From Nitratidesulfovibrio vulgaris str. Hildenborough (GTDB lineage Bacteria; Desulfobacterota; Desulfovibrionia; Desulfovibrionales; Desulfovibrionaceae): a DNA stretch of 32,000 bases. Location of the stretch: contig NC_002937.3 of NCBI RefSeq assembly GCF_000195755.1, positions 390,001 to 422,000 of the forward strand, written 5' to 3'. Positions within the stretch are counted from its first letter, which is position 1; every line of letters begins with the position of its first letter. Below the pieces are notes generated by a model. The model was not told the origin of the DNA, searched no databases, and worked only from the letters and a program-made list of their open reading frames with translations. The translations under genes were made by a program, and so were the position numbers. Below, piece by piece: positions 1 through 32,000 of the stretch.

Positions 1-1483
1 TCTGGATGTTGCGCACGGTGATGCCCACCTCGCCGGTGGCCTGCATGGTCTTCTCGGCAAGCTTGCGCACCTCGTCGGCCACGACGGCGAACCCTCGTCC
101 CGCCTCGCCCGCACGGGCCGCCTCGATGGCGGCGTTGAGGGCCAGCAGGTTCGTCTGGTCGGCGATGTCGTTGATGACGTTGACCACCTTGTCGATGGCG
201 GCGGACTGGGCGTCGAGTTTGCGCATGTCGTCGGCCAGACCTGTGGCCACGGTGTCAAGCGACTGCATGGCATCGAGCGTGGCCTTGACCGAGTCGACCC
301 CCTCGCGGGCCTTGTCGCGGGTGAGGGCCGTCTGTTCGGCTGCGCCTGCAGCACTGTGGGCCACGTCGAGAACCGTCGCGTTCATCTGGCTCATGGCCGT
401 GGCGGTCTCGCCCACCCGTTGCAACTGGATGCCGGACCCACTGTTGATGGAACCCGACAGGGCGGCAAGACGGTGCGAGTCGGTGTCGAGGTCGGTCGTG
501 ACCTCGCCGAGGCGCACGGCGGTGCTGGACATCCCCTCGCGGGAGGCGAGGGCCACACGGGCCATCTCGTCCGCACGGGCAGCCGCTTCAAGGGCACTCT
601 GGGTCTGGCGTTGCGCCTCGGCCTCCTTGGCATGGAGTGCTGCGAAGTTGTCGCGCAGGGTCGTCACCATGTCGGCGAGGGCGCGTTGCAGGGTGGCGGC
701 CTCATCCCTGCCCGACGTGTCGAGGGTGATGTCGAGTTCACCCGCCGTGATGCGCGTGGCGGCATGGGTCGCCGCAGCGAGGGGCCGCACGATGGAACGG
801 GTCAGGGCCATGGCTGCGGGGACGCCCAGAAGCAGCAGCACCGCAAGCACCACACCGAGGGTGATGAGGGTCTCGCGCTGGCTGATGTCCGTCATGGTGG
901 CGTGCAGGGTCTCGCGCGCGGCGTCGATGTTGTCGATGTAGATGCCCGTGCCAATCCAGTAGCGTGTGCCGGGAATGGCCTCGGCATATCCCAGTTTGGA
1001 GAGGTCGCCCTTGCCCGGTTTGGGAAAGACGAAGGTGACGAACCCGCCGCCGCTCGCCGCCACCCGCGCGAGTTCACGTACGTAGTACACGCCTTCGCGG
1101 TCGGTGGTGTTGCCGAGGTCCTTGCCGATGAGTTGTTTCTGGGTCGGGTGGGCGGCGTTGACCGTACCCGTGTAGACGAAGAAGTAGCCGGAGTTGTCGC
1201 TTTCGAAACGCGCCTTCTCGATGGCGTCGGCGATGATGGCGAGTTTCTCCTCGTCGGTCTGTACGCGGGCGGTGAGTACCTCCAGCGACAGGGCCGTGGA
1301 GTGGGTGATGGACTGGATGCGGTTCTTCTGTTCGTCAAGCAGCATGGTCTGCGAGGTGGAGACACCTGCGGCTGTCACTCTGGCGATGGTGCCGTAGAAG
1401 GCCGCTACGATGCAGACGATGCACAGCGCCATGACGGTGAAGAGCGCCGTCATGCGTGTGGCGATGGAATAGTTGCGTAGCAT
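1..1483 (-). CDS. Methyl-accepting chemotaxis protein with Cache-like periplasmic sensor; the C-terminus runs off the window start
   Basis: Absent from the ORF track because it is open to the window edge. My reverse-strand translation from the ATG (complement of 1481-1483) gives [31 protein letters not shown] (TM1). It continues with [14 protein letters not shown]...[22 protein letters not shown] (Cache-like) and a second [18 protein letters not shown]. The invariant MCP hairpin motif [36 protein letters not shown] is encoded at about 40-165. Plus-strand ORFs 6..941 and 356..1480 are antisense shadows of this gene. Confidence 0.9.
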
Positions 1484-1769
1484 GTCTCTCTCGCAGGTTC
1501 TGGGGGTGATGGGGGCGCTGGCCTGAACGTGCGACACAGGTATCTGTCCGCCGTTACGTGCCGGTGAAAGAACGTAGACTTTACCTGCAAATGCCACGAA
1601 GGCAATGGGGGATGTGGAGTATACTGGTGTGGTGTAAGGCTGCGCTCCCGTACTGCGATACTGTCATATGGTGGGGTGGCATGACGTTCACGGTATGGTG
1701 GCAGGGAGGGTGATGCCGTTCAGGACATGGTGTCCGCGAGCAGATGCCGGACTGGCTGTGCATGCTGAT

Positions 1770-1804
1770 GAAGTGCCACACGGTGTGTTCCCGTGCGGCA
1801 CTTC
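1770..1804 (-). terminator. GC-rich hairpin 26 nt downstream of the flippase stop; candidate terminator of the glycan operon (no clear U-tract)
   Basis: Arms GAAGTGCCACACGG and CCGTGCGGCACTTC pair at 13 of 14 positions, with a 7-nt loop. It lies between the flippase stop (1830) and the MCP start (1483). Confidence 0.35.
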
Positions 1805-1829
1805 AGTGTTCTTTCCGGTCGCAGGATCC

Positions 1830-3368
1830 TTATCTGTTGCGACGCAGTCTGCCGAGGGCGCGCGTGGCAAGCCCGGTCAGGTCGGCCCGTGTCAGGCCTG
1901 CGAGAGGCGGGAACAGGAGAACCCCGCCGCCTACGATGCACGAGTAGAGCACGCCCGAGACGAAGAAGCGGACGATGGCCGTGGCATCGCCGAGGCCCAT
2001 CGCCATCGTGCCCGTGCGGCACAGCCACGCCGCACCGACGAGGAAGGCCAGCGCCCCGGCCTGATGGGCGACGTTGCGCCAGAAGTGCATGGGTATCATG
2101 CGCGAGCCCACCCAGAGCATGAAATTGACGGAGACGAACTGGAGCAGCACGGTCTTGATGGCAAGCCCGGTGGCCCCGAGGCCGAAGCCGAAGTGCGAGG
2201 CAGGGGCAAGCAGCAGCCACGACATGCAGAACCCGATGCAGTACTCGGTGACGGCGATGTTGCGCATGGTGCGGGTGCGCCCCATGGAATAGAACACCGC
2301 GCCTGCCAGTTGCCCGTAGCCCTGATGCACGGGGTACAGGGCCATTATCTGCACAGGCACGATGGCCGCCGCATACTGCGCTCCGCCGAAGATGGCCACC
2401 ACGGCGGGGGCTTCGACGGCGGTGAAGCACGAGAAGTAGCCCGCCACGGTGAAGAGCAGGGGGGCGAAGCGGTCGAGCAGCCTGCCCATCTCCTTGAGGT
2501 CCTTGTTGCCGTAGGCGATGGACAGCTCGCGCATGACCAGCGGGGTCATGGCGGAAACGAACAGGAAGCAGGCGATGCCCACCTTCTGCGAGAGGGCGAA
2601 GAATCCCTGCTGCACGCTGCCTTCGAAGGTCTGGAGCAGCCAGCGTTCCGCCACGAGAAACACCGTTGAGGCCAACGCCTGCACGAAGAGGGGCGAACTG
2701 TACGTCCAGAATTCGCGGGTGTAGGCGCGTCGCGCCTCGCGGTCGAGAGTGAAGTCGGGCTTCTGCCAGCAGCCGCGCAGGACGAGGCCGAACCCCGCCG
2801 CCAGCAGGAGAAGCGTGGCGTACTGCTGCGCGAAGAGCACCCCCATGTTGAGCCACCCGGCCCAGAACAGTCCCGCAAGAACGGCCACGCTACCGAGGTT
2901 CACCGCCGTGCGCACCATCTCGCTGGAGACCGTGACACCCAGCGCGTCATTCATGGAACGCAGCACGCGCCCCCACCATGTGAGGAAGGCCCACAGCGCG
3001 GCCAGCGGCACTATCCATGCCGGAACACCCGGCAACAGCCAGTCGCCAAGCACAGGCACGAAGGCCAGCCCCGATGAGAGCATGGTCACCACCAGCATGA
3101 GGGCGGTGGCGCGAAGGTAGAAGGAGACGAGGCCGAATTCCTGCTGTCGCCGTGACAGGGCGTTGTAAAAGCAGGTCGAGGTGCCCATGTCGAGGAAGCC
3201 CGTGAACTGCTGGAACATGTTGGTGGCGAAACTGTAGTCGCCGTAGGCCTTGGGGCCGAGGGCGCGAGGCAGTATGGCCTCCATCGTCAGGTACACGGGG
3301 ATGCTGGCGACGTTGGCAAGCAGCTTGTAGGCGTAGCGTTTGGCGAGTGTCTGCTGGGGTTGGGCCAT
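1830..3368 (-). CDS. Oligosaccharide/polysaccharide flippase, Wzx-like (MOP superfamily)
   Basis: 512 aa with an ATG start, and hydrophobic throughout with many predicted helices. The N-terminal region KLLANVASIPVYLTMEAILPRALGPKAYGDYSFATNMFQQF is typical of polysaccharide-biosynthesis (Wzx/RfbX-type) transporters. Confidence 0.8.
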   Translation of the reverse strand: MAQPQQTLAKRYAYKLLANVASIPVYLTMEAILPRALGPKAYGDYSFATNMFQQFTGFLDMGTSTCFYNALSRRQQEFGLVSFYLRATALMLVVTMLSSGLAFVPVLGDWLLPGVPAWIVPLAALWAFLTWWGRVLRSMNDALGVTVSSEMVRTAVNLGSVAVLAGLFWAGWLNMGVLFAQQYATLLLLAAGFGLVLRGCWQKPDFTLDREARRAYTREFWTYSSPLFVQALASTVFLVAERWLLQTFEGSVQQGFFALSQKVGIACFLFVSAMTPLVMRELSIAYGNKDLKEMGRLLDRFAPLLFTVAGYFSCFTAVEAPAVVAIFGGAQYAAAIVPVQIMALYPVHQGYGQLAGAVFYSMGRTRTMRNIAVTEYCIGFCMSWLLLAPASHFGFGLGATGLAIKTVLLQFVSVNFMLWVGSRMIPMHFWRNVAHQAGALAFLVGAAWLCRTGTMAMGLGDATAIVRFFVSGVLYSCIVGGGVLLFPPLAGLTRADLTGLATRALGRLRRNR

Positions 3369-3663
3369 GATGGAGTCCGTTCTGTGCGTCGGGGCGGCGC
3401 GCGTTACGTCGTGTGTGATGGTGCAGGGCGCGGTTGCCGCGTCGACCGGTGTGGACGGAAAAGAGGCGGCATCGGGGATGGTCGGGAACCCCTTGTCACC
3501 TGACGTGTCACATCGTGTGGCTTATCACGTGGTGTGTCGCGGATTGTACCGCGCGTGACGGCGTGCTTTGGGACAGCGTACGGGGCGCAGAGAGCAGGGG
3601 ACTGAAAATCCCCCGGTCCGTCGTCTCGTACGCTACGGTTTCAACCGGCCGCCACCAAAAACG

Positions 3664-4335
3664 TCACGGCAAATGTCGTACCACGCGGGCGGGTACGCCC
3701 GCCACCAGTGTCGCGGGGGGAACGTCGCGTGTGACCACGCTGCCTGCCGCCACGATGGCTCCGTCACCGATGGTCACGCCCTTGAGCACGATGCAGCGCA
3801 TCCCCAGCCAGACATGTTGACCGATGGTCACGTCGGCATCGCGTTCGAAGGCGGGTGTGTCCAGCCGCGTCTCGGGGGGCCACATGGCGTGGAAGTCGGA
3901 GTCGGTGATGACGCAGTTGGGCGCGACCATGGTGCCCTTGCCGATGCGGATGGTGCGCGACCGGGCGGTGATGGCCGTGCCGTTGAGACTCACGCCGTCC
4001 TCGAGGATGATGCGTGCCGTGGGCGCGAAGGTGCGAAGTCGCGTGGGGGCGTGGATGGTGGCAGAAGTGCAGCGCCGTGACGAGGAGATGATGCTCACCC
4101 CGTCGCCGAGTTCGATGCGGCTGCCCGGCCAGCGCGAGAGGATGACCGTGCCGAAGCACTCGCAGCCCTTGCCGACGGTGATGCCGAGGCAACCGGCCTT
4201 GGCCCGCAGCATGAGCGTGCCCCATGCCCCGGAAAGCAGGCGATGCCCCGCGATACAGCCGTAGCTGAAGAGGTCGCGCGGGGTGAGGCCGCGGTCGCGT
4301 ATCTTGTGCAGTGCGTTGCGAAGTCTGCCGGACAT
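3664..4335 (-). CDS. Hexapeptide-repeat (left-handed beta-helix) acetyltransferase, WcaF/maltose-O-acetyltransferase-like
   Basis: 223 aa with imperfect hexapeptide repeats: IELGDGVSIISS, ILEDGVSLNGTAITARSRTIRIGKGTMVAPNCVITDSDFH, VTIGQHVWLGMRCIVLKGVTIGDGAIVAAGSVVTRDVP. It starts 18 nt downstream of the preceding gene. Confidence 0.8.
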   Translation of the reverse strand: MSGRLRNALHKIRDRGLTPRDLFSYGCIAGHRLLSGAWGTLMLRAKAGCLGITVGKGCECFGTVILSRWPGSRIELGDGVSIISSSRRCTSATIHAPTRLRTFAPTARIILEDGVSLNGTAITARSRTIRIGKGTMVAPNCVITDSDFHAMWPPETRLDTPAFERDADVTIGQHVWLGMRCIVLKGVTIGDGAIVAAGSVVTRDVPPATLVAGVPARVVRHLP

Positions 4336-4353
4336 GGGCGTGCGTCTCGCGGG

Positions 4354-6078
4354 CTAGAGGGTCCGCAGGGTCTGCGTCCATACCCTGTCGAAATCGTCGT
4401 CGGTGGTCAGGGCATAGCGGGCGGACCACCGGGCGCGTGCCTCGCGTACCGGGGCGGAGTGCCACCAGCCGGGAACGTCGTCCCAGATGCGGGCGATGTG
4501 CGCTGCCGCAGCCGCAGGGGTGCGGTGATAGATGCCCGCCTCCTCAAGCCAGCCGAGGGCCTCTTCCGTCTCGGGGCACACGCGCCAGTGTTGCATGTTC
4601 CAGAACAGCACCATGGGTACGTCGGCGGCCATGGCCAGTTCAAGGGTTGTGCCGTGGTGGTCGAGGACAAGCAGACGGCAACGGAGCATGTGGTCGTCGA
4701 GGCTGCCCGTGCAGCGTTCCACGTCAGGCACCCGTCGCAGCACCCATGGCGCGTCTTCGAGTCCGCTACGGGTCTCGAAGTAGGGCCGGTACAGGGTGGC
4801 CTTGCGGGTGGCTTCGGGCAGGGCTTCGAGGAACGTCACCTTGTCGTTGCGGTAGTGCGTGAATTCGAAAGGCTGCGGCTTGGAGTCGAGTCTGTAGTTG
4901 AAGGTACTCATCTCCGCGCCCACGAGGATGAGCCTGCCGCTTTCGTCCCGGTGCCTGCCGCGCAACTCCTGAAGCTGCGCGTGGGGCACGGGTACGAAGT
5001 TGCCCTTGTGCGGCCCGTGCGAGGTCCACCCCCATGTGAGGAAGGCGTGCTGGTTGTACTCGTAGACGGGCGATGTGCCGTAGGTGCGGACATGCCCGTA
5101 GTTGCCGCCATGCTGGATGAAGACCAGCCGGGTGCCGGCAGCGCGTGCGGCGGCGAGATGAAAGCGGTAGGGGTCGTCGTAGAAGCTGGCGACGCTGGCG
5201 ACACGGATGCCGGGACGGGCAGCGGGCTTCACGCGGCGCGGGAGCGGCGTGGTGTAGAAGCTGCGCGGGATGGACGGCAACAGTACCGTGTCGGGGTCGA
5301 AGCACCACTGCGGCATCCTGCCCCGCAGCCTGTCGAGGGGTATCGTGTTGTCGGCGGAGTTGCGGTTGGCCATGAGGGCCAGCGAATACAGCAGCGAACG
5401 ACGGGTGGAGAAGCCCTTCACGCGGGGGAATGGCAGTTTGTAGAGCAGGGTGCGCGCCATGTGGCGCAAGCCCTTCTCGGGAGCGCCGCAATGGCGCGTG
5501 ACGGGTTGCGCCCAGCGCACGGTCCACGCCGCCGGGACCATGCCCTCGATCATGCGCGAGAAGACCCAGTGGTTGAACAGGTTGTCCTGTGCGCCGTGGA
5601 GGACGAAATCGTGCGTCGAGTGGAAGGAGAAGGCGCAGTCGCCGGGCAGCAGGGTGACTTCAAGTTCTTCGTCACCGAAGAGGCGTAGCATGTCCTGTAC
5701 GCGACGTTGCCGTTCCACCAGCAACTGTCCGCAGAGTGCCAGCCACGGGATGAGGGCCACCTCCCAGAAGGCGCGTGGCAGGTCGGCACCGTGGTGCGCG
5801 CCCAGCCGCAGGGCGATGTCGTCGATGCGGCTGATGGCATAGGTGTGGGCCTCGTCCTGCGCTTGTGCCAGAAGGTCGGGGTCGGCGAAGGGCGGCGGGC
5901 AGATGGTGAAGGATGTCTCCCAGCCGGGAAAGCGTTCCTCCTGACCGGCGAAGGCCCACGGCCCCGCCATGATATGCGTCTCGGGCGTGGCGTCTTCGGG
6001 GGCGGCCCCGAGGACGAGGACGCGGCGTGCGGTGCTGTCGCTCATGGATGTGACCTGCGCCGCCGTGCCGTGGGGCAC
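4354..6078 (-). CDS. Large uncharacterised protein; putative glycosyl (ulosonic-acid?) transferase, possibly of the LIC12162/TIGR04331 type
   Basis: 574-aa ORF embedded in the operon. The start is either GTG at 6078 or ATG at 6045 (MSDSTARRVLVLG). The C-terminal half has GT-B-like patches: LVFIQHGGNYGH, RLILVGAEMS, LLVLDHHGTTLELAMAADVPMVLFW. I recognise no canonical family motif; the family guess is recollection only. Confidence that it is a real CDS is about 0.85; the value given is for the functional call. Confidence 0.4.
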   Translation of the reverse strand: MPHGTAAQVTSMSDSTARRVLVLGAAPEDATPETHIMAGPWAFAGQEERFPGWETSFTICPPPFADPDLLAQAQDEAHTYAISRIDDIALRLGAHHGADLPRAFWEVALIPWLALCGQLLVERQRRVQDMLRLFGDEELEVTLLPGDCAFSFHSTHDFVLHGAQDNLFNHWVFSRMIEGMVPAAWTVRWAQPVTRHCGAPEKGLRHMARTLLYKLPFPRVKGFSTRRSLLYSLALMANRNSADNTIPLDRLRGRMPQWCFDPDTVLLPSIPRSFYTTPLPRRVKPAARPGIRVASVASFYDDPYRFHLAAARAAGTRLVFIQHGGNYGHVRTYGTSPVYEYNQHAFLTWGWTSHGPHKGNFVPVPHAQLQELRGRHRDESGRLILVGAEMSTFNYRLDSKPQPFEFTHYRNDKVTFLEALPEATRKATLYRPYFETRSGLEDAPWVLRRVPDVERCTGSLDDHMLRCRLLVLDHHGTTLELAMAADVPMVLFWNMQHWRVCPETEEALGWLEEAGIYHRTPAAAAAHIARIWDDVPGWWHSAPVREARARWSARYALTTDDDFDRVWTQTLRTL

Positions 6079-6097
6079 GGCGGCGCGGTTGCGGTTG

Positions 6098-7156
6098 CTA
6101 TTCGAGATGGCCCCATTTCAGGACGGTGTCTTCGGCGATGTCGGCGCGTGCCTTCATGCCCACGACCTCGTCATAGCAGCGGGGGCTGATGCCGTGGGCC
6201 GGACGCTTCCACGTCAGGTCGGCGGGTTCGAGCACCTTGCCCGCGGGAATGGCGCGGGCGGCCACGAGGCTGCGGCGGGCGTTGCGGCGTGCCGGTTCCT
6301 CGGAGGGCAGCGAGGTGATGTTGCACGGGCCCACCATGCCGGTGACGCGCTCCATGTTCGTGCGGAAGACCTTGAGGTCGTCCTTGTCCATGGCGTGGTA
6401 GTGGTCGTTGCCCGGCAGGGTCTTGTCGTGGCTGAAGTGCTTTTCGAGGATGGTCGCACCGAGCAGCGTGGCCACTTCGAGCACCTTCATGTCACGCGGG
6501 AGGGTGTGGTCGGAATAGCCGATGAGGTGCTGCGGGAAGTGCTGGCGCAACACGGGGATCATGCCGAGGCCCGCGTTCACGTCGTCGGTGGGGTAGTTCA
6601 GCACGCAGTGCAGCAACGCCAGCGGGTTGCCCTTCTCTTCGATCCACGACACGGCCTCTGCGATCTCATGCAGGTAGGCGGCCCCGGTGGAGAGGATGAT
6701 GGGCTTCTTGAAGTCGCACAGGAAGCGGATGAACGGCTTGTTCGTGATGTCCGACGAGGAGATCTTGAACACGTCCATGAGATCGTCGAGGAAACCTGCC
6801 GACTCCACGTCGAACGGCGTGGAGAGGAACTCGATGCCCGCCGTGTCGCAATGTCGCTTCAGGGCCTCGAACTCGCCCTTCCAGAACTTGTCGTGGCGGG
6901 TGAACAGCTCGTACTGGCTCTTGGTGGGTTCCTTGGTGGTGTCCCAGTAGGCCGGAGAGTCCTTGGATGCGAGCGTGGCCGCCTTGTAGGTCTGGAACTT
7001 GATGGCGTCGGCACCGCCTTCGCACGCCTCGTCGATGAGGCGGCGCGCGATGTCCATGCTGCCTTCGTGGTTCACGCCCGCTTCGGCGATGACATAGGGC
7101 CGTGCGATGCCGTCGGCGGGGACGGGGCGGTGTGCGAACAGTTCGAGAAGTTTCAT
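6098..7156 (-). CDS. N-acetylneuraminate-synthase-family enzyme (NeuB/PseI/LegI/SpsE type) with C-terminal SAF domain
   Basis: 352 aa. Motifs: YVIAEAGVNHEGSMDIARRLIDEA, GADAIKFQTY, PIILSTGAA, GYSDHT. The C-terminal SAF-like stretch is RRSLVAARAIPAGKVLEPADLTWKRPAHGISP. A strong RBS (GGGAGGAGCACG) precedes the ATG. Confidence 0.9.
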   Translation of the reverse strand: MKLLELFAHRPVPADGIARPYVIAEAGVNHEGSMDIARRLIDEACEGGADAIKFQTYKAATLASKDSPAYWDTTKEPTKSQYELFTRHDKFWKGEFEALKRHCDTAGIEFLSTPFDVESAGFLDDLMDVFKISSSDITNKPFIRFLCDFKKPIILSTGAAYLHEIAEAVSWIEEKGNPLALLHCVLNYPTDDVNAGLGMIPVLRQHFPQHLIGYSDHTLPRDMKVLEVATLLGATILEKHFSHDKTLPGNDHYHAMDKDDLKVFRTNMERVTGMVGPCNITSLPSEEPARRNARRSLVAARAIPAGKVLEPADLTWKRPAHGISPRCYDEVVGMKARADIAEDTVLKWGHLE

Positions 7157-7192
7157 CGTGCTCCTCCCTTGGTTGGGTTGGGGCTGTTGGGC

Positions 7193-7876
7193 TTATGCCG
7201 TGCGGGGGAGCATGGCGACCAGCTCCTCCGGGGTGATGTCGGGATGGATGTCCATAAGGGCGAGGTACCGGTAGTCGGCGGGCGTGTCCATGTCCAGTTT
7301 GAGGTCGGGACGGTGCAACGCCGGGTCGGCCGGGTCGAAGGTACGTATGGTGTAGCGTTCGGGGTGCGCCCAGATGAACGACAGGCAGTGCTCGCGGTGT
7401 TCGGGCAGCGTCGCCTCGCGGGCCACTTCCTCGAGCAGTGCGAACGAGAGCGTCTCCGCCCCGAGACCGTCGGGGTAGAGGTTGCCGCGCGGGATGTGGT
7501 TGTAGGCGTAGTCGCACCCCTCGGCCCGCCAGAAGCGGATGAGGTCGTCGATGGCACCGCCCCAGATGAGCGGGTTGTCGGCGCACACGCGCACCACCTG
7601 CTCTGCGCCGTAGGCAGCCCCGGCGAGGCGGAAGCGTTCGAGCACGTCGTCTTCCGGCCCGCGGAACACCGCCACCCCCTGCCGGGAGAGGTGATGTTCG
7701 AGGATGTCGTTCTCGGGCTGCGTGGAGGTGGCTACCACCACCTCGTCGACGAGGGTGGCACGGCGTACGCGGCGCACGACCCAGTCGATGACGGGCAGGC
7801 CGTGCAGCGAGAGCATCATCTTGCAGGGCAGGCGGCTGGAACCGAGGCGTGCCTGTATGAGGGCTACGGTCTTCAT
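7193..7876 (-). CDS. SpsF-like cytidylyltransferase (CTP_transf_3 family)
   Basis: 227 aa. The N-terminus KTVALIQARLGSSRLPCKMMLSLHGLPVIDWVV is the SpsF/FlmC-type nucleotidyltransferase signature. Its ATG overlaps the upstream stop as ATGA (7873-7876). Confidence 0.8.
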   Translation of the reverse strand: MKTVALIQARLGSSRLPCKMMLSLHGLPVIDWVVRRVRRATLVDEVVVATSTQPENDILEHHLSRQGVAVFRGPEDDVLERFRLAGAAYGAEQVVRVCADNPLIWGGAIDDLIRFWRAEGCDYAYNHIPRGNLYPDGLGAETLSFALLEEVAREATLPEHREHCLSFIWAHPERYTIRTFDPADPALHRPDLKLDMDTPADYRYLALMDIHPDITPEELVAMLPRTA

Positions 7877-9507
7877 GCGTTCTCCGGTGCGGGGGTGTCG
7901 TCGAGCAGCGCGGTGATGCGGCGTACCACGTCGGCCTTGTTGCGGATGAAGTCGAACCGCGCCTGCCTGTCGAACAGACGGCGGCGGTTTCCGGCGTCGA
8001 GAAGCTGGGTGAACACGCGGGTGAGCTTGGCCCCGTCGAAGTGCTCCATGACGCCGAGGTAGGCGAAGCCGTTGCGTCCGCGGGCGAAGGTGTGCCGCCC
8101 CTCCCGTTCGTGATGGGCCATGACGATGGCAGGCACGCGCATGTGCGCCAGTTCATACACCGTGCGTCCGGCGGAACAGATGGCGAGGTCGGCCCCCTCC
8201 ATCATGCGGGACATGACGTTGGTGGCGTAGGTGAACTCCACGAGGGGCGAACCAAGCCGTTCCACATGTTCCTGCATGGCGTCCTTGTGGGCGTAACCTG
8301 GGCCCGCCACAAGCCGGATGGTGATGCCGCGTTCGCGGCACAGCGGTTCGATGGCGTCGAGGGTGCCACGGCTGAAGTCGGAGTGGTCGGTGCCGCCGAA
8401 GGTGACAAGGACGCAACGCACCGGGTCGCGATAGTCGTTGCGAACGCCGTTGACGAATTCGTCGCGCAGGCAGAAGAAGCGGTGCCCGTGCAGGAAACGC
8501 GGGTCGTCGACCTTCTCCTCGTACAGGGCGTTGACCACAAGGTCTGCCAGATGCGCGCCGGGCCCTTCGTCCTCGAAGTTGACCACGCGCACACCCGCCT
8601 CCCTGAGGCGGCCCACATAGTCGGCATCGGTGTTGAGGATGTCGTTGATGACGAGGTCGGGTCGCAGGGACAGTACATCCGCCGCAAGGTCGTCGCCCTG
8701 CTGCACCCGCGTACGGTAGTCGCGTGCGGCGATGTTGCTGGCTGCAAGCTCGCTTTCACGGGTGCACAGGAAGGTGATGCGGTGGTCGGCCACCTCGTGT
8801 GCCAGCATCAGCGCACGGAAGATGTGTCCCATGCCGATGGCGGGGTAGCCCGCCACCACGAACACGATGTGCTTGCGGCAGAGCAGCTTCTCGCAGATCC
8901 ACCAGTCCTGGTAGCTGTTTATCTCGATGGCCCGGTCGTTGAGGAAGTAGGGGACGACCTTGCGTACCTCGCCGCGGGTCAGCGCCGAGGCGTCGAGCAT
9001 GACCAGTGCCTTGCTCTCGACATAGATGGAAGGTTCGGTCTCGTCCTGCGACAGCAGGGCGTCGAGTCCCCCGTTGCGCTTCTCCCACACGCGGTGGCGC
9101 ACGCTCTTGACGGTGACGAGGCAGTCGGCCCCTTCGCGCAGGAAGGTGGCGTAGGCGTCTTCGATGTCGTCGGCGGTGAGCAGGGGGCAGCTTGCGCGGT
9201 AGATGACGATATGCCCGTAGCTGCGGGCGAGGTCTTCAAGAACGCCGCGCAATTCGCGCACGATGTCCAGCGTGGCGAGATGCAGTCCGGGGTTGCACAC
9301 ATGGCGCACCCCGTTGCGTTCGCAGATGAGGGCGATTTCCTGACTGTCGGTGACGACCACGATGTCGTCGCCGGGGGCAAGCGCCTTGGCGGTGTCGATG
9401 GCACGCTGGATGAGCGTCACCCCCGCCAGCCGTTTCACCAGCTGGTCGGGGATGACCGCGTTCTTCTTGACCGCGGGGATGACGACGCAGCGTCGCGTGT
9501 CGCTCAT
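7873..9507 (-). CDS. Fusion protein: N-terminal acylneuraminate-type cytidylyltransferase domain plus C-terminal PseG-like (SpsG / GT28-C fold) nucleotide-sugar hydrolase domain
   Basis: 544 aa. Residues about 1-215 (CVVIPAVKKNAVIPDQLVKRLAGVTLIQRAIDTA ... VIYRASCPLL) look NeuA/PseF-like. From about residue 220 I read HIVFVVAGYPAIGMGHIFRALMLAHEV (PseG GxGH-R-LA motif), VLVTFGGTDHSDF and GADLAICSAGRTVYELAHMRVPAIVM (PseG/MurG C-terminal pattern). Confidence 0.75.
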   Translation of the reverse strand: MSDTRRCVVIPAVKKNAVIPDQLVKRLAGVTLIQRAIDTAKALAPGDDIVVVTDSQEIALICERNGVRHVCNPGLHLATLDIVRELRGVLEDLARSYGHIVIYRASCPLLTADDIEDAYATFLREGADCLVTVKSVRHRVWEKRNGGLDALLSQDETEPSIYVESKALVMLDASALTRGEVRKVVPYFLNDRAIEINSYQDWWICEKLLCRKHIVFVVAGYPAIGMGHIFRALMLAHEVADHRITFLCTRESELAASNIAARDYRTRVQQGDDLAADVLSLRPDLVINDILNTDADYVGRLREAGVRVVNFEDEGPGAHLADLVVNALYEEKVDDPRFLHGHRFFCLRDEFVNGVRNDYRDPVRCVLVTFGGTDHSDFSRGTLDAIEPLCRERGITIRLVAGPGYAHKDAMQEHVERLGSPLVEFTYATNVMSRMMEGADLAICSAGRTVYELAHMRVPAIVMAHHEREGRHTFARGRNGFAYLGVMEHFDGAKLTRVFTQLLDAGNRRRLFDRQARFDFIRNKADVVRRITALLDDTPAPENA

Positions 9508-9514
9508 GCGGCGG

Positions 9515-10696
9515 CTATCCCTTGCGGAGGGTTTCGAGCACGTCGATGGTCGAGGCGAGCATGTGGTCGAACTCGCCTTCTGTCAGCCAGTGCTGGAACG
9601 GGAAGGAGACCATGTTGTCGAAGAAGAGGTCGGCGTTGGGGCAGTCCGCCGTGCCGAAGCCCAGTTTCTTGTAGAACGGGTAACGGTCGAGCGGGTAGTA
9701 CTGCACCACGCACTTCACGCCCTTCTCGTCATGCATGGCGCGGATGAAGTCGTCGCGCCTGCCGTTGGTCATGCGGGCGGCCAGCAGGTGGTAGTTGTGG
9801 CGGGTGGTGTCCACCCGGTGGAATTCGAGTTCGGGGTAGTCCGCCAGCGCGTCGATGAAGCGTATGGCGCGTTCGCGCTTCTCGGCGTTGATGCGGGAGA
9901 CGCGTTCAAGCTGTTTGATGCCAAGCGCGCACTCTATCTCGCCGATGCAGTAGTTGTTGGGCCACAGGAACTCGCCATCGATTTCGGGCATGTCCACGTT
10001 GCCCATGGCGGGCTTCCAGTAGTCGGGGCGCTCGAAGTCGAAGCCGCAATGCCCGTTGTGGCGCAGGGCGGGCACCAGCTTCGCCAGTGCGGGGTCCTTC
10101 ACCACGAGCATGCCCCCCTCGCCGAGGGTGGTCATGTTCTTGTGCGAATGGAACGAATAGATGGCGAAGTCGCCGAAGGCACCGGACATGACGCCGTCGA
10201 TGTCCGCGCCGATGGACTGCGCGGTGTCTTCGACGACCAGCAGGTTGTGCCTGCGCGCGAGGTCCATGATGGCGGGCATGTCGGCCACGTAGCCGTACAG
10301 GTGCACCACGACGATGGCCCTGGTGCGCGGCGTGAGCACCTTCTCGATGCTCTCGGCGGTGACGACGCGGGTGGCGAGGTCGATGTCGGCCCACACCAGT
10401 TTCGCCCCCTTCTTGGCGAAGGGATAGGCCGAAGCGGTGAAGGTGTGTGACGGGATGATGACCTCGTCACCGGGGCGGAAGCGGCAAAGCTGGGCCGAAA
10501 GCTCCAGTGCCGAGACGCCGTTCATGACTGCGAAGCTGTGCTCCACACCGATGAACCGGGAGAACCTCTGCTGGAATTCCTGCATGTAGCGGCCCTGCGT
10601 GAGCGTCTCCGCATTGCGCATGGCGTCCACCACGGTGGCGATTTCCTCTTCGGTGTACCTGAGGGCGCGACCGCTGAAATTGACCTTGAGTTCCAT
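9515..10696 (-). CDS. DegT/DnrJ/EryC1/StrS-family PLP-dependent sugar aminotransferase
   Basis: 393 aa. Motifs: FAVMNGVSALELS, DEVIIPSHTFTASA, LLVVEDTAQSIGA, and the catalytic-lysine segment AIYSFHSHKNMTTLGEGGMLV. An AGGAG RBS lies upstream of the ATG. Confidence 0.9.
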   Translation of the reverse strand: MELKVNFSGRALRYTEEEIATVVDAMRNAETLTQGRYMQEFQQRFSRFIGVEHSFAVMNGVSALELSAQLCRFRPGDEVIIPSHTFTASAYPFAKKGAKLVWADIDLATRVVTAESIEKVLTPRTRAIVVVHLYGYVADMPAIMDLARRHNLLVVEDTAQSIGADIDGVMSGAFGDFAIYSFHSHKNMTTLGEGGMLVVKDPALAKLVPALRHNGHCGFDFERPDYWKPAMGNVDMPEIDGEFLWPNNYCIGEIECALGIKQLERVSRINAEKRERAIRFIDALADYPELEFHRVDTTRHNYHLLAARMTNGRRDDFIRAMHDEKGVKCVVQYYPLDRYPFYKKLGFGTADCPNADLFFDNMVSFPFQHWLTEGEFDHMLASTIDVLETLRKG

Positions 10697-10829
10697 CCGT
10701 CAGACTCCTGATGTGTCCTGCCGGGAGGGTTGCTGCGTGGGCCGACCGGGTGTTCCGCCTGTCCCGGTGGCGGTATGGCATGGTCGCGGGAGGGTGTCCC
10801 CCCGCGACCCGGTATGCGTGGACGCGCCG

Positions 10830-11903
10830 CTACATGGCCTTGAACAGGGAGATGACCTTCTCGCGGGTGAGGATGTCGCGGAAGCCGGGGCCGAGGGCGT
10901 TGGTCAGCGGCTTCTCGTGCACCACCGACGAGGCGACGAGGGACTCGTACTGCGCGTCGGTGAGGTTCGCGCACAGCCCCTTGGGCAGTGTGACGCCCTG
11001 ACGTTCCATCATGGCCACGAAGTGCTTGTGGTCTTCGGGGTAGAACTCTTCGAGCACGCTCATGGCATGGCAGTTGGCGATGCCGTGGTGGGCGTGCAGC
11101 ACCACCGAAAGACCGGCGGAGATGGGATGGATGACGCCCACGTTGCCTGCGCTCATGCCGCCGAGGTACGAGGCTATCATCATCTTCTCGAGATTCTCGT
11201 CGCTCATCATGTCGTCGGAGAGGAAGATGTCGAGGCACATGCCCACGGCCTTCTCCGCCAGCGCGTCGATGATGACGTTGCGGTAGCTGCCCCGCAGCGA
11301 CTCGATGCAGTGCATGTAGGTGTCCATGCCCGTGTAGAAGTACTGGTCGCGGGGTACGGTGCGGGTGAGTTCAGGGTCGAGCAGCAACTGGTCGTACATG
11401 GTGAAGTCGCTGTTCATGCCCAGCTTGATGCCGCGCTGCACGTTGGTGAGCACGCAGGTGCGCGAGCATTCGGCCCCGGTACCCGAAAGGGTGGGTACGC
11501 CTATCTTGTAGACGGCGGGGAACTTCACGAGGTCCCAGCCCTGATAGTCTTCGGCCTTGCCGGGGTTGGTGAGCATGTTGGCCACGGCCTTGGCGGTGTC
11601 CAGCACGGCACCGCCGCCGATGCCCACCACGCAGCAGGGCTGGCGGTCGTCGTCGGCGCGTATCGCGGCGGTGAAGGCGTCGATGTCGGTGGTCTTGGGT
11701 TCTTCGGTGGTGTCGACGAAGTGCAGCTGGTCGCCCTGCTGCATGGGCAGACGGTCTATGAGGTCGTGCCCGCGGAAGAAGTGGTCGACGAAGAAGACGA
11801 CGGGGCCCTTTTCGGCACGGCGTTCCGCCAGCAGGTCGCCCAACTGGGCGAACGAGCCTTTGCCGAAGACATAGTAGGGAACGTTCTTTGTATTGCGGTA
11901 CAT
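10830..11903 (-). CDS. Iron-containing (group III) alcohol dehydrogenase-family oxidoreductase; first gene of the operon
   Basis: 357 aa. NAD-binding motif VVGIGGGAVLDTAKAV. Metal-ligand His clusters GMDTYMHCIESL and VIHPISAGLSVVLHAHHGIAN. An AGGAG RBS lies 8 nt upstream of the ATG. Confidence 0.9.
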   Translation of the reverse strand: MYRNTKNVPYYVFGKGSFAQLGDLLAERRAEKGPVVFFVDHFFRGHDLIDRLPMQQGDQLHFVDTTEEPKTTDIDAFTAAIRADDDRQPCCVVGIGGGAVLDTAKAVANMLTNPGKAEDYQGWDLVKFPAVYKIGVPTLSGTGAECSRTCVLTNVQRGIKLGMNSDFTMYDQLLLDPELTRTVPRDQYFYTGMDTYMHCIESLRGSYRNVIIDALAEKAVGMCLDIFLSDDMMSDENLEKMMIASYLGGMSAGNVGVIHPISAGLSVVLHAHHGIANCHAMSVLEEFYPEDHKHFVAMMERQGVTLPKGLCANLTDAQYESLVASSVVHEKPLTNALGPGFRDILTREKVISLFKAM

Positions 11904-12376
11904 GCTGCAAACTCCTGATGGTTGCGAGGGGGTGGGCCGCAGTGGTGCATTCTAGGGACAATCATCGATGCGGGCAAGCGCACCCTGCGTCGTTCACTGG
12001 ATGTTGTCGTGACGTCGCGTGCGGCGTCGTGCCTGCCGGGTGGCAGGTACGCATTCCGGTTGTCTCGGTGATGTGCTGTGGGATGGGGGCATGGCCTTCG
12101 CCCCTCCGGGGTGGCGTCGTGGCCCGATGTCTCTCCGGGTCGTCCAGACCGCCGGAGAGATGGAGAAGATGTCTGGACGGCGCACAGATAGGGAGAAGCG
12201 GTGATGAAGTCAATGCCCCCTGCGGGGCCGCGTCGGACGTGGCTTGCAGGTCGTCGGTCATGGAGTCGGTCAGGGATGCGGAGAAGGGCTGTCTTGTGGA
12301 TGGACGGGGTGATCGTCCGGCGTATGGGGGGCAAGACAACGGTGCGTGTGCGTGCTATGGAAAAATCGTCTTGGCC

Positions 12377-12448
12377 GACATCTTGCGCGATGTCCTGCCC
12401 GACATCCTGCCCGATGTCCCGTCCGGTGTTTTGCCGGATACGTGCCCG
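12377..12448. repeat. About six imperfect 12-bp tandem repeats (GAYRTCCTGCCC-like) in the intergenic region upstream of the lipoprotein gene
   Basis: Consecutive 12-mers read directly: gacatcttgcgc, gatgtcctgccc, gacatcctgccc, gatgtcccgtcc, ggtgttttgccg, gatacgtgcccg. Confidence 0.6.
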
Positions 12449-12498
12449 ATGCCCTGCGGCATCCGGTCATACCGTACCATACAACCATGGAGCGACAC

Positions 12499-13404
12499 AT
12501 GTTCCTACGCCTGTTCGCCTGTGCCGCGACTTCGCTCTTCTGCCTCGTGTCCACAACGGCCCAGTGCGGCCCGGTTCCAGCCTCGGTCGTGGAAAAACCC
12601 GCGCTTGCGTCCCCCATGCACATGCTGGCCGTGGACGGTACCGTCTCATACCGTGAGCGTATCGCCCTGCCGCCCGGCTACACCCTTGTGGTGCGCCTGC
12701 TCGATGTCAGCCGGCAGGACGCCCCGGCCACGGAGGTCGCCCGCGTCGAGCTTTCCCCCGACAGGCAGGTTCCCGTGCCCTTCCGGCTTGAAGTCGAGGA
12801 GGCCCGCATCGACGAACGCATGACCTATGCGGTGGAGGCCACCATCTTCGTGGACGGACAGCGCCGTTTCATCACCGACACGCTGTATACCGTCCTCACG
12901 CGGGGCAAGGGGCATCGGGTGCACCTCGTTCTCGTGGGTGCCGGTGTGAACAGGGTCCCTGCCGCGACGCCGAAGTCCTTCGTGTTGCCCGATGGCGGGG
13001 CGTCTCCCGTCACAGGTGCGGCCACACCCCCGCAGAAGCCGGAACACGGGGGCGATGGCGCACAACCCGTGCCCGTCGTGAATGACGGGGCTTCGCCGTC
13101 GGCCCCGGTGGATGCCGGGGGCGTCAAGCCCGGCCAGCCCGGCCAGCCCGGCCAGCCCGCCGTCTCGCCCGCCACCCCGCCGTCCCCCGAAAAGCAGGGG
13201 GAAGGGAAGGACGGTACAGCCGTGAAGGACTCCGAAGCGAAACAGGGCGGGGGGGCTTCACCGGTTCCGGCTACGCCCACAGGCGAGCCCGCCGCTCCCG
13301 AAGGCACATCCGGGGCCGTCCCGCCTCCTGTTCCCGCGTCGTCCGGCACTCCCGGTACGCCCCCCGGTACGCCCCCCGGTACGCCCGGCACTCCCGCCCC
13401 CTAG
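12499..13404 (+). CDS. YbaY-like (YscW-domain) lipoprotein with a long Pro/Gly/Thr-rich C-terminal tail
   Basis: The start is chosen at the ATG at 12499, preceded by GGAG 6 nt upstream; an alternative ATG lies at 12487. Signal peptide MFLRLFACAATSLFCLVSTTAQC has a possible lipobox Cys. The core GTVSYRERIALPPGYTLVVRLLDVSRQDAPATEVAR...MTYAVEATIFVDGQRRFITDTLYTV aligns by eye with E. coli YbaY (GTVWIRQKVALPPDAVLTVTLSDASLADAP...LLSAAITVNDKLVFITDTV). Confidence 0.8.
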   Translation: MFLRLFACAATSLFCLVSTTAQCGPVPASVVEKPALASPMHMLAVDGTVSYRERIALPPGYTLVVRLLDVSRQDAPATEVARVELSPDRQVPVPFRLEVEEARIDERMTYAVEATIFVDGQRRFITDTLYTVLTRGKGHRVHLVLVGAGVNRVPAATPKSFVLPDGGASPVTGAATPPQKPEHGGDGAQPVPVVNDGASPSAPVDAGGVKPGQPGQPGQPAVSPATPPSPEKQGEGKDGTAVKDSEAKQGGGASPVPATPTGEPAAPEGTSGAVPPPVPASSGTPGTPPGTPPGTPGTPAP

Positions 13405-13527
13405 GCCGCCCGGGCAAGACCCCGCGCATGTCCCACTGTGGGGGTCTCGTGTCTCCGGCATCGGCTCGCTGCGGCACAGCGGGCCGGGTGTCTCGCCTTT
13501 GGCGTGACCTTTACGCTGGGTGTGTCC

Positions 13528-15351
13528 CTAGTCTCCCGCCCTGGACGGCCCTGCGAAGGCCATGCGATTCTTGCCCTCCGCCTTGGCCCTGTACATGGCT
13601 TCATCAGCCAGTCGTAACAGGGACGGGGCGTCGTCGGCGTGTTGGGGGTAGAGGCTTGCCCCGATGCTCGCCGAGACGGAACAGGGGATGTCGGTACAGG
13701 TGAACGCCGGGGCCATGATGGAGAGGATGCCCGCACCGATGCGTTCCACCGCTTCCTTGCCTGCGACATCCCAGAGGAGGACGGCGAATTCGTCTCCGCC
13801 AAGCCGTATGGCGATGTCCGTATGCCGTAGTCTGCGGCGCAGACGCCCGGCGACCTGCTGGAGAAGGGTGTCGCCCACGGCATGACCGTAGGTGTCGTTC
13901 ACGGCCTTGAACCCGTCGAGGTCGATGAAGAGCAGCCCCAGTGTCCTTCCGTCTTCAGCCGCCCGTGTGAGCATACGGGGGAGCATGTCCTCCATGTGCG
14001 CGCGGTTGAAGAGTCCGGTGAGCGGGTCGGTCACGATGCGGCGGGTGAGGTCCATCTCCGCCAGTTTGTGGGCAGTGATGTCGTGGGCCATGCCTTCCAC
14101 GGCGGGTGGGGGACCGTCCTCCTCCGGCACGGAGTCGACGGGCCACAGGGCCAGTGAAAGCCACACCGTCTGTCCGTCGTCCCTGCGCACCCGGACCTCG
14201 AAGGGGGCGGGCGGGGCACCCGTGCCGAGCCTGTGCAGGGCTGCATCCCATGCCTCGCGCCCTTCGGCGAACATGTCCGGCAGGTTGAGGATGTTCTGTG
14301 CCCTGTTCGCATCGGACGACTCGTCATCGTCCGGCGCAACGCATGTGAGTTCGCCCCTCTCGCCGGAAGACGGCGCAACCTTCAACCCCAAAAGCTTGCA
14401 CATGGCGGGGTTCGATTCCGTGATGTACCCTTCGGGGGTGACGGAAAAGAAGCCGTCCGAGGCGTTGTGCACCAGTGCCCGGATGCGCGCCTCGACCCGG
14501 CGCAATGCGTCCTCTGCCTGTTTGCGACCGGTGATGTCGGTGATGATGCCGACAAGACCCCGTGCCGTGCCCTCGTCATCCACGACAGTTGCCTTGTCGA
14601 AGAGCACATGGCGCAAGCCGTGAGGTGTTGTGAACGCTGACTCATAGCGCTGGCTTGCTGGGCCCTTGGCGTCAAGGAGCGCCTGGTCCATGCTGTGGTA
14701 GACGGCAGCGAGGTCGGGAGGTGCGATGTCGTCGGCGTTCTTGCCTTGCAGGTTCTCCGGGGTAAGGCCGAGCATGTCGCTGAAGGCATGGTTGAACAGC
14801 GTGTAGGCTCCGTTCATGTCCTTGAAGAAGAGCGGGCAGGGAAGGGCATCCACCACGTTTTGCAGGAAACGGTGGGCGTCGCGGAGTCCCTCCTTGCGGT
14901 GATCCAGTTCCGTGACATCCATGACCCACCCCTCGATGGTCTTCATGGCGTTGTCGATTCGCAGGTGCAGGATGCATGCACGTTGTGCATGTCCCGGACG
15001 CTGCAGATGGATGACGTCGGTCGTCATCTCGCCAGCTTGCTGCAGGCGTTGAAGGATGTCGTCGCGGGCAGTCGGCGAGGCATAGAGGTCGCGCGGGGTC
15101 TGTCCCTCGATCATGGCGCCTGCGTCAGGCCAACCGAAGAGGTGTGCGAGACTCGTGTTGGCGTAGAGCAGGTGCTCGCCGTCCAGCGTGCTCCGGAACA
15201 CACCCACGGGCAGGTCGTCGAAGAGGACGGGTGGCGTGTCCGGCTGCGTGTCCGGCGATGCAGGTCTCGGGCGGGCGCGCCGCCGCCCCAGCCGTACGCC
15301 TACGACGACTGCGACCAGGGCAATGATGGCGGTGAGTAGGCTTTCGGGCAT
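13528..15351 (-). CDS. Membrane-anchored multi-PAS diguanylate cyclase (GGDEF with I-site)
   Basis: The start is taken at MPESLLTAIIALVAVVVGVRL (ATG at 15351), because the longer ORF would overlap tag. It has three PAS-like blocks. The GGDEF domain shows LTGLFNR, I-site RHTD five residues before RLGGDEFAVLL, SIGASLYP and ADEAMYRAK. Confidence 0.9.
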   Translation of the reverse strand: MPESLLTAIIALVAVVVGVRLGRRRARPRPASPDTQPDTPPVLFDDLPVGVFRSTLDGEHLLYANTSLAHLFGWPDAGAMIEGQTPRDLYASPTARDDILQRLQQAGEMTTDVIHLQRPGHAQRACILHLRIDNAMKTIEGWVMDVTELDHRKEGLRDAHRFLQNVVDALPCPLFFKDMNGAYTLFNHAFSDMLGLTPENLQGKNADDIAPPDLAAVYHSMDQALLDAKGPASQRYESAFTTPHGLRHVLFDKATVVDDEGTARGLVGIITDITGRKQAEDALRRVEARIRALVHNASDGFFSVTPEGYITESNPAMCKLLGLKVAPSSGERGELTCVAPDDDESSDANRAQNILNLPDMFAEGREAWDAALHRLGTGAPPAPFEVRVRRDDGQTVWLSLALWPVDSVPEEDGPPPAVEGMAHDITAHKLAEMDLTRRIVTDPLTGLFNRAHMEDMLPRMLTRAAEDGRTLGLLFIDLDGFKAVNDTYGHAVGDTLLQQVAGRLRRRLRHTDIAIRLGGDEFAVLLWDVAGKEAVERIGAGILSIMAPAFTCTDIPCSVSASIGASLYPQHADDAPSLLRLADEAMYRAKAEGKNRMAFAGPSRAGD

Positions 15352-15471
15352 CGTTCGTGTCCGTGTGCTGCTCGGCACGGCTTGCGCGGTGCCTCGTGGG
15401 TGATATAGCGTCCAGTATACCCTGTCGTTCCGGCGGCGGCTAGGGGCGTATGCGATAACTGCGGAGGGGCC

Positions 15472-16047
15472 ATGACCGAACCGTTCCGGTGTCCGTGGGC
15501 ACGAAGCCCTGAAGAAGTACTTTACCACGATACGGAGTGGGGCGTGCCCAGTCGTGACGACAGGGTCCACTTCGAGTTTCTCATCCTTGAGGCGGCGCAG
15601 GCCGGATTGAGCTGGCTGACGGTGCTTCGCAAGCGTGAGGGGTATCGCCGTGCCTTCGCCGCGTTCGACCCCGAAGCCGTGGCCCGCTTCGGCCCTGCCG
15701 ACGTGGCACGGCTCATGGCCGACGCGGGCATCGTCCGCAATCGCCTCAAGATAGAATCGGCCATCCATAACGCAGGGCCTTTCCTGCGTCTTGCCGAGCG
15801 ACACGGTTCCTTTGCGGCGTGGTTATGGGACTTCGTGGATGGGCGACCTGTCGACGGTCGGCGGGAGAGTCTCGCCGACGTCCCCGCCACGACGCCACTC
15901 GGCGAGAAGGTGAGCAGGGCACTCAAGGCCGAGGGGTTCCGCTTCGTGGGGCCCACGGTGGTCTACGCCCATTTGCAGGCCACGGGGCTCGTCAACGACC
16001 ATCTCGTGACCTGCTTCCGCCATGAGGCGGTGGCAGGGCTTGCGTGA
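15472..16047 (+). CDS. tag: DNA-3-methyladenine glycosylase I
   Basis: 191 aa. Motifs: RCPWARSPEEVLYHDTEWGVPSRDDRVHFEFLILEAAQAGLSWLTVLRKREGYRRAFAAFD and VVYAHLQATGLVNDH. A GGAGGGG RBS is present. Confidence 0.95.
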   Translation: MTEPFRCPWARSPEEVLYHDTEWGVPSRDDRVHFEFLILEAAQAGLSWLTVLRKREGYRRAFAAFDPEAVARFGPADVARLMADAGIVRNRLKIESAIHNAGPFLRLAERHGSFAAWLWDFVDGRPVDGRRESLADVPATTPLGEKVSRALKAEGFRFVGPTVVYAHLQATGLVNDHLVTCFRHEAVAGLA

Positions 16048-16100
16048 GGGCGCAACAGGTGTTCAACCCCGTCGGCAGGCGGGTGCACAATGAGGCTGGC

Positions 16101-16976
16101 ATGACAGACCCCCGGTACATGGCTCTATTGCTCGACATCGCCGCCCGCAAGGAACGCGGGGCCCTTCTCGAAGTGGACGACCCGTACCCTTGGCAGCCCC
16201 GCCCTCGCTGGGGGCATGGCAATGCCCCTCATGCCGCATTGCGCGACCTGTTCGATGCGCGGCGCAGCGAGTACATCCCCCTGCTTGATGCCATGGTAGC
16301 CCATGCCGGACGGTTCGCCGCCATACGGAGAGACTTCGATGCCTCCGCACCGCATGAACCGCACTGGGACAACGGCTGGCTACCCTCACTGGACGGCATG
16401 TCCATCTACACGCTGCTGGCACAGATGCGTCCGTCACGCTTCGTAGAGGTGGGGTCGGGCAATTCGACACGGTTCGCCGCACGCGCCATACGCGATTGCG
16501 GGCTTGCCACGCGCATCGTCTCCATCGACCCTGCCCCGCGTGCCGAGGTTGACAGGCTGTGCCATGAGGTGGTGCGTGCCCCGCTGGAGAACGTGGATAT
16601 GGCGTTCTTCGACACCGTGACGGCGGACGACCTCGTCTTCGTCGACTGCAGCCACAGGGCGCAGCAGAACTCCGACGTGACGGTCTTCTTCCTTGAGATG
16701 CTGCCCCGGTTGCCCGTCGGGTGCGTTGTGGGCATCCACGACATCTGCCTGCCGCTGGACTACCCGCCGGGGTGGGAGGGGCGCTACTACAATGAACAGT
16801 ACATGCTGGCGACGCTGCTTCTCTTCGGGGCGGAACGCTTCAGCCTGCTGCTGCCGGGGTACCATGTCTCCACGACGCCCGACCTCGCCGCACGGCTTGC
16901 CCCCCTTGCCGCCCTTCCGGGGCTTGCAGGGCTGCCCTGCGCCGGGAGCGTGTTCTGGATGCGGAAAAGGGCGTGA
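16101..16976 (+). CDS. Class I SAM-dependent methyltransferase (Methyltransf_24-like)
   Basis: Motif I is FVEVGSGNSTRFAARAI; downstream are LVFVDCSHRAQQNSDV and VVGIHDI. The ATG at 16101 has a GAGG 5 nt upstream. The ORF is also open from a GTG at 16044, which overlaps the tag stop as GTGA. Confidence 0.6.
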   Translation: MTDPRYMALLLDIAARKERGALLEVDDPYPWQPRPRWGHGNAPHAALRDLFDARRSEYIPLLDAMVAHAGRFAAIRRDFDASAPHEPHWDNGWLPSLDGMSIYTLLAQMRPSRFVEVGSGNSTRFAARAIRDCGLATRIVSIDPAPRAEVDRLCHEVVRAPLENVDMAFFDTVTADDLVFVDCSHRAQQNSDVTVFFLEMLPRLPVGCVVGIHDICLPLDYPPGWEGRYYNEQYMLATLLLFGAERFSLLLPGYHVSTTPDLAARLAPLAALPGLAGLPCAGSVFWMRKRA

Positions 16977-17019
16977 TGCCCTGCCCGATGTCCGCCCGCG
17001 CTGCACGCCAATGCGAAAA

Positions 17020-17041
17020 GGCCACGGATTTCTCCGTGGCC
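17020..17041. terminator. Bidirectional intrinsic terminator shared by the methyltransferase gene (+) and tRNA-Thr (-)
   Basis: 9-bp stem GGCCACGGA / TCCGTGGCC with loop TTTC. It is flanked by AAAA on the 5' side and TTTCTATTC on the 3' side, so each strand reads hairpin followed by a U-rich tract. Confidence 0.7.
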
Positions 17042-17051
17042 TTTCTATTCA

Positions 17052-17127
17052 TGGAGCCCATGAGCAGAATTGAACTGCTGACCTCATCCTTACCAAGGAT
17101 GTGCTCTACCGACTGAGCCACATGGGC
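17052..17127 (-). tRNA. tRNA-Thr (anticodon GGU)
   Basis: The reverse complement reads GCCCATG TG GCTC AGTCGGTA GAGC A CATCC TTGGTAA GGATG AGGTC AGCAG TTCAATT CTGCT CATGGGC T CCA. This is a perfect 76-nt cloverleaf with encoded CCA. Confidence 0.95.
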
Positions 17128-17341
17128 GTCGTGCGACGGGATTCCGTCGGGCGGAGGATGAGCTAGCTTTTTTTGTCGTGACCGTCAACCCCTTGGCCGT
17201 CCATACCATTCACTGAAACGGGGATGGAGCGTGCAACGGAGTGGTTTCTGTCATATGGCATATGAATTGCTATCGTTTTGCCGGTGGCGACACCCCGTCG
17301 TCCCTTGTCTGACAGCCAGCGCCACTCTGCCGGGAGATGCC

Positions 17342-18085
17342 ATGGAACAGGGCTTCGATGCACTCGATTTCACGAGACTTGAACTGATGCGTAACGCCGA
17401 AGTGACAAGACTTGCCGAAGCGGACTATCTCGAACGCGAAATCCTTCCCGGACTCGGGCTGAACGGGGAGAAGCTGCACCAGTTTCCTGCCCATCTGCAC
17501 ACCTTCTGCGGGCAAGGGTTGCGTTCGTGGCAATACCCCAATCAATTCGGGCGATACCTTGCCACCATCGCACGTTTTCCAGTGCAGACCTATGTCGAGA
17601 TAGGCGTGCGGCATGGCGGGACGTTCGTGGTGACGCTCGAATACCTGCGCCGTTTCAATCCCCTTGTGCGAGGGCTTGGCATCGACATCTTCAGGTCGCC
17701 CGCCCTCGAAGCCTACCGCGAGCACAATCCCAGGGCCGCCTTCCTGCAAGTGGACAGCCGTAGCGAACGTTTCCGGCGTCTTGTGGACGACTATCCGGTC
17801 ATAGACCTCGCCTTCATCGACGGAGACCACTCGTTCGATGCCGTGCGGAGTGATTTCGCCCTTCTCCATGGCAAGGCACGGCTCATCGGCTTTCACGACA
17901 TCGTCAACGACGATGCGCCGGGTTGTCCGGAGGCATGGCAGAGCATCCGGTTCGAACATGCCCGCGACTATGTCTTCATGGAGTTCACGGAACAGTACTT
18001 CGATACGGTGCGCCATAACGGCATGACGTTCCTTGGCATCGGCCTCGCCATCAGACGCGACACGCTTCCCGCCGCGCGGGCATGA
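17342..18085 (+). CDS. Class I SAM-dependent methyltransferase (Methyltransf_24 / CmcI-like fold)
   Basis: The start is taken at ATG 17342 (MEQGFD), with a GGAG 5 nt upstream. Motifs: YVEIGVRHGGTFVVTLEYL, LAFIDGDHSFDAVRSDF, LIGFHDI. Confidence 0.6.
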   Translation: MEQGFDALDFTRLELMRNAEVTRLAEADYLEREILPGLGLNGEKLHQFPAHLHTFCGQGLRSWQYPNQFGRYLATIARFPVQTYVEIGVRHGGTFVVTLEYLRRFNPLVRGLGIDIFRSPALEAYREHNPRAAFLQVDSRSERFRRLVDDYPVIDLAFIDGDHSFDAVRSDFALLHGKARLIGFHDIVNDDAPGCPEAWQSIRFEHARDYVFMEFTEQYFDTVRHNGMTFLGIGLAIRRDTLPAARA

Positions 18086-18367
18086 CCGCGCAACGCGCCG
18101 GAAGTGCAGGGTGATAGATACAGTCGATGCACAGGGTCTCTCCGTATCATGGCAAACGATTGGTCTTCGGGCTTTTGCTGTCCTACCTGTGTGCTTGTCT
18201 CGGATGTCGTGCGAACCGCATCTGTTCCGCTTCTGCCCGGCTGATGAGACAGGGAGCCTCGCTTTCGCCGAAGTCTCCCGACAGTACCGGTACGAAATCC
18301 CGGCATCCGGCGGTTTGCAGCCGTGTCGCAGATGCCGTGAGGACATGCATCACCAAGGAGACAGGTC

Positions 18368-18694
18368 ATGATCAATGTCAGCGAAACCGCGCTCAAGGAA
18401 CTTGAGGCCTATTTCACCGATCACGAACGCGAACCCATCCGGGTCTACCTCGCCCCCGGCGGTTGTTCCGGGCCGCGCCTTGCGCTCGCCCTCGACAAGC
18501 CGGGCGATGACGACCTCACCGCAGATGTCGCCGGGTTCACCTTCTGCATCAACAAGGCCCTGTTCGAGAAGGTGGGCAAGGTGTCCATCGATATGGGCGG
18601 TATGGGCTTCTCCATCGCCACCGAGATTCCCCTGCCAGCCCCTGCGGGCGGTGGTTGTTCCGGTTGCGGCAGTTCCAGCAGCTGCTGCGGGTAA
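18368..18694 (+). CDS. HesB/IscA-like Fe-S cluster carrier-type protein with Cys/Ser/Gly-rich C-terminus
   Basis: 108 aa with an AAGGAG RBS. Motifs: INVSETALKELEAYF and RVYLAPGGCSGPRLALALD (the IscA GCSG cysteine). The C-terminal tail is GGGCSGCGSSSSCCG, where the usual CGC motif sits. Confidence 0.75.
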   Translation: MINVSETALKELEAYFTDHEREPIRVYLAPGGCSGPRLALALDKPGDDDLTADVAGFTFCINKALFEKVGKVSIDMGGMGFSIATEIPLPAPAGGGCSGCGSSSSCCG

Positions 18695-18752
18695 CATCGC
18701 CTGCCTGCGTGCCATGGCGGATACGTCCGTTGCGGCGCATCTACGGAATCAG

Positions 18753-18781
18753 CGCCCGGTGGCTTTGCCGCCGGGCGTTTC
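18753..18781 (+). terminator. Intrinsic terminator after the HesB-like gene
   Basis: Stem CGCCCGGTGGC / GCCGCCGGGCG (11 bp including one G-U), loop TTT, followed by TTTC. Confidence 0.6.
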
Positions 18782-18888
18782 GCGTATGCGTGGCCCCTGT
18801 TGTTGCACTGCCGGTCTGCAACGGCTTCGTTCGCGACGTCCCCGTCTGTGGCTTCTCGGCCATGGCTTTCCTGCACGGCCTTCTCCCG

Positions 18889-18900
18889 CCCCCCCCCCCC
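18889..18900. repeat. Homopolymeric C12 tract in intergenic DNA
   Basis: Read directly: ...ttctcccg cccccccccccc gcttgc... Confidence 0.9.
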
Positions 18901-19086
18901 GCTTGCAGCCTCCCAGCCCACCACGCGTCAGGGCCTGTGACCTGTGCGGGGGATGCAAGGCCCCCGCAGCCACAGGTTTCATCATGCACGCAGGCACTTC
19001 AGTCCGGCTGCTTCAGGGGACCACTAGGCGACCCCATGCCCTCGCGACAAGTGTATAGATTGGTTGCACAATCTTGAACTTTACGC

Positions 19087-19115
19087 TTGACCTCATGAAT
19101 TGAGGGGCCTATGAG
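19087..19115 (+). promoter_or_regulatory. Candidate sigma-70 promoter of the ilv leader/ilvBN operon
   Basis: TTGACC (19087-19092), a 17-nt spacer, then TATGAG (19110-19115), about 40 nt upstream of the leader ATG. Confidence 0.4.
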
Positions 19116-19152
19116 CAAAGGGTAATCAATCTGTCACGAGGTAGATACCCCC

Positions 19153-19257
19153 ATGCGTACCACCACTACGACCCGGCAGCCCGCTTGCTTCGGCAAGGCC
19201 TTCGGCCTAGCTGCCCTCGTAGTATGCGTAGTACGCGTAGTACGCATCGCGTCGTGA
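19153..19257 (+). CDS. ilvBN leader peptide (34 aa, ivbL-like), rich in Val and Thr
   Basis: My translation is [39 protein letters not shown] lies about 11 nt upstream. All six Val codons are GTA, which is visibly rare in the neighbouring GC-rich genes. It sits immediately upstream of a terminator and ilvB. It is too short for the ORF track. Confidence 0.6.
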
Positions 19258-19287
19258 CGGGGCCCAGCTAGCAGCAAGCAACAGCAA

Positions 19288-19317
19288 CCCCCGCCGGCGC
19301 GTGTCGGCGGGGGTTTT
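19288..19317 (+). terminator. Attenuator (intrinsic terminator) between the leader peptide and ilvB
   Basis: 9-bp all-GC stem CCCCCGCCG / CGGCGGGGG, loop GCGCGTGT, then TTTT. It lies 74 nt upstream of the ilvB ATG. Confidence 0.75.
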
Positions 19318-19390
19318 CGCATCCAGCGAAAGCACAGGTTCAGAGCACCCTCGCCGGAACGGCCGGTGGACAGACCGCAGGAGGTCGTCC

Positions 19391-21082
19391 ATGTACCGTA
19401 TGTCTGGCGCGGAGCTCGTCATCCGCCTGCTCGAACGACAGGGGATAGACTGCATTTCGGGCATTCCCGGCGGGGCCAACCTGCCCCTCTACGACGCACT
19501 GTCGCACAGCAAGCGCATCCGCCATGTGCTGGCCCGTCATGAACAGGGCGCGGGCTTCATCGCGCAGGGCATGGCCCGTTCCACCGGCAGGCCTGCCGTC
19601 TTCTTCGCCACCTCCGGCCCCGGGGCCACCAACACCCTCACCGCCATCGCAGACGCCAAGCTCGACTCCGTGCCGGTCATCTGCATCACGGGGCAGGTGC
19701 CACGCAGCATGATAGGCAGCGACGCCTTTCAGGAAGTGGACATCTACGGCATGAGCATTCCGGTGACCAAGCACAACTTCCTCGTGCGTTCGGTCGAAGA
19801 CCTCCTCACCGTCATCCCCGAGGCGTTCCGCATCGCCACATCGGGCCGTCCCGGCCCGGTTCTCGTGGACATCCCCAAGGATGTGCAGACCGCTGAAGTC
19901 GCCTTCGAGGCGTGGCCCGAAACGGGGGGACCCGACCCCGCCGAGGCCCCGGACATGGAAGGGCTCGCCCGTGCGGCACGTATGCTGGCAGAGGCCGAGC
20001 GTCCCATCCTGTTCATCGGCGGTGGCGTCGTCGCCTCGGGGGCGGGGGAGGTTGCGCGCGTGTTCGCCGAACGCACGGGCCTGCCCACAGCCATGTCGTT
20101 GCTGGGGCTTGGCACCCTGCCGCCCGAACATCCGCTCACGCTCGGGATGCTGGGTATGCACGGGGCACGTTGCACCAACATGCTGCTTGAAGAGTGTGAC
20201 CTGCTCATGGTGGTGGGGGCCCGTTTCGACGACCGCGCCACGGGCCGCATCGAACAGTTCTGTCCGCACGCGTCCATCATCCATGTGGATATCGACCCCA
20301 GCGAAATCGACAAGCTTCGCACGGCCCATGTCGCCATCACCGGGGATGCCGGTCGAGTGCTCGAAGCGTTGCTGCCCATGCTGGAACCCGTCGACAGGAA
20401 GGCATGGCACGGGCATGTGGCCCGCATGAAGGCGGCGCATCCATTGCTCACTCCCGGCGCGGACGACCCTCGCACGCCCTATGGACTTGTGACCTGCACC
20501 GCCGCCTGTCTCGACGATTCGGCCATCATCGCCACCGACGTGGGGCAGCACCAGATGCGTACGGCACAGGCCTACCCCTTGCGGCGTACGCGCCAGTGGC
20601 TCACCTCCGGCGGGCTGGGTACCATGGGGTTCGGTCTGCCAGCAGCCATCGGCGCGGCCCTCGCCAACCCGGAGCGTACGGTGGTGTGCTTCACGGGCGA
20701 CGGCAGCCTTCAGATGAACATCCAGGAACTCGCCACCGCCGCCGAGACGGGGGCCAATGTGAAGATCGTGCTGGCGAACAACAACGCCCTCGGCCTTGTG
20801 CAGCAACAGCAGGATCTTTTCTACGGCAGGCGCATCTTCGCGTCCGACTTCACGCACCGTATCGACTTCGTGCGCATCGCCGAGGGGTTCGGGGTGCCTG
20901 CGGTGGACCTCGGGCGGAGTGCCGACCCCAAGCGTGACCTCGCCCGCGCCCTGCGCGCCAAGGGGCCGTGCCTCATCCATGTCCCCGTGGCCGTCGAGGA
21001 GAACGTCTACCCCATGGTCCCGCCCGGAGCAGCCAACACCGAGATGATAGGAGGAGAAGCCCATGCGCCTGCCCACGCCTGA
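19391..21082 (+). CDS. ilvB: Acetolactate synthase (AHAS) large subunit, biosynthetic type
   Basis: The start at ATG 19391 is preceded by AGGAGG. Motifs: [46 protein letters not shown], and the ThDP motif [15 protein letters not shown]...[12 protein letters not shown]. Confidence 0.95.
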
Positions 21083-21410
21083 TGACATGAACGGAGCCGC
21101 ACCCGCCGCAGGGGGCCTCATCGCCCTGCGGCTCACGGTGAACAATCACCCCGGCGTCATGACGCACATATGCGGTCTCTTCGCGCGCCGTGCCTTCAAC
21201 GTCGAGGGCATCCTGTGCATGCCCGTCGGCGAGGGGACGAGCCGCATCTGGCTGCTGGTGAACGAGGACGAGCGCCTCGAACAGATGATCCGTCAGGTGC
21301 GCAAGCTTCAGGACGTGCTGGAAGTGCTGCCCTTCCCGGCGGACATGAGCGCGTTCACCCGCCTTGAGGACAGCATGAAGGTATGGGAGAGCGGCGGCTG
21401 CCGCCTGTGA
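21063..21410 (+). CDS. ilvN: Acetolactate synthase small (regulatory, ACT-domain) subunit, short IlvN type
   Basis: [58 protein letters not shown] is nearly colinear with E. coli IlvN ([33 protein letters not shown]...IWLLVNDDQRLEQMISQI). It overlaps the ilvB end by 20 nt and has a GGAGGAG RBS. Confidence 0.9.
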
Positions 21411-21425
21411 CGACGGCAGAGCGTG

Positions 21426-21456
21426 GCGCGGCGGTTCCCGTTGCGGGCCGCCGCGC
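21426..21456. terminator. GC-rich hairpin between convergent ilvN and pabC; candidate bidirectional terminator without a U-tract
   Basis: GCGCGGCGG / CCGCCGCGC (9 bp) plus an inner CCCG / CGGG stem with loop TTG. Confidence 0.45.
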
Positions 21457-21460
21457 GCGG

Positions 21461-22240
21461 TCAGTCGTGCAGTCCCAGCAACAGCGGGCGCAGGCGGGCG
21501 CAGGGGGCCGCGTCCACATCGTAGGCATGGGTCCCGATGGCCCTGACAGGCAGCATGCCCACGAGGGCGTTGAGCATGTAGGCATGCCGGAACGAGAAGA
21601 GTTCCGCCACACGGATGGTACAGTCGTGTACGGGCAGCACGGTGCGTGCCGCGTCGAGTGTCGTGCTGCGTAGCCGCGTGAGCCCTGCCGGGGCGCAGAA
21701 GTTGGTGCCGTCGCTGAAGAGCAGGGCGGCGGTGGTGGTCTCGAGGACGATGTTGCCGGGCAGTGTCACCACCACGTCGTCGTACCCGTCGCGCAGGGCG
21801 GCGCGGCGTTCCAGCCAGTTGCCGAGATAGTTCATGGACTTGTGCATCCCGAGCGGTGACTGGGCCGGTTGCGAGGCCAGCCGTAACGTACGGGTGGCGT
21901 CGGGACGCGGCGGTGTCCACGGGGCTGCCAGCACAAGGGGCGAGGCTGCGGCATCGGCATCTTCGATGGGGACGAGGATGTTGATGCGGGCGGTGGTGTC
22001 GCGCAGTCCGCAGGCTTCGACCACGTGCGCGATGACAGCCGGGTAGTCGCAGGGCTGATAGTCCACCGAGAAGCGGGCGAGGCTGCCTTCGAGTCTGGCG
22101 ATGTGGGCATCGAGCAGCCACGGTTCGGCACCGTTCCAGAGCAGGGTCTCGAAGAACCCGGCCCCGTAGCGGAAGGCCGGACTGTCCACGCCGAGGGTGA
22201 CGCCGCCTTCGTGCAGTGCGCCCTTGTACCAGTATGTCAT
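21461..22240 (-). CDS. pabC: Class IV aminotransferase-fold protein, probable 4-amino-4-deoxychorismate lyase
   Basis: 259 aa. Motifs: FRYGAGFFETL, HKSMNYLGNW (PLP-lysine context), IVLETTTAALLF. It overlaps the pabB stop by 4 nt. Confidence 0.7.
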   Translation of the reverse strand: MTYWYKGALHEGGVTLGVDSPAFRYGAGFFETLLWNGAEPWLLDAHIARLEGSLARFSVDYQPCDYPAVIAHVVEACGLRDTTARINILVPIEDADAAASPLVLAAPWTPPRPDATRTLRLASQPAQSPLGMHKSMNYLGNWLERRAALRDGYDDVVVTLPGNIVLETTTAALLFSDGTNFCAPAGLTRLRSTTLDAARTVLPVHDCTIRVAELFSFRHAYMLNALVGMLPVRAIGTHAYDVDAAPCARLRPLLLGLHD

Positions 22241-23808
22241 GCCGTCTCCTTCCTGAATGCCGACGTCTTGTCGACGGTCTCGCGGTATTCGCCCTCGGGG
22301 TCGGAATCGACGGTGAGCCCGCTGCCTGCGTACAGATGCAGGAGGCCTGTCGTCGTGTCGTACATGGCTGTGCGAATGGCTATGGAACTGTCCATGTCAC
22401 GGGGGCCCGCCACGGCGACGAGACTGCCGCAGTAGACGTCGCGCGGGTGGGGTTCGATGCGTTCGATGAGGCTCATGGTACGCGGTTTGGGGCAGCCCGT
22501 CACCGAACCGCCGGGGAAGGCGTGACGCAGAAGGTCGAGGCAGGTCGTCCCGTCGCGCAGGGTTCCCGTCACGTCGCTGCACATCTGTATGAGGGGCCCG
22601 ACGGCGAAGGTGGCGCAGTGCCGCGGCACGCGCACACTGTCGTAGGCGCATGTGGCGGAGATGTCGTTGCGCAGCAGGTCGACCACCATCGAGAGTTCGG
22701 CGTGTTCCTTGGGGTCGGCCCGCAGGGCGGCTTCGAGGCGTGCCCGTTCTCCGGGCGAGGTGGTCGCCGGGTCGAAGCTGCGCGTTCCCTTGATGGGCTG
22801 GGCCAGTACCTCACCCCCCCCCACACGCAGGAATCGTTCGGGCGAGAGGGAGAGTATGCGATGGCGTCCCGCATGCAGATAGGCGGCAAAAGGGGTGGGG
22901 CGTTGCTGCCACAGGCGCAACAGGAAGGCCGCAGCGTCCATGCCGGGGCGGCGGGCGGTGAAGCGTGAGGTGAGGTTCAGCTGGTAGGTGTCGCCCCTGC
23001 GGATGGCAGCCAGCACCTGCCGTACCCCATCCGGGTAGGTCGTGGCATCCAGCGACGGGACAAGTTCGTCCAGTGCGAGGGCGAGGTCGTCGCCCGGCGC
23101 GGTGCCGTCTCGCGGCGCCGCGGACAAGCCCCTGCCTTCCCCGTGGTTCCTGACGTCCCCGTAGGGATTGTCGCCCCCATCTCCCCCGCTTCCCTTGCCG
23201 GTCGCTGCTGCCCGGGGTGCTCCCTGCTTCTCCTGTCGCATCGCCGTACCAGCCTCGCGGTGTTCTTCCGTCAGTGTCTCCGTAAGCGTATGGGCGCGTT
23301 CTTCCGTGCGTAGCGCATCAAGCAGGCGACGCAGCATGGGCAGCCTGCGTTGTCCCGTTGCCGAGACCTCGGCTTCAAGGTCGCCGCCATGCGGATACCA
23401 GCGCAGTAGGCAGTGGTAGCGGCGTAGCACGCCGTATCCCGACTCGGCAGGCTTTGCGGAGGCGATGCCGTGCAGCGCCATGCCCCACCCGTAGGAAAGC
23501 CAGCCAAAGGCGAGGCGTGGCACGTCGGAGGCGATGCGCACCTGTTGCGTGCCGTCGCCGAAGCAGAAGGCATGGAGGTCTGTGAGGTCTCCGTCGGGCG
23601 GAGGCGATATCTCGCCAGCCACGTCGAATCCCACAAGGCAGCATGGACGGGCGGGCGACGTCGCATCGGATGCCGTCCAGCCGGGGGGCATCCCGCCGCC
23701 GTCGGGGGCAGGGTGACACAGCAGCATGTCCGCCCCTTCGCGTGCCAGCGCGAGGGCGAGACGGGCGAAGGTGGCACTGTCAACGCAGTCGGAGAGTATG
23801 CAGCGCAT
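22237..23808 (-). CDS. pabB: Aminodeoxychorismate synthase component I (chorismate-binding enzyme family)
   Basis: The C-terminal two-thirds carry GDTYQLNLT, LSLSPERFL, PIKGTR, AELSMVVDLLRND, FPGGSVTGCPKPRTMSLIERIEPHPRDVYCGS and SIAIRT. An insert of about 60 aa is low-complexity (QEKQGAPRAAATGKGSGGDGGDNPYGDVRNHGEGRG...). The pab rather than trp assignment rests on the adjacent class IV lyase. Confidence 0.8.
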   Translation of the reverse strand: MRCILSDCVDSATFARLALALAREGADMLLCHPAPDGGGMPPGWTASDATSPARPCCLVGFDVAGEISPPPDGDLTDLHAFCFGDGTQQVRIASDVPRLAFGWLSYGWGMALHGIASAKPAESGYGVLRRYHCLLRWYPHGGDLEAEVSATGQRRLPMLRRLLDALRTEERAHTLTETLTEEHREAGTAMRQEKQGAPRAAATGKGSGGDGGDNPYGDVRNHGEGRGLSAAPRDGTAPGDDLALALDELVPSLDATTYPDGVRQVLAAIRRGDTYQLNLTSRFTARRPGMDAAAFLLRLWQQRPTPFAAYLHAGRHRILSLSPERFLRVGGGEVLAQPIKGTRSFDPATTSPGERARLEAALRADPKEHAELSMVVDLLRNDISATCAYDSVRVPRHCATFAVGPLIQMCSDVTGTLRDGTTCLDLLRHAFPGGSVTGCPKPRTMSLIERIEPHPRDVYCGSLVAVAGPRDMDSSIAIRTAMYDTTTGLLHLYAGSGLTVDSDPEGEYRETVDKTSAFRKETA

Positions 23809-24334
23809 GATGGATGAGCGTCACGCCGTCAGGCGTGAGGAACGATTCGGGGTGGAACTGATAGCCCATGAGGGGCCGCGACTCGTGCCGCAGGGCCATG
23901 ACCAGCCCTGCCGGGGTGCGGGCGCATACCCGCAGTCCCTCGCCGGGCGTCACCACATGCAGCGAGTGGTAGCGTGCCACGGTGAAGGTTCGTCCGTCGT
24001 CGAAGAGGGCGGTATCGGTCTTGCCGTGGACGCAGCCGTCGAGGGGCGCGGTGACCCCGCCGAAGTGCATGTTGAGTATCTGCATCCCGAGGCAGATGCC
24101 CAGCACGGGGACGCGACTGTCGATGACGCGCCCGTAGCCGGGATATTCCTCCGGCGCACCGGGGCCCGGAGAGATGACCACAAGGTCGTGGGCCTCCGGT
24201 TGCATTTCGGGCAGCCGGTCATGGCGCAACACCACGGGGGGCGTTCCCGTGGCCCGCGCCAGCAGGTGCTCGAGGTTGCACGTGAAGCTGTCGCGGTTGT
24301 CGACAAGCAGGGTACGCAGCGGTCGGGGCGTCAT
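23780..24334 (-). CDS. pabA: Glutamine amidotransferase component II (PabA/TrpG type)
   Basis: The start is taken at MTPRPLRTLLVDNRDSFTCNL (ATG 24334, an ATGA overlap with the upstream stop). Motifs: VISPGPGAP, PVLGICLGMQ (catalytic Cys), YQFHPES. Confidence 0.85.
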   Translation of the reverse strand: MTPRPLRTLLVDNRDSFTCNLEHLLARATGTPPVVLRHDRLPEMQPEAHDLVVISPGPGAPEEYPGYGRVIDSRVPVLGICLGMQILNMHFGGVTAPLDGCVHGKTDTALFDDGRTFTVARYHSLHVVTPGEGLRVCARTPAGLVMALRHESRPLMGYQFHPESFLTPDGVTLIHHALHTLRLR

Positions 24335-25086
24335 GCGAGGGCGGGGTCTATCCATATGATGCTGGCTTGCCTGCCCGTGACCCTTTCGCGGCGATACGAG
24401 AAGAACGTGTCGGCCAGTGTGCCCGTGCACAGGTCGAGGGCGTGGATGCGTTCGGGCGCAAGTCCCGCCTGCGCCAGTTGGTGCCGGGTGAGCGTCCACA
24501 GGTCCATGGTGCGTTCGCGGGTGCGAAACCAGCGGGCGAAGTCGTCGCCCCATTCACTGTCGAAGTTGACGAACTCCGCGGCGGCGGGGCCGAGACTGGG
24601 GCCGCGCACCGCCAGCAGGTCGCGGGGCGCAAGGCCGTAACGGTCGCAGAAGGCGCGCACGCCGCTGGCGGGGAAGTCGATGCGGTTGCCGCGCCAGCCC
24701 ACATGCAGGGCGGCGATGTAGCGGCCGCTTTCATGGGCGATGAGCACGGGCTGGCAGTCCGCCGTCTTGATGACGAGGCCGAGGCCGGGGCGCGACGTGG
24801 CAAGGCCGTCAGCCTCCGTCTGCGGCGGTGTCGCAAGGTCGAGGGGGGCGGGGTCGAAGACCATGACGTCGCCGTGCACCTGACGGCATTCGGCCCAGCC
24901 GTCCAGCCCCAGCGACGATGAAAGCTCACGCCGGTTGGCGATGGCAGCCTCCGGGGCGTCGCCCACTTCGAGGGAGATGTTGCCGCCTCCCCACGGGTCT
25001 TGCGAGGCCCCGCCACACCGCGTGTGGAAGGCGCAACGGACGGCTGGCACGCCGGGAAAGGCGAAAGGTATCCACGTCATAGCCAT
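24331..25086 (-). CDS. pgeF: YfiH/PgeF family (DUF152, laccase-domain, peptidoglycan editing factor-like) protein
   Basis: The start MAMTWIPF follows a GGAGGG RBS. Conserved motifs: TADCQPVLI, ALHVGWRG, DLCTGTLADTFFSYRRE. Confidence 0.8.
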   Translation of the reverse strand: MAMTWIPFAFPGVPAVRCAFHTRCGGASQDPWGGGNISLEVGDAPEAAIANRRELSSSLGLDGWAECRQVHGDVMVFDPAPLDLATPPQTEADGLATSRPGLGLVIKTADCQPVLIAHESGRYIAALHVGWRGNRIDFPASGVRAFCDRYGLAPRDLLAVRGPSLGPAAAEFVNFDSEWGDDFARWFRTRERTMDLWTLTRHQLAQAGLAPERIHALDLCTGTLADTFFSYRRERVTGRQASIIWIDPALA

Positions 25087-25928
25087 ATGAGGCCCTCCTC
25101 GGTGCAGAGCGCGTTCACGGGACGGTCCCACGCTTCGGCGGGGAGGGCGTCCACAATCTGGAAGGCATGGGCGAAGCCGACCAGCGGCGTCGCGGACATG
25201 CCGGGGGTGGAGAGGAAACGGTCGTAGTAGCCGCCGCCGTAGCCGAGGCGGTTGCCCTGTCTGTCGAAGGCGACGCCGGGGATGATGGCGAGGTCGGGCG
25301 CAAAGGTCGGGGACTGCGGGTCGACAGGCGGGCAGCGCAGGGGCGAGGGTTCGGGAATGCCATGACTGCCGGGGCCGAGGTCGGCGGCACAGAGGCACGG
25401 GGCAAGGCACATGACGCCGGAACAGGCGGGGTCGCAGCGGGGCAGCAGAACCTCCTTGCCCGCCTCCCACGCGGTGCGCAGTAGCAGGTCCGTGTCGAGT
25501 TCGTTGCGGACGGCGACGTAGAGCACCACCTGCCGTGCCGTGACCCATGCCGGATGGGCAAGCAGGGCCGCCTGTGCCAAGGCGCCGTGACGCTGGGCCT
25601 CCTCCCTGTCGAGGTCGCGTCGCCGTTGCAGCATCTCCCGCCGCAGGGCGGTCTTGGCGGTTGCCATGTCCTGCGCAGCCGCGCCGCGGATGATGGAAGA
25701 GGGGGCGGGCGGTATGCCAGTCGGTGCCGGGGGGCTGTCACCTGTCGCGCGAGAATCGCCACCTGTGGCTTGAGCGGAAGTACCCGATGCCGAAGATGGG
25801 TCCACAGGTGCCGTCGCTGCGGAGTGTGCCGCGGTCACCTTCGCGTCATGCCGCGGCTTCCGTGTCGCATTGCCAGCTGATGCGGGAGATGCCGGAGATG
25901 CCGGTGAGGTGCTTCGTGGTTGGGTCAT
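25077..25928 (-). CDS. 5-formyltetrahydrofolate cyclo-ligase with a possible ~87-aa low-complexity N-terminal extension
   Basis: Core motifs: KTALRREMLQRR, VVLYVAVRNELDT, LLPRCD, DLAIIPGVAFDRQGNRLGYGGGYYDRFL. The start is uncertain, either 25928 or the internal ATG at 25667 (MATAKTALRREM). Confidence 0.75.
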   Translation of the reverse strand: MTQPRSTSPASPASPASAGNATRKPRHDAKVTAAHSAATAPVDPSSASGTSAQATGGDSRATGDSPPAPTGIPPAPSSIIRGAAAQDMATAKTALRREMLQRRRDLDREEAQRHGALAQAALLAHPAWVTARQVVLYVAVRNELDTDLLLRTAWEAGKEVLLPRCDPACSGVMCLAPCLCAADLGPGSHGIPEPSPLRCPPVDPQSPTFAPDLAIIPGVAFDRQGNRLGYGGGYYDRFLSTPGMSATPLVGFAHAFQIVDALPAEAWDRPVNALCTEEGLIWL

Positions 25929-26248
25929 GGCGCGTTCCGGTCGTGGATGGTGCGTGTCATGCGGCGCTGGTGTTGTCGCAACAGCCTGTCGGCACGGGGA
26001 CTTTTGTCAAACGCGAACGCATGCGCTACAGTGGCATCAGCGGCTCACTGATGGCGAGGCTTACGCAGCGGACACCTGACATGGTGCATACGACCTGACG
26101 ATAAGCCCGCGGGGCGTCTCCGATGCGGTTCCCCACGGTGTTATCCTGGAATGAAGCGATGGCACCGGCGTCGCGTATCCCGTGACCTCGTCACATGTTC
26201 CCCGGTCGTTTCGCCGGGCGCACTACTACTAGCAAGGAAGGCAATGCC

Positions 26249-26929
26249 ATGCAAAGCACACTCTGGTGGCTGGCGTTCGGTGACATCCACGACAATGTGT
26301 CGCGGCTTGAAGAACTGCCGGGACTTGCGGATGCCACAGGGGTCATCGTGACAGGCGACATCACCGTGGGCGGCGGTATCAAACAGGCTGAACGCTCTCT
26401 GGAGGCTGTCGCCCGCGTCAATCCGAACGTCCTCGCCCAGATAGGCAACATGGACAGGGGCGAGGTGACGGAATGGCTTGAGACCAGAGGGTGGAACCTG
26501 CACGCCTCTGTGCGCGAGGTCGCACCCGGTGCCGCCATCGTGGGGGTGGGGGCGTCCACCTTCACGCCATTCGGTACGCCCAGTGAATTCCCGGAATCGC
26601 GCTTCTCCGCATGGCTGGATGACATCCACAGGACGCTTCGTGAACGGGGGCTGCGACGTGTGCTGCTCGTTTCCCACAATCCCCCGCACCACACCTTGTG
26701 CGACAGGGTGGGAGACAGGCACGTGGGCAGTACCGCCGTACGCGAGTTCATCGAAGAGGTGCAGCCCGACGTATGCGTGTGCGGGCACATCCACGAGTCG
26801 CGTGGTGTCGACCGCATTGGGCGTACGGTGGTGGTGAACCCCGGAACGCTGCTTTCCGGGGGCTATGTGGTTGTGCGGCTTGCCGGGGAAGGCGGCTTCG
26901 CGGCTGAACTCAATGTGCTGAAACCCTAG
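26249..26929 (+). CDS. Calcineurin-like metallophosphoesterase
   Basis: ATG 26249 follows AAGGAAGG. Motif series: WLAFGDIHDN, VTGDIT, GNMD, VSHNPP, CGHIHES, VNPG. Confidence 0.75.
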   Translation: MQSTLWWLAFGDIHDNVSRLEELPGLADATGVIVTGDITVGGGIKQAERSLEAVARVNPNVLAQIGNMDRGEVTEWLETRGWNLHASVREVAPGAAIVGVGASTFTPFGTPSEFPESRFSAWLDDIHRTLRERGLRRVLLVSHNPPHHTLCDRVGDRHVGSTAVREFIEEVQPDVCVCGHIHESRGVDRIGRTVVVNPGTLLSGGYVVVRLAGEGGFAAELNVLKP

Positions 26930-26996
26930 AGGGCGGTTGCATCCCCCCTGGTGTTCGCACCCGGAAAAGAAAAATGTGCTTTTTTGAAATTCCTTG

Positions 26997-27025
26997 TTGA
27001 CATCGGAGAGGCACAAGCATAGTTT
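26997..27025 (+). promoter_or_regulatory. Candidate strong sigma-70 promoter for tRNA-fMet, with an AT-rich UP-like element and GC-rich discriminator
   Basis: Perfect TTGACA (26997-27002), a 17-nt spacer, then TAGTTT (27020-27025). Upstream is gaaaagaaaaatgtgcttttttgaaatt and downstream is ccgcttcccgg. The tRNA starts about 45 nt further on. Confidence 0.45.
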
Positions 27026-27072
27026 CCGCTTCCCGGACGAGAGACGCCTTCTGGCGGATGTCCGGAACATGT

Positions 27073-27149
<77 letters not shown>

Positions 27150-27157
27150 GAATCGCA

Positions 27158-27190
27158 AGCGCGTATGGGAACACCCCATACGCGCTTTTC
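27158..27190 (+). terminator. Intrinsic terminator after tRNA-fMet
   Basis: 12-bp stem AGCGCGTATGGG / CCCATACGCGCT, loop AACAC, followed by TTTC. Confidence 0.75.
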
Positions 27191-27319
27191 GCGTATGCGG
27201 CGGTGTCTTGTTGCTTCCTCGTCCCTGTTGTCATTTCTCCCATTTTTTGTGCTCTGCGAGCATGTCCTTCGCGTCGTGCATGGGCTTTGGCTGTGCGTGC
27301 GCTGTGAGGGTTGTCGGGT

Positions 27320-27356
27320 GTCACACAAGTTGAGAAAATGCGTCACGCAAGTTGAG
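27320..27356 (+). repeat. 15-bp direct repeat (GTCACRCAAGTTGAG) x2 at 22-bp spacing in non-coding DNA
   Basis: gtcacacaagttgag (27320-27334) and gtcacgcaagttgag (27342-27356), with a partial third copy gtcacgc at 27419-27425. An 8-bp hairpin GGCGCACA/TGTGCGCC plus a T-rich run follows at 27380-27410. Confidence 0.5.
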
Positions 27357-27978
27357 CACGTTGCTTCAGAATCTGCCGGGGCGCACAGCGTTGTGCGCCT
27401 CGTTCGTTTGTAAGGGGTGTCACGCGGAAACCCTGTCCACATCGCACGCCCCACGGCGTGGACATGGGGGCAATGACACACCCCCGCCGATAGCCACTCA
27501 TGCATACTGCCCCCGTCATTCTCTTCCCCGTCTCCCGGTGGGGCGACCGCTGTCGGTCCTCATCCGTAACGATGTCGCGGGGCAGGCTGCTGCTGGAAGA
27601 GGCGCAGACAGTTGATGCCCTTCGAAGGTGGCTGTCCTGCGGGAGGCGGTGCGCGATTCTGCCGCATGGCGTTCAGCAAAGGGGATGTCCGGCGTCGTCT
27701 GGGAATGGCTTCTCCTGTCCGGCGGAGTGGGGAGGGGGCATGACGCAAGCCGTGAATACATCGGTTGGGGGTAGCGGCGGGAAGGCACAGCCCCTTGCAG
27801 GGGAACGTGGCAGGGTCTGAGGTGCAGCAGCGTTGTCTTTCATGGGAGTGTCGTCGGTCAGCCTCACGGAGGGTTGTGAAGGATGCGTGGTGGCTGAAAG
27901 GGCTGCCGAAGGGAACAGAAGTCCAGAATCGGTGCATTTCTGGTGAAACAGAATATATCTACATAGTTGAGCAGGAAT

Positions 27979-28055
27979 GTTGCGAATGCAACGTGTGTAT
28001 TTTTTCAGCGTTGCGAATGCAACATTTTATTGATTTGATGTTGCGAATGCAACAT
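27979..28055. promoter_or_regulatory. Three identical palindromic operator-like sites GTTGC-GAAT-GCAAC phased at 30-31 bp, upstream of the porin gene
   Basis: Exact 14-mers gttgcgaatgcaac occur at 27979-27992, 28010-28023 and 28040-28053. The third extends to an 18-bp dyad ATGTTGCGAATGCAACAT (28038-28055). The spacing corresponds to about three helical turns. Confidence 0.6.
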
Positions 28056-28083
28056 TTTTCAGTAAAATGCTTGCAGCATGGAG

Positions 28084-28109
28084 TGGTTTTTATGTTGCAT
28101 TGGTAACAT
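28084..28109 (+). promoter_or_regulatory. Degenerate fourth dyad overlapping a sigma-54-like -24/-12 element (hypothetical)
   Basis: TGGTTTTTATGTTGCA (28084-28099) has GG and TTGCA at the canonical TGGCAC-N5-TTGCA spacing but lacks the CAC. The dyad ATGTTGC-ATTG-GTAACAT (28092-28109) has one arm mismatch. Confidence 0.3.
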
Positions 28110-28411
28110 CGATACATTTTTTTGTGATTTTTTTATCGAGTATGTGGCGGCCTGTGCAGTATGTCACTATACATAAATGTACAATCGTTCTATCAGTTTT
28201 TTAAAAATATATCTTTAATTACAGTGTATTTTGCGAATATTCCGGTAATTATCAAAAATAATGACAATTACGTTAATATTATCAAGATGCTCTGCGCGTC
28301 ATGTGGCCAGTTCAAGATGATTTTGATCTGTTGATGGCTCATTTGCTTTAAATTAACTTTGCATCGGGTTTCAGGATTATTACACCCCTTGTAAAGAAGG
28401 AAGGACTGCAA

Positions 28412-29836
28412 ATGAAACGTGTAGCTGCCATACTTGTAGCGTGCGGGCTCGTTTTAGGAGCCTACTCTGGTGCGCATGCGGCAGACATCAAGGCCAAGGG
28501 CGTTTGGGCCATCGATTTTTCATGGCTTGACAGTGGCGATTACACCTCAATGGCTGACGACGGCAAAAGCGACGACGACTTCTCGGCAAGCCAGCGTCTG
28601 CGTACACAGATAGACATCATCGCAAGCGATTCCCTGAGGGGGGTCGTGTTCTTCGAAATCGGCAATACCGTGTGGGGCCGTGGTGCCAACGACCACGGTG
28701 GCGCCCTCGGTGCCGACGAGGCCAATATCGAAGTCCGTCGTTCGTACATCGACTGGATAGTGCCCAACACAGACCTGAAGGTCCGCATGGGCATTCAGGG
28801 TCTGGTCATGCCCGGCGCGGTGGCTGGCACCTCTCCTGTATTCCAGGATGACGTGGCGGCCCTCACACTGAGCCAGCGCATCACTGACATGTACAGCGTC
28901 ACGGCGTTCTGGGCGCGTCCTGCCGACGTGAGCAACGGTTCCGAGAAGGGCAATGCCTTTGATGAAATCGACGTGTTCGGCCTCGTGGTGCCCGTGACGC
29001 TCGACGGGTTCAAGATAAGCCCCTACGGCATGTATTCTTCGCTGGGCAAGGACGCCAACTTCGTCGGTTCGACCAACGGCGGCGCTCCGCTGCTCGCAGG
29101 CATGCGCAGCATGTCCGAAGTGGCTAACGGCAGTGCCGCCAAGCCGTTCGATGGCCGCTCCAACACGTACGATGCGTGGTGGGCCGGTACTTCCTTCGAG
29201 ATGAACTACCTCGCTCCCTTCTCGCTGAAGCTGGACGCCGTCTACGGCAGCAAGACCGCTGACGATGCCGATTCCGCCGAGCGTGCTGGCTGGTTTGTCG
29301 CCGCCCTGGCAGAGTACAAGCTCGACATGGTGACCCCCGGCGTCCTCGCATGGTACGGCTCCGGCGAAGATGACGACCTCGGCAACGGTTCCGAGCGCAT
29401 GCCCTCCCTGTCTCCCACCGCATGGGGTGTGACGAGCTTCGGCTTCCCCGGTTCGGTGTACCGTCAGGACCTCTACTTCGGACGCAACGGTGCAGGCAGC
29501 TGGGCCCTTGGCCTGCAGCTTGACGACATCACCTACATGGAGAAGCTGTCGCATGTGGCCCGCGTGGTCTACATGAAGGGCACCAGCGACGGCGACGTGA
29601 TCAAGAACAACGCGGACGTGCGTAGCGCTTTCGAACCCGGTCGCGGAGAAGTGTTCCTCACTGAAGAGGACAGCGCCATCGAAGTGAACTTCGATACGAC
29701 CTACAAGATCTACGATAACCTTTCCGTGGTGCTCGAGACCGGCTGGATCAAGCTCAACATGGACAAGGACGTCTGGGCCGACAAGGACTACTCTGACGCG
29801 AAGAAGTTCGTCTTCAACTTCGTGTACGACTTCTAG
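28412..29836 (+). CDS. Outer-membrane beta-barrel porin (Desulfovibrio-type major porin family, by recollection)
   Basis: 474 aa with an AAGGAAGGA RBS. Signal peptide MKRVAAILVACGLVLGAYSGAHA|AD. The sequence shows alternating amphipathic strands and is rich in G/D/N/Y/W. The C-terminus FVFNFVYDF ends in Phe, the OMP sorting signature. Confidence 0.8.
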   Translation: MKRVAAILVACGLVLGAYSGAHAADIKAKGVWAIDFSWLDSGDYTSMADDGKSDDDFSASQRLRTQIDIIASDSLRGVVFFEIGNTVWGRGANDHGGALGADEANIEVRRSYIDWIVPNTDLKVRMGIQGLVMPGAVAGTSPVFQDDVAALTLSQRITDMYSVTAFWARPADVSNGSEKGNAFDEIDVFGLVVPVTLDGFKISPYGMYSSLGKDANFVGSTNGGAPLLAGMRSMSEVANGSAAKPFDGRSNTYDAWWAGTSFEMNYLAPFSLKLDAVYGSKTADDADSAERAGWFVAALAEYKLDMVTPGVLAWYGSGEDDDLGNGSERMPSLSPTAWGVTSFGFPGSVYRQDLYFGRNGAGSWALGLQLDDITYMEKLSHVARVVYMKGTSDGDVIKNNADVRSAFEPGRGEVFLTEEDSAIEVNFDTTYKIYDNLSVVLETGWIKLNMDKDVWADKDYSDAKKFVFNFVYDF

Positions 29837-29928
29837 CCGAAGGCTTGCCTGAAACCCGCCTAGCCGGGGGCCGCAAGGCTCCCGGCATAGTGCGTTCCTG
29901 TGACGGGGGGGATGCCCGGCACAATGAA

Positions 29929-29965
29929 AGGCCCTTGCACTGCTGTGCAAGGGCCTGCCGTTTTC
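29929..29965 (+). terminator. Intrinsic terminator of the porin gene
   Basis: 12-bp stem AGGCCCTTGCAC / GTGCAAGGGCCT, loop TGCT, then GCCGTTTTC. A second hairpin with a GCAA tetraloop lies at 29864-29885. Confidence 0.8.
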
Positions 29966-30135
29966 AAGCACCTGACCGGCCGGGGGGTGACTTTCTGCTC
30001 TTAGGGGGATGCCCGCGATGCCCGACAGGTTGTGGGGCTCCGGGACCCATGTCTCCTTACAGGGATTGTCTTTGGTGCGACCCGCAACGCAACGGTGCAG
30101 GCTGTCTGGGGCGGGGTGACGACTGCCTGATGCTC

Positions 30136-30828
30136 TCAGGCGCTTCTGCGGGTGGCCGCAAAGGCGAGGATGAGGCCCAGCATGATGCCGAGAGCGGCTG
30201 CGAACAGCATCTGGAATTCGCCCGGAAGCATGAAGGTGATGGTGTGCGCGGGTATCCAGAAGAAGGGGATGGTCTTGCGGAACACGAAGTTCCACATGAT
30301 GTCCCAGTCTATCCTGCGCAATATCCCCGCCACGTCCATGGGGCGCAGGGCTCCGGCAAGAGTGCCGCCGGTGTCGCTGATGTGGGTGTCGGTGACCTTG
30401 TGCAGGGTCATCATCCACGGCCCGAAGACGCAGTTCAGGGTGGCGCTCACCGCGAAGGCGGTGAGCAGCTTCAGCCCGAGCGGGCCTGAGGCCAGTGTCG
30501 CTGAGGAAACGCCGAGCCCCATGGCCCCGAGAAGGGCAGGAACCCCCACTGCGAAGATGCTGAACGCTCCCTTGATGATGACGCCAAGCAGCCCCCAGAC
30601 CAGCATCTTGGGCAGCACGCCGAAGCCGGGGCGGTCATACGCCCCGCTCACGAGCCGGAGCGCAAGACACTCCCCGAAAGTGGCAAGGACGGCGAATTTC
30701 ACGAAGCTCATGGAGTAGCCGTGATGTTTGCTCAGGTCTTCGAAGGTCTCCATGGCACCGGGGACGAACGAGAAGAAAGCCAGCACGGAACAGACGGTCC
30801 CGATGGCGATGATGTCGGATCGTTTCAT
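30136..30828 (-). CDS. Integral membrane protein of unknown function (about 6 hydrophobic helices)
   Basis: 230 aa with an ATG start. It has repeated hydrophobic spans: IIAIGTVCSVLAFFSFV, FVKFAVLATFGECLALRLV, LVWGLLGVIIKGAFSIFAVGVPALLGAMGLGV, LLTAFAVSATLNCVFGPW, MLFAAALGIMLGLILAFAA. I recognise no family motif. Confidence 0.6.
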   Translation of the reverse strand: MKRSDIIAIGTVCSVLAFFSFVPGAMETFEDLSKHHGYSMSFVKFAVLATFGECLALRLVSGAYDRPGFGVLPKMLVWGLLGVIIKGAFSIFAVGVPALLGAMGLGVSSATLASGPLGLKLLTAFAVSATLNCVFGPWMMTLHKVTDTHISDTGGTLAGALRPMDVAGILRRIDWDIMWNFVFRKTIPFFWIPAHTITFMLPGEFQMLFAAALGIMLGLILAFAATRRSA

Positions 30829-30885
30829 GATGGTGTTCGATATGGTTCGGGGCGGTGCCTTGTGGTCACCGCCCCGGTTGGTTAG

Positions 30886-32000
30886 CTAGATGGCTGCCTC
30901 GGCGCGGAGGGCGTCGGCGTGGAGTCGTGCCTCGATGTACTGCGCGAGGGTCGCAACGGCCCGGTCGCATACCGGGAATACCGGAATGCCGCAGGCGTTG
31001 AGGACGTCACGCAGGGGGTCGTACAGCTTGCCACCGTCGATGACGCCAAGGATGGGCTTGTCGCAGCCTGCGGCAACACTGCCGAGAAGGGAGGCGATGC
31101 CATTCGCCGCTGTCATGTCGAACGCGGGCACGTCCGTCCCGGACAGGGTGTGCATGGCGGGCGAAAGGGGGTCGAGGCCTATGACGACGGCGTCCACTCC
31201 GTCATCGCTGGCGAGAATCCCCGCTACCGTGGCGTGGGCCTCGTCATCGGCCGAGGGGTTGATGTCCAGCGGGTTGTGCACGCTGACAAGACCCGCCAGC
31301 TTCTTGGCCTGTAACACTGCGGTGATCCTTTCGTGCGTTGCTTCAGAGAACGAGGCAAGGCGAATCTGGTAGTCGTCAGACTGGATGGAGTCTGCCATGC
31401 CGACGGCCTCGAAACCTGCACCGCTGACTGCGGCAAGGCGGTTGCCGCGTATCCTCTTGGAGGCGAGAGTCTCTGCCAGCATGAAAAGGTCCTGAAACTC
31501 CGTGAAGTTGCGGGCGACCATGGCCCCGGCCTGACGCACGCACGATTCGCAGACCATGTAGTCGCCTGCGAGTGAGGCCGTGTGGCCGCTCGTGGCGTTT
31601 TTGCCCTCGGGGGTGCGTCCTGCCTTGTAGAAGAGTACCTCCTTGCCTGCGAGGACGGCTTCACGCACGGCAGTGCAGAACTCGAGCCCGTCGAGGTCGT
31701 TGAACCCTTCGGCGTATACGGCGATGACATCCACCTTGTCGGAGTCTTTGAAGTACTTCACCATGTCGCCAAGGGTCAGGTCTGTCTGGTTGCCCATGGA
31801 GACCATGTAGGCGGGGTTGAGTTCAGGGCATTGACTCGAACGGTGAAGCATGAACGCACCCGACTGGCTCACCAGCGCGGCACGGTGGTAGCTGGCCTCA
31901 CGGTTCTTGGGCAGCTTCTCTTCAGGGATGAACCACGTGTCGTACCTGCCGGGGTGCGAGACCACACCCATGCAGTTGGCGCCGAGGAACACGGGGCCCC
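30886..32000 (-). CDS. NDP-forming acyl-CoA (acetyl-CoA) synthetase-family protein, CoA-binding/ligase alpha-type domains; the N-terminus lies beyond the window end
   Basis: The frame is open to position 32000. Motifs: FLGANCMGVV, ALVSQSGAF, MVSMGNQTDLTLGDMVKYFKDSDKVDVIAVYAEGF, and the phosphohistidine segment KNATSGHTASLAGD. Confidence 0.8.
   Translation of the reverse strand, partial: GPVFLGANCMGVVSHPGRYDTWFIPEEKLPKNREASYHRAALVSQSGAFMLHRSSQCPELNPAYMVSMGNQTDLTLGDMVKYFKDSDKVDVIAVYAEGFNDLDGLEFCTAVREAVLAGKEVLFYKAGRTPEGKNATSGHTASLAGDYMVCESCVRQAGAMVARNFTEFQDLFMLAETLASKRIRGNRLAAVSGAGFEAVGMADSIQSDDYQIRLASFSEATHERITAVLQAKKLAGLVSVHNPLDINPSADDEAHATVAGILASDDGVDAVVIGLDPLSPAMHTLSGTDVPAFDMTAANGIASLLGSVAAGCDKPILGVIDGGKLYDPLRDVLNACGIPVFPVCDRAVATLAQYIEARLHADALRAEAAI

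Follow-up and report, generated by a model that had tools for sequence, protein, structure and literature searches.

Eight consecutive minus-strand genes of Nitratidesulfovibrio (Desulfovibrio) vulgaris, approximately DVU_0346 to DVU_0353, form a probable operon by which a sialic-acid-like surface sugar would be made and exported; together they are a cassette that is conserved and shared horizontally. We tentatively propose, with a little less than even confidence, that it encodes a nonulosonic-acid pathway not yet characterised, where a KdnB-type oxidase together with a transaminase would add an extra (terminal) amino group without a linked 4,6-dehydratase. ORF listing of the window (the whole stretch of DNA analysed, 32,000 nucleotides) gave the following genes:

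10830-11903, minus strand: KdnB-type iron-containing alcohol dehydrogenase/oxidase (Fe-ADH), 357 aa, inferred DVU_0353; Pfam Fe-ADH and ADH_Fe_C
9515-10696, minus strand: DegT/DnrJ/EryC1-family PLP aminotransferase, 393 aa, inferred DVU_0352; PF01041, 294 bits
7873-9507, minus strand: cytidylyltransferase-like/PseG-like fusion, 544 aa, inferred DVU_0351; Pfam and NCBIfam matches
7193-7876, minus strand: SpsF-like stand-alone cytidylyltransferase, 227 aa, inferred DVU_0350; PF02348 CTP_transf_3, 83 bits
6098-7156, minus strand: NeuB-family PEP-condensing ulosonic-acid synthase with SAF domain, 352 aa, inferred DVU_0349; PF03102, 230 bits; SAF, 63 bits
4354-6078, minus strand: LIC12162-family transferase, 574 aa; TIGR04331, 331.7 bits (cut-off 225)
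3664-4335, minus strand: left-handed beta-helix (hexapeptide) acetyltransferase, sugar O-acetyltransferase type, 223 aa; Hexapep
1830-3368, minus strand: Wzx/MOP-type polysaccharide flippase, 512 aa; PF01943 Polysacc_synt, 38.3 bits (cut-off 28.2)

The ORF coordinates agree at every junction with the coupled arrangement given in a preliminary description of the locus. The Fe-ADH and DegT genes are separated by 133 nt (10697-10829) and the acetyltransferase and flippase genes by 295 nt (3369-3663), the two larger gaps already described. Between them, the DegT/fusion junction measures 7 nt (9508-9514), the SpsF-like gene starts over the stop codon of the fusion gene in a 4-nt ATGA overlap (7873-7876, checked in the sequence), and the SpsF-like/NeuB, NeuB/LIC12162 and LIC12162/acetyltransferase junctions measure 36, 19 and 18 nt, respectively. 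The eight ORFs are real genes, since 8/8 products have family matches in Pfam and NCBIfam profile searches, GC3 is 0.85-0.90 compared to an overall GC of 0.63-0.68, public assemblies carry the same gene calls, and 15 peptides of inferred DVU_0353 appear in an N. vulgaris proteome table (PMC10920352). For the 574-aa gene, a start at ATG 6045, giving 563 aa, is more likely, because the structural model shows disorder over residues 1-15 and the 563-aa form is called in some assemblies; the NeuB/LIC12162 junction would therefore be 52 nt rather than 19. Three putative transcript signals were located:

11949-11977, minus strand: weak sigma-70-like promoter match (9/12 consensus positions), upstream of the first gene
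10782-10809, minus strand: 12-bp GC-rich hairpin without a U tract, directly after the Fe-ADH stop codon
3665-3685, minus strand: terminator-like hairpin and T-run (7-pair stem, tail ACGTTTTTGG), at the end of the acetyltransferase gene

The promoter scan returned 3 sites compared to 1.5 ± 1.1 in shuffles. The second element is possibly transcript-stabilising or attenuating, the fold of the whole 133-nt gap having a z-score of only −1.3. The third is a possible transcript boundary before the flippase gene, for which the evidence is weak because 9 terminator-like sites were found against a high background of 5.0 ± 2.2 in shuffles.

As initially recognised, the genes are of the nonulosonic-acid type, with a NeuB and SAF synthase, cytidylyltransferases, a PseG-like domain, a DegT protein and a Wzx-type flippase. 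The enzyme complement is also non-canonical, as claimed: PseC, LegC, PseG, PseI, NeuB, PseF and NeuD/LegH-type models all scored below curated cut-offs, no operon enzyme reached a curated Pse, Leg or Neu equivalog cut-off, and NCBIfam profile classification did not place all of the enzymes in well-characterised Pse or Leg clades. Profile searches of the eight proteins found no extended-SDR dehydratase, GNAT or Epimerase_2 (NeuC/LegG) protein, confirming the reported lack of a PseB/LegB-type dehydratase, a GNAT and a NeuC/LegG epimerase in the operon, and none was present among the other window ORFs scanned. The locus had been taken to end at 1830; sugar genes in fact continue outside the window, where an MCP gene beyond the flippase is followed by a cluster containing a second DegT, a TIGR04326 protein and, approximately 4 kb past the flippase, a 304-aa SDR with weak GalE/LegB-like scores, which counts against a dehydratase-free reading.

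By analogy with Bacillus subtilis, a precedent for a dehydratase (SpsM) encoded away from its spsC-G cluster (PMC7439481), the genes for the dehydratase and N-acetyltransferase could lie at other sites in the genome. The product would then be an ordinary 5,7-diamino-tetradeoxy nonulosonic acid of the legionaminic or pseudaminic type, with DegT as a PseC/LegC-like C4 aminotransferase, the fusion as PseF/PseG-like, NeuB as LegI/PseI-like, and the Fe-ADH in a decorating or accessory role. We consider this explanation, the main alternative to terminal amination, rather unlikely. It draws on the SDR and second DegT of the adjoining cluster, on the likeness to SpsE, SpsF and SpsG, and on the best NCBIfam matches, namely PseC for DegT (231 bits), PseG for the fusion (115 bits) and NeuB/LegI-type for the synthase (310 bits), but these matches all lie well under the curated equivalog cut-offs. 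Moreover, profile and PDB comparisons revealed no GNAT or NeuD/PglD-type N-acetyltransferase among the eight proteins, and the neighbouring SDR reached just 68 bits with the LegB model (cut-off 475) and 36 bits with that of PseB.

The Fe-ADH, correctly assigned to its family but only generically so in the preliminary description, is a homologue of KdnB. It matched the Shewanella oneidensis Kdo 8-oxidase (PDB 5k8c) over residues 2-355 (E 2.6e-100, 339 bits), while the next unrelated Fe-ADH in the PDB comparison scored only 95 bits; it is 48% identical (168/349) to Shewanella KdnB over the full length, and both carry the motifs TNPG, YQGW and PTLSGTGAE. In the S. oneidensis Kdo8N pathway, KdnB, an Fe-ADH-family enzyme, is paired with KdnA (PDB 5k8b), a DegT-family transaminase, so that KdnB homology provides a specific precedent for an Fe-ADH/DegT pair. 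By its sequence, the N. vulgaris Fe-ADH is expected to turn the terminal CH2OH of an ulosonic acid into an aldehyde. We examined gene linkage in 80 related loci. The DegT gene lies directly after the Fe-ADH gene in 63/64 loci with room for it, and DegT appears to be an obligate partner of the Fe-ADH. No other feature of the cassette is as well conserved as this adjacency, and an accessory role for the Fe-ADH, as a legionaminic- or pseudaminic-type pathway would have it, is therefore not expected.

DegT fell below the cut-offs for PseC (231 versus 423 bits), the LegC family (171 versus 420 bits) and likewise WecE. Two observations count against terminal amination. The best PDB match of DegT was perosamine synthetase (176 bits) rather than KdnA (118 bits). 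Perosamine synthetase is an NDP-sugar enzyme, and action on a nucleotide sugar would therefore fit DegT better than action on a free ulosonic acid. In addition, KdnB belongs by classification to the oxidases that depend on oxygen (EC 1.1.3.48), a property that sits uneasily with an anaerobic host. The Fe-ADH might instead act before the synthase, as a functional replacement of the 4,6-dehydratase: it would oxidise C6 or C4 of a nucleotide-hexose, DegT would aminate it, the PseG-like domain would release the sugar and NeuB would condense it, one of the cytidylyltransferases possibly making the nucleotide sugar. This order, which we regard as improbable, is in keeping with the nucleotide-sugar substrates of DegT's closest solved relatives and gives a role to both nucleotidyltransferase domains. 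However, the one relative of the Fe-ADH that has been characterised (48% identical) uses a free 3-deoxy-ulosonic acid, and the family-specific motifs are conserved.

The cytidylyltransferases also bear on this order. The N-terminal domain of the fusion (approximately aa 1-200, nt 8908-9507) is cytidylyltransferase-like, and the C-terminal domain (approximately aa 210-470, followed by an 80-aa tail) is a PseG-like GT-B NDP-sugar hydrolase (PseG TIGR03590, 115 bits over aa 213-464, cut-off 153.55). The former matched PseF (34 bits) and CTP_transf_3/NTP_transf_3 weakly, and its CTP loop reads IPAVKKNAVIPDQLVKRLAG in place of the canonical IPARGGSKGIPRKN, which distant family members keep. The degenerate motif is strictly conserved within its subfamily, and the domain keeps the motif G[ML]GH[IV][FY]R. 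At E≤1e-30, the family comprises 398 representatives; among the 150 matches listed, most span nearly the full length. The domain thus altered has lost the canonical CTP-binding residues and is probably not the catalyst, a loss that explains the second cytidylyltransferase. The stand-alone enzyme, named SpsF by annotation sources, has the N-terminal motif IQARLGSSRLPCK, keeping the ARxxSxRLPxK-type motif; among PDB entries it matched 6oew best ('cytidylyltransferase', 76 bits), and NCBIfam gave weak KdsB-type matches. It is a probable working CMP-sugar synthetase. The two separate cytidylyltransferase domains noted earlier therefore exist, but one is degenerate and the other is an SpsF-like enzyme. 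The degenerate loop argues against the Fe-ADH acting before the synthase, as does the fact that CTP_transf_3 enzymes with ARxxSxRLPxK are known for activating ulosonic acids, not sugar-1-phosphates.

Sequence comparison indicates that the Fe-ADH, DegT, fusion and SpsF-like genes are a conserved cassette in Desulfovibrionaceae and Campylobacterota. The PseG-like domain comes next in order in 53/59 loci and the SpsF-like cytidylyltransferase in 47/55, and NeuB directly follows this four-gene core in 13/49 loci, in three lineages and in the same order. In Campylobacter concisus, the full set of eight functions recurs in identical order, following argS directly, and no dehydratase accompanies it. 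Only 4/85 loci have extended-SDR genes in the ±10 kb around the Fe-ADH; their absence near the cassette thus holds in another phylum and is not peculiar to N. vulgaris, and the 81/85 loci without an SDR further oppose a legionaminic- or pseudaminic-type pathway. Most gut Desulfovibrio have the core apart from NeuB; in D. falkowii, NeuB is not adjacent, and a 76%-identical NeuB lies beside a LIC12162 gene elsewhere on the same contig. For these genomes, joint function of core and NeuB is inferred from co-occurrence in one genome only. The two units resemble a precursor module and a synthase/transfer module, which would suit an Fe-ADH acting before the synthase.

In D. falkowii and D. desulfuricans, the core stands alone among housekeeping genes. 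Together with the KdnB homology and the weak KdsB-type matches, this arrangement would agree with the Fe-ADH/DegT pair and cytidylyltransferases making CMP-Kdo8N, or a similar amino-Kdo, for the LPS core, the NeuB/transferase/flippase unit being an unrelated neighbour. We judge this very unlikely: Kdo8N synthesis has no use for a PseG-like NDP-sugar hydrolase, which is nevertheless fused into the core in 53/59 loci, NeuB directly follows in three lineages, and, as Gattis et al. reportedly found in 2013, the Shewanella Kdo8N route needs no dedicated cytidylyltransferase. Furthermore, Kdo8N is called a hallmark of Shewanella in one source (PMC6357163). In the literature searched, the titles of papers using the term Kdo8N concern Shewanella, marine-bacterial LPS or general topics.

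The remaining four genes would supply condensation, transfer, acetylation and export. The synthase scored 310 bits to NeuB_NnaB (cut-off 400) and 220 bits to PseI (cut-off 340) in NCBIfam, and 162, 152 and 130 bits to SpsE, N. meningitidis NeuB and PseI in the PDB. The 574-aa protein had been called an orphan, which its TIGR04331 score and predicted fold contradict. It is PF27859 in precomputed annotations and gave no PDB sequence match; its AlphaFold2 model (pLDDT 94.1, pTM 0.91) matched WaaG, SenB, MurG and TarM in Foldseek with a probability of ~1 but a TM of only 0.24-0.31, suggesting a GT-B-like fold. It is a probable nonulosonic-acid transferase, and its gene adjoins NeuB in D. falkowii, D. 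legallii and C. concisus. The acetyltransferase scored 79 bits to WbbJ, 67-68 bits to maltose and galactoside O-acetyltransferases and only 61 bits to the NeuD/PglB family (cut-off 161), its nearest PDB relatives being galactoside, maltose and polysialic-acid O-acetyltransferases; on these matches, it is of the O-acetyl type. The flippase has at least 10 hydrophobic segments, and its orthologues end the cassette in Nitratidesulfovibrio and D. cuneatus (50-79% identical) and in Campylobacterota (~30% identical). The glycan may be destined for LPS or capsule, the flippase being the sole basis for this destination. No flippase adjoins the NeuB/LIC12162 pair of gut Desulfovibrio.

In the pathway with terminal amination, the PseG-like domain would release, by hydrolysis of a nucleotide-hexos(amin)e, a free sugar, which the NeuB-type synthase would condense with PEP into a nine-carbon ulosonic acid keeping its terminal CH2OH. 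The Fe-ADH would oxidise this primary alcohol to an aldehyde and DegT would transaminate it, as KdnB and KdnA convert Kdo to Kdo8N in Shewanella, yielding an omega-amino (predicted 9-amino-9-deoxy) nonulosonic acid; this step is placed provisionally relative to the first two. The SpsF-like enzyme would then form the CMP-sugar, the GT-B transferase would transfer the sugar to a lipid-linked acceptor, the hexapeptide enzyme would O-acetylate the glycan and the Wzx-type protein would flip it. In Shewanella LPS, Kdo8N has a free amine, and an O-acetyl-type enzyme would fit such an amine here. For the Shewanella structure, compare PMC6357163.

Several known systems share parts of this architecture. 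Like the pseudaminic acid pathway (PseB, C, H, G, I, F), the operon has aminotransferase, NDP-sugar hydrolase, PEP-condensing synthase and CMP-transferase families, its fusion recalls HP0326 of Helicobacter pylori, a PseF-PseG fusion, and distant fusion-family members keep the canonical PseF/NeuA CTP loop; unlike that pathway, it lacks PseB and PseH, its matches are all under equivalog cut-offs, its fusion's loop is degenerate, and it has an extra SpsF-like cytidylyltransferase and a KdnB-type oxidase. With the B. subtilis sps legionaminic-acid pathway (SpsM, C, D, G, E, F; PMC7439481), it shares an SpsF-type cytidylyltransferase, an SpsG/PseG-like hydrolase, a DegT aminotransferase and a synthase whose best solved match is SpsE. 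However, it has no SpsD-type GNAT or identified SpsM equivalent, adds the Fe-ADH, LIC12162 transferase and Wzx flippase, and targets a Gram-negative envelope instead of the spore crust. Sialic-acid clusters in Leptospira and Herbaspirillum O-antigen regions carry LIC12162 (TIGR04331) and TIGR04326 proteins, putative families by function (PMC6679464), and likewise place a LIC12162-family transferase beside NeuB/NeuA-type genes, the TIGR04326 protein of N. vulgaris being in the adjoining cluster. Unlike N. vulgaris, they are described with NeuC/NeuA/NeuB for Neu5Ac, and neither the cassette's gene order nor its Fe-ADH/DegT/fusion core is reported for them (PMC6679464). In some L. interrogans strains, kdnB is annotated beside neuA genes (PMC8510873).

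The Shewanella Kdo8N pathway has a same-subfamily Fe-ADH immediately beside a DegT-family gene, and the predicted chemistry is alike, namely transamination after a 3-deoxy-ulosonic acid has been oxidised at its terminal primary alcohol. In contrast to Shewanella, the hosts of the cassette are anaerobes or microaerophiles, the N. vulgaris DegT is not the nearest relative of KdnA, and the pair is accompanied by a PseG-like hydrolase, two cytidylyltransferase domains and usually a NeuB-type C9 synthase, so that the likely substrate is a nonulosonic acid and not Kdo. In N. vulgaris, the usual dehydratase logic would be replaced by an oxidase/transaminase pair otherwise known only from Shewanella, and the sugar it makes is for that reason probably one not yet described.

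The preliminary description placed eight minus-strand ORFs between window positions 1830 and 11903, and the ORF listing located them exactly there, with Pfam or NCBIfam matches for 8/8 of the encoded proteins.

Genes of the operon (window coordinates), beginning with the first gene, each identified by an ORF call and a family match.
10830-11903, minus strand, iron-containing alcohol dehydrogenase (Fe-ADH), KdnB-type
9515-10696, minus strand, DegT aminotransferase
7873-9507, minus strand, fusion of a cytidylyltransferase (CT)-like and a PseG-like domain, 544 aa
7193-7876, minus strand, SpsF-like CT, 227 aa
6098-7156, minus strand, NeuB+SAF synthase
4354-6078, minus strand, LIC12162-family transferase, 574 aa
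3664-4335, minus strand, hexapeptide acetyltransferase
1830-3368, minus strand, Wzx-type flippase

The described junctions were borne out as well: from the Fe-ADH gene onwards they measure 133 nt, 7 nt, a 4-nt ATGA overlap (confirmed in the sequence), 36, 19, 18 and 295 nt. Third-position G+C is 0.85-0.90 in the eight genes, the whole window having ~65% G+C, and public assemblies carry identical gene calls for all eight. We conclude that the eight-gene operon is real and that its single transcript is putative; for the 574-aa gene, the ATG at 6045 is the more probable start. Exact sequence matches are proteins of N. vulgaris, whose accessions AAS94833 to AAS94836 are consecutive numbers and would correspond to DVU_0350 to DVU_0353. 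Promoter and terminator scans scarcely exceeded the shuffled background, Rfam searches returned only two tRNAs in the window and zero matches within the operon, and a megablast search for the whole region gave zero matches to plasmids. No riboswitch or leader is claimed, the RNA folding z-scores of the 133-nt and 295-nt gaps (−1.3 and −1.5, respectively) not being significant. A perfect 12-bp GC-rich hairpin without a U tract lies directly 3′ of the Fe-ADH stop codon (10782-10809, minus strand), and the Fe-ADH and DegT genes both carry the string CATCAGGAGT ahead of the ATG in their start regions.

The Fe-ADH aligned with KdnB of Shewanella oneidensis (5k8c) over 349 of 357 residues with 48% identity (339 bits, E = 2.6e-100), while other Fe-ADH classes scored at most 95 bits. 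We assign the enzyme to the KdnB subfamily, for which there is no curated cut-off, rather than to the generic alcohol dehydrogenases. DVU_0353, which would be the same protein, appears in a published proteome table as a 39.4-kDa Fe-ADH detected with 15 peptides, in a study of D. vulgaris proteomics and flux that grouped it with the alcohol dehydrogenases of ethanol metabolism (PMC10920352). Homology and gene context indicate instead that DVU_0353 is a sugar-acid oxidase. The adjacent DegT protein fell below the NCBIfam cut-offs for PseC (231.5 against 423.5 bits) and the LegC family (171 against 420), and likewise for WecE. Its best solved relative in a PDB sequence search was a perosamine synthetase (176 bits), KdnA (5k8b) ranking about 21st with 118 bits. 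The DegT protein resembles enzymes acting on nucleotide sugars more than it does KdnA, a weak point of the model in which a KdnB-type oxidase and a DegT transaminase together produce a terminally aminated nonulosonic acid. Another weak point of the model is the classification of KdnB as an oxidase, given that the hosts of the cassette are anaerobes. We also considered a phosphonate (AEP) reading of the combination of Fe-ADH, aminotransferase and cytidylyltransferase, and dropped it because the cluster has neither a PEP mutase nor a decarboxylase; the TPP enzyme at 19301-21082 lends it no support, being on the opposite strand, ~7 kb away and outside the cluster.

The cassette failed the equivalog tests for the Pse, Leg and Neu pathways. 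Besides PseC, none of the Pse cut-offs was reached by PseG (115 against 153.55 bits), PseI (220 against 340.25) or PseF (34 and 24 against 205.7). A PseB-type extended SDR, a GNAT domain of the PseH kind and an Epimerase_2 domain (NeuC/LegG) were each absent from the eight operon proteins and from the other window ORFs scanned, and the nearest SDR, encoded outside the window, reached 36 of the 408 bits required for PseB. LegB was not found in the operon, the LegC and LegH (NeuD/PglD-type) models were not reached, and the sole acyltransferase in the operon is of the hexapeptide O-acetyltransferase type. Family searches of the eight proteins thereby upheld the earlier statement that the operon lacks a dehydratase, a PseH-type GNAT and a NeuC/LegG epimerase; the points singled out as unusual were largely correct, although several needed relabelling (the 574-aa protein, the Fe-ADH and the cytidylyltransferases). 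By the defining enzymes, we place the cassette outside the Pse, Leg and Neu pathways. The strongest rival holds that the pathway is of the ordinary Leg/Pse type and that the genes for its dehydratase and N-acetyltransferase lie elsewhere in the genome, as spsM does in Bacillus subtilis (PMC7439481); we regard this as rather unlikely. We class the operon as a nonulosonic-acid biosynthesis and display system with a variant enzyme set; what it makes, and what the oxidase and transaminase do in it, are predictions.

The preliminary description counted two separate cytidylyltransferase domains. Both are present, one being SpsF-like and the other carrying a variant loop that lacks the CTP-binding residues. 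The stand-alone 227-aa CT matches PF02348 with 82.6 bits and has the N-terminal loop IQARLGSSRLPCK; the CTP-binding loop (I/V)PAR..S.R/K...K is present in this protein and not in the N-terminal domain of the fusion (window 8908-9507), whose loop reads IPAVKKNAVIPDQL. The arginine and lysines of the canonical loop bind CTP in this enzyme class. A comparison of the loop in 117 full-length fusion-family representatives showed the canonical NeuA/PseF form IPARGGSKGIPRKN in distant members, while most of the ~45 closest representatives and all Fe-ADH-linked loci had the variant type IPA[IVL]KKNAVIPDQLVKKL, strictly conserved and devoid of the CTP-loop arginine and lysines. Because these residues are lost while the new motif is strictly conserved, the CT-like domain probably no longer makes the CMP-sugar; it looks like a repurposed domain or pseudo-enzyme under strong purifying selection. 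The CMP-sugar would then be made by the adjacent SpsF-like enzyme, which would explain the apparent redundancy of cytidylyltransferases. The C-terminal part of the fusion, a PseG-like GT-B hydrolase domain although under the PseG cut-off, contains the motif G-M-G-H-I-F-R, which we take to be the catalytic-His motif of PseG.

The synthase belongs to its family by PF03102 (230 bits) and a SAF domain, and SpsE is its best solved match in the PDB. It scored 309.9 bits to the NeuB_NnaB model TIGR03569, below the cut-off of 399.65 (336.7 bits for the Campylobacter concisus orthologue); this NeuB/LegI-type score is higher than that for PseI, both being under cut-off. The 574-aa protein, previously called an orphan, is not one: it matches TIGR04331 (LIC12162 family) over its full length with 331.7 bits, the cut-off being 225, carries PF27859 in precomputed annotations and has a GT-B-like predicted fold. 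Its AlphaFold2 model, built with 34 homologues, has a pLDDT of 94, and Foldseek aligned it with WaaG, SenB, MurG and TarM at a probability of ~1 with TM-scores of only 0.24-0.31, so that the modelled protein resembles GT-B glycosyltransferases. No sialyltransferase or Maf protein was among the 50 Foldseek matches listed, and a PDB sequence search with the protein gave zero matches. The acetyltransferase is closest to O-acetyltransferases (WbbJ and those for galactosides, maltose and polysialic acid) rather than to N-acetyltransferases of the NeuD/PglD type; its NeuD_NnaD score (61 against 160.8) came from the C-terminal repeats only. The flippase exceeds the gathering score of PF01943 (38.3 against 28.2 bits) and is polytopic, with at least 10 hydrophobic segments, as is expected of a Wzx/MOP flippase; it has zero NCBIfam matches.

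A profile scan for the Fe-ADH in one genome per species yielded 80 loci, which we tested in tblastn searches using all window proteins. Of the 8,000 candidates scored for the Fe-ADH subfamily, 7,723 reached E ≤ 1e-30. Linkage is conserved: among loci with room for the respective gene, the Fe-ADH is followed by an adjoining DegT gene in 63/64, a PseG-like domain in 53/59, an SpsF-like CT in 47/55, NeuB in 13/49 and a flippase in 9/40. No dehydratase is linked to the set as a rule, extended-SDR genes lying no more than 10 kb from the Fe-ADH in just 4/85 loci. The hosts are Desulfovibrionaceae (Nitratidesulfovibrio, gut Desulfovibrio, Bilophila and Lawsonia), Desulfarculus and Campylobacterota (C. 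concisus, Campylobacter sp. M4, a MAG titled Helicobacter cetorum, and Thiovulum). The C. concisus cassette, which has no dehydratase, starts directly after argS and agrees with the operon in its eight functions and in their order, running Fe-ADH, methyltransferase, DegT, fusion, SpsF-like CT, NeuB, radical-SAM/SPASM protein, O-acetyltransferase, LIC12162 transferase (375 bits) and flippase.

In D. falkowii, the four-gene core (Fe-ADH, DegT, fusion and SpsF-like CT) is surrounded by housekeeping genes, and another part of that contig encodes a NeuB with 76% identity, together with a LIC12162 transferase and a Sel1/TPR protein. This three-gene unit of NeuB, LIC12162 transferase and a ~345-aa protein recurs in gut Desulfovibrio (L093:10001-13851 in the D. 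falkowii locus and L094:10001-13821 in that of D. legallii), without an adjoining flippase in either species; the ~345-aa protein of D. falkowii has Sel1/TPR-type matches (MerG, AlgK, MotX and ExoR models), all under cut-off. We considered flagellin as a target for the sugar, since the D. legallii unit lies near flgI, flgK, flagellin-domain, fliW and csrA genes, though these are on the opposite strand. The presence of a Wzx gene both in the N. vulgaris operon and in C. concisus favours a lipid-linked glycan; given the flagellar neighbours in D. legallii, flagellar or periplasmic targets are possible.

The cassette resembles a hybrid of two known systems: the pair that makes Kdo8N in Shewanella, and a nonulosonic-acid cluster of the sps/Pse type that carries a PseF-PseG-type fusion. 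In the seven-step route that we infer from the protein families, the PseG-like domain would release a hexose or hexosamine from its nucleotide, NeuB would join the freed sugar to PEP, and the KdnB-type enzyme and DegT would turn the terminal CH2OH into CH2NH2, as in the conversion of Kdo to Kdo8N. The SpsF-like enzyme would then provide the CMP-sugar, the LIC12162 GT-B enzyme would transfer the sugar, the hexapeptide enzyme would O-acetylate the glycan, and Wzx would flip it. The conserved set contains no N-acetyltransferase, consistent with an amine that stays free, as it does in Kdo8N. We put forward, as a possible but doubtful reading, that the Fe-ADH/DegT/PseG-like/CT/NeuB core makes nonulosonic acids of a new class, with a terminal (C9) amino group, by a route independent of a dehydratase that extends the Shewanella Kdo8N oxidase/transaminase logic to nine carbons, and that the sugar is displayed on the envelope of D. 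vulgaris, human-gut Desulfovibrio and Bilophila, and C. concisus. An example product with a C9 amine would be 5-acetamido-9-amino-3,5,9-trideoxy-non-2-ulosonic acid (C11H20N2O8, 308.122 Da).

A gene for a methyl-accepting chemotaxis protein with dCache, HAMP and MCP signal domains (window 1-1483 and past the left end, minus strand) lies downstream of the flippase gene and separates the operon from a second sugar cluster in N. vulgaris; the two clusters are contiguous in other species.

Second sugar cluster (L007:14168-21539 of the N. vulgaris locus, which extends beyond the window; outside the window, same strand as the operon, beyond the flippase and MCP genes).
HpcH/HpaI aldolase
SDR, 304 aa, with weak GalE/LegB-like scores
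KdsB-subfamily cytidylyltransferase, 346 bits, above cut-off
second hexapeptide transferase
PGDH-like 2-hydroxyacid dehydrogenase
HAD phosphatase
TIGR04326 "surface carbohydrate biosynthesis" protein, 902 bits
second DegT, 446 aa

Parts of this cluster directly follow the flippase in D. cuneatus (L025) and in a Campylobacterota MAG (L073), so the glycan locus is larger than eight genes. The pyruvate aldolase and the KdsB-like cytidylyltransferase hint at a second, aldolase-made ulosonic acid. LIC12162 and TIGR04326 proteins also occur in the O-antigen regions of Leptospira and Herbaspirillum, as in the N. vulgaris locus (PMC6679464, PMC8510873). Upstream of the operon, the other strand encodes a YscW-like lipoprotein, then a PAS-GGDEF protein, Tag and two CmcI-like methyltransferases, with a tRNA-Thr gene. 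The methyltransferase genes (Methyltransf_24; 16044-16976 and 17231-18085, plus strand, the second also matching RMNT_CmcI) flank the tRNA-Thr (17052-17127, minus strand) where the G+C content is lower (57.6% at window 17001-18000), and might be part of glycan modification or of an island. A sharp G+C dip to 48.8% (against ~65%) at window 28001-29000, near a tRNA-Met (27073-27149), is possibly an integrated foreign element; ORFs at this place (e.g. 28412-29836) have zero Pfam matches. A minus-strand trio at 21461-24553, comprising a class IV aminotransferase (21461-22240), a chorismate-binding enzyme (22237-23808) and a glutamine amidotransferase (23780-24553), looks like an ordinary pabC/pabB/pabA-type unit unrelated to the cassette.

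Literature searches on KdnB, Kdo8N, LIC12162, Desulfovibrio nonulosonic acids and DVU0348-0353 found no study of the cassette among the papers searched, and Kdo8N has been termed a hallmark of Shewanella (PMC6357163). If the model is true, a KdnB-type oxidase and transaminase cassette would constitute a new, widely distributed branch of nonulosonic-acid chemistry. The bacterial routes known to us (Neu, Pse, Leg and their epimers) all begin with a 2-epimerase or a 4,6-dehydratase, and the Kdo 8-oxidase is, to our knowledge, the sole characterised member of the Fe-ADH subfamily, to a large part of which a function would then be assigned. The filing of DVU_0353 under ethanol metabolism in D. vulgaris studies would also be corrected. 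As the Hildenborough strain of N. vulgaris has long served as a model organism, work with mutants and mass spectrometry should be feasible. Bacterial surface nonulosonic acids affect immune recognition (Siglecs, complement), phage attachment and aggregation, and the cassette, if the model holds, would give human-gut sulfate reducers and Campylobacter concisus an unstudied surface antigen.

Follow-up and report, generated by a model that had tools for sequence, protein, structure and literature searches.

The first two genes of an eight-gene operon, lying on the minus strand of the window (the whole stretch of 32,000 nucleotides of Nitratidesulfovibrio vulgaris str. Hildenborough DNA that was analysed), encode an iron-type alcohol dehydrogenase (Fe-ADH) resembling KdnB of Shewanella oneidensis and a DegT-family aminotransferase. 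Our favoured reading, held with modest confidence, is that this pair would supply the amination step of an operon making and exporting a surface glycan with a modified nonulosonic acid. The operon product is probably an undescribed amino sugar acid destined for the cell surface, and oxidation followed by transamination on a nonulosonate pathway is a prediction well supported by homology and gene context. No published characterisation of a pair of this type, or of its clade, was found in the literature. Both open reading frames lie where the preliminary description had placed them, on the same strand and separated by 133 nt (10697..10829), and its family calls of a group III Fe-ADH and a DegT aminotransferase were borne out by Pfam (PF00465 and PF01041); domain matches likewise recovered the cytidylyltransferase, PseG-like and NeuB-family genes that it had described downstream on the same strand. 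In the order of the operon, the features are:

11949..11977, minus strand: sigma-70-like promoter match, TTGCCC-17-TAGAAT, 9/12 matches, some 46 nt ahead of the Fe-ADH start codon
10830..11903, minus strand: gene 1, predicted group III metal/NAD-dependent sugar-acid dehydrogenase of the KdnB-like clade, 357 aa
10782..10809, minus strand: 12-bp G+C-rich hairpin without a U-tract, in the 133-nt spacer, 21 nt past the Fe-ADH stop
9515..10696, minus strand: gene 2, DegT/DnrJ/EryC1-family PLP aminotransferase, predicted partner of the KdnB-like enzyme, 393 aa
7873..9507, minus strand: gene 3, fusion of a divergent N-terminal cytidylyltransferase-like domain and a C-terminal PseG-like GT-B hydrolase domain, 544 aa
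7193..7876, minus strand: gene 4, SpsF/FlmC-like cytidylyltransferase, 227 aa (CTP_transf_3, 82.6 bits)
6098..7156, minus strand: gene 5, NeuB-family nonulosonate synthase with SAF domain, 352 aa
4354..6078, minus strand: gene 6, LIC12162-family transferase, 574 aa (TIGR04331, 331.7 bits, cut-off 225)
3664..4335, minus strand: gene 7, hexapeptide-repeat acetyltransferase of the WbbJ/Maa/LacA type, 223 aa
1830..3368, minus strand: gene 8, Wzx-like polysaccharide flippase, 512 aa (Polysacc_synt), the last gene, after a 295-nt gap

The promoter match before the Fe-ADH gene is suggestive at most, three sigma-70-like sites having been found in the region against 1.3 expected. The hairpin is statistically unremarkable in such G+C-rich DNA (spacer MFE z-score of -1.31), and an AGGAG lies upstream of the aminotransferase ATG. 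No SDR 4,6-dehydratase of the PseB/LegB/SpsM type was found in the window operon; a copy may lie elsewhere in the genome.

The Fe-ADH carries the motifs VVGIGGGAVLDTAKAV, YMHCIESL and VLHAHHGIANC and matches PF00465 (E 1.9e-28) and ADH_Fe_C (PF25137). Of the solved structures, that of S. oneidensis KdnB (5k8c; E 2.6e-100, 339 bits, residues 2-355) matches it best, with 48% identity over the full length and clear of all other solved Fe-ADHs (95 bits or less); the grouping with ordinary alcohol or propanediol dehydrogenases that the preliminary description had named as a possible refutation did not materialise. In an alignment of seven sequences D194, H198, H259 and H273 are invariant and were assigned by us as the putative metal ligands, G96-G98 and D102 of the GGGxxxD dinucleotide loop are conserved, and together with the domain matches the alignment gives the protein a group III Fe-ADH fold whose metal site would be Asp/His/His/His. 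Only 118 clusters (50% identity) were recovered at E<=1e-30 among 1.84 billion representatives, and KdnB-like Fe-ADHs therefore constitute a discrete subfamily.

Within this subfamily, a neighbour-joining tree of 84 sequences picked for similarity to the query placed the window Fe-ADH outside the clade of Shewanella KdnB itself (clade 2) and in a sister clade (clade 1; 100/100 bootstraps), which occurs in Actinomycetota too. Identity to Shewanella KdnB is 39-47% for clade-1 members as against 55-64% for members of the KdnB clade. Clade-specific substitutions, all 100% fixed per clade, were found beside the invariant His259 (P260 vs A, A263 vs Y) and at two further positions (N154 vs G, L333 vs W), and appear compatible with a changed substrate. 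KdnB is classed as an O2-dependent oxidase and the clade is common in strict anaerobes, an observation that counts against the proposal; the redox chemistry may therefore differ from that of KdnB. Family and clade membership, like the conserved catalytic motifs and the conserved gene linkage described below, are direct observations.

The aminotransferase carries the motif YSFHSHKNMTTLGEGG and matches DegT_DnrJ_EryC1 (PF01041, E 3e-87, 293.6 bits), with K186 in SFHSHK, invariant across the subfamily, as the Schiff-base lysine of a fold-type I PLP enzyme. Among NCBIfam models it reaches 231 bits for PseC (cut-off 423) and 171 for the LegC family (cut-off 420), and perosamine synthetase leads the solved structures with 176 bits; that it scores best against PseC/perosamine-synthase-type enzymes, for many of which the substrate is a nucleotide-linked 4-keto sugar, weighs against the proposal. 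KdnA (5k8b) ranks only 21st at 118 bits and identity to KdnA orthologues is 25%, by which the protein was ruled out as a KdnA orthologue; for contrast, the KdnA scores at loci L077 and L044 are 535 and 264 bits. The KdnB/KdnA pair suggested in the preliminary description thus stands as regards a KdnB-like Fe-ADH and falls as regards the aminotransferase, which belongs to a different DegT subfamily. It is 54-72% identical to its cluster partners in other phyla and belongs to a conserved DegT subfamily that, by its constant adjacency, is the dedicated partner of the KdnB-like enzyme; a sister group of clusters pairs a KdnA-like enzyme with NeuB.

At 36 of the 37 clade-1 genome loci that could be assessed, the next gene after the KdnB-like one encodes an aminotransferase, and a KdnB-like gene lies upstream of a window-type aminotransferase gene in 78/78 metagenome loci with room upstream, a pairing far beyond chance. 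An SpsF-like cytidylyltransferase gene was found near the clade-1 gene in 23 of 26 loci and NeuB within 9 kb in 15 of the 26, these being every non-Desulfovibrionaceae locus with room; the linkage to SpsF-like and NeuB genes extends over at least six phyla. Several Desulfovibrio genomes contain a four-gene core with no NeuB adjacent, and genomes of this kind encode a 75-76% identical NeuB elsewhere, beside a LIC12162 gene. Clade 2, the true KdnB clade, adjoins KdnA orthologues and KdsB-type cytidylyltransferases, and KdnA-KdnB-KdsB triads were seen only there (L077); in the window, the partners that make up the three-gene cluster for 8-amino-Kdo (Kdo8N), a KdnA orthologue and a KdsB-type cytidylyltransferase, are both missing. 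The linkage of the window's clade to NeuB and cytidylyltransferase genes, and not to KdsB, fits the suggestion made earlier that the NeuB product or its precursor is aminated.

Window-type aminotransferases and the cytidylyltransferase/PseG fusion mostly occur together, with the fusion absent from L046 and L050, and clusters with a KdnA-like aminotransferase are without it. Minimal clusters of the latter kind in Ilumatobacteraceae and Dechloromonas consist of a KdnB-like gene, a KdnA-like aminotransferase (top solved match KdnA, 264 bits), a small GT2, NeuB and a cytidylyltransferase; neither nucleotide-hexose tailoring genes nor a nucleotide-sugar hydrolase were found in them, which suggests that the substrate is the NeuB product or a simple sugar. 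Fusions of a cytidylyltransferase to LIC12162 (Dechloromonas L047, an 836-aa ORF) and of NeuB to a cytidylyltransferase tie the remaining cluster genes into one pathway. At the Chlorobium locus (L030) the KdnB-like gene is accompanied by the fusion, the cytidylyltransferase and NeuB, with no aminotransferase within 10 kb, and in Gallionella an SDR epimerase/dehydratase gene lies directly upstream of the cluster; both loci speak against the proposal. No SDR 4,6-dehydratase was found in the cluster of C. concisus, which starts right after argS, or in that of N. termitidis.

Of the downstream products, the fusion protein (NTP_transf_3, CTP_transf_3 and Glyco_tran_28_C domains) matches the PseG model TIGR03590 over residues 213-464 with 115 bits (cut-off 153.55), and the GxGHxxR motif, whose His we take to be catalytic as in C. 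jejuni PseG, is invariant as GMGH[IV][FY]R in nine fusion proteins from six phyla; an N-terminal IPAxKK...D.LVKKLAG motif is also kept across phyla. The constant presence of this PseG-like hydrolase in the core module runs counter to the proposal, in that oxidation and amination could come earlier, on a nucleotide hexose. The SpsF-like protein, with its canonical N-terminal IQARLGSSRLPCK and cytidylyltransferase 6oew as top solved relative (76 bits), is a probable CMP-ulosonate synthetase, SpsF being a cytidylyltransferase by published prediction. The NeuB-family protein matches PF03102 (230 bits) and the SAF domain PF08666 (62.8 bits), reaches 310 bits for NeuB_NnaB (cut-off 400) and 220 for PseI (cut-off 340), and scores just 130-162 bits against solved NeuB, SpsE and PseI (top 1vli SpsE, 162) as against 367-567 bits for cluster-linked NeuBs of other phyla; by these scores it is a member of a subfamily co-occurring with the KdnB-like clade. 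The LIC12162-family protein, a putative transferase of the CMP-activated sugar acid, exceeds its curated NCBIfam cut-off, PF27859 being recorded on its orthologues; a search of solved structures returned no relative, and in D. falkowii and a related MAG its gene and NeuB form a pair. The acetyltransferase is not part of the core (its C. concisus counterpart reaches just 36 bits), and flippase homologues occupy the same position in the C. concisus, Ozemobacteraceae and Dechloromonas clusters. PseF models reach 24-34 bits (cut-off 206) against the window proteins, and none of the PseC/LegC, PseG, PseI/NeuB and PseF equivalogs was found in the operon at curated thresholds.

In the proposed route, the KdnB-like metal- and NAD-dependent Fe-ADH would oxidise one hydroxyl group in a 3-deoxy-2-ulosonic acid, by analogy with the action of KdnB on C8 of Kdo most likely that of C9, the terminal primary alcohol, in the NeuB product, and the adjoining DegT-family PLP aminotransferase would turn the resulting carbonyl into an amine. 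The PseG-like domain would free the hexose from its nucleotide sugar, NeuB would join hexose and PEP, the SpsF-like enzyme would form the CMP-sugar, the LIC12162-family protein would transfer it, and Wzx would flip the lipid-linked unit. In this scheme we infer what the substrate is, which carbon receives the amine, where the steps fall relative to NeuB, what the N-terminal cytidylyltransferase-like domain does and which glycan results. Amination of the free NeuB product has a little under an even chance; action on the nucleotide-linked hexose precursor is improbable, and so, in like measure, is action on something else, and action on the CMP-linked nonulosonate is slightly more improbable again.

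A different placing of the same two enzymes, which we regard as unlikely, would have the Fe-ADH stand in for the SDR 4,6-dehydratase and oxidise a nucleotide-linked hexose at C4 or C6, followed by PseC-like amination, removal of the nucleotide by the PseG-like domain and condensation of the amino hexose with PEP by NeuB. The product would then be a nonulosonate with its amine at C7 or C9 and with oxygen still in place at C9 or C7. The genes map one-to-one on B. subtilis SpsM-C-D-G-E-F, the dehydratase excepted, and the PseC and perosamine synthetase scores of the aminotransferase, the intact GxGHxxR motif in the conserved core and the usual company of the window-type aminotransferase with the fusion all fit this placing. 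However, KdnB, the nearest characterised relative, uses a free ulosonic acid and not a nucleotide sugar, the same KdnB-like clade serves the minimal clusters that lack a nucleotide-sugar hydrolase, and the fusion does not accompany the window-type aminotransferase of L046 and L050.

Rather improbable is a conventional PseC/LegC-type aminotransferase fed by a remote 4,6-dehydratase, in which no extra amino group would be introduced and the Fe-ADH would perform a separate redox step, such as reduction or epimerisation via a keto intermediate, with the nonulosonate or its precursor as substrate. Such a step would suit the tightly bound NAD(H) reported for KdnB in its structure paper, a feature typical of enzymes with redox-neutral cycles, and the resemblance of the aminotransferase to PseC and SpsC agrees with it, as do the Chlorobium and Gallionella loci. 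The strict gene pairing nevertheless weakens this alternative, which the preliminary description had itself raised: the adjacency holds at 36/37 and 78/78 loci, it persists even though the aminotransferase family switches between window-type and KdnA-like, and the window, N. termitidis and C. concisus clusters contain no dehydratase.

Very improbable is a genuine Shewanella-type system in which the pair turns the inner-core Kdo of LPS into 8-amino-Kdo and the NeuB genes are unrelated. The 48% identity to KdnB and the Desulfovibrio cores without adjacent NeuB would agree with it, but the window protein falls in a separate clade, its partner is not a KdnA orthologue, there is no KdsB-type cytidylyltransferase here, true triads being seen in clade 2, NeuB orthologues are kept elsewhere in the genome where they are not adjacent, and the clade is present in Actinomycetota, which lack LPS. 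An ordinary alcohol or aldehyde oxidoreductase beside a glycan operon by chance, as might be read from generic Fe-ADH Pfam and NCBIfam matches that all fall under equivalog cut-offs, is effectively refuted by the KdnB-specific homology and by synteny conserved in at least six phyla.

Extended beyond the window, amination of a nonulosonate by the KdnB-like pair would mean that the whole clade, with either of two aminotransferase families, makes an undescribed class of amino-nonulosonic acids using a dehydrogenase that does not depend on O2 in vivo, a generalisation that we put forward tentatively and hold to be less probable than its opposite. If true, the products would be, for example, 9-amino-9-deoxy sialic-acid-like sugars, zwitterionic when unacylated, carried by human gut Desulfovibrio and Bilophila, oral Campylobacter concisus, green sulfur bacteria, iron oxidisers and freshwater Actinomycetota; strict anaerobes being numerous among the carriers, members of the KdnB family would work in vivo as dehydrogenases that use a different electron acceptor or have a coupled redox partner, and the question would arise how enzymes supposed to depend on O2 can function in such hosts. 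Nonulosonic acids (sialic, legionaminic, pseudaminic) shape the recognition of bacterial surfaces by immune lectins, phages and cationic peptides. Net charge could fall if an acidic surface sugar carried one more amine, and Kdo8N reportedly shields Shewanella from polymyxin in this way. To our knowledge, all established bacterial routes to the amino groups of nonulosonates begin with a nucleotide hexose and an SDR dehydratase; a KdnB-type route of hydroxyl oxidation and transamination would be a new biosynthetic logic, probably with a new sugar. The gene-to-glycan hypothesis is direct and testable in culturable N. termitidis, D. falkowii, D. desulfuricans and C. concisus, and would correct the automatic 'Kdo 8-oxidase' label now on thousands of genes.

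Among known systems, the Kdo8N system of S. oneidensis comprises KdnB (Kdo 8-oxidase, 5k8c), KdnA (8-oxo-Kdo aminotransferase, 5k8b; 8-amino-3,8-dideoxy-alpha-D-manno-octulosonate transaminase, EC 2.6.1.109) and KdsB, and the window operon would by analogy share with it the Fe-ADH-fold oxidation of a 3-deoxy-2-ulosonic acid hydroxyl, DegT amination and activation by a cytidylyltransferase. The KdnB reaction is described as oxidation of Kdo at C8, with NAD(H)/Zn tightly bound to the enzyme and O2 accepting the electrons in the end. The window operon differs in that the Fe-ADH is of the sister clade and is paired with another DegT subfamily, in having NeuB, SpsF-like, PseG-like, LIC12162 and Wzx partners instead of KdsB and LPS-core genes, and in its anaerobic host lineage, whereas KdnB is catalogued as an O2-dependent oxidase. 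With the legionaminic acid pathway of B. subtilis (SpsM, SpsC, SpsD, SpsG, SpsE, SpsF) it shares an SpsC-like aminotransferase, an SpsG/PseG-like domain, an SpsE/NeuB-like synthase and an SpsF-like cytidylyltransferase, but it is headed by a KdnB-like Fe-ADH and lacks an SpsM-type 4,6-dehydratase, its PseG-like domain shares a protein with an additional cytidylyltransferase-like domain, and none of these proteins reaches an NCBIfam equivalog cut-off. The canonical pseudaminic acid pathway (PseB, PseC, PseH, PseG, PseI, PseF) likewise has an aminotransferase, a nucleotide-sugar hydrolase, a PEP-condensing synthase and a CMP-activating enzyme, whereas the window operon is without PseB and scores 231/423, 115/153.55, 220/340 and 24-34/206 for PseC, PseG, PseI and PseF, respectively. 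The LIC12162 protein, above its curated cut-off and encoded beside NeuB, recalls the nonulosonate loci of the Leptospira type for O-antigen, and a gene annotated as kdnB has been reported in L. interrogans strains.

Eight closely packed genes, headed by that for the KdnB-like iron-type alcohol dehydrogenase (Fe-ADH), lie in series on the window's minus strand.

Genes of the operon in the window, listed in operon order
11903..10830, minus strand: Fe-ADH, 357 aa; first gene
10696..9515, minus strand: DegT aminotransferase, 393 aa; 133-nt spacer after the Fe-ADH gene
9507..7873, minus strand: fusion protein, 544 aa; 7-nt gap after the aminotransferase gene
7876..7193, minus strand: cytidylyltransferase, 227 aa; 4-nt overlap with the fusion gene
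7156..6098, minus strand: NeuB-family synthase, 352 aa; 36-nt gap after the cytidylyltransferase gene
6078..4354, minus strand: LIC12162-family transferase, 574 aa; 19-nt gap after the NeuB gene
4335..3664, minus strand: hexapeptide acetyltransferase, 223 aa; 18-nt gap after the LIC12162 gene
3368..1830, minus strand: Wzx-like flippase, 512 aa; 295-nt gap after the acetyltransferase gene

Every motif quoted in the preliminary description was found in the window, and its gene families were confirmed using Pfam and NCBIfam. None of the core proteins reached an NCBIfam equivalog cut-off and no equivalog was assigned, the LIC12162-family transferase being the sole exception to pass its cut-off (332 bits, cut-off 225). 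The C-terminal domain of the fusion protein is PseG-like (115 bits, cut-off 153.55) and retains the GxGHxxR motif, while the N-terminal domain is cytidylyltransferase-like, divergent yet conserved (IPAxKK...LVKKLAG). The 227-aa cytidylyltransferase has the canonical IQARLGSSRLPCK loop and is SpsF-like; SpsF of B. subtilis is a predicted cytidylyltransferase, whose gene is dispensable for legionaminic acid synthesis but needed for transferring the sugar to the spore surface. The WbbJ/Maa-like acetyltransferase is not kept between clusters.

The 133-nt spacer contains a 12-bp G+C hairpin at 10782-10809 lacking a U-tract, and AGGAG is located just 5' of the aminotransferase ATG. The fold energy of this spacer was no better than that of shuffles and is ordinary for such a composition, promoter and terminator scans gave results close to background, and an Rfam search returned two tRNAs and nothing else. 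The G+C content of the operon (0.62-0.68) is the same as that of its flanks. Among named organisms, Nitratidesulfovibrio species are the closest relatives, N. termitidis (81% identity) having all eight genes in unchanged order. The proteins of metagenome contig Ga0302253_1000811 (L086) are nearly identical to those of the window over the whole operon, with a 100% identical aminotransferase, and this contig probably derives from the same organism. Elsewhere in the window, two Methyltransf_24/CmcI-like methyltransferase genes (16044-16976 and 17231-18085, both plus strand), which could encode sugar O-methyltransferases, surround tRNA-Thr (17052-17127, minus strand) and are separated from the operon by GGDEF and Tag genes. 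A tRNA-Met (27073-27149, plus strand) is followed by a dip in G+C to 0.49 at 28-29 kb, where long ORFs at 28412-29836 (plus strand) and 28547-30418 (minus strand) gave no Pfam match; the region 27073-30500 may be an island integrated beside the tRNA.

Searched against all PDB sequences, the Fe-ADH matched S. oneidensis KdnB, the Kdo 8-oxidase (5k8c), best (E 2.6e-100, 339 bits, residues 2-355), followed by an unnamed Fe-ADH entry (3rf7, 337 bits), below which scores fall off, methanol dehydrogenases reaching 95 bits and lactaldehyde and propanediol reductases less. The preliminary description had proposed a KdnB/KdnA-like pair and had set against it a grouping of the Fe-ADH with ordinary alcohol or propanediol dehydrogenases; the drop from 339 to 95 bits therefore sides with KdnB, and the reading as an ordinary alcohol dehydrogenase was rejected on this KdnB-specific similarity. 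The two proteins are 48% identical, an identity to a solved structure by which the predicted fold is already settled, and a 7-sequence alignment shows the GGG...D loop to be invariant, as are D194, H198, H259 and H273, four residues which we take to be the metal ligands. KdnB itself is reported to have bound NAD(H)/Zn and to depend on O2. A search of 1.84 billion representatives brought up only 118 clusters (50% identity) at E<=1e-30; at this level the 90% library contains more than 7,700 sequences, many of them auto-labelled 'Kdo 8-oxidase' by JGI.

A total of 80 genome loci (designated L) were retrieved using the KdnB-family alignment and their ORFs were searched using the window operon proteins. 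Shewanella KdnB and sequences from loci picked by similarity to the query, 84 in all, were placed in a neighbour-joining tree, which separates at its midpoint into two clades, a split recovered in 100/100 bootstraps. Clade 1, to which the window protein belongs (52-81% identity to it, 39-47% to KdnB), includes further Desulfovibrionaceae (some of them MAGs labelled Bilophila or Lawsonia), together with Campylobacter concisus, Nautiliales, Chlorobium, Gallionella, Dechloromonas, Acidiferrobacteraceae, Thioglobus, Thiomargarita, Ozemobacteraceae, Chthoniobacterales and Ilumatobacteraceae. Clade 2 (55-64% identity to KdnB, 46-51% to the window protein) consists of Shewanella KdnB, Desulfobacteraceae, Nitrospiraceae and many Bacteroidota. 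Seven alignment columns, each essentially fixed, differ between the clades.

Alignment columns distinguishing the clades (window numbering)
Position 110: L in clade 1, M in clade 2
Position 154: N in clade 1, G in clade 2
Position 260: P in clade 1, A in clade 2
Position 263: A in clade 1, Y in clade 2
Position 322: L in clade 1, M in clade 2
Position 332: P in clade 1, L in clade 2
Position 333: L in clade 1, W in clade 2

Two of the seven flank the invariant His259, and the set probably marks an altered substrate pocket.

Neighbourhoods were scored by searching with the proteins of the window itself, which means that unrelated genes were sampled in few cases. On this basis, an aminotransferase gene immediately follows the KdnB-like gene in 36 of the 37 clade 1 loci with room for it. 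The one exception is a Chlorobium MAG (L030, 9947-14531), in which the KdnB-like gene is directly followed by the fusion, an SpsF-like gene and NeuB, with no aminotransferase within 10 kb. An SpsF-like cytidylyltransferase is present in 23/26 loci and NeuB lies <=9 kb away in 15/26, the latter comprising every non-Desulfovibrionaceae locus with sufficient flank. In many Desulfovibrio genomes, a four-gene core (Fe-ADH, aminotransferase, fusion, cytidylyltransferase) stands alone and the partner genes are kept elsewhere: in D. falkowii, a NeuB 76% identical to that of the window adjoins a LIC12162 gene ~390 kb from the core on the same scaffold, and in a related MAG the NeuB-LIC12162 pair and the core occupy separate sites on one 43-kb contig. 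Against the window NeuB, NeuBs linked to clade 1 reach 367-567 bits and solved NeuB, SpsE and PseI 130-162 bits, so that the window synthase, too, is part of a cluster-specific NeuB subfamily; the three solved enzymes score too alike to discriminate the nonulosonate type. Two fusions, of the SpsF-like cytidylyltransferase to a LIC12162-like transferase in Dechloromonas (L047, 14017-16524, 836-aa ORF) and of NeuB to CTP_transf_3 in Ozemobacteraceae (L045, 13769-15565, 599-aa ORF), tie the cytidylyltransferase, LIC12162 and NeuB functions into one pathway.

A near-copy of the window operon begins straight after argS in C. concisus, in the order KdnB-like, methyltransferase, aminotransferase, fusion, cytidylyltransferase, NeuB, radical-SAM/SPASM, acetyltransferase, LIC12162-like and Wzx, and an SDR dehydratase is absent from this cluster. 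The SAM methyltransferase gene between the KdnB-like and aminotransferase genes is seen in C. concisus L028, and the radical-SAM/SPASM gene after NeuB in both C. concisus and Gallionella; such tailoring genes (L028:11065-11706 and 16245-17228; L033, from Gallionella, 15921-17090) are missing from the window.

Among solved structures, the window aminotransferase, a DegT-family protein (293.6 bits), is closest to perosamine synthetases (176 bits). KdnA comes 21st in this comparison at 118 bits, with 25% identity to KdnA orthologues, and the enzyme is therefore not KdnA, so that the proposed KdnB/KdnA-type pair holds for its dehydrogenase (339 bits to KdnB) and not for its aminotransferase. Its subfamily is sharply conserved: members from different phyla are 54-72% identical, share many invariant blocks and contain an insertion of 14 residues that KdnA-type enzymes lack. 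In a metagenome scan, a KdnB-like gene was upstream in 78/78 window-type aminotransferase loci with room, a count covering close relatives of >=71% identity. A G+C hairpin with near-perfect pairing (TTGGAGGGGGCGGGAGGGCC...GCCCCTCCCGCCCCCTCCAA) lies 3' of the aminotransferase stop in the gut lineage of Bilophila type (L119:8195-8250). Of 80 metagenome loci, 39 (in the range L090-L150) end <=~90 nt past the aminotransferase stop; the break point falls in or just 5' of the hairpin in eight ends inspected and in the 21 mapping onto L119. These breaks probably arose during assembly, at an inverted repeat or a multi-copy element.

A second clade 1 group (Ilumatobacteraceae, Dechloromonas, Chthoniobacterales) has, in place of the window type, a KdnA-like aminotransferase, for which KdnA is the best solved match (264 bits; 37-39% identity to KdnA orthologues). 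Its minimal clusters comprise KdnB-like, aminotransferase, small GT2, NeuB and cytidylyltransferase genes, with no PseG-like gene. As the pairing persists while the aminotransferase family switches, this is the strongest argument for consecutive steps by dehydrogenase and aminotransferase. The five-gene cluster of a freshwater Ilumatobacteraceae member (L044, 9836-14726; GT2 of 226 aa; flanked by gltX/DUF218 and an MFS transporter), which L032, L037-L041 and L049 resemble, places a KdnB/KdnA-type pair in Actinomycetota, bacteria without LPS.

The model best supported by family membership, motifs and linkage, in which every substrate assignment is inferred, is as follows. The PseG-like domain would free a hexose from a nucleotide sugar and NeuB would condense it with PEP; the KdnB-like enzyme would then oxidise a hydroxyl of the NeuB product, by analogy the terminal CH2OH, and the aminotransferase would install the amine. 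The SpsF-like enzyme would make the CMP-sugar, which the LIC12162 protein would transfer, and Wzx would flip the unit. In the main rival model, it is the nucleotide hexose that would be oxidised and aminated, and the Fe-ADH would stand in for the 4,6-dehydratase of the Pse/Leg/Sps schemes. In its favour are the resemblance of the aminotransferase to PseC and the finding that window-type aminotransferase and PseG-like fusion mostly occur together. If the terminal carbon is attacked, the same kind of product is predicted from either order. A Shewanella-type LPS Kdo8N role is unlikely and was rejected, as the Fe-ADH falls in clade 1 rather than with Shewanella KdnB, KdnA and KdsB are absent from the window, NeuB is retained and the clade also occurs in Actinomycetota.

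Kdo8N is still termed a Shewanella hallmark in published text. In clade 2, a KdnA orthologue adjoins KdnB in strictly anaerobic Desulfobacteraceae (L056, L067, L068, L070, L076, L077). In a Desulfotignum MAG (L077, 8789-11818), whose KdnA orthologue scores 535 bits against 5k8b, the KdnA-KdnB pair is followed by a full-length KdsB-type cytidylyltransferase, which completes the KdnA-KdnB-KdsB triad; a GT1 is also among the neighbours, and the arrangement is that of the Shewanella Kdo8N genes. Because of these pairs and the full triad, Kdo8N is probably not restricted to Shewanella, and an O2-dependent 'oxidase' mechanism is hard to reconcile with strictly anaerobic carriers. Bacteroidota loci (L053-L085) have a KdnB-clade gene without an adjacent aminotransferase; in Maribacter vaceletii (L055, 7915-11650) it lies among a KdsB-type cytidylyltransferase, a HAD hydrolase and CAT-type and PlsC-type acyltransferases, a neighbourhood that suggests another fate for Kdo, oxidised or unoxidised.

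A literature search, part of which was swamped by kDNA/aminoquinoline texts, turned up no publication that places a KdnB-like enzyme in a NeuB cluster. With culturable carriers and an easily detected predicted mass shift, the window system is a good experimental lead. The Shewanella Kdo8N genes reportedly form a three-gene cluster, and Kdo8N reportedly protects Shewanella against polymyxin. The window system would work like KdnB/KdnA but differs from that pathway in clade placement and gene partners. The operon is similar to those of the Pse, Leg and Sps pathways, but is without their defining dehydratase.

Follow-up and report, generated by a model that had tools for sequence, protein, structure and literature searches.

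A tandem array of probable DVU3305 binding sites upstream of the porin paralog DVU0371 in Nitratidesulfovibrio vulgaris Hildenborough

The window analysed here is a stretch of 32,000 nucleotides from Nitratidesulfovibrio vulgaris Hildenborough (hereafter D. vulgaris; contig NC_002937.3, positions 390,001 to 422,000), and short coordinates refer to this window. The DVU0371 gene (28412–29836, plus strand; 418412–419836 on the chromosome) encodes a protein of the DESULF_POR1 family that matches the NF033939 model over its full length (residues 1–474 covered, 567 bits with a cut-off of 250, E 2e-170). By this family match DVU0371 is an outer-membrane homotrimeric porin, and its paralogs are 54–60% identical. 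Not until the 2017 porin paper was it identified as a candidate porin; there, DVU0799 is the major porin and DVU0371 a minor paralog of low abundance in standard cultures. The initial annotation had placed a multi-site operator or enhancer at a major porin; a multi-site protein-binding array does precede a porin gene, but the gene is the minor paralog. Further upstream lies a tRNA-Met gene (27073–27149, plus strand; ARAGORN and Rfam), which marks where the block conserved along with the porin begins on the left. In other strains the 3' part of this gene serves as an integration site: in DP4 and a second genome homology begins at 27102, and upstream of there lies an insert bearing an integrase. 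In sister species the porin ortholog is found beside uvrC, while DVU0371 is found beside the tRNA gene, an arrangement that marks DVU0371 as a relocated porin paralog.

An AT-rich island (27940–28411, no strand) separates the porin start codon from GC-rich non-coding DNA. In 100-bp windows, G+C is 0.26–0.38 over 27950–28400 compared with 0.57–0.68 on either side, in a 3.77-Mb genome whose chromosome has a G+C of 0.631; the composition profile (26–38% GC) bears out the AT-rich stretch of about 470 bp noted earlier in front of the porin. The island has no second genomic copy and no plasmid match, and its reading as a mobile or repeated element was ruled out on these grounds. Within it lie four unstranded dyads, namely three perfect GTTGC/GCAAC copies and a fourth with one mismatch, with an A+T-rich spacer. 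As originally read, copies of the exact 14-mer GTTGCGAATGCAAC begin at 27979, 28010 and 28040, 31 and 30 bp apart. Dyads 1 (27979–27992) and 2 (28010–28023) consist of this 14-mer, while dyad 3 (core 28040–28053) is indeed extended to the perfect 18-bp dyad ATGTTGCGAATGCAACAT at 28038–28055. The degenerate fourth dyad is also present, as ATGTTGCATTGGTAACAT at 28092–28109; it repeats the core in inverted orientation with two differences, and is 89% complementary as an inverted repeat.

The three exact genomic occurrences of GTTGCGAATGCAAC all sit at the array, with no further copy at one mismatch, and perfect GTTGC-N4-GCAAC dyads number only nine genome-wide; the repeat is therefore not due to chance. 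The regulon that a genome search for the motif had been expected to define did not emerge, TGTTGC-N4-GCAACA having only one other genome match. A contig scan for paired N4 dyads 10–30 bp apart was set aside, its more than 120 matches being mostly unrelated tandem repeats. Dyads 1 to 3 are carried by a 30-bp tandem repeat of 2.7 copies (27977–28058, plus strand; Tandem Repeats Finder score 102, 81% matches). Because the GAAT spacers are identical and non-palindromic, the orientation is common and the flanks are similar, these sequences point to tandem duplication of a 30-bp unit as the origin of the array.

Seven D. vulgaris alleles were compared. One of 196 columns varies over 27862–28057, which contains dyads 1 to 3, and none of 18 in dyad 4, while 33 of 211 (16%) vary in the spacer at 28110–28320; the porin coding sequences differ by only 1–7 nt of 1425. 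Altogether 55 of the 56 dyad positions are invariant. Dyads 1 and 3 do not vary, dyad 2 is changed only in DP4 (C28014T, giving GTTGTGAATGCAAC), and dyad 4 lies within 41 bp free of variation in an otherwise polymorphic stretch. The conserved block reaches about 150 bp upstream of dyad 1, and this conservation suggests a function. No such dyad was found upstream of the porin homologs in 29 loci of other species, and the motif is absent from the orthologous porin promoters of four Nitratidesulfovibrio genomes, an outcome that the initial annotation had named as evidence against its reading. On the loci compared, the array is specific to D. vulgaris.

Downstream of dyad 4, the polymorphic AT-rich spacer (28110–28320, no strand) holds an IHF-like site, two T7 tracts, the half-site TTGCGAAT and most of DVU0369 and DVU0370, two small ORFs of the annotation. 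The T7 tracts are where they had been reported (28117–28123 and 28128–28134). The IHF-like TATCAGTTTTTTA is present at 28191–28203 and loosely fits the consensus WATCAA-N4-TTR, but it is not conserved among strains, with 4 of 13 positions varying (28192, 28195, 28197 and 28203), including the ATCA core, which reads ATCG in four of the seven alleles. Likewise, the half-site can be found at 28231–28238 but is polymorphic. The spacer shows no sign of coding or RNA structure, and an RNA element was ruled out (no Rfam match; folding not unusual, z-score −1.2). Neither DVU0369, interrupted by a stop codon in DP4 and by a frameshift in another allele, nor a 57-aa ORF called by others, which spans an indel, was retained as coding. 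The block next to the start codon (28321–28411, plus strand) is invariant in the seven alleles (0 of 91 columns); it probably serves as the 5' UTR and may also hold the core promoter. Homology of the last ~100 bp with the leaders of the orthologs was rejected. In local alignment only the 13-nt ribosome-binding block AAAGAAGGAAGGA (28393–28405) exceeds shuffles, and it is the only stretch in common with orthologous porin leaders of other species.

The array and its regulator, DVU3305, have been in the literature since 2011. DVU3305 is the NtrC-family response regulator of the DVU3303–3305 stress system (Lon protease, kinase, regulator). Its gene (3,482,737–3,484,092) lies 3.06 Mb from the array, in agreement with the earlier view that the regulator is encoded outside the window, and the protein, which carries a GAFSGA loop along with Response_reg, Sigma54_activat and HTH_8 domains, is a complete enhancer-binding protein. 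In vitro, by DAP-chip, the DVU3305 peak at 417770–418469 (window 27770–28469) scores 2.13 (Rajeev et al. 2011, PMC3333781) and ties for first with those at DVU3305's own operon and DVU2820/2822 (PMC3333781). In Table S8 of that study (Rajeev et al. 2011, Genome Biol 12:R99, PMC3333781), all four appear under the DVU3305 motif "with a 4 bp spacer", at positions −99, −68, −38 and +16 from DVU0369. The joint top peak and the listed motif identify DVU3305 as the kind of NtrC-type enhancer-binding protein that the initial annotation had proposed. The sites were assigned to the hypothetical ORF DVU0369 and not counted among DVU3305 targets (PMC3333781, PMC4641369), and the literature we found to mention DVU3305 discusses no link to a porin.

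By EMSA, DVU3305 shifts GTTGCGATATGCAAC, located upstream of DVU3303 and with a 5-bp spacer, while a mutated probe is unshifted (PMC3333781). The half-sites of the array, including the extended arms TGTTGC/GCAACA, are identical to those of this validated site, but the array spacer is 4 bp (GAAT) compared with 5 bp in the validated and the ortholog-based motif. GTTGC/GCAAC dyads with at most one mismatch occur in four DVU3305 peaks with a 5-bp spacer and in two with a 4-bp spacer (about 0.3 expected each), and in at most one peak with other spacings; the only other 4-bp-spacer site in a peak is inside DVU0380. Six other perfect N4 dyads exist in the genome, all with G+C-rich spacers, and none is among the 20 listed DVU3305 peaks; the dyad alone is therefore insufficient for binding. 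The same island is also a mid-rank DAP-chip peak for the unrelated regulators DVU2114 and DVU2934 (PMC3333781), so part of the DVU3305 signal there may be non-specific. Altogether, the published DAP-chip and the EMSA on the 5-bp-spacer site make it very likely that DVU3305 binds the four dyads as an array of sites.

These data bear on two other readings of the palindromes. The initial annotation had considered operators of the CRP/FNR family, which would account for the 5-N4-5 geometry. By consensus, GTTGC/GCAAC is unlike TTGAT/ATCAA or TGTGA/TCACA, and it is the half-site pair of GTTGCGATATGCAAC, at a joint top DVU3305 peak; we consider CRP/FNR operators hardly credible. The palindromes could also act as RNA, as three tandem weak intrinsic terminators or insulators that keep read-through from the tRNA-Met side out of the porin promoter. 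A consensus scan marks dyads 1 and 2 as terminator-like, the hairpins reach −6 to −9 kcal/mol and UUUUU directly follows dyad 3. However, the stems have only three G-C pairs and weak energies, the U run starts 7 nt past the dyad 1 stem, and a stronger terminator-like hairpin already exists at 27377–27402. With the sites explained by published protein binding, a role in termination is very improbable.

The array could instead be a true enhancer. Phosphorylated DVU3305 on the three dyads would then activate sigma-54 polymerase at TGGTTTTTATGTTGCA (28084–28099, plus strand), read in the initial annotation as a −24/−12 element, with a start near 28110, a 300-nt leader and dyad centres at about −124, −93 and −63; as a further step, dyad 4 over the −12 element would limit output. 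In line with such an enhancer, the dyad spacing matches the ~32-bp NtrC spacing at glnAp2, TGGTTTTTATGTTGCA is the only plus-strand GG-N10-GC between the array and the ATG and lies in the right orientation 31 bp past dyad 3, and the scarcity of DVU0371 in standard cultures fits a promoter silent without its activator. DVU3305, with its GAFSGA loop, also drives the curated sigma-54 promoter of DVU3302 (PMC4641369).

The promoter itself is unsupported. Scored with a matrix of 87 curated D. vulgaris sigma-54 promoters, TGGTTTTTATGTTGCA reaches 4.4 bits, under all of them (range 6.7–21.9, minimum 6.7, median 17.1), and 1555 of 2000 dinucleotide shuffles of the stretch (78%) reach that score. Scanning 27000–28500 on both strands gave nothing above chance and nothing better upstream than 4.4 bits, and no credible sigma-54 promoter of the form TGGCAC-N5-TTGCW, with its −24 GG and −12 GC, was found on either strand within 1 kb of the array, nor downstream within the looping distance expected of an enhancer. 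The published list of sigma-54 promoters does not include the locus (Kazakov et al. 2015, PMC4641369). In DP4 the GG of TGGTTTTTATGTTGCA is AG (G28085A); the GC is kept but is part of dyad 4, which supplies TTGCA for free, and the chance of an in-register GG is about 5% per dyad and orientation. A regulator bound over the −12 element would, moreover, block the polymerase. The proposed sigma-54 promoter does not rise above chance level, and a sigma-54 enhancer at this locus is unlikely.

Since neither strand has a credible sigma-54 promoter within 1 kb, operator-type control is favoured. The left half of dyad 3, TTGCGA, is also the −35 of the sole plus-strand sigma-70-like match, the candidate promoter TTGCGA-N16-TAAAAT (28041–28068; consensus scan, 9 of 12 matches), from which a start near 28075 and a leader of ~335 nt would follow. 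Both hexamers are invariant among strains, while spacer positions 28058 and 28059 vary; four more sigma-70-like matches lie on the other strand, and AT-rich DNA yields such matches easily. We favour a mechanism in which DVU3305 dimers would occupy the three dyads, on roughly one helix face and 318–433 bp upstream of DVU0371 for the array as a whole, and oligomerise like NtrC. A sigma-70 promoter starting just downstream of dyad 3 would be under operator-type control, with dyad 3 covering the −35 and dyad 4 spanning roughly +18 to +31, and stress signalling would modulate, most likely repress, the alternative porin through a long unconstrained leader. Such an operator has parallels in NtrC at glnAp1 and in DVU3305 at its own operon. 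DVU3305 binds the DVU3303–3305 operon, which is marked as without a sigma-54 promoter (Kazakov et al. 2015, PMC4641369), and one of its sites there overlaps the DVU3303 start codon. An array of three phased high-affinity sites ahead of a −35 is, however, more suggestive of an enhancer than of an operator, and the sigma-70 operator mechanism is much less certain than the identity of the binding sites. We give the whole statement, a DVU3305 array that arose by tandem duplication in the D. vulgaris lineage and exerts sigma-70 operator control of DVU0371, a tentative probability of about 45%. That DVU3305 controls the alternative porin from this lineage-specific array, with its non-canonical 4-bp spacer, either as a classical sigma-70 repressor or via a highly degenerate sigma-54 promoter is, in our estimation, rather doubtful.

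The array might also bind DVU3305 with no direct effect on the porin, as a recently duplicated, high-affinity titrating sink or as a neutral by-product of tandem duplication in unconstrained AT-rich DNA. This would suit a tandem repeat that is D. vulgaris-specific and missing from the orthologous porins of other Nitratidesulfovibrio and the homologs in the 29 loci of other species, the half-site mutation in dyad 2 of DP4, and the omission of the locus from the targets named by Rajeev et al. (PMC3333781). Set against it are the 55 of 56 invariant dyad positions beside a spacer with 16% variable columns, and the conserved block ~150 bp upstream of dyad 1, which suggests function; we regard an array without effect as quite unlikely.

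What is new here is that the array is a 30-bp tandem repeat, apparently specific to D. vulgaris, that would tie the DVU3303–3305 system to a relocated porin. What was published as a "hypothetical ORF" target turns out to be the control region of a porin paralog, so that a model sulfate reducer may use stress signalling to tune the permeability of its outer membrane. If true, control by DVU3305 links the Lon-protease three-component stress system to outer-membrane permeability, and control of the porin could also add to the chlorate resistance of DVU3303–3305 mutants (PMC10102598). The locus would be a case of regulatory rewiring, in which a porin whose orthologs in sister species neighbour uvrC has moved to a tRNA gene and acquired a new, duplicated array. 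In addition, the natural pair of 4-bp and 5-bp spacers and the DP4 variants (dyad 2 and the GG) offer tests of how far an NtrC-type dimer tolerates changes in half-site spacing.

Compared with the published DVU3305 motif (PMC3333781, PMC4641369), the locus and the four sequences are the same and the arms TGTTGC/GCAACA are common. The 5-bp spacer of the validated motif recurs near orthologous regulators in other genomes, in contrast to the 4 bp of the array, and the array has three exact tandem copies instead of one or two sites. At E. coli glnA, the NtrC sites are an enhancer for the sigma-54 promoter glnAp2 and an operator for the sigma-70 promoter glnAp1, the same sites enhancing the one and repressing the overlapping other, and adjacent dimers oligomerise. 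The array is similar in having NtrC-family dyads about three helical turns apart; it differs in having no credible sigma-54 promoter, three identical sites plus one inverted site, and a gene more than 300 bp off. At E. coli ompF and ompC, envelope permeability follows an environmental signal through OmpR, which binds sites F1–F3 and a distal F4. Here too, a two-component response regulator has several phased sites and a distant one before a porin gene. OmpR, a winged-helix protein, activates and represses sigma-70 promoters and recognises direct repeats, whereas DVU3305 belongs to the AAA+ enhancer-binding proteins, carries a Fis-type helix-turn-helix and has inverted repeats as sites; neither the sites nor the proteins of the two systems are homologous.

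The porin gene DVU0371 lies on the plus strand at 418412–419836 in the published gene table, which corresponds to 28412–29836 of the window, in a genome of two contigs (3,570,858 and 202,301 bp; 63% G+C). Its product matches the NCBIfam model NF033939 'outer membrane homotrimeric porin', scoring 567 bits where the cut-off is 250, and shares 54–60% identity with the other three of the four porin paralogs in the genome. [quoted passage not shown] Upstream of it, a metallophosphoesterase gene (26195–26929) and a tRNA-Met gene (27073–27149) are separated from the AT-rich island (27940–28411) by about 790 bp of G+C-rich DNA that holds no convincing gene. In the island G+C falls to 0.26–0.38 across 27950–28400, as the initial annotation had described. 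The original gene annotation places three hypothetical ORFs here, DVU0368 (27842–27946), DVU0369 (28078–28176) and DVU0370 (a minus-strand ORF ending at 28411), which are probably not genes. No ribosome-binding site is present at DVU0368 or DVU0369. In DVU0369, TGG has become the stop codon TAG in the D. vulgaris strain DP4 and a further allele of the strain alignment is frameshifted, which rules it out as a real gene. Another porin paralog, at G000:C1:315257 on the same chromosome (presumed DVU0273; L003), is preceded by a perfect 17-bp palindrome, TTGAAAATTATTTTCAA, about 140–110 bp upstream, which looks like a Fur-type box; separate paralogs may have separate regulators.

Every position recorded in the initial annotation proved right when re-checked on the sequence, and the array of dyads within the island is real and clearly non-random. 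In a genome-wide search the 14-mer GTTGCGAATGCAAC has three copies, all in the island (dyads 1–3; 27979–27992, 28010–28023 and within 28038–28055), with no further copy at one mismatch; perfect GTTGC-N4-GCAAC dyads number only nine across the 3.77 Mb. Tandem Repeats Finder reports 27977–28058 as a 30-bp repeat in 2.7 copies. In dyads 1–3 the spacer GAAT, which is not a palindrome, always faces the same way, and flanking bases are shared as well; this points to tandem duplication rather than to separate selection of three sites, an origin that by itself also explains the 31- and 30-bp phasing. Dyad 4 (28092–28109) is an inverted copy, two positions off the repeat core.

The array can be assigned, with a probability of about 85%, to DVU3305, an NtrC-family response regulator encoded at 3,482,737–3,484,092 with receiver, sigma-54-interaction (AAA+) and Fis-type HTH domains. 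Kazakov et al. 2015 place it among the two-component enhancer-binding proteins and note its GAFSGA loop. Rajeev et al. 2011 (PMC3333781) mapped the binding of this strain's response regulators to DNA in vitro by DAP-chip. The first-listed DVU3305 peak in that work spans the locus (417770–418469; window 27770–28469), with a score of 2.13, the same as for the operon region of DVU3305 itself and for DVU2820/2822; the motif listing gives GTTGCGAATGCAAC at -99, -68 and -38 and GTTGCATTGGTAAC at +16. The listed sites are exactly dyads 1–4. The half-sites of the array, here 4 bp apart, are also those of the validated DVU3305 site GTTGCGATATGCAAC upstream of DVU3303, for which a probe was shifted in EMSA and a mutated probe was not (PMC3333781). 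We placed the published peaks on the genome sequence and counted dyads with at most one mismatch for each spacer length. Dyads with a 5-bp spacer fall in four DVU3305 peaks (about 0.3 expected) and those with a 4-bp spacer in two, namely the array and a site inside DVU0380, again versus about 0.3 expected, so that a 4-bp spacer is apparently tolerated; spacers of 2, 3, 6, 7 and 8 bp each occur in at most one peak. The DVU0380 site, GTTGCCGTAGCAGC (one mismatch; G000:C1:430980–430993), lies 13 kb past the porin gene in the coding region of a putative sulfatase, inside the fifth-ranked published peak. None of the listed DVU3305 peaks covers the perfect dyads found elsewhere in the genome with G+C-rich spacers. 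An A+T-rich spacer is probably important for binding. The island is also a mid-rank peak for the unrelated regulators DVU2114 and DVU2934, among AT-rich regions recurring in their lists, so some of the DAP-chip signal may be non-specific; the combination of first rank and motif is specific to DVU3305. The initial proposal of an enhancer-binding protein encoded elsewhere agrees with published in vitro binding; its CRP/FNR-family reading of the dyads is not supported.

Array and regulator have both been published before, and the novelty in this respect is low; what is added here is the link to the porin, the tandem-duplication origin, the lineage specificity and the pattern of conservation among strains. 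The literature found on DVU3305 does not discuss a porin; the small ORFs annotated in the DVU0371 control region may be why the published DVU3305 peak had not been connected with this gene. Mutants in DVU3303–3305 are fitter in chlorate, which has been explained by the target DVU3299.

Many public contigs encode an identical or near-identical DVU0371 protein, and we aligned the window with six of them carrying distinct upstream alleles, the complete DP4 genome included. The porin coding sequences differ pairwise at 1–7 of 1425 nt. Dyads 1–3 and their flank (27862–28057) are kept among strains with 1 variable column in 196 (C28014T in dyad 2 of DP4), dyad 4 is unchanged over its 18 columns within a 41-bp invariant run, and none of the last 91 bp before the ATG varies, while 33 of 211 columns do so in the spacer (28110–28320). 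This pattern amounts to a population-level footprint, with constraint on the dyads and on the block adjoining the start codon. The IHF-like site proposed at 28191–28203 varies at 4 of 13 positions, its ATCA core included, and the half-site TTGCGAAT (28231–28238) is unconstrained as well. The stretch 28058–28320 is a polymorphism hot spot within the species (37 of 263 columns across seven D. vulgaris alleles), varying two to three times as much as nearby non-coding stretches; in a 4-kb profile, 28130–28329 has 14–16 variable columns per 100 bp, other non-coding DNA 4–7 and coding DNA 0–2. Its transition bias (26 transitions, 10 transversions, 2 indel columns) and incompatible site patterns suggest recombination or old polymorphism. 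Directly before dyad 1, about 150 bp (27830–27976), partly G+C-rich and containing the 34-aa ORF DVU0368, are invariant, and variation reaches 5–7 columns per 100 bp in the non-coding DNA before them (27630–27829); 27830–27976 gave neither a sigma-54 promoter nor an Rfam match and may hold a functional element.

In the 29 loci examined from other species, no comparable dyads precede the porin homologs. Other Nitratidesulfovibrio species have proteins 67–74% identical to DVU0371, and in five genomes these are the second gene of a uvrC-adjoining porin pair. In a maximum-likelihood tree DVU0371 clusters with these second porins (L167–L170, L172; support 100/98), and Hildenborough's own uvrC-linked second porin groups apart, with DVU0273; DVU0371 apparently moved, or was replaced, in the D. 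vulgaris lineage. The upstream regions of four second porins have normal G+C and lack dyads, their sole similarity to the window being a 13-nt ribosome-binding block. DVU3305 has no ortholog in its nearest congener of the species set, and near the orthologs of other genomes perfect dyads have 5-bp spacers. The array is therefore new to D. vulgaris and stands at a gene that has probably moved. In DP4 and one other D. vulgaris genome (L175 1–190, L176 1–192) homology to the window resumes at 27102, inside tRNA-Met, with an insert at the 3' part of this gene (27102–27149) that in DP4 carries a phage-type integrase gene. Because the DNA upstream of 27102 differs in these two genomes, tRNA-Met is an integration site, with the porin block at the edge of a variable region. 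Besides, an uncultured Desulfovibrio sp. (L103 7371–7456; CASEWR010000195.1) carries three perfect GTTGC-N4-GCAAC dyads with differing spacers, 31 and 41 bp apart and about 150–230 bp upstream of an nrfHA-like operon (cytochrome c nitrite reductase), with no sigma-54 promoter detected in between; the three may form a related array of regulator sites in a Desulfovibrio of the gut.

The initial annotation raised the possibility that the dyads serve as an enhancer for a sigma-54 promoter at 28084–28099, which we consider unlikely. The element has the invariant GG and GC in the right spacing and orientation, and three phased sites do resemble an enhancer more. With a weight matrix from this strain's 87 curated sigma-54 promoters, it scores 4.4 bits, against 6.7 to 21.9 (median 17.1) for the curated sites; this score is equalled or exceeded at about 7,900 positions of the genome, and 78% of 2000 dinucleotide shuffles of the 358 nt from dyad 3 to the ATG yield an equal or better hit, which deprives it of statistical support. 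Its TTGCA is part of dyad 4, given which a GG in register has a chance of about 5%, with eight dyad orientations available, and DP4 has AG instead of GG. The element is missing from the published sigma-54 promoter list, which has no DVU0369–0371 entry, and the matrix finds no higher-scoring match on either strand across 1 kb upstream.

As there is no credible sigma-54 promoter, we tentatively favour, at somewhat less than even odds, a model in which DVU3305 acts on a sigma-70 promoter as an operator-bound regulator. DVU3305 dimers would occupy dyads 1–3 on roughly one helical face (offsets of -17 and -51 degrees at 10.5 bp per turn) and then oligomerise in an NtrC-like manner. Across 1.4 kb, the plus strand has a single sigma-70-like match, TTGCGA-N16-TAAAAT (28041–28068). 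The left half of dyad 3 forms its -35, and dyad 4 would cover about +18 to +31; no strain differs in either hexamer, and the spacer has two variable positions. This operator reading is weak, as the match is only 9/12 in AT-rich DNA and three phased sites are more enhancer-like. The sigma-54 enhancer reading ranks next, and what weight is left is shared by duplication that is neutral or makes a sink for the regulator, by RNA hairpins (-6 to -9 kcal/mol for the stems) and by CRP/FNR binding. For sigma-70 control by DVU3305 a precedent exists in its binding to its own operon, which is marked as lacking a sigma-54 promoter by Kazakov et al. 2015. One of the DVU3305 sites there overlaps the DVU3303 start codon. 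The classical parallel for control of a sigma-70 promoter is NtrC at glnAp1.
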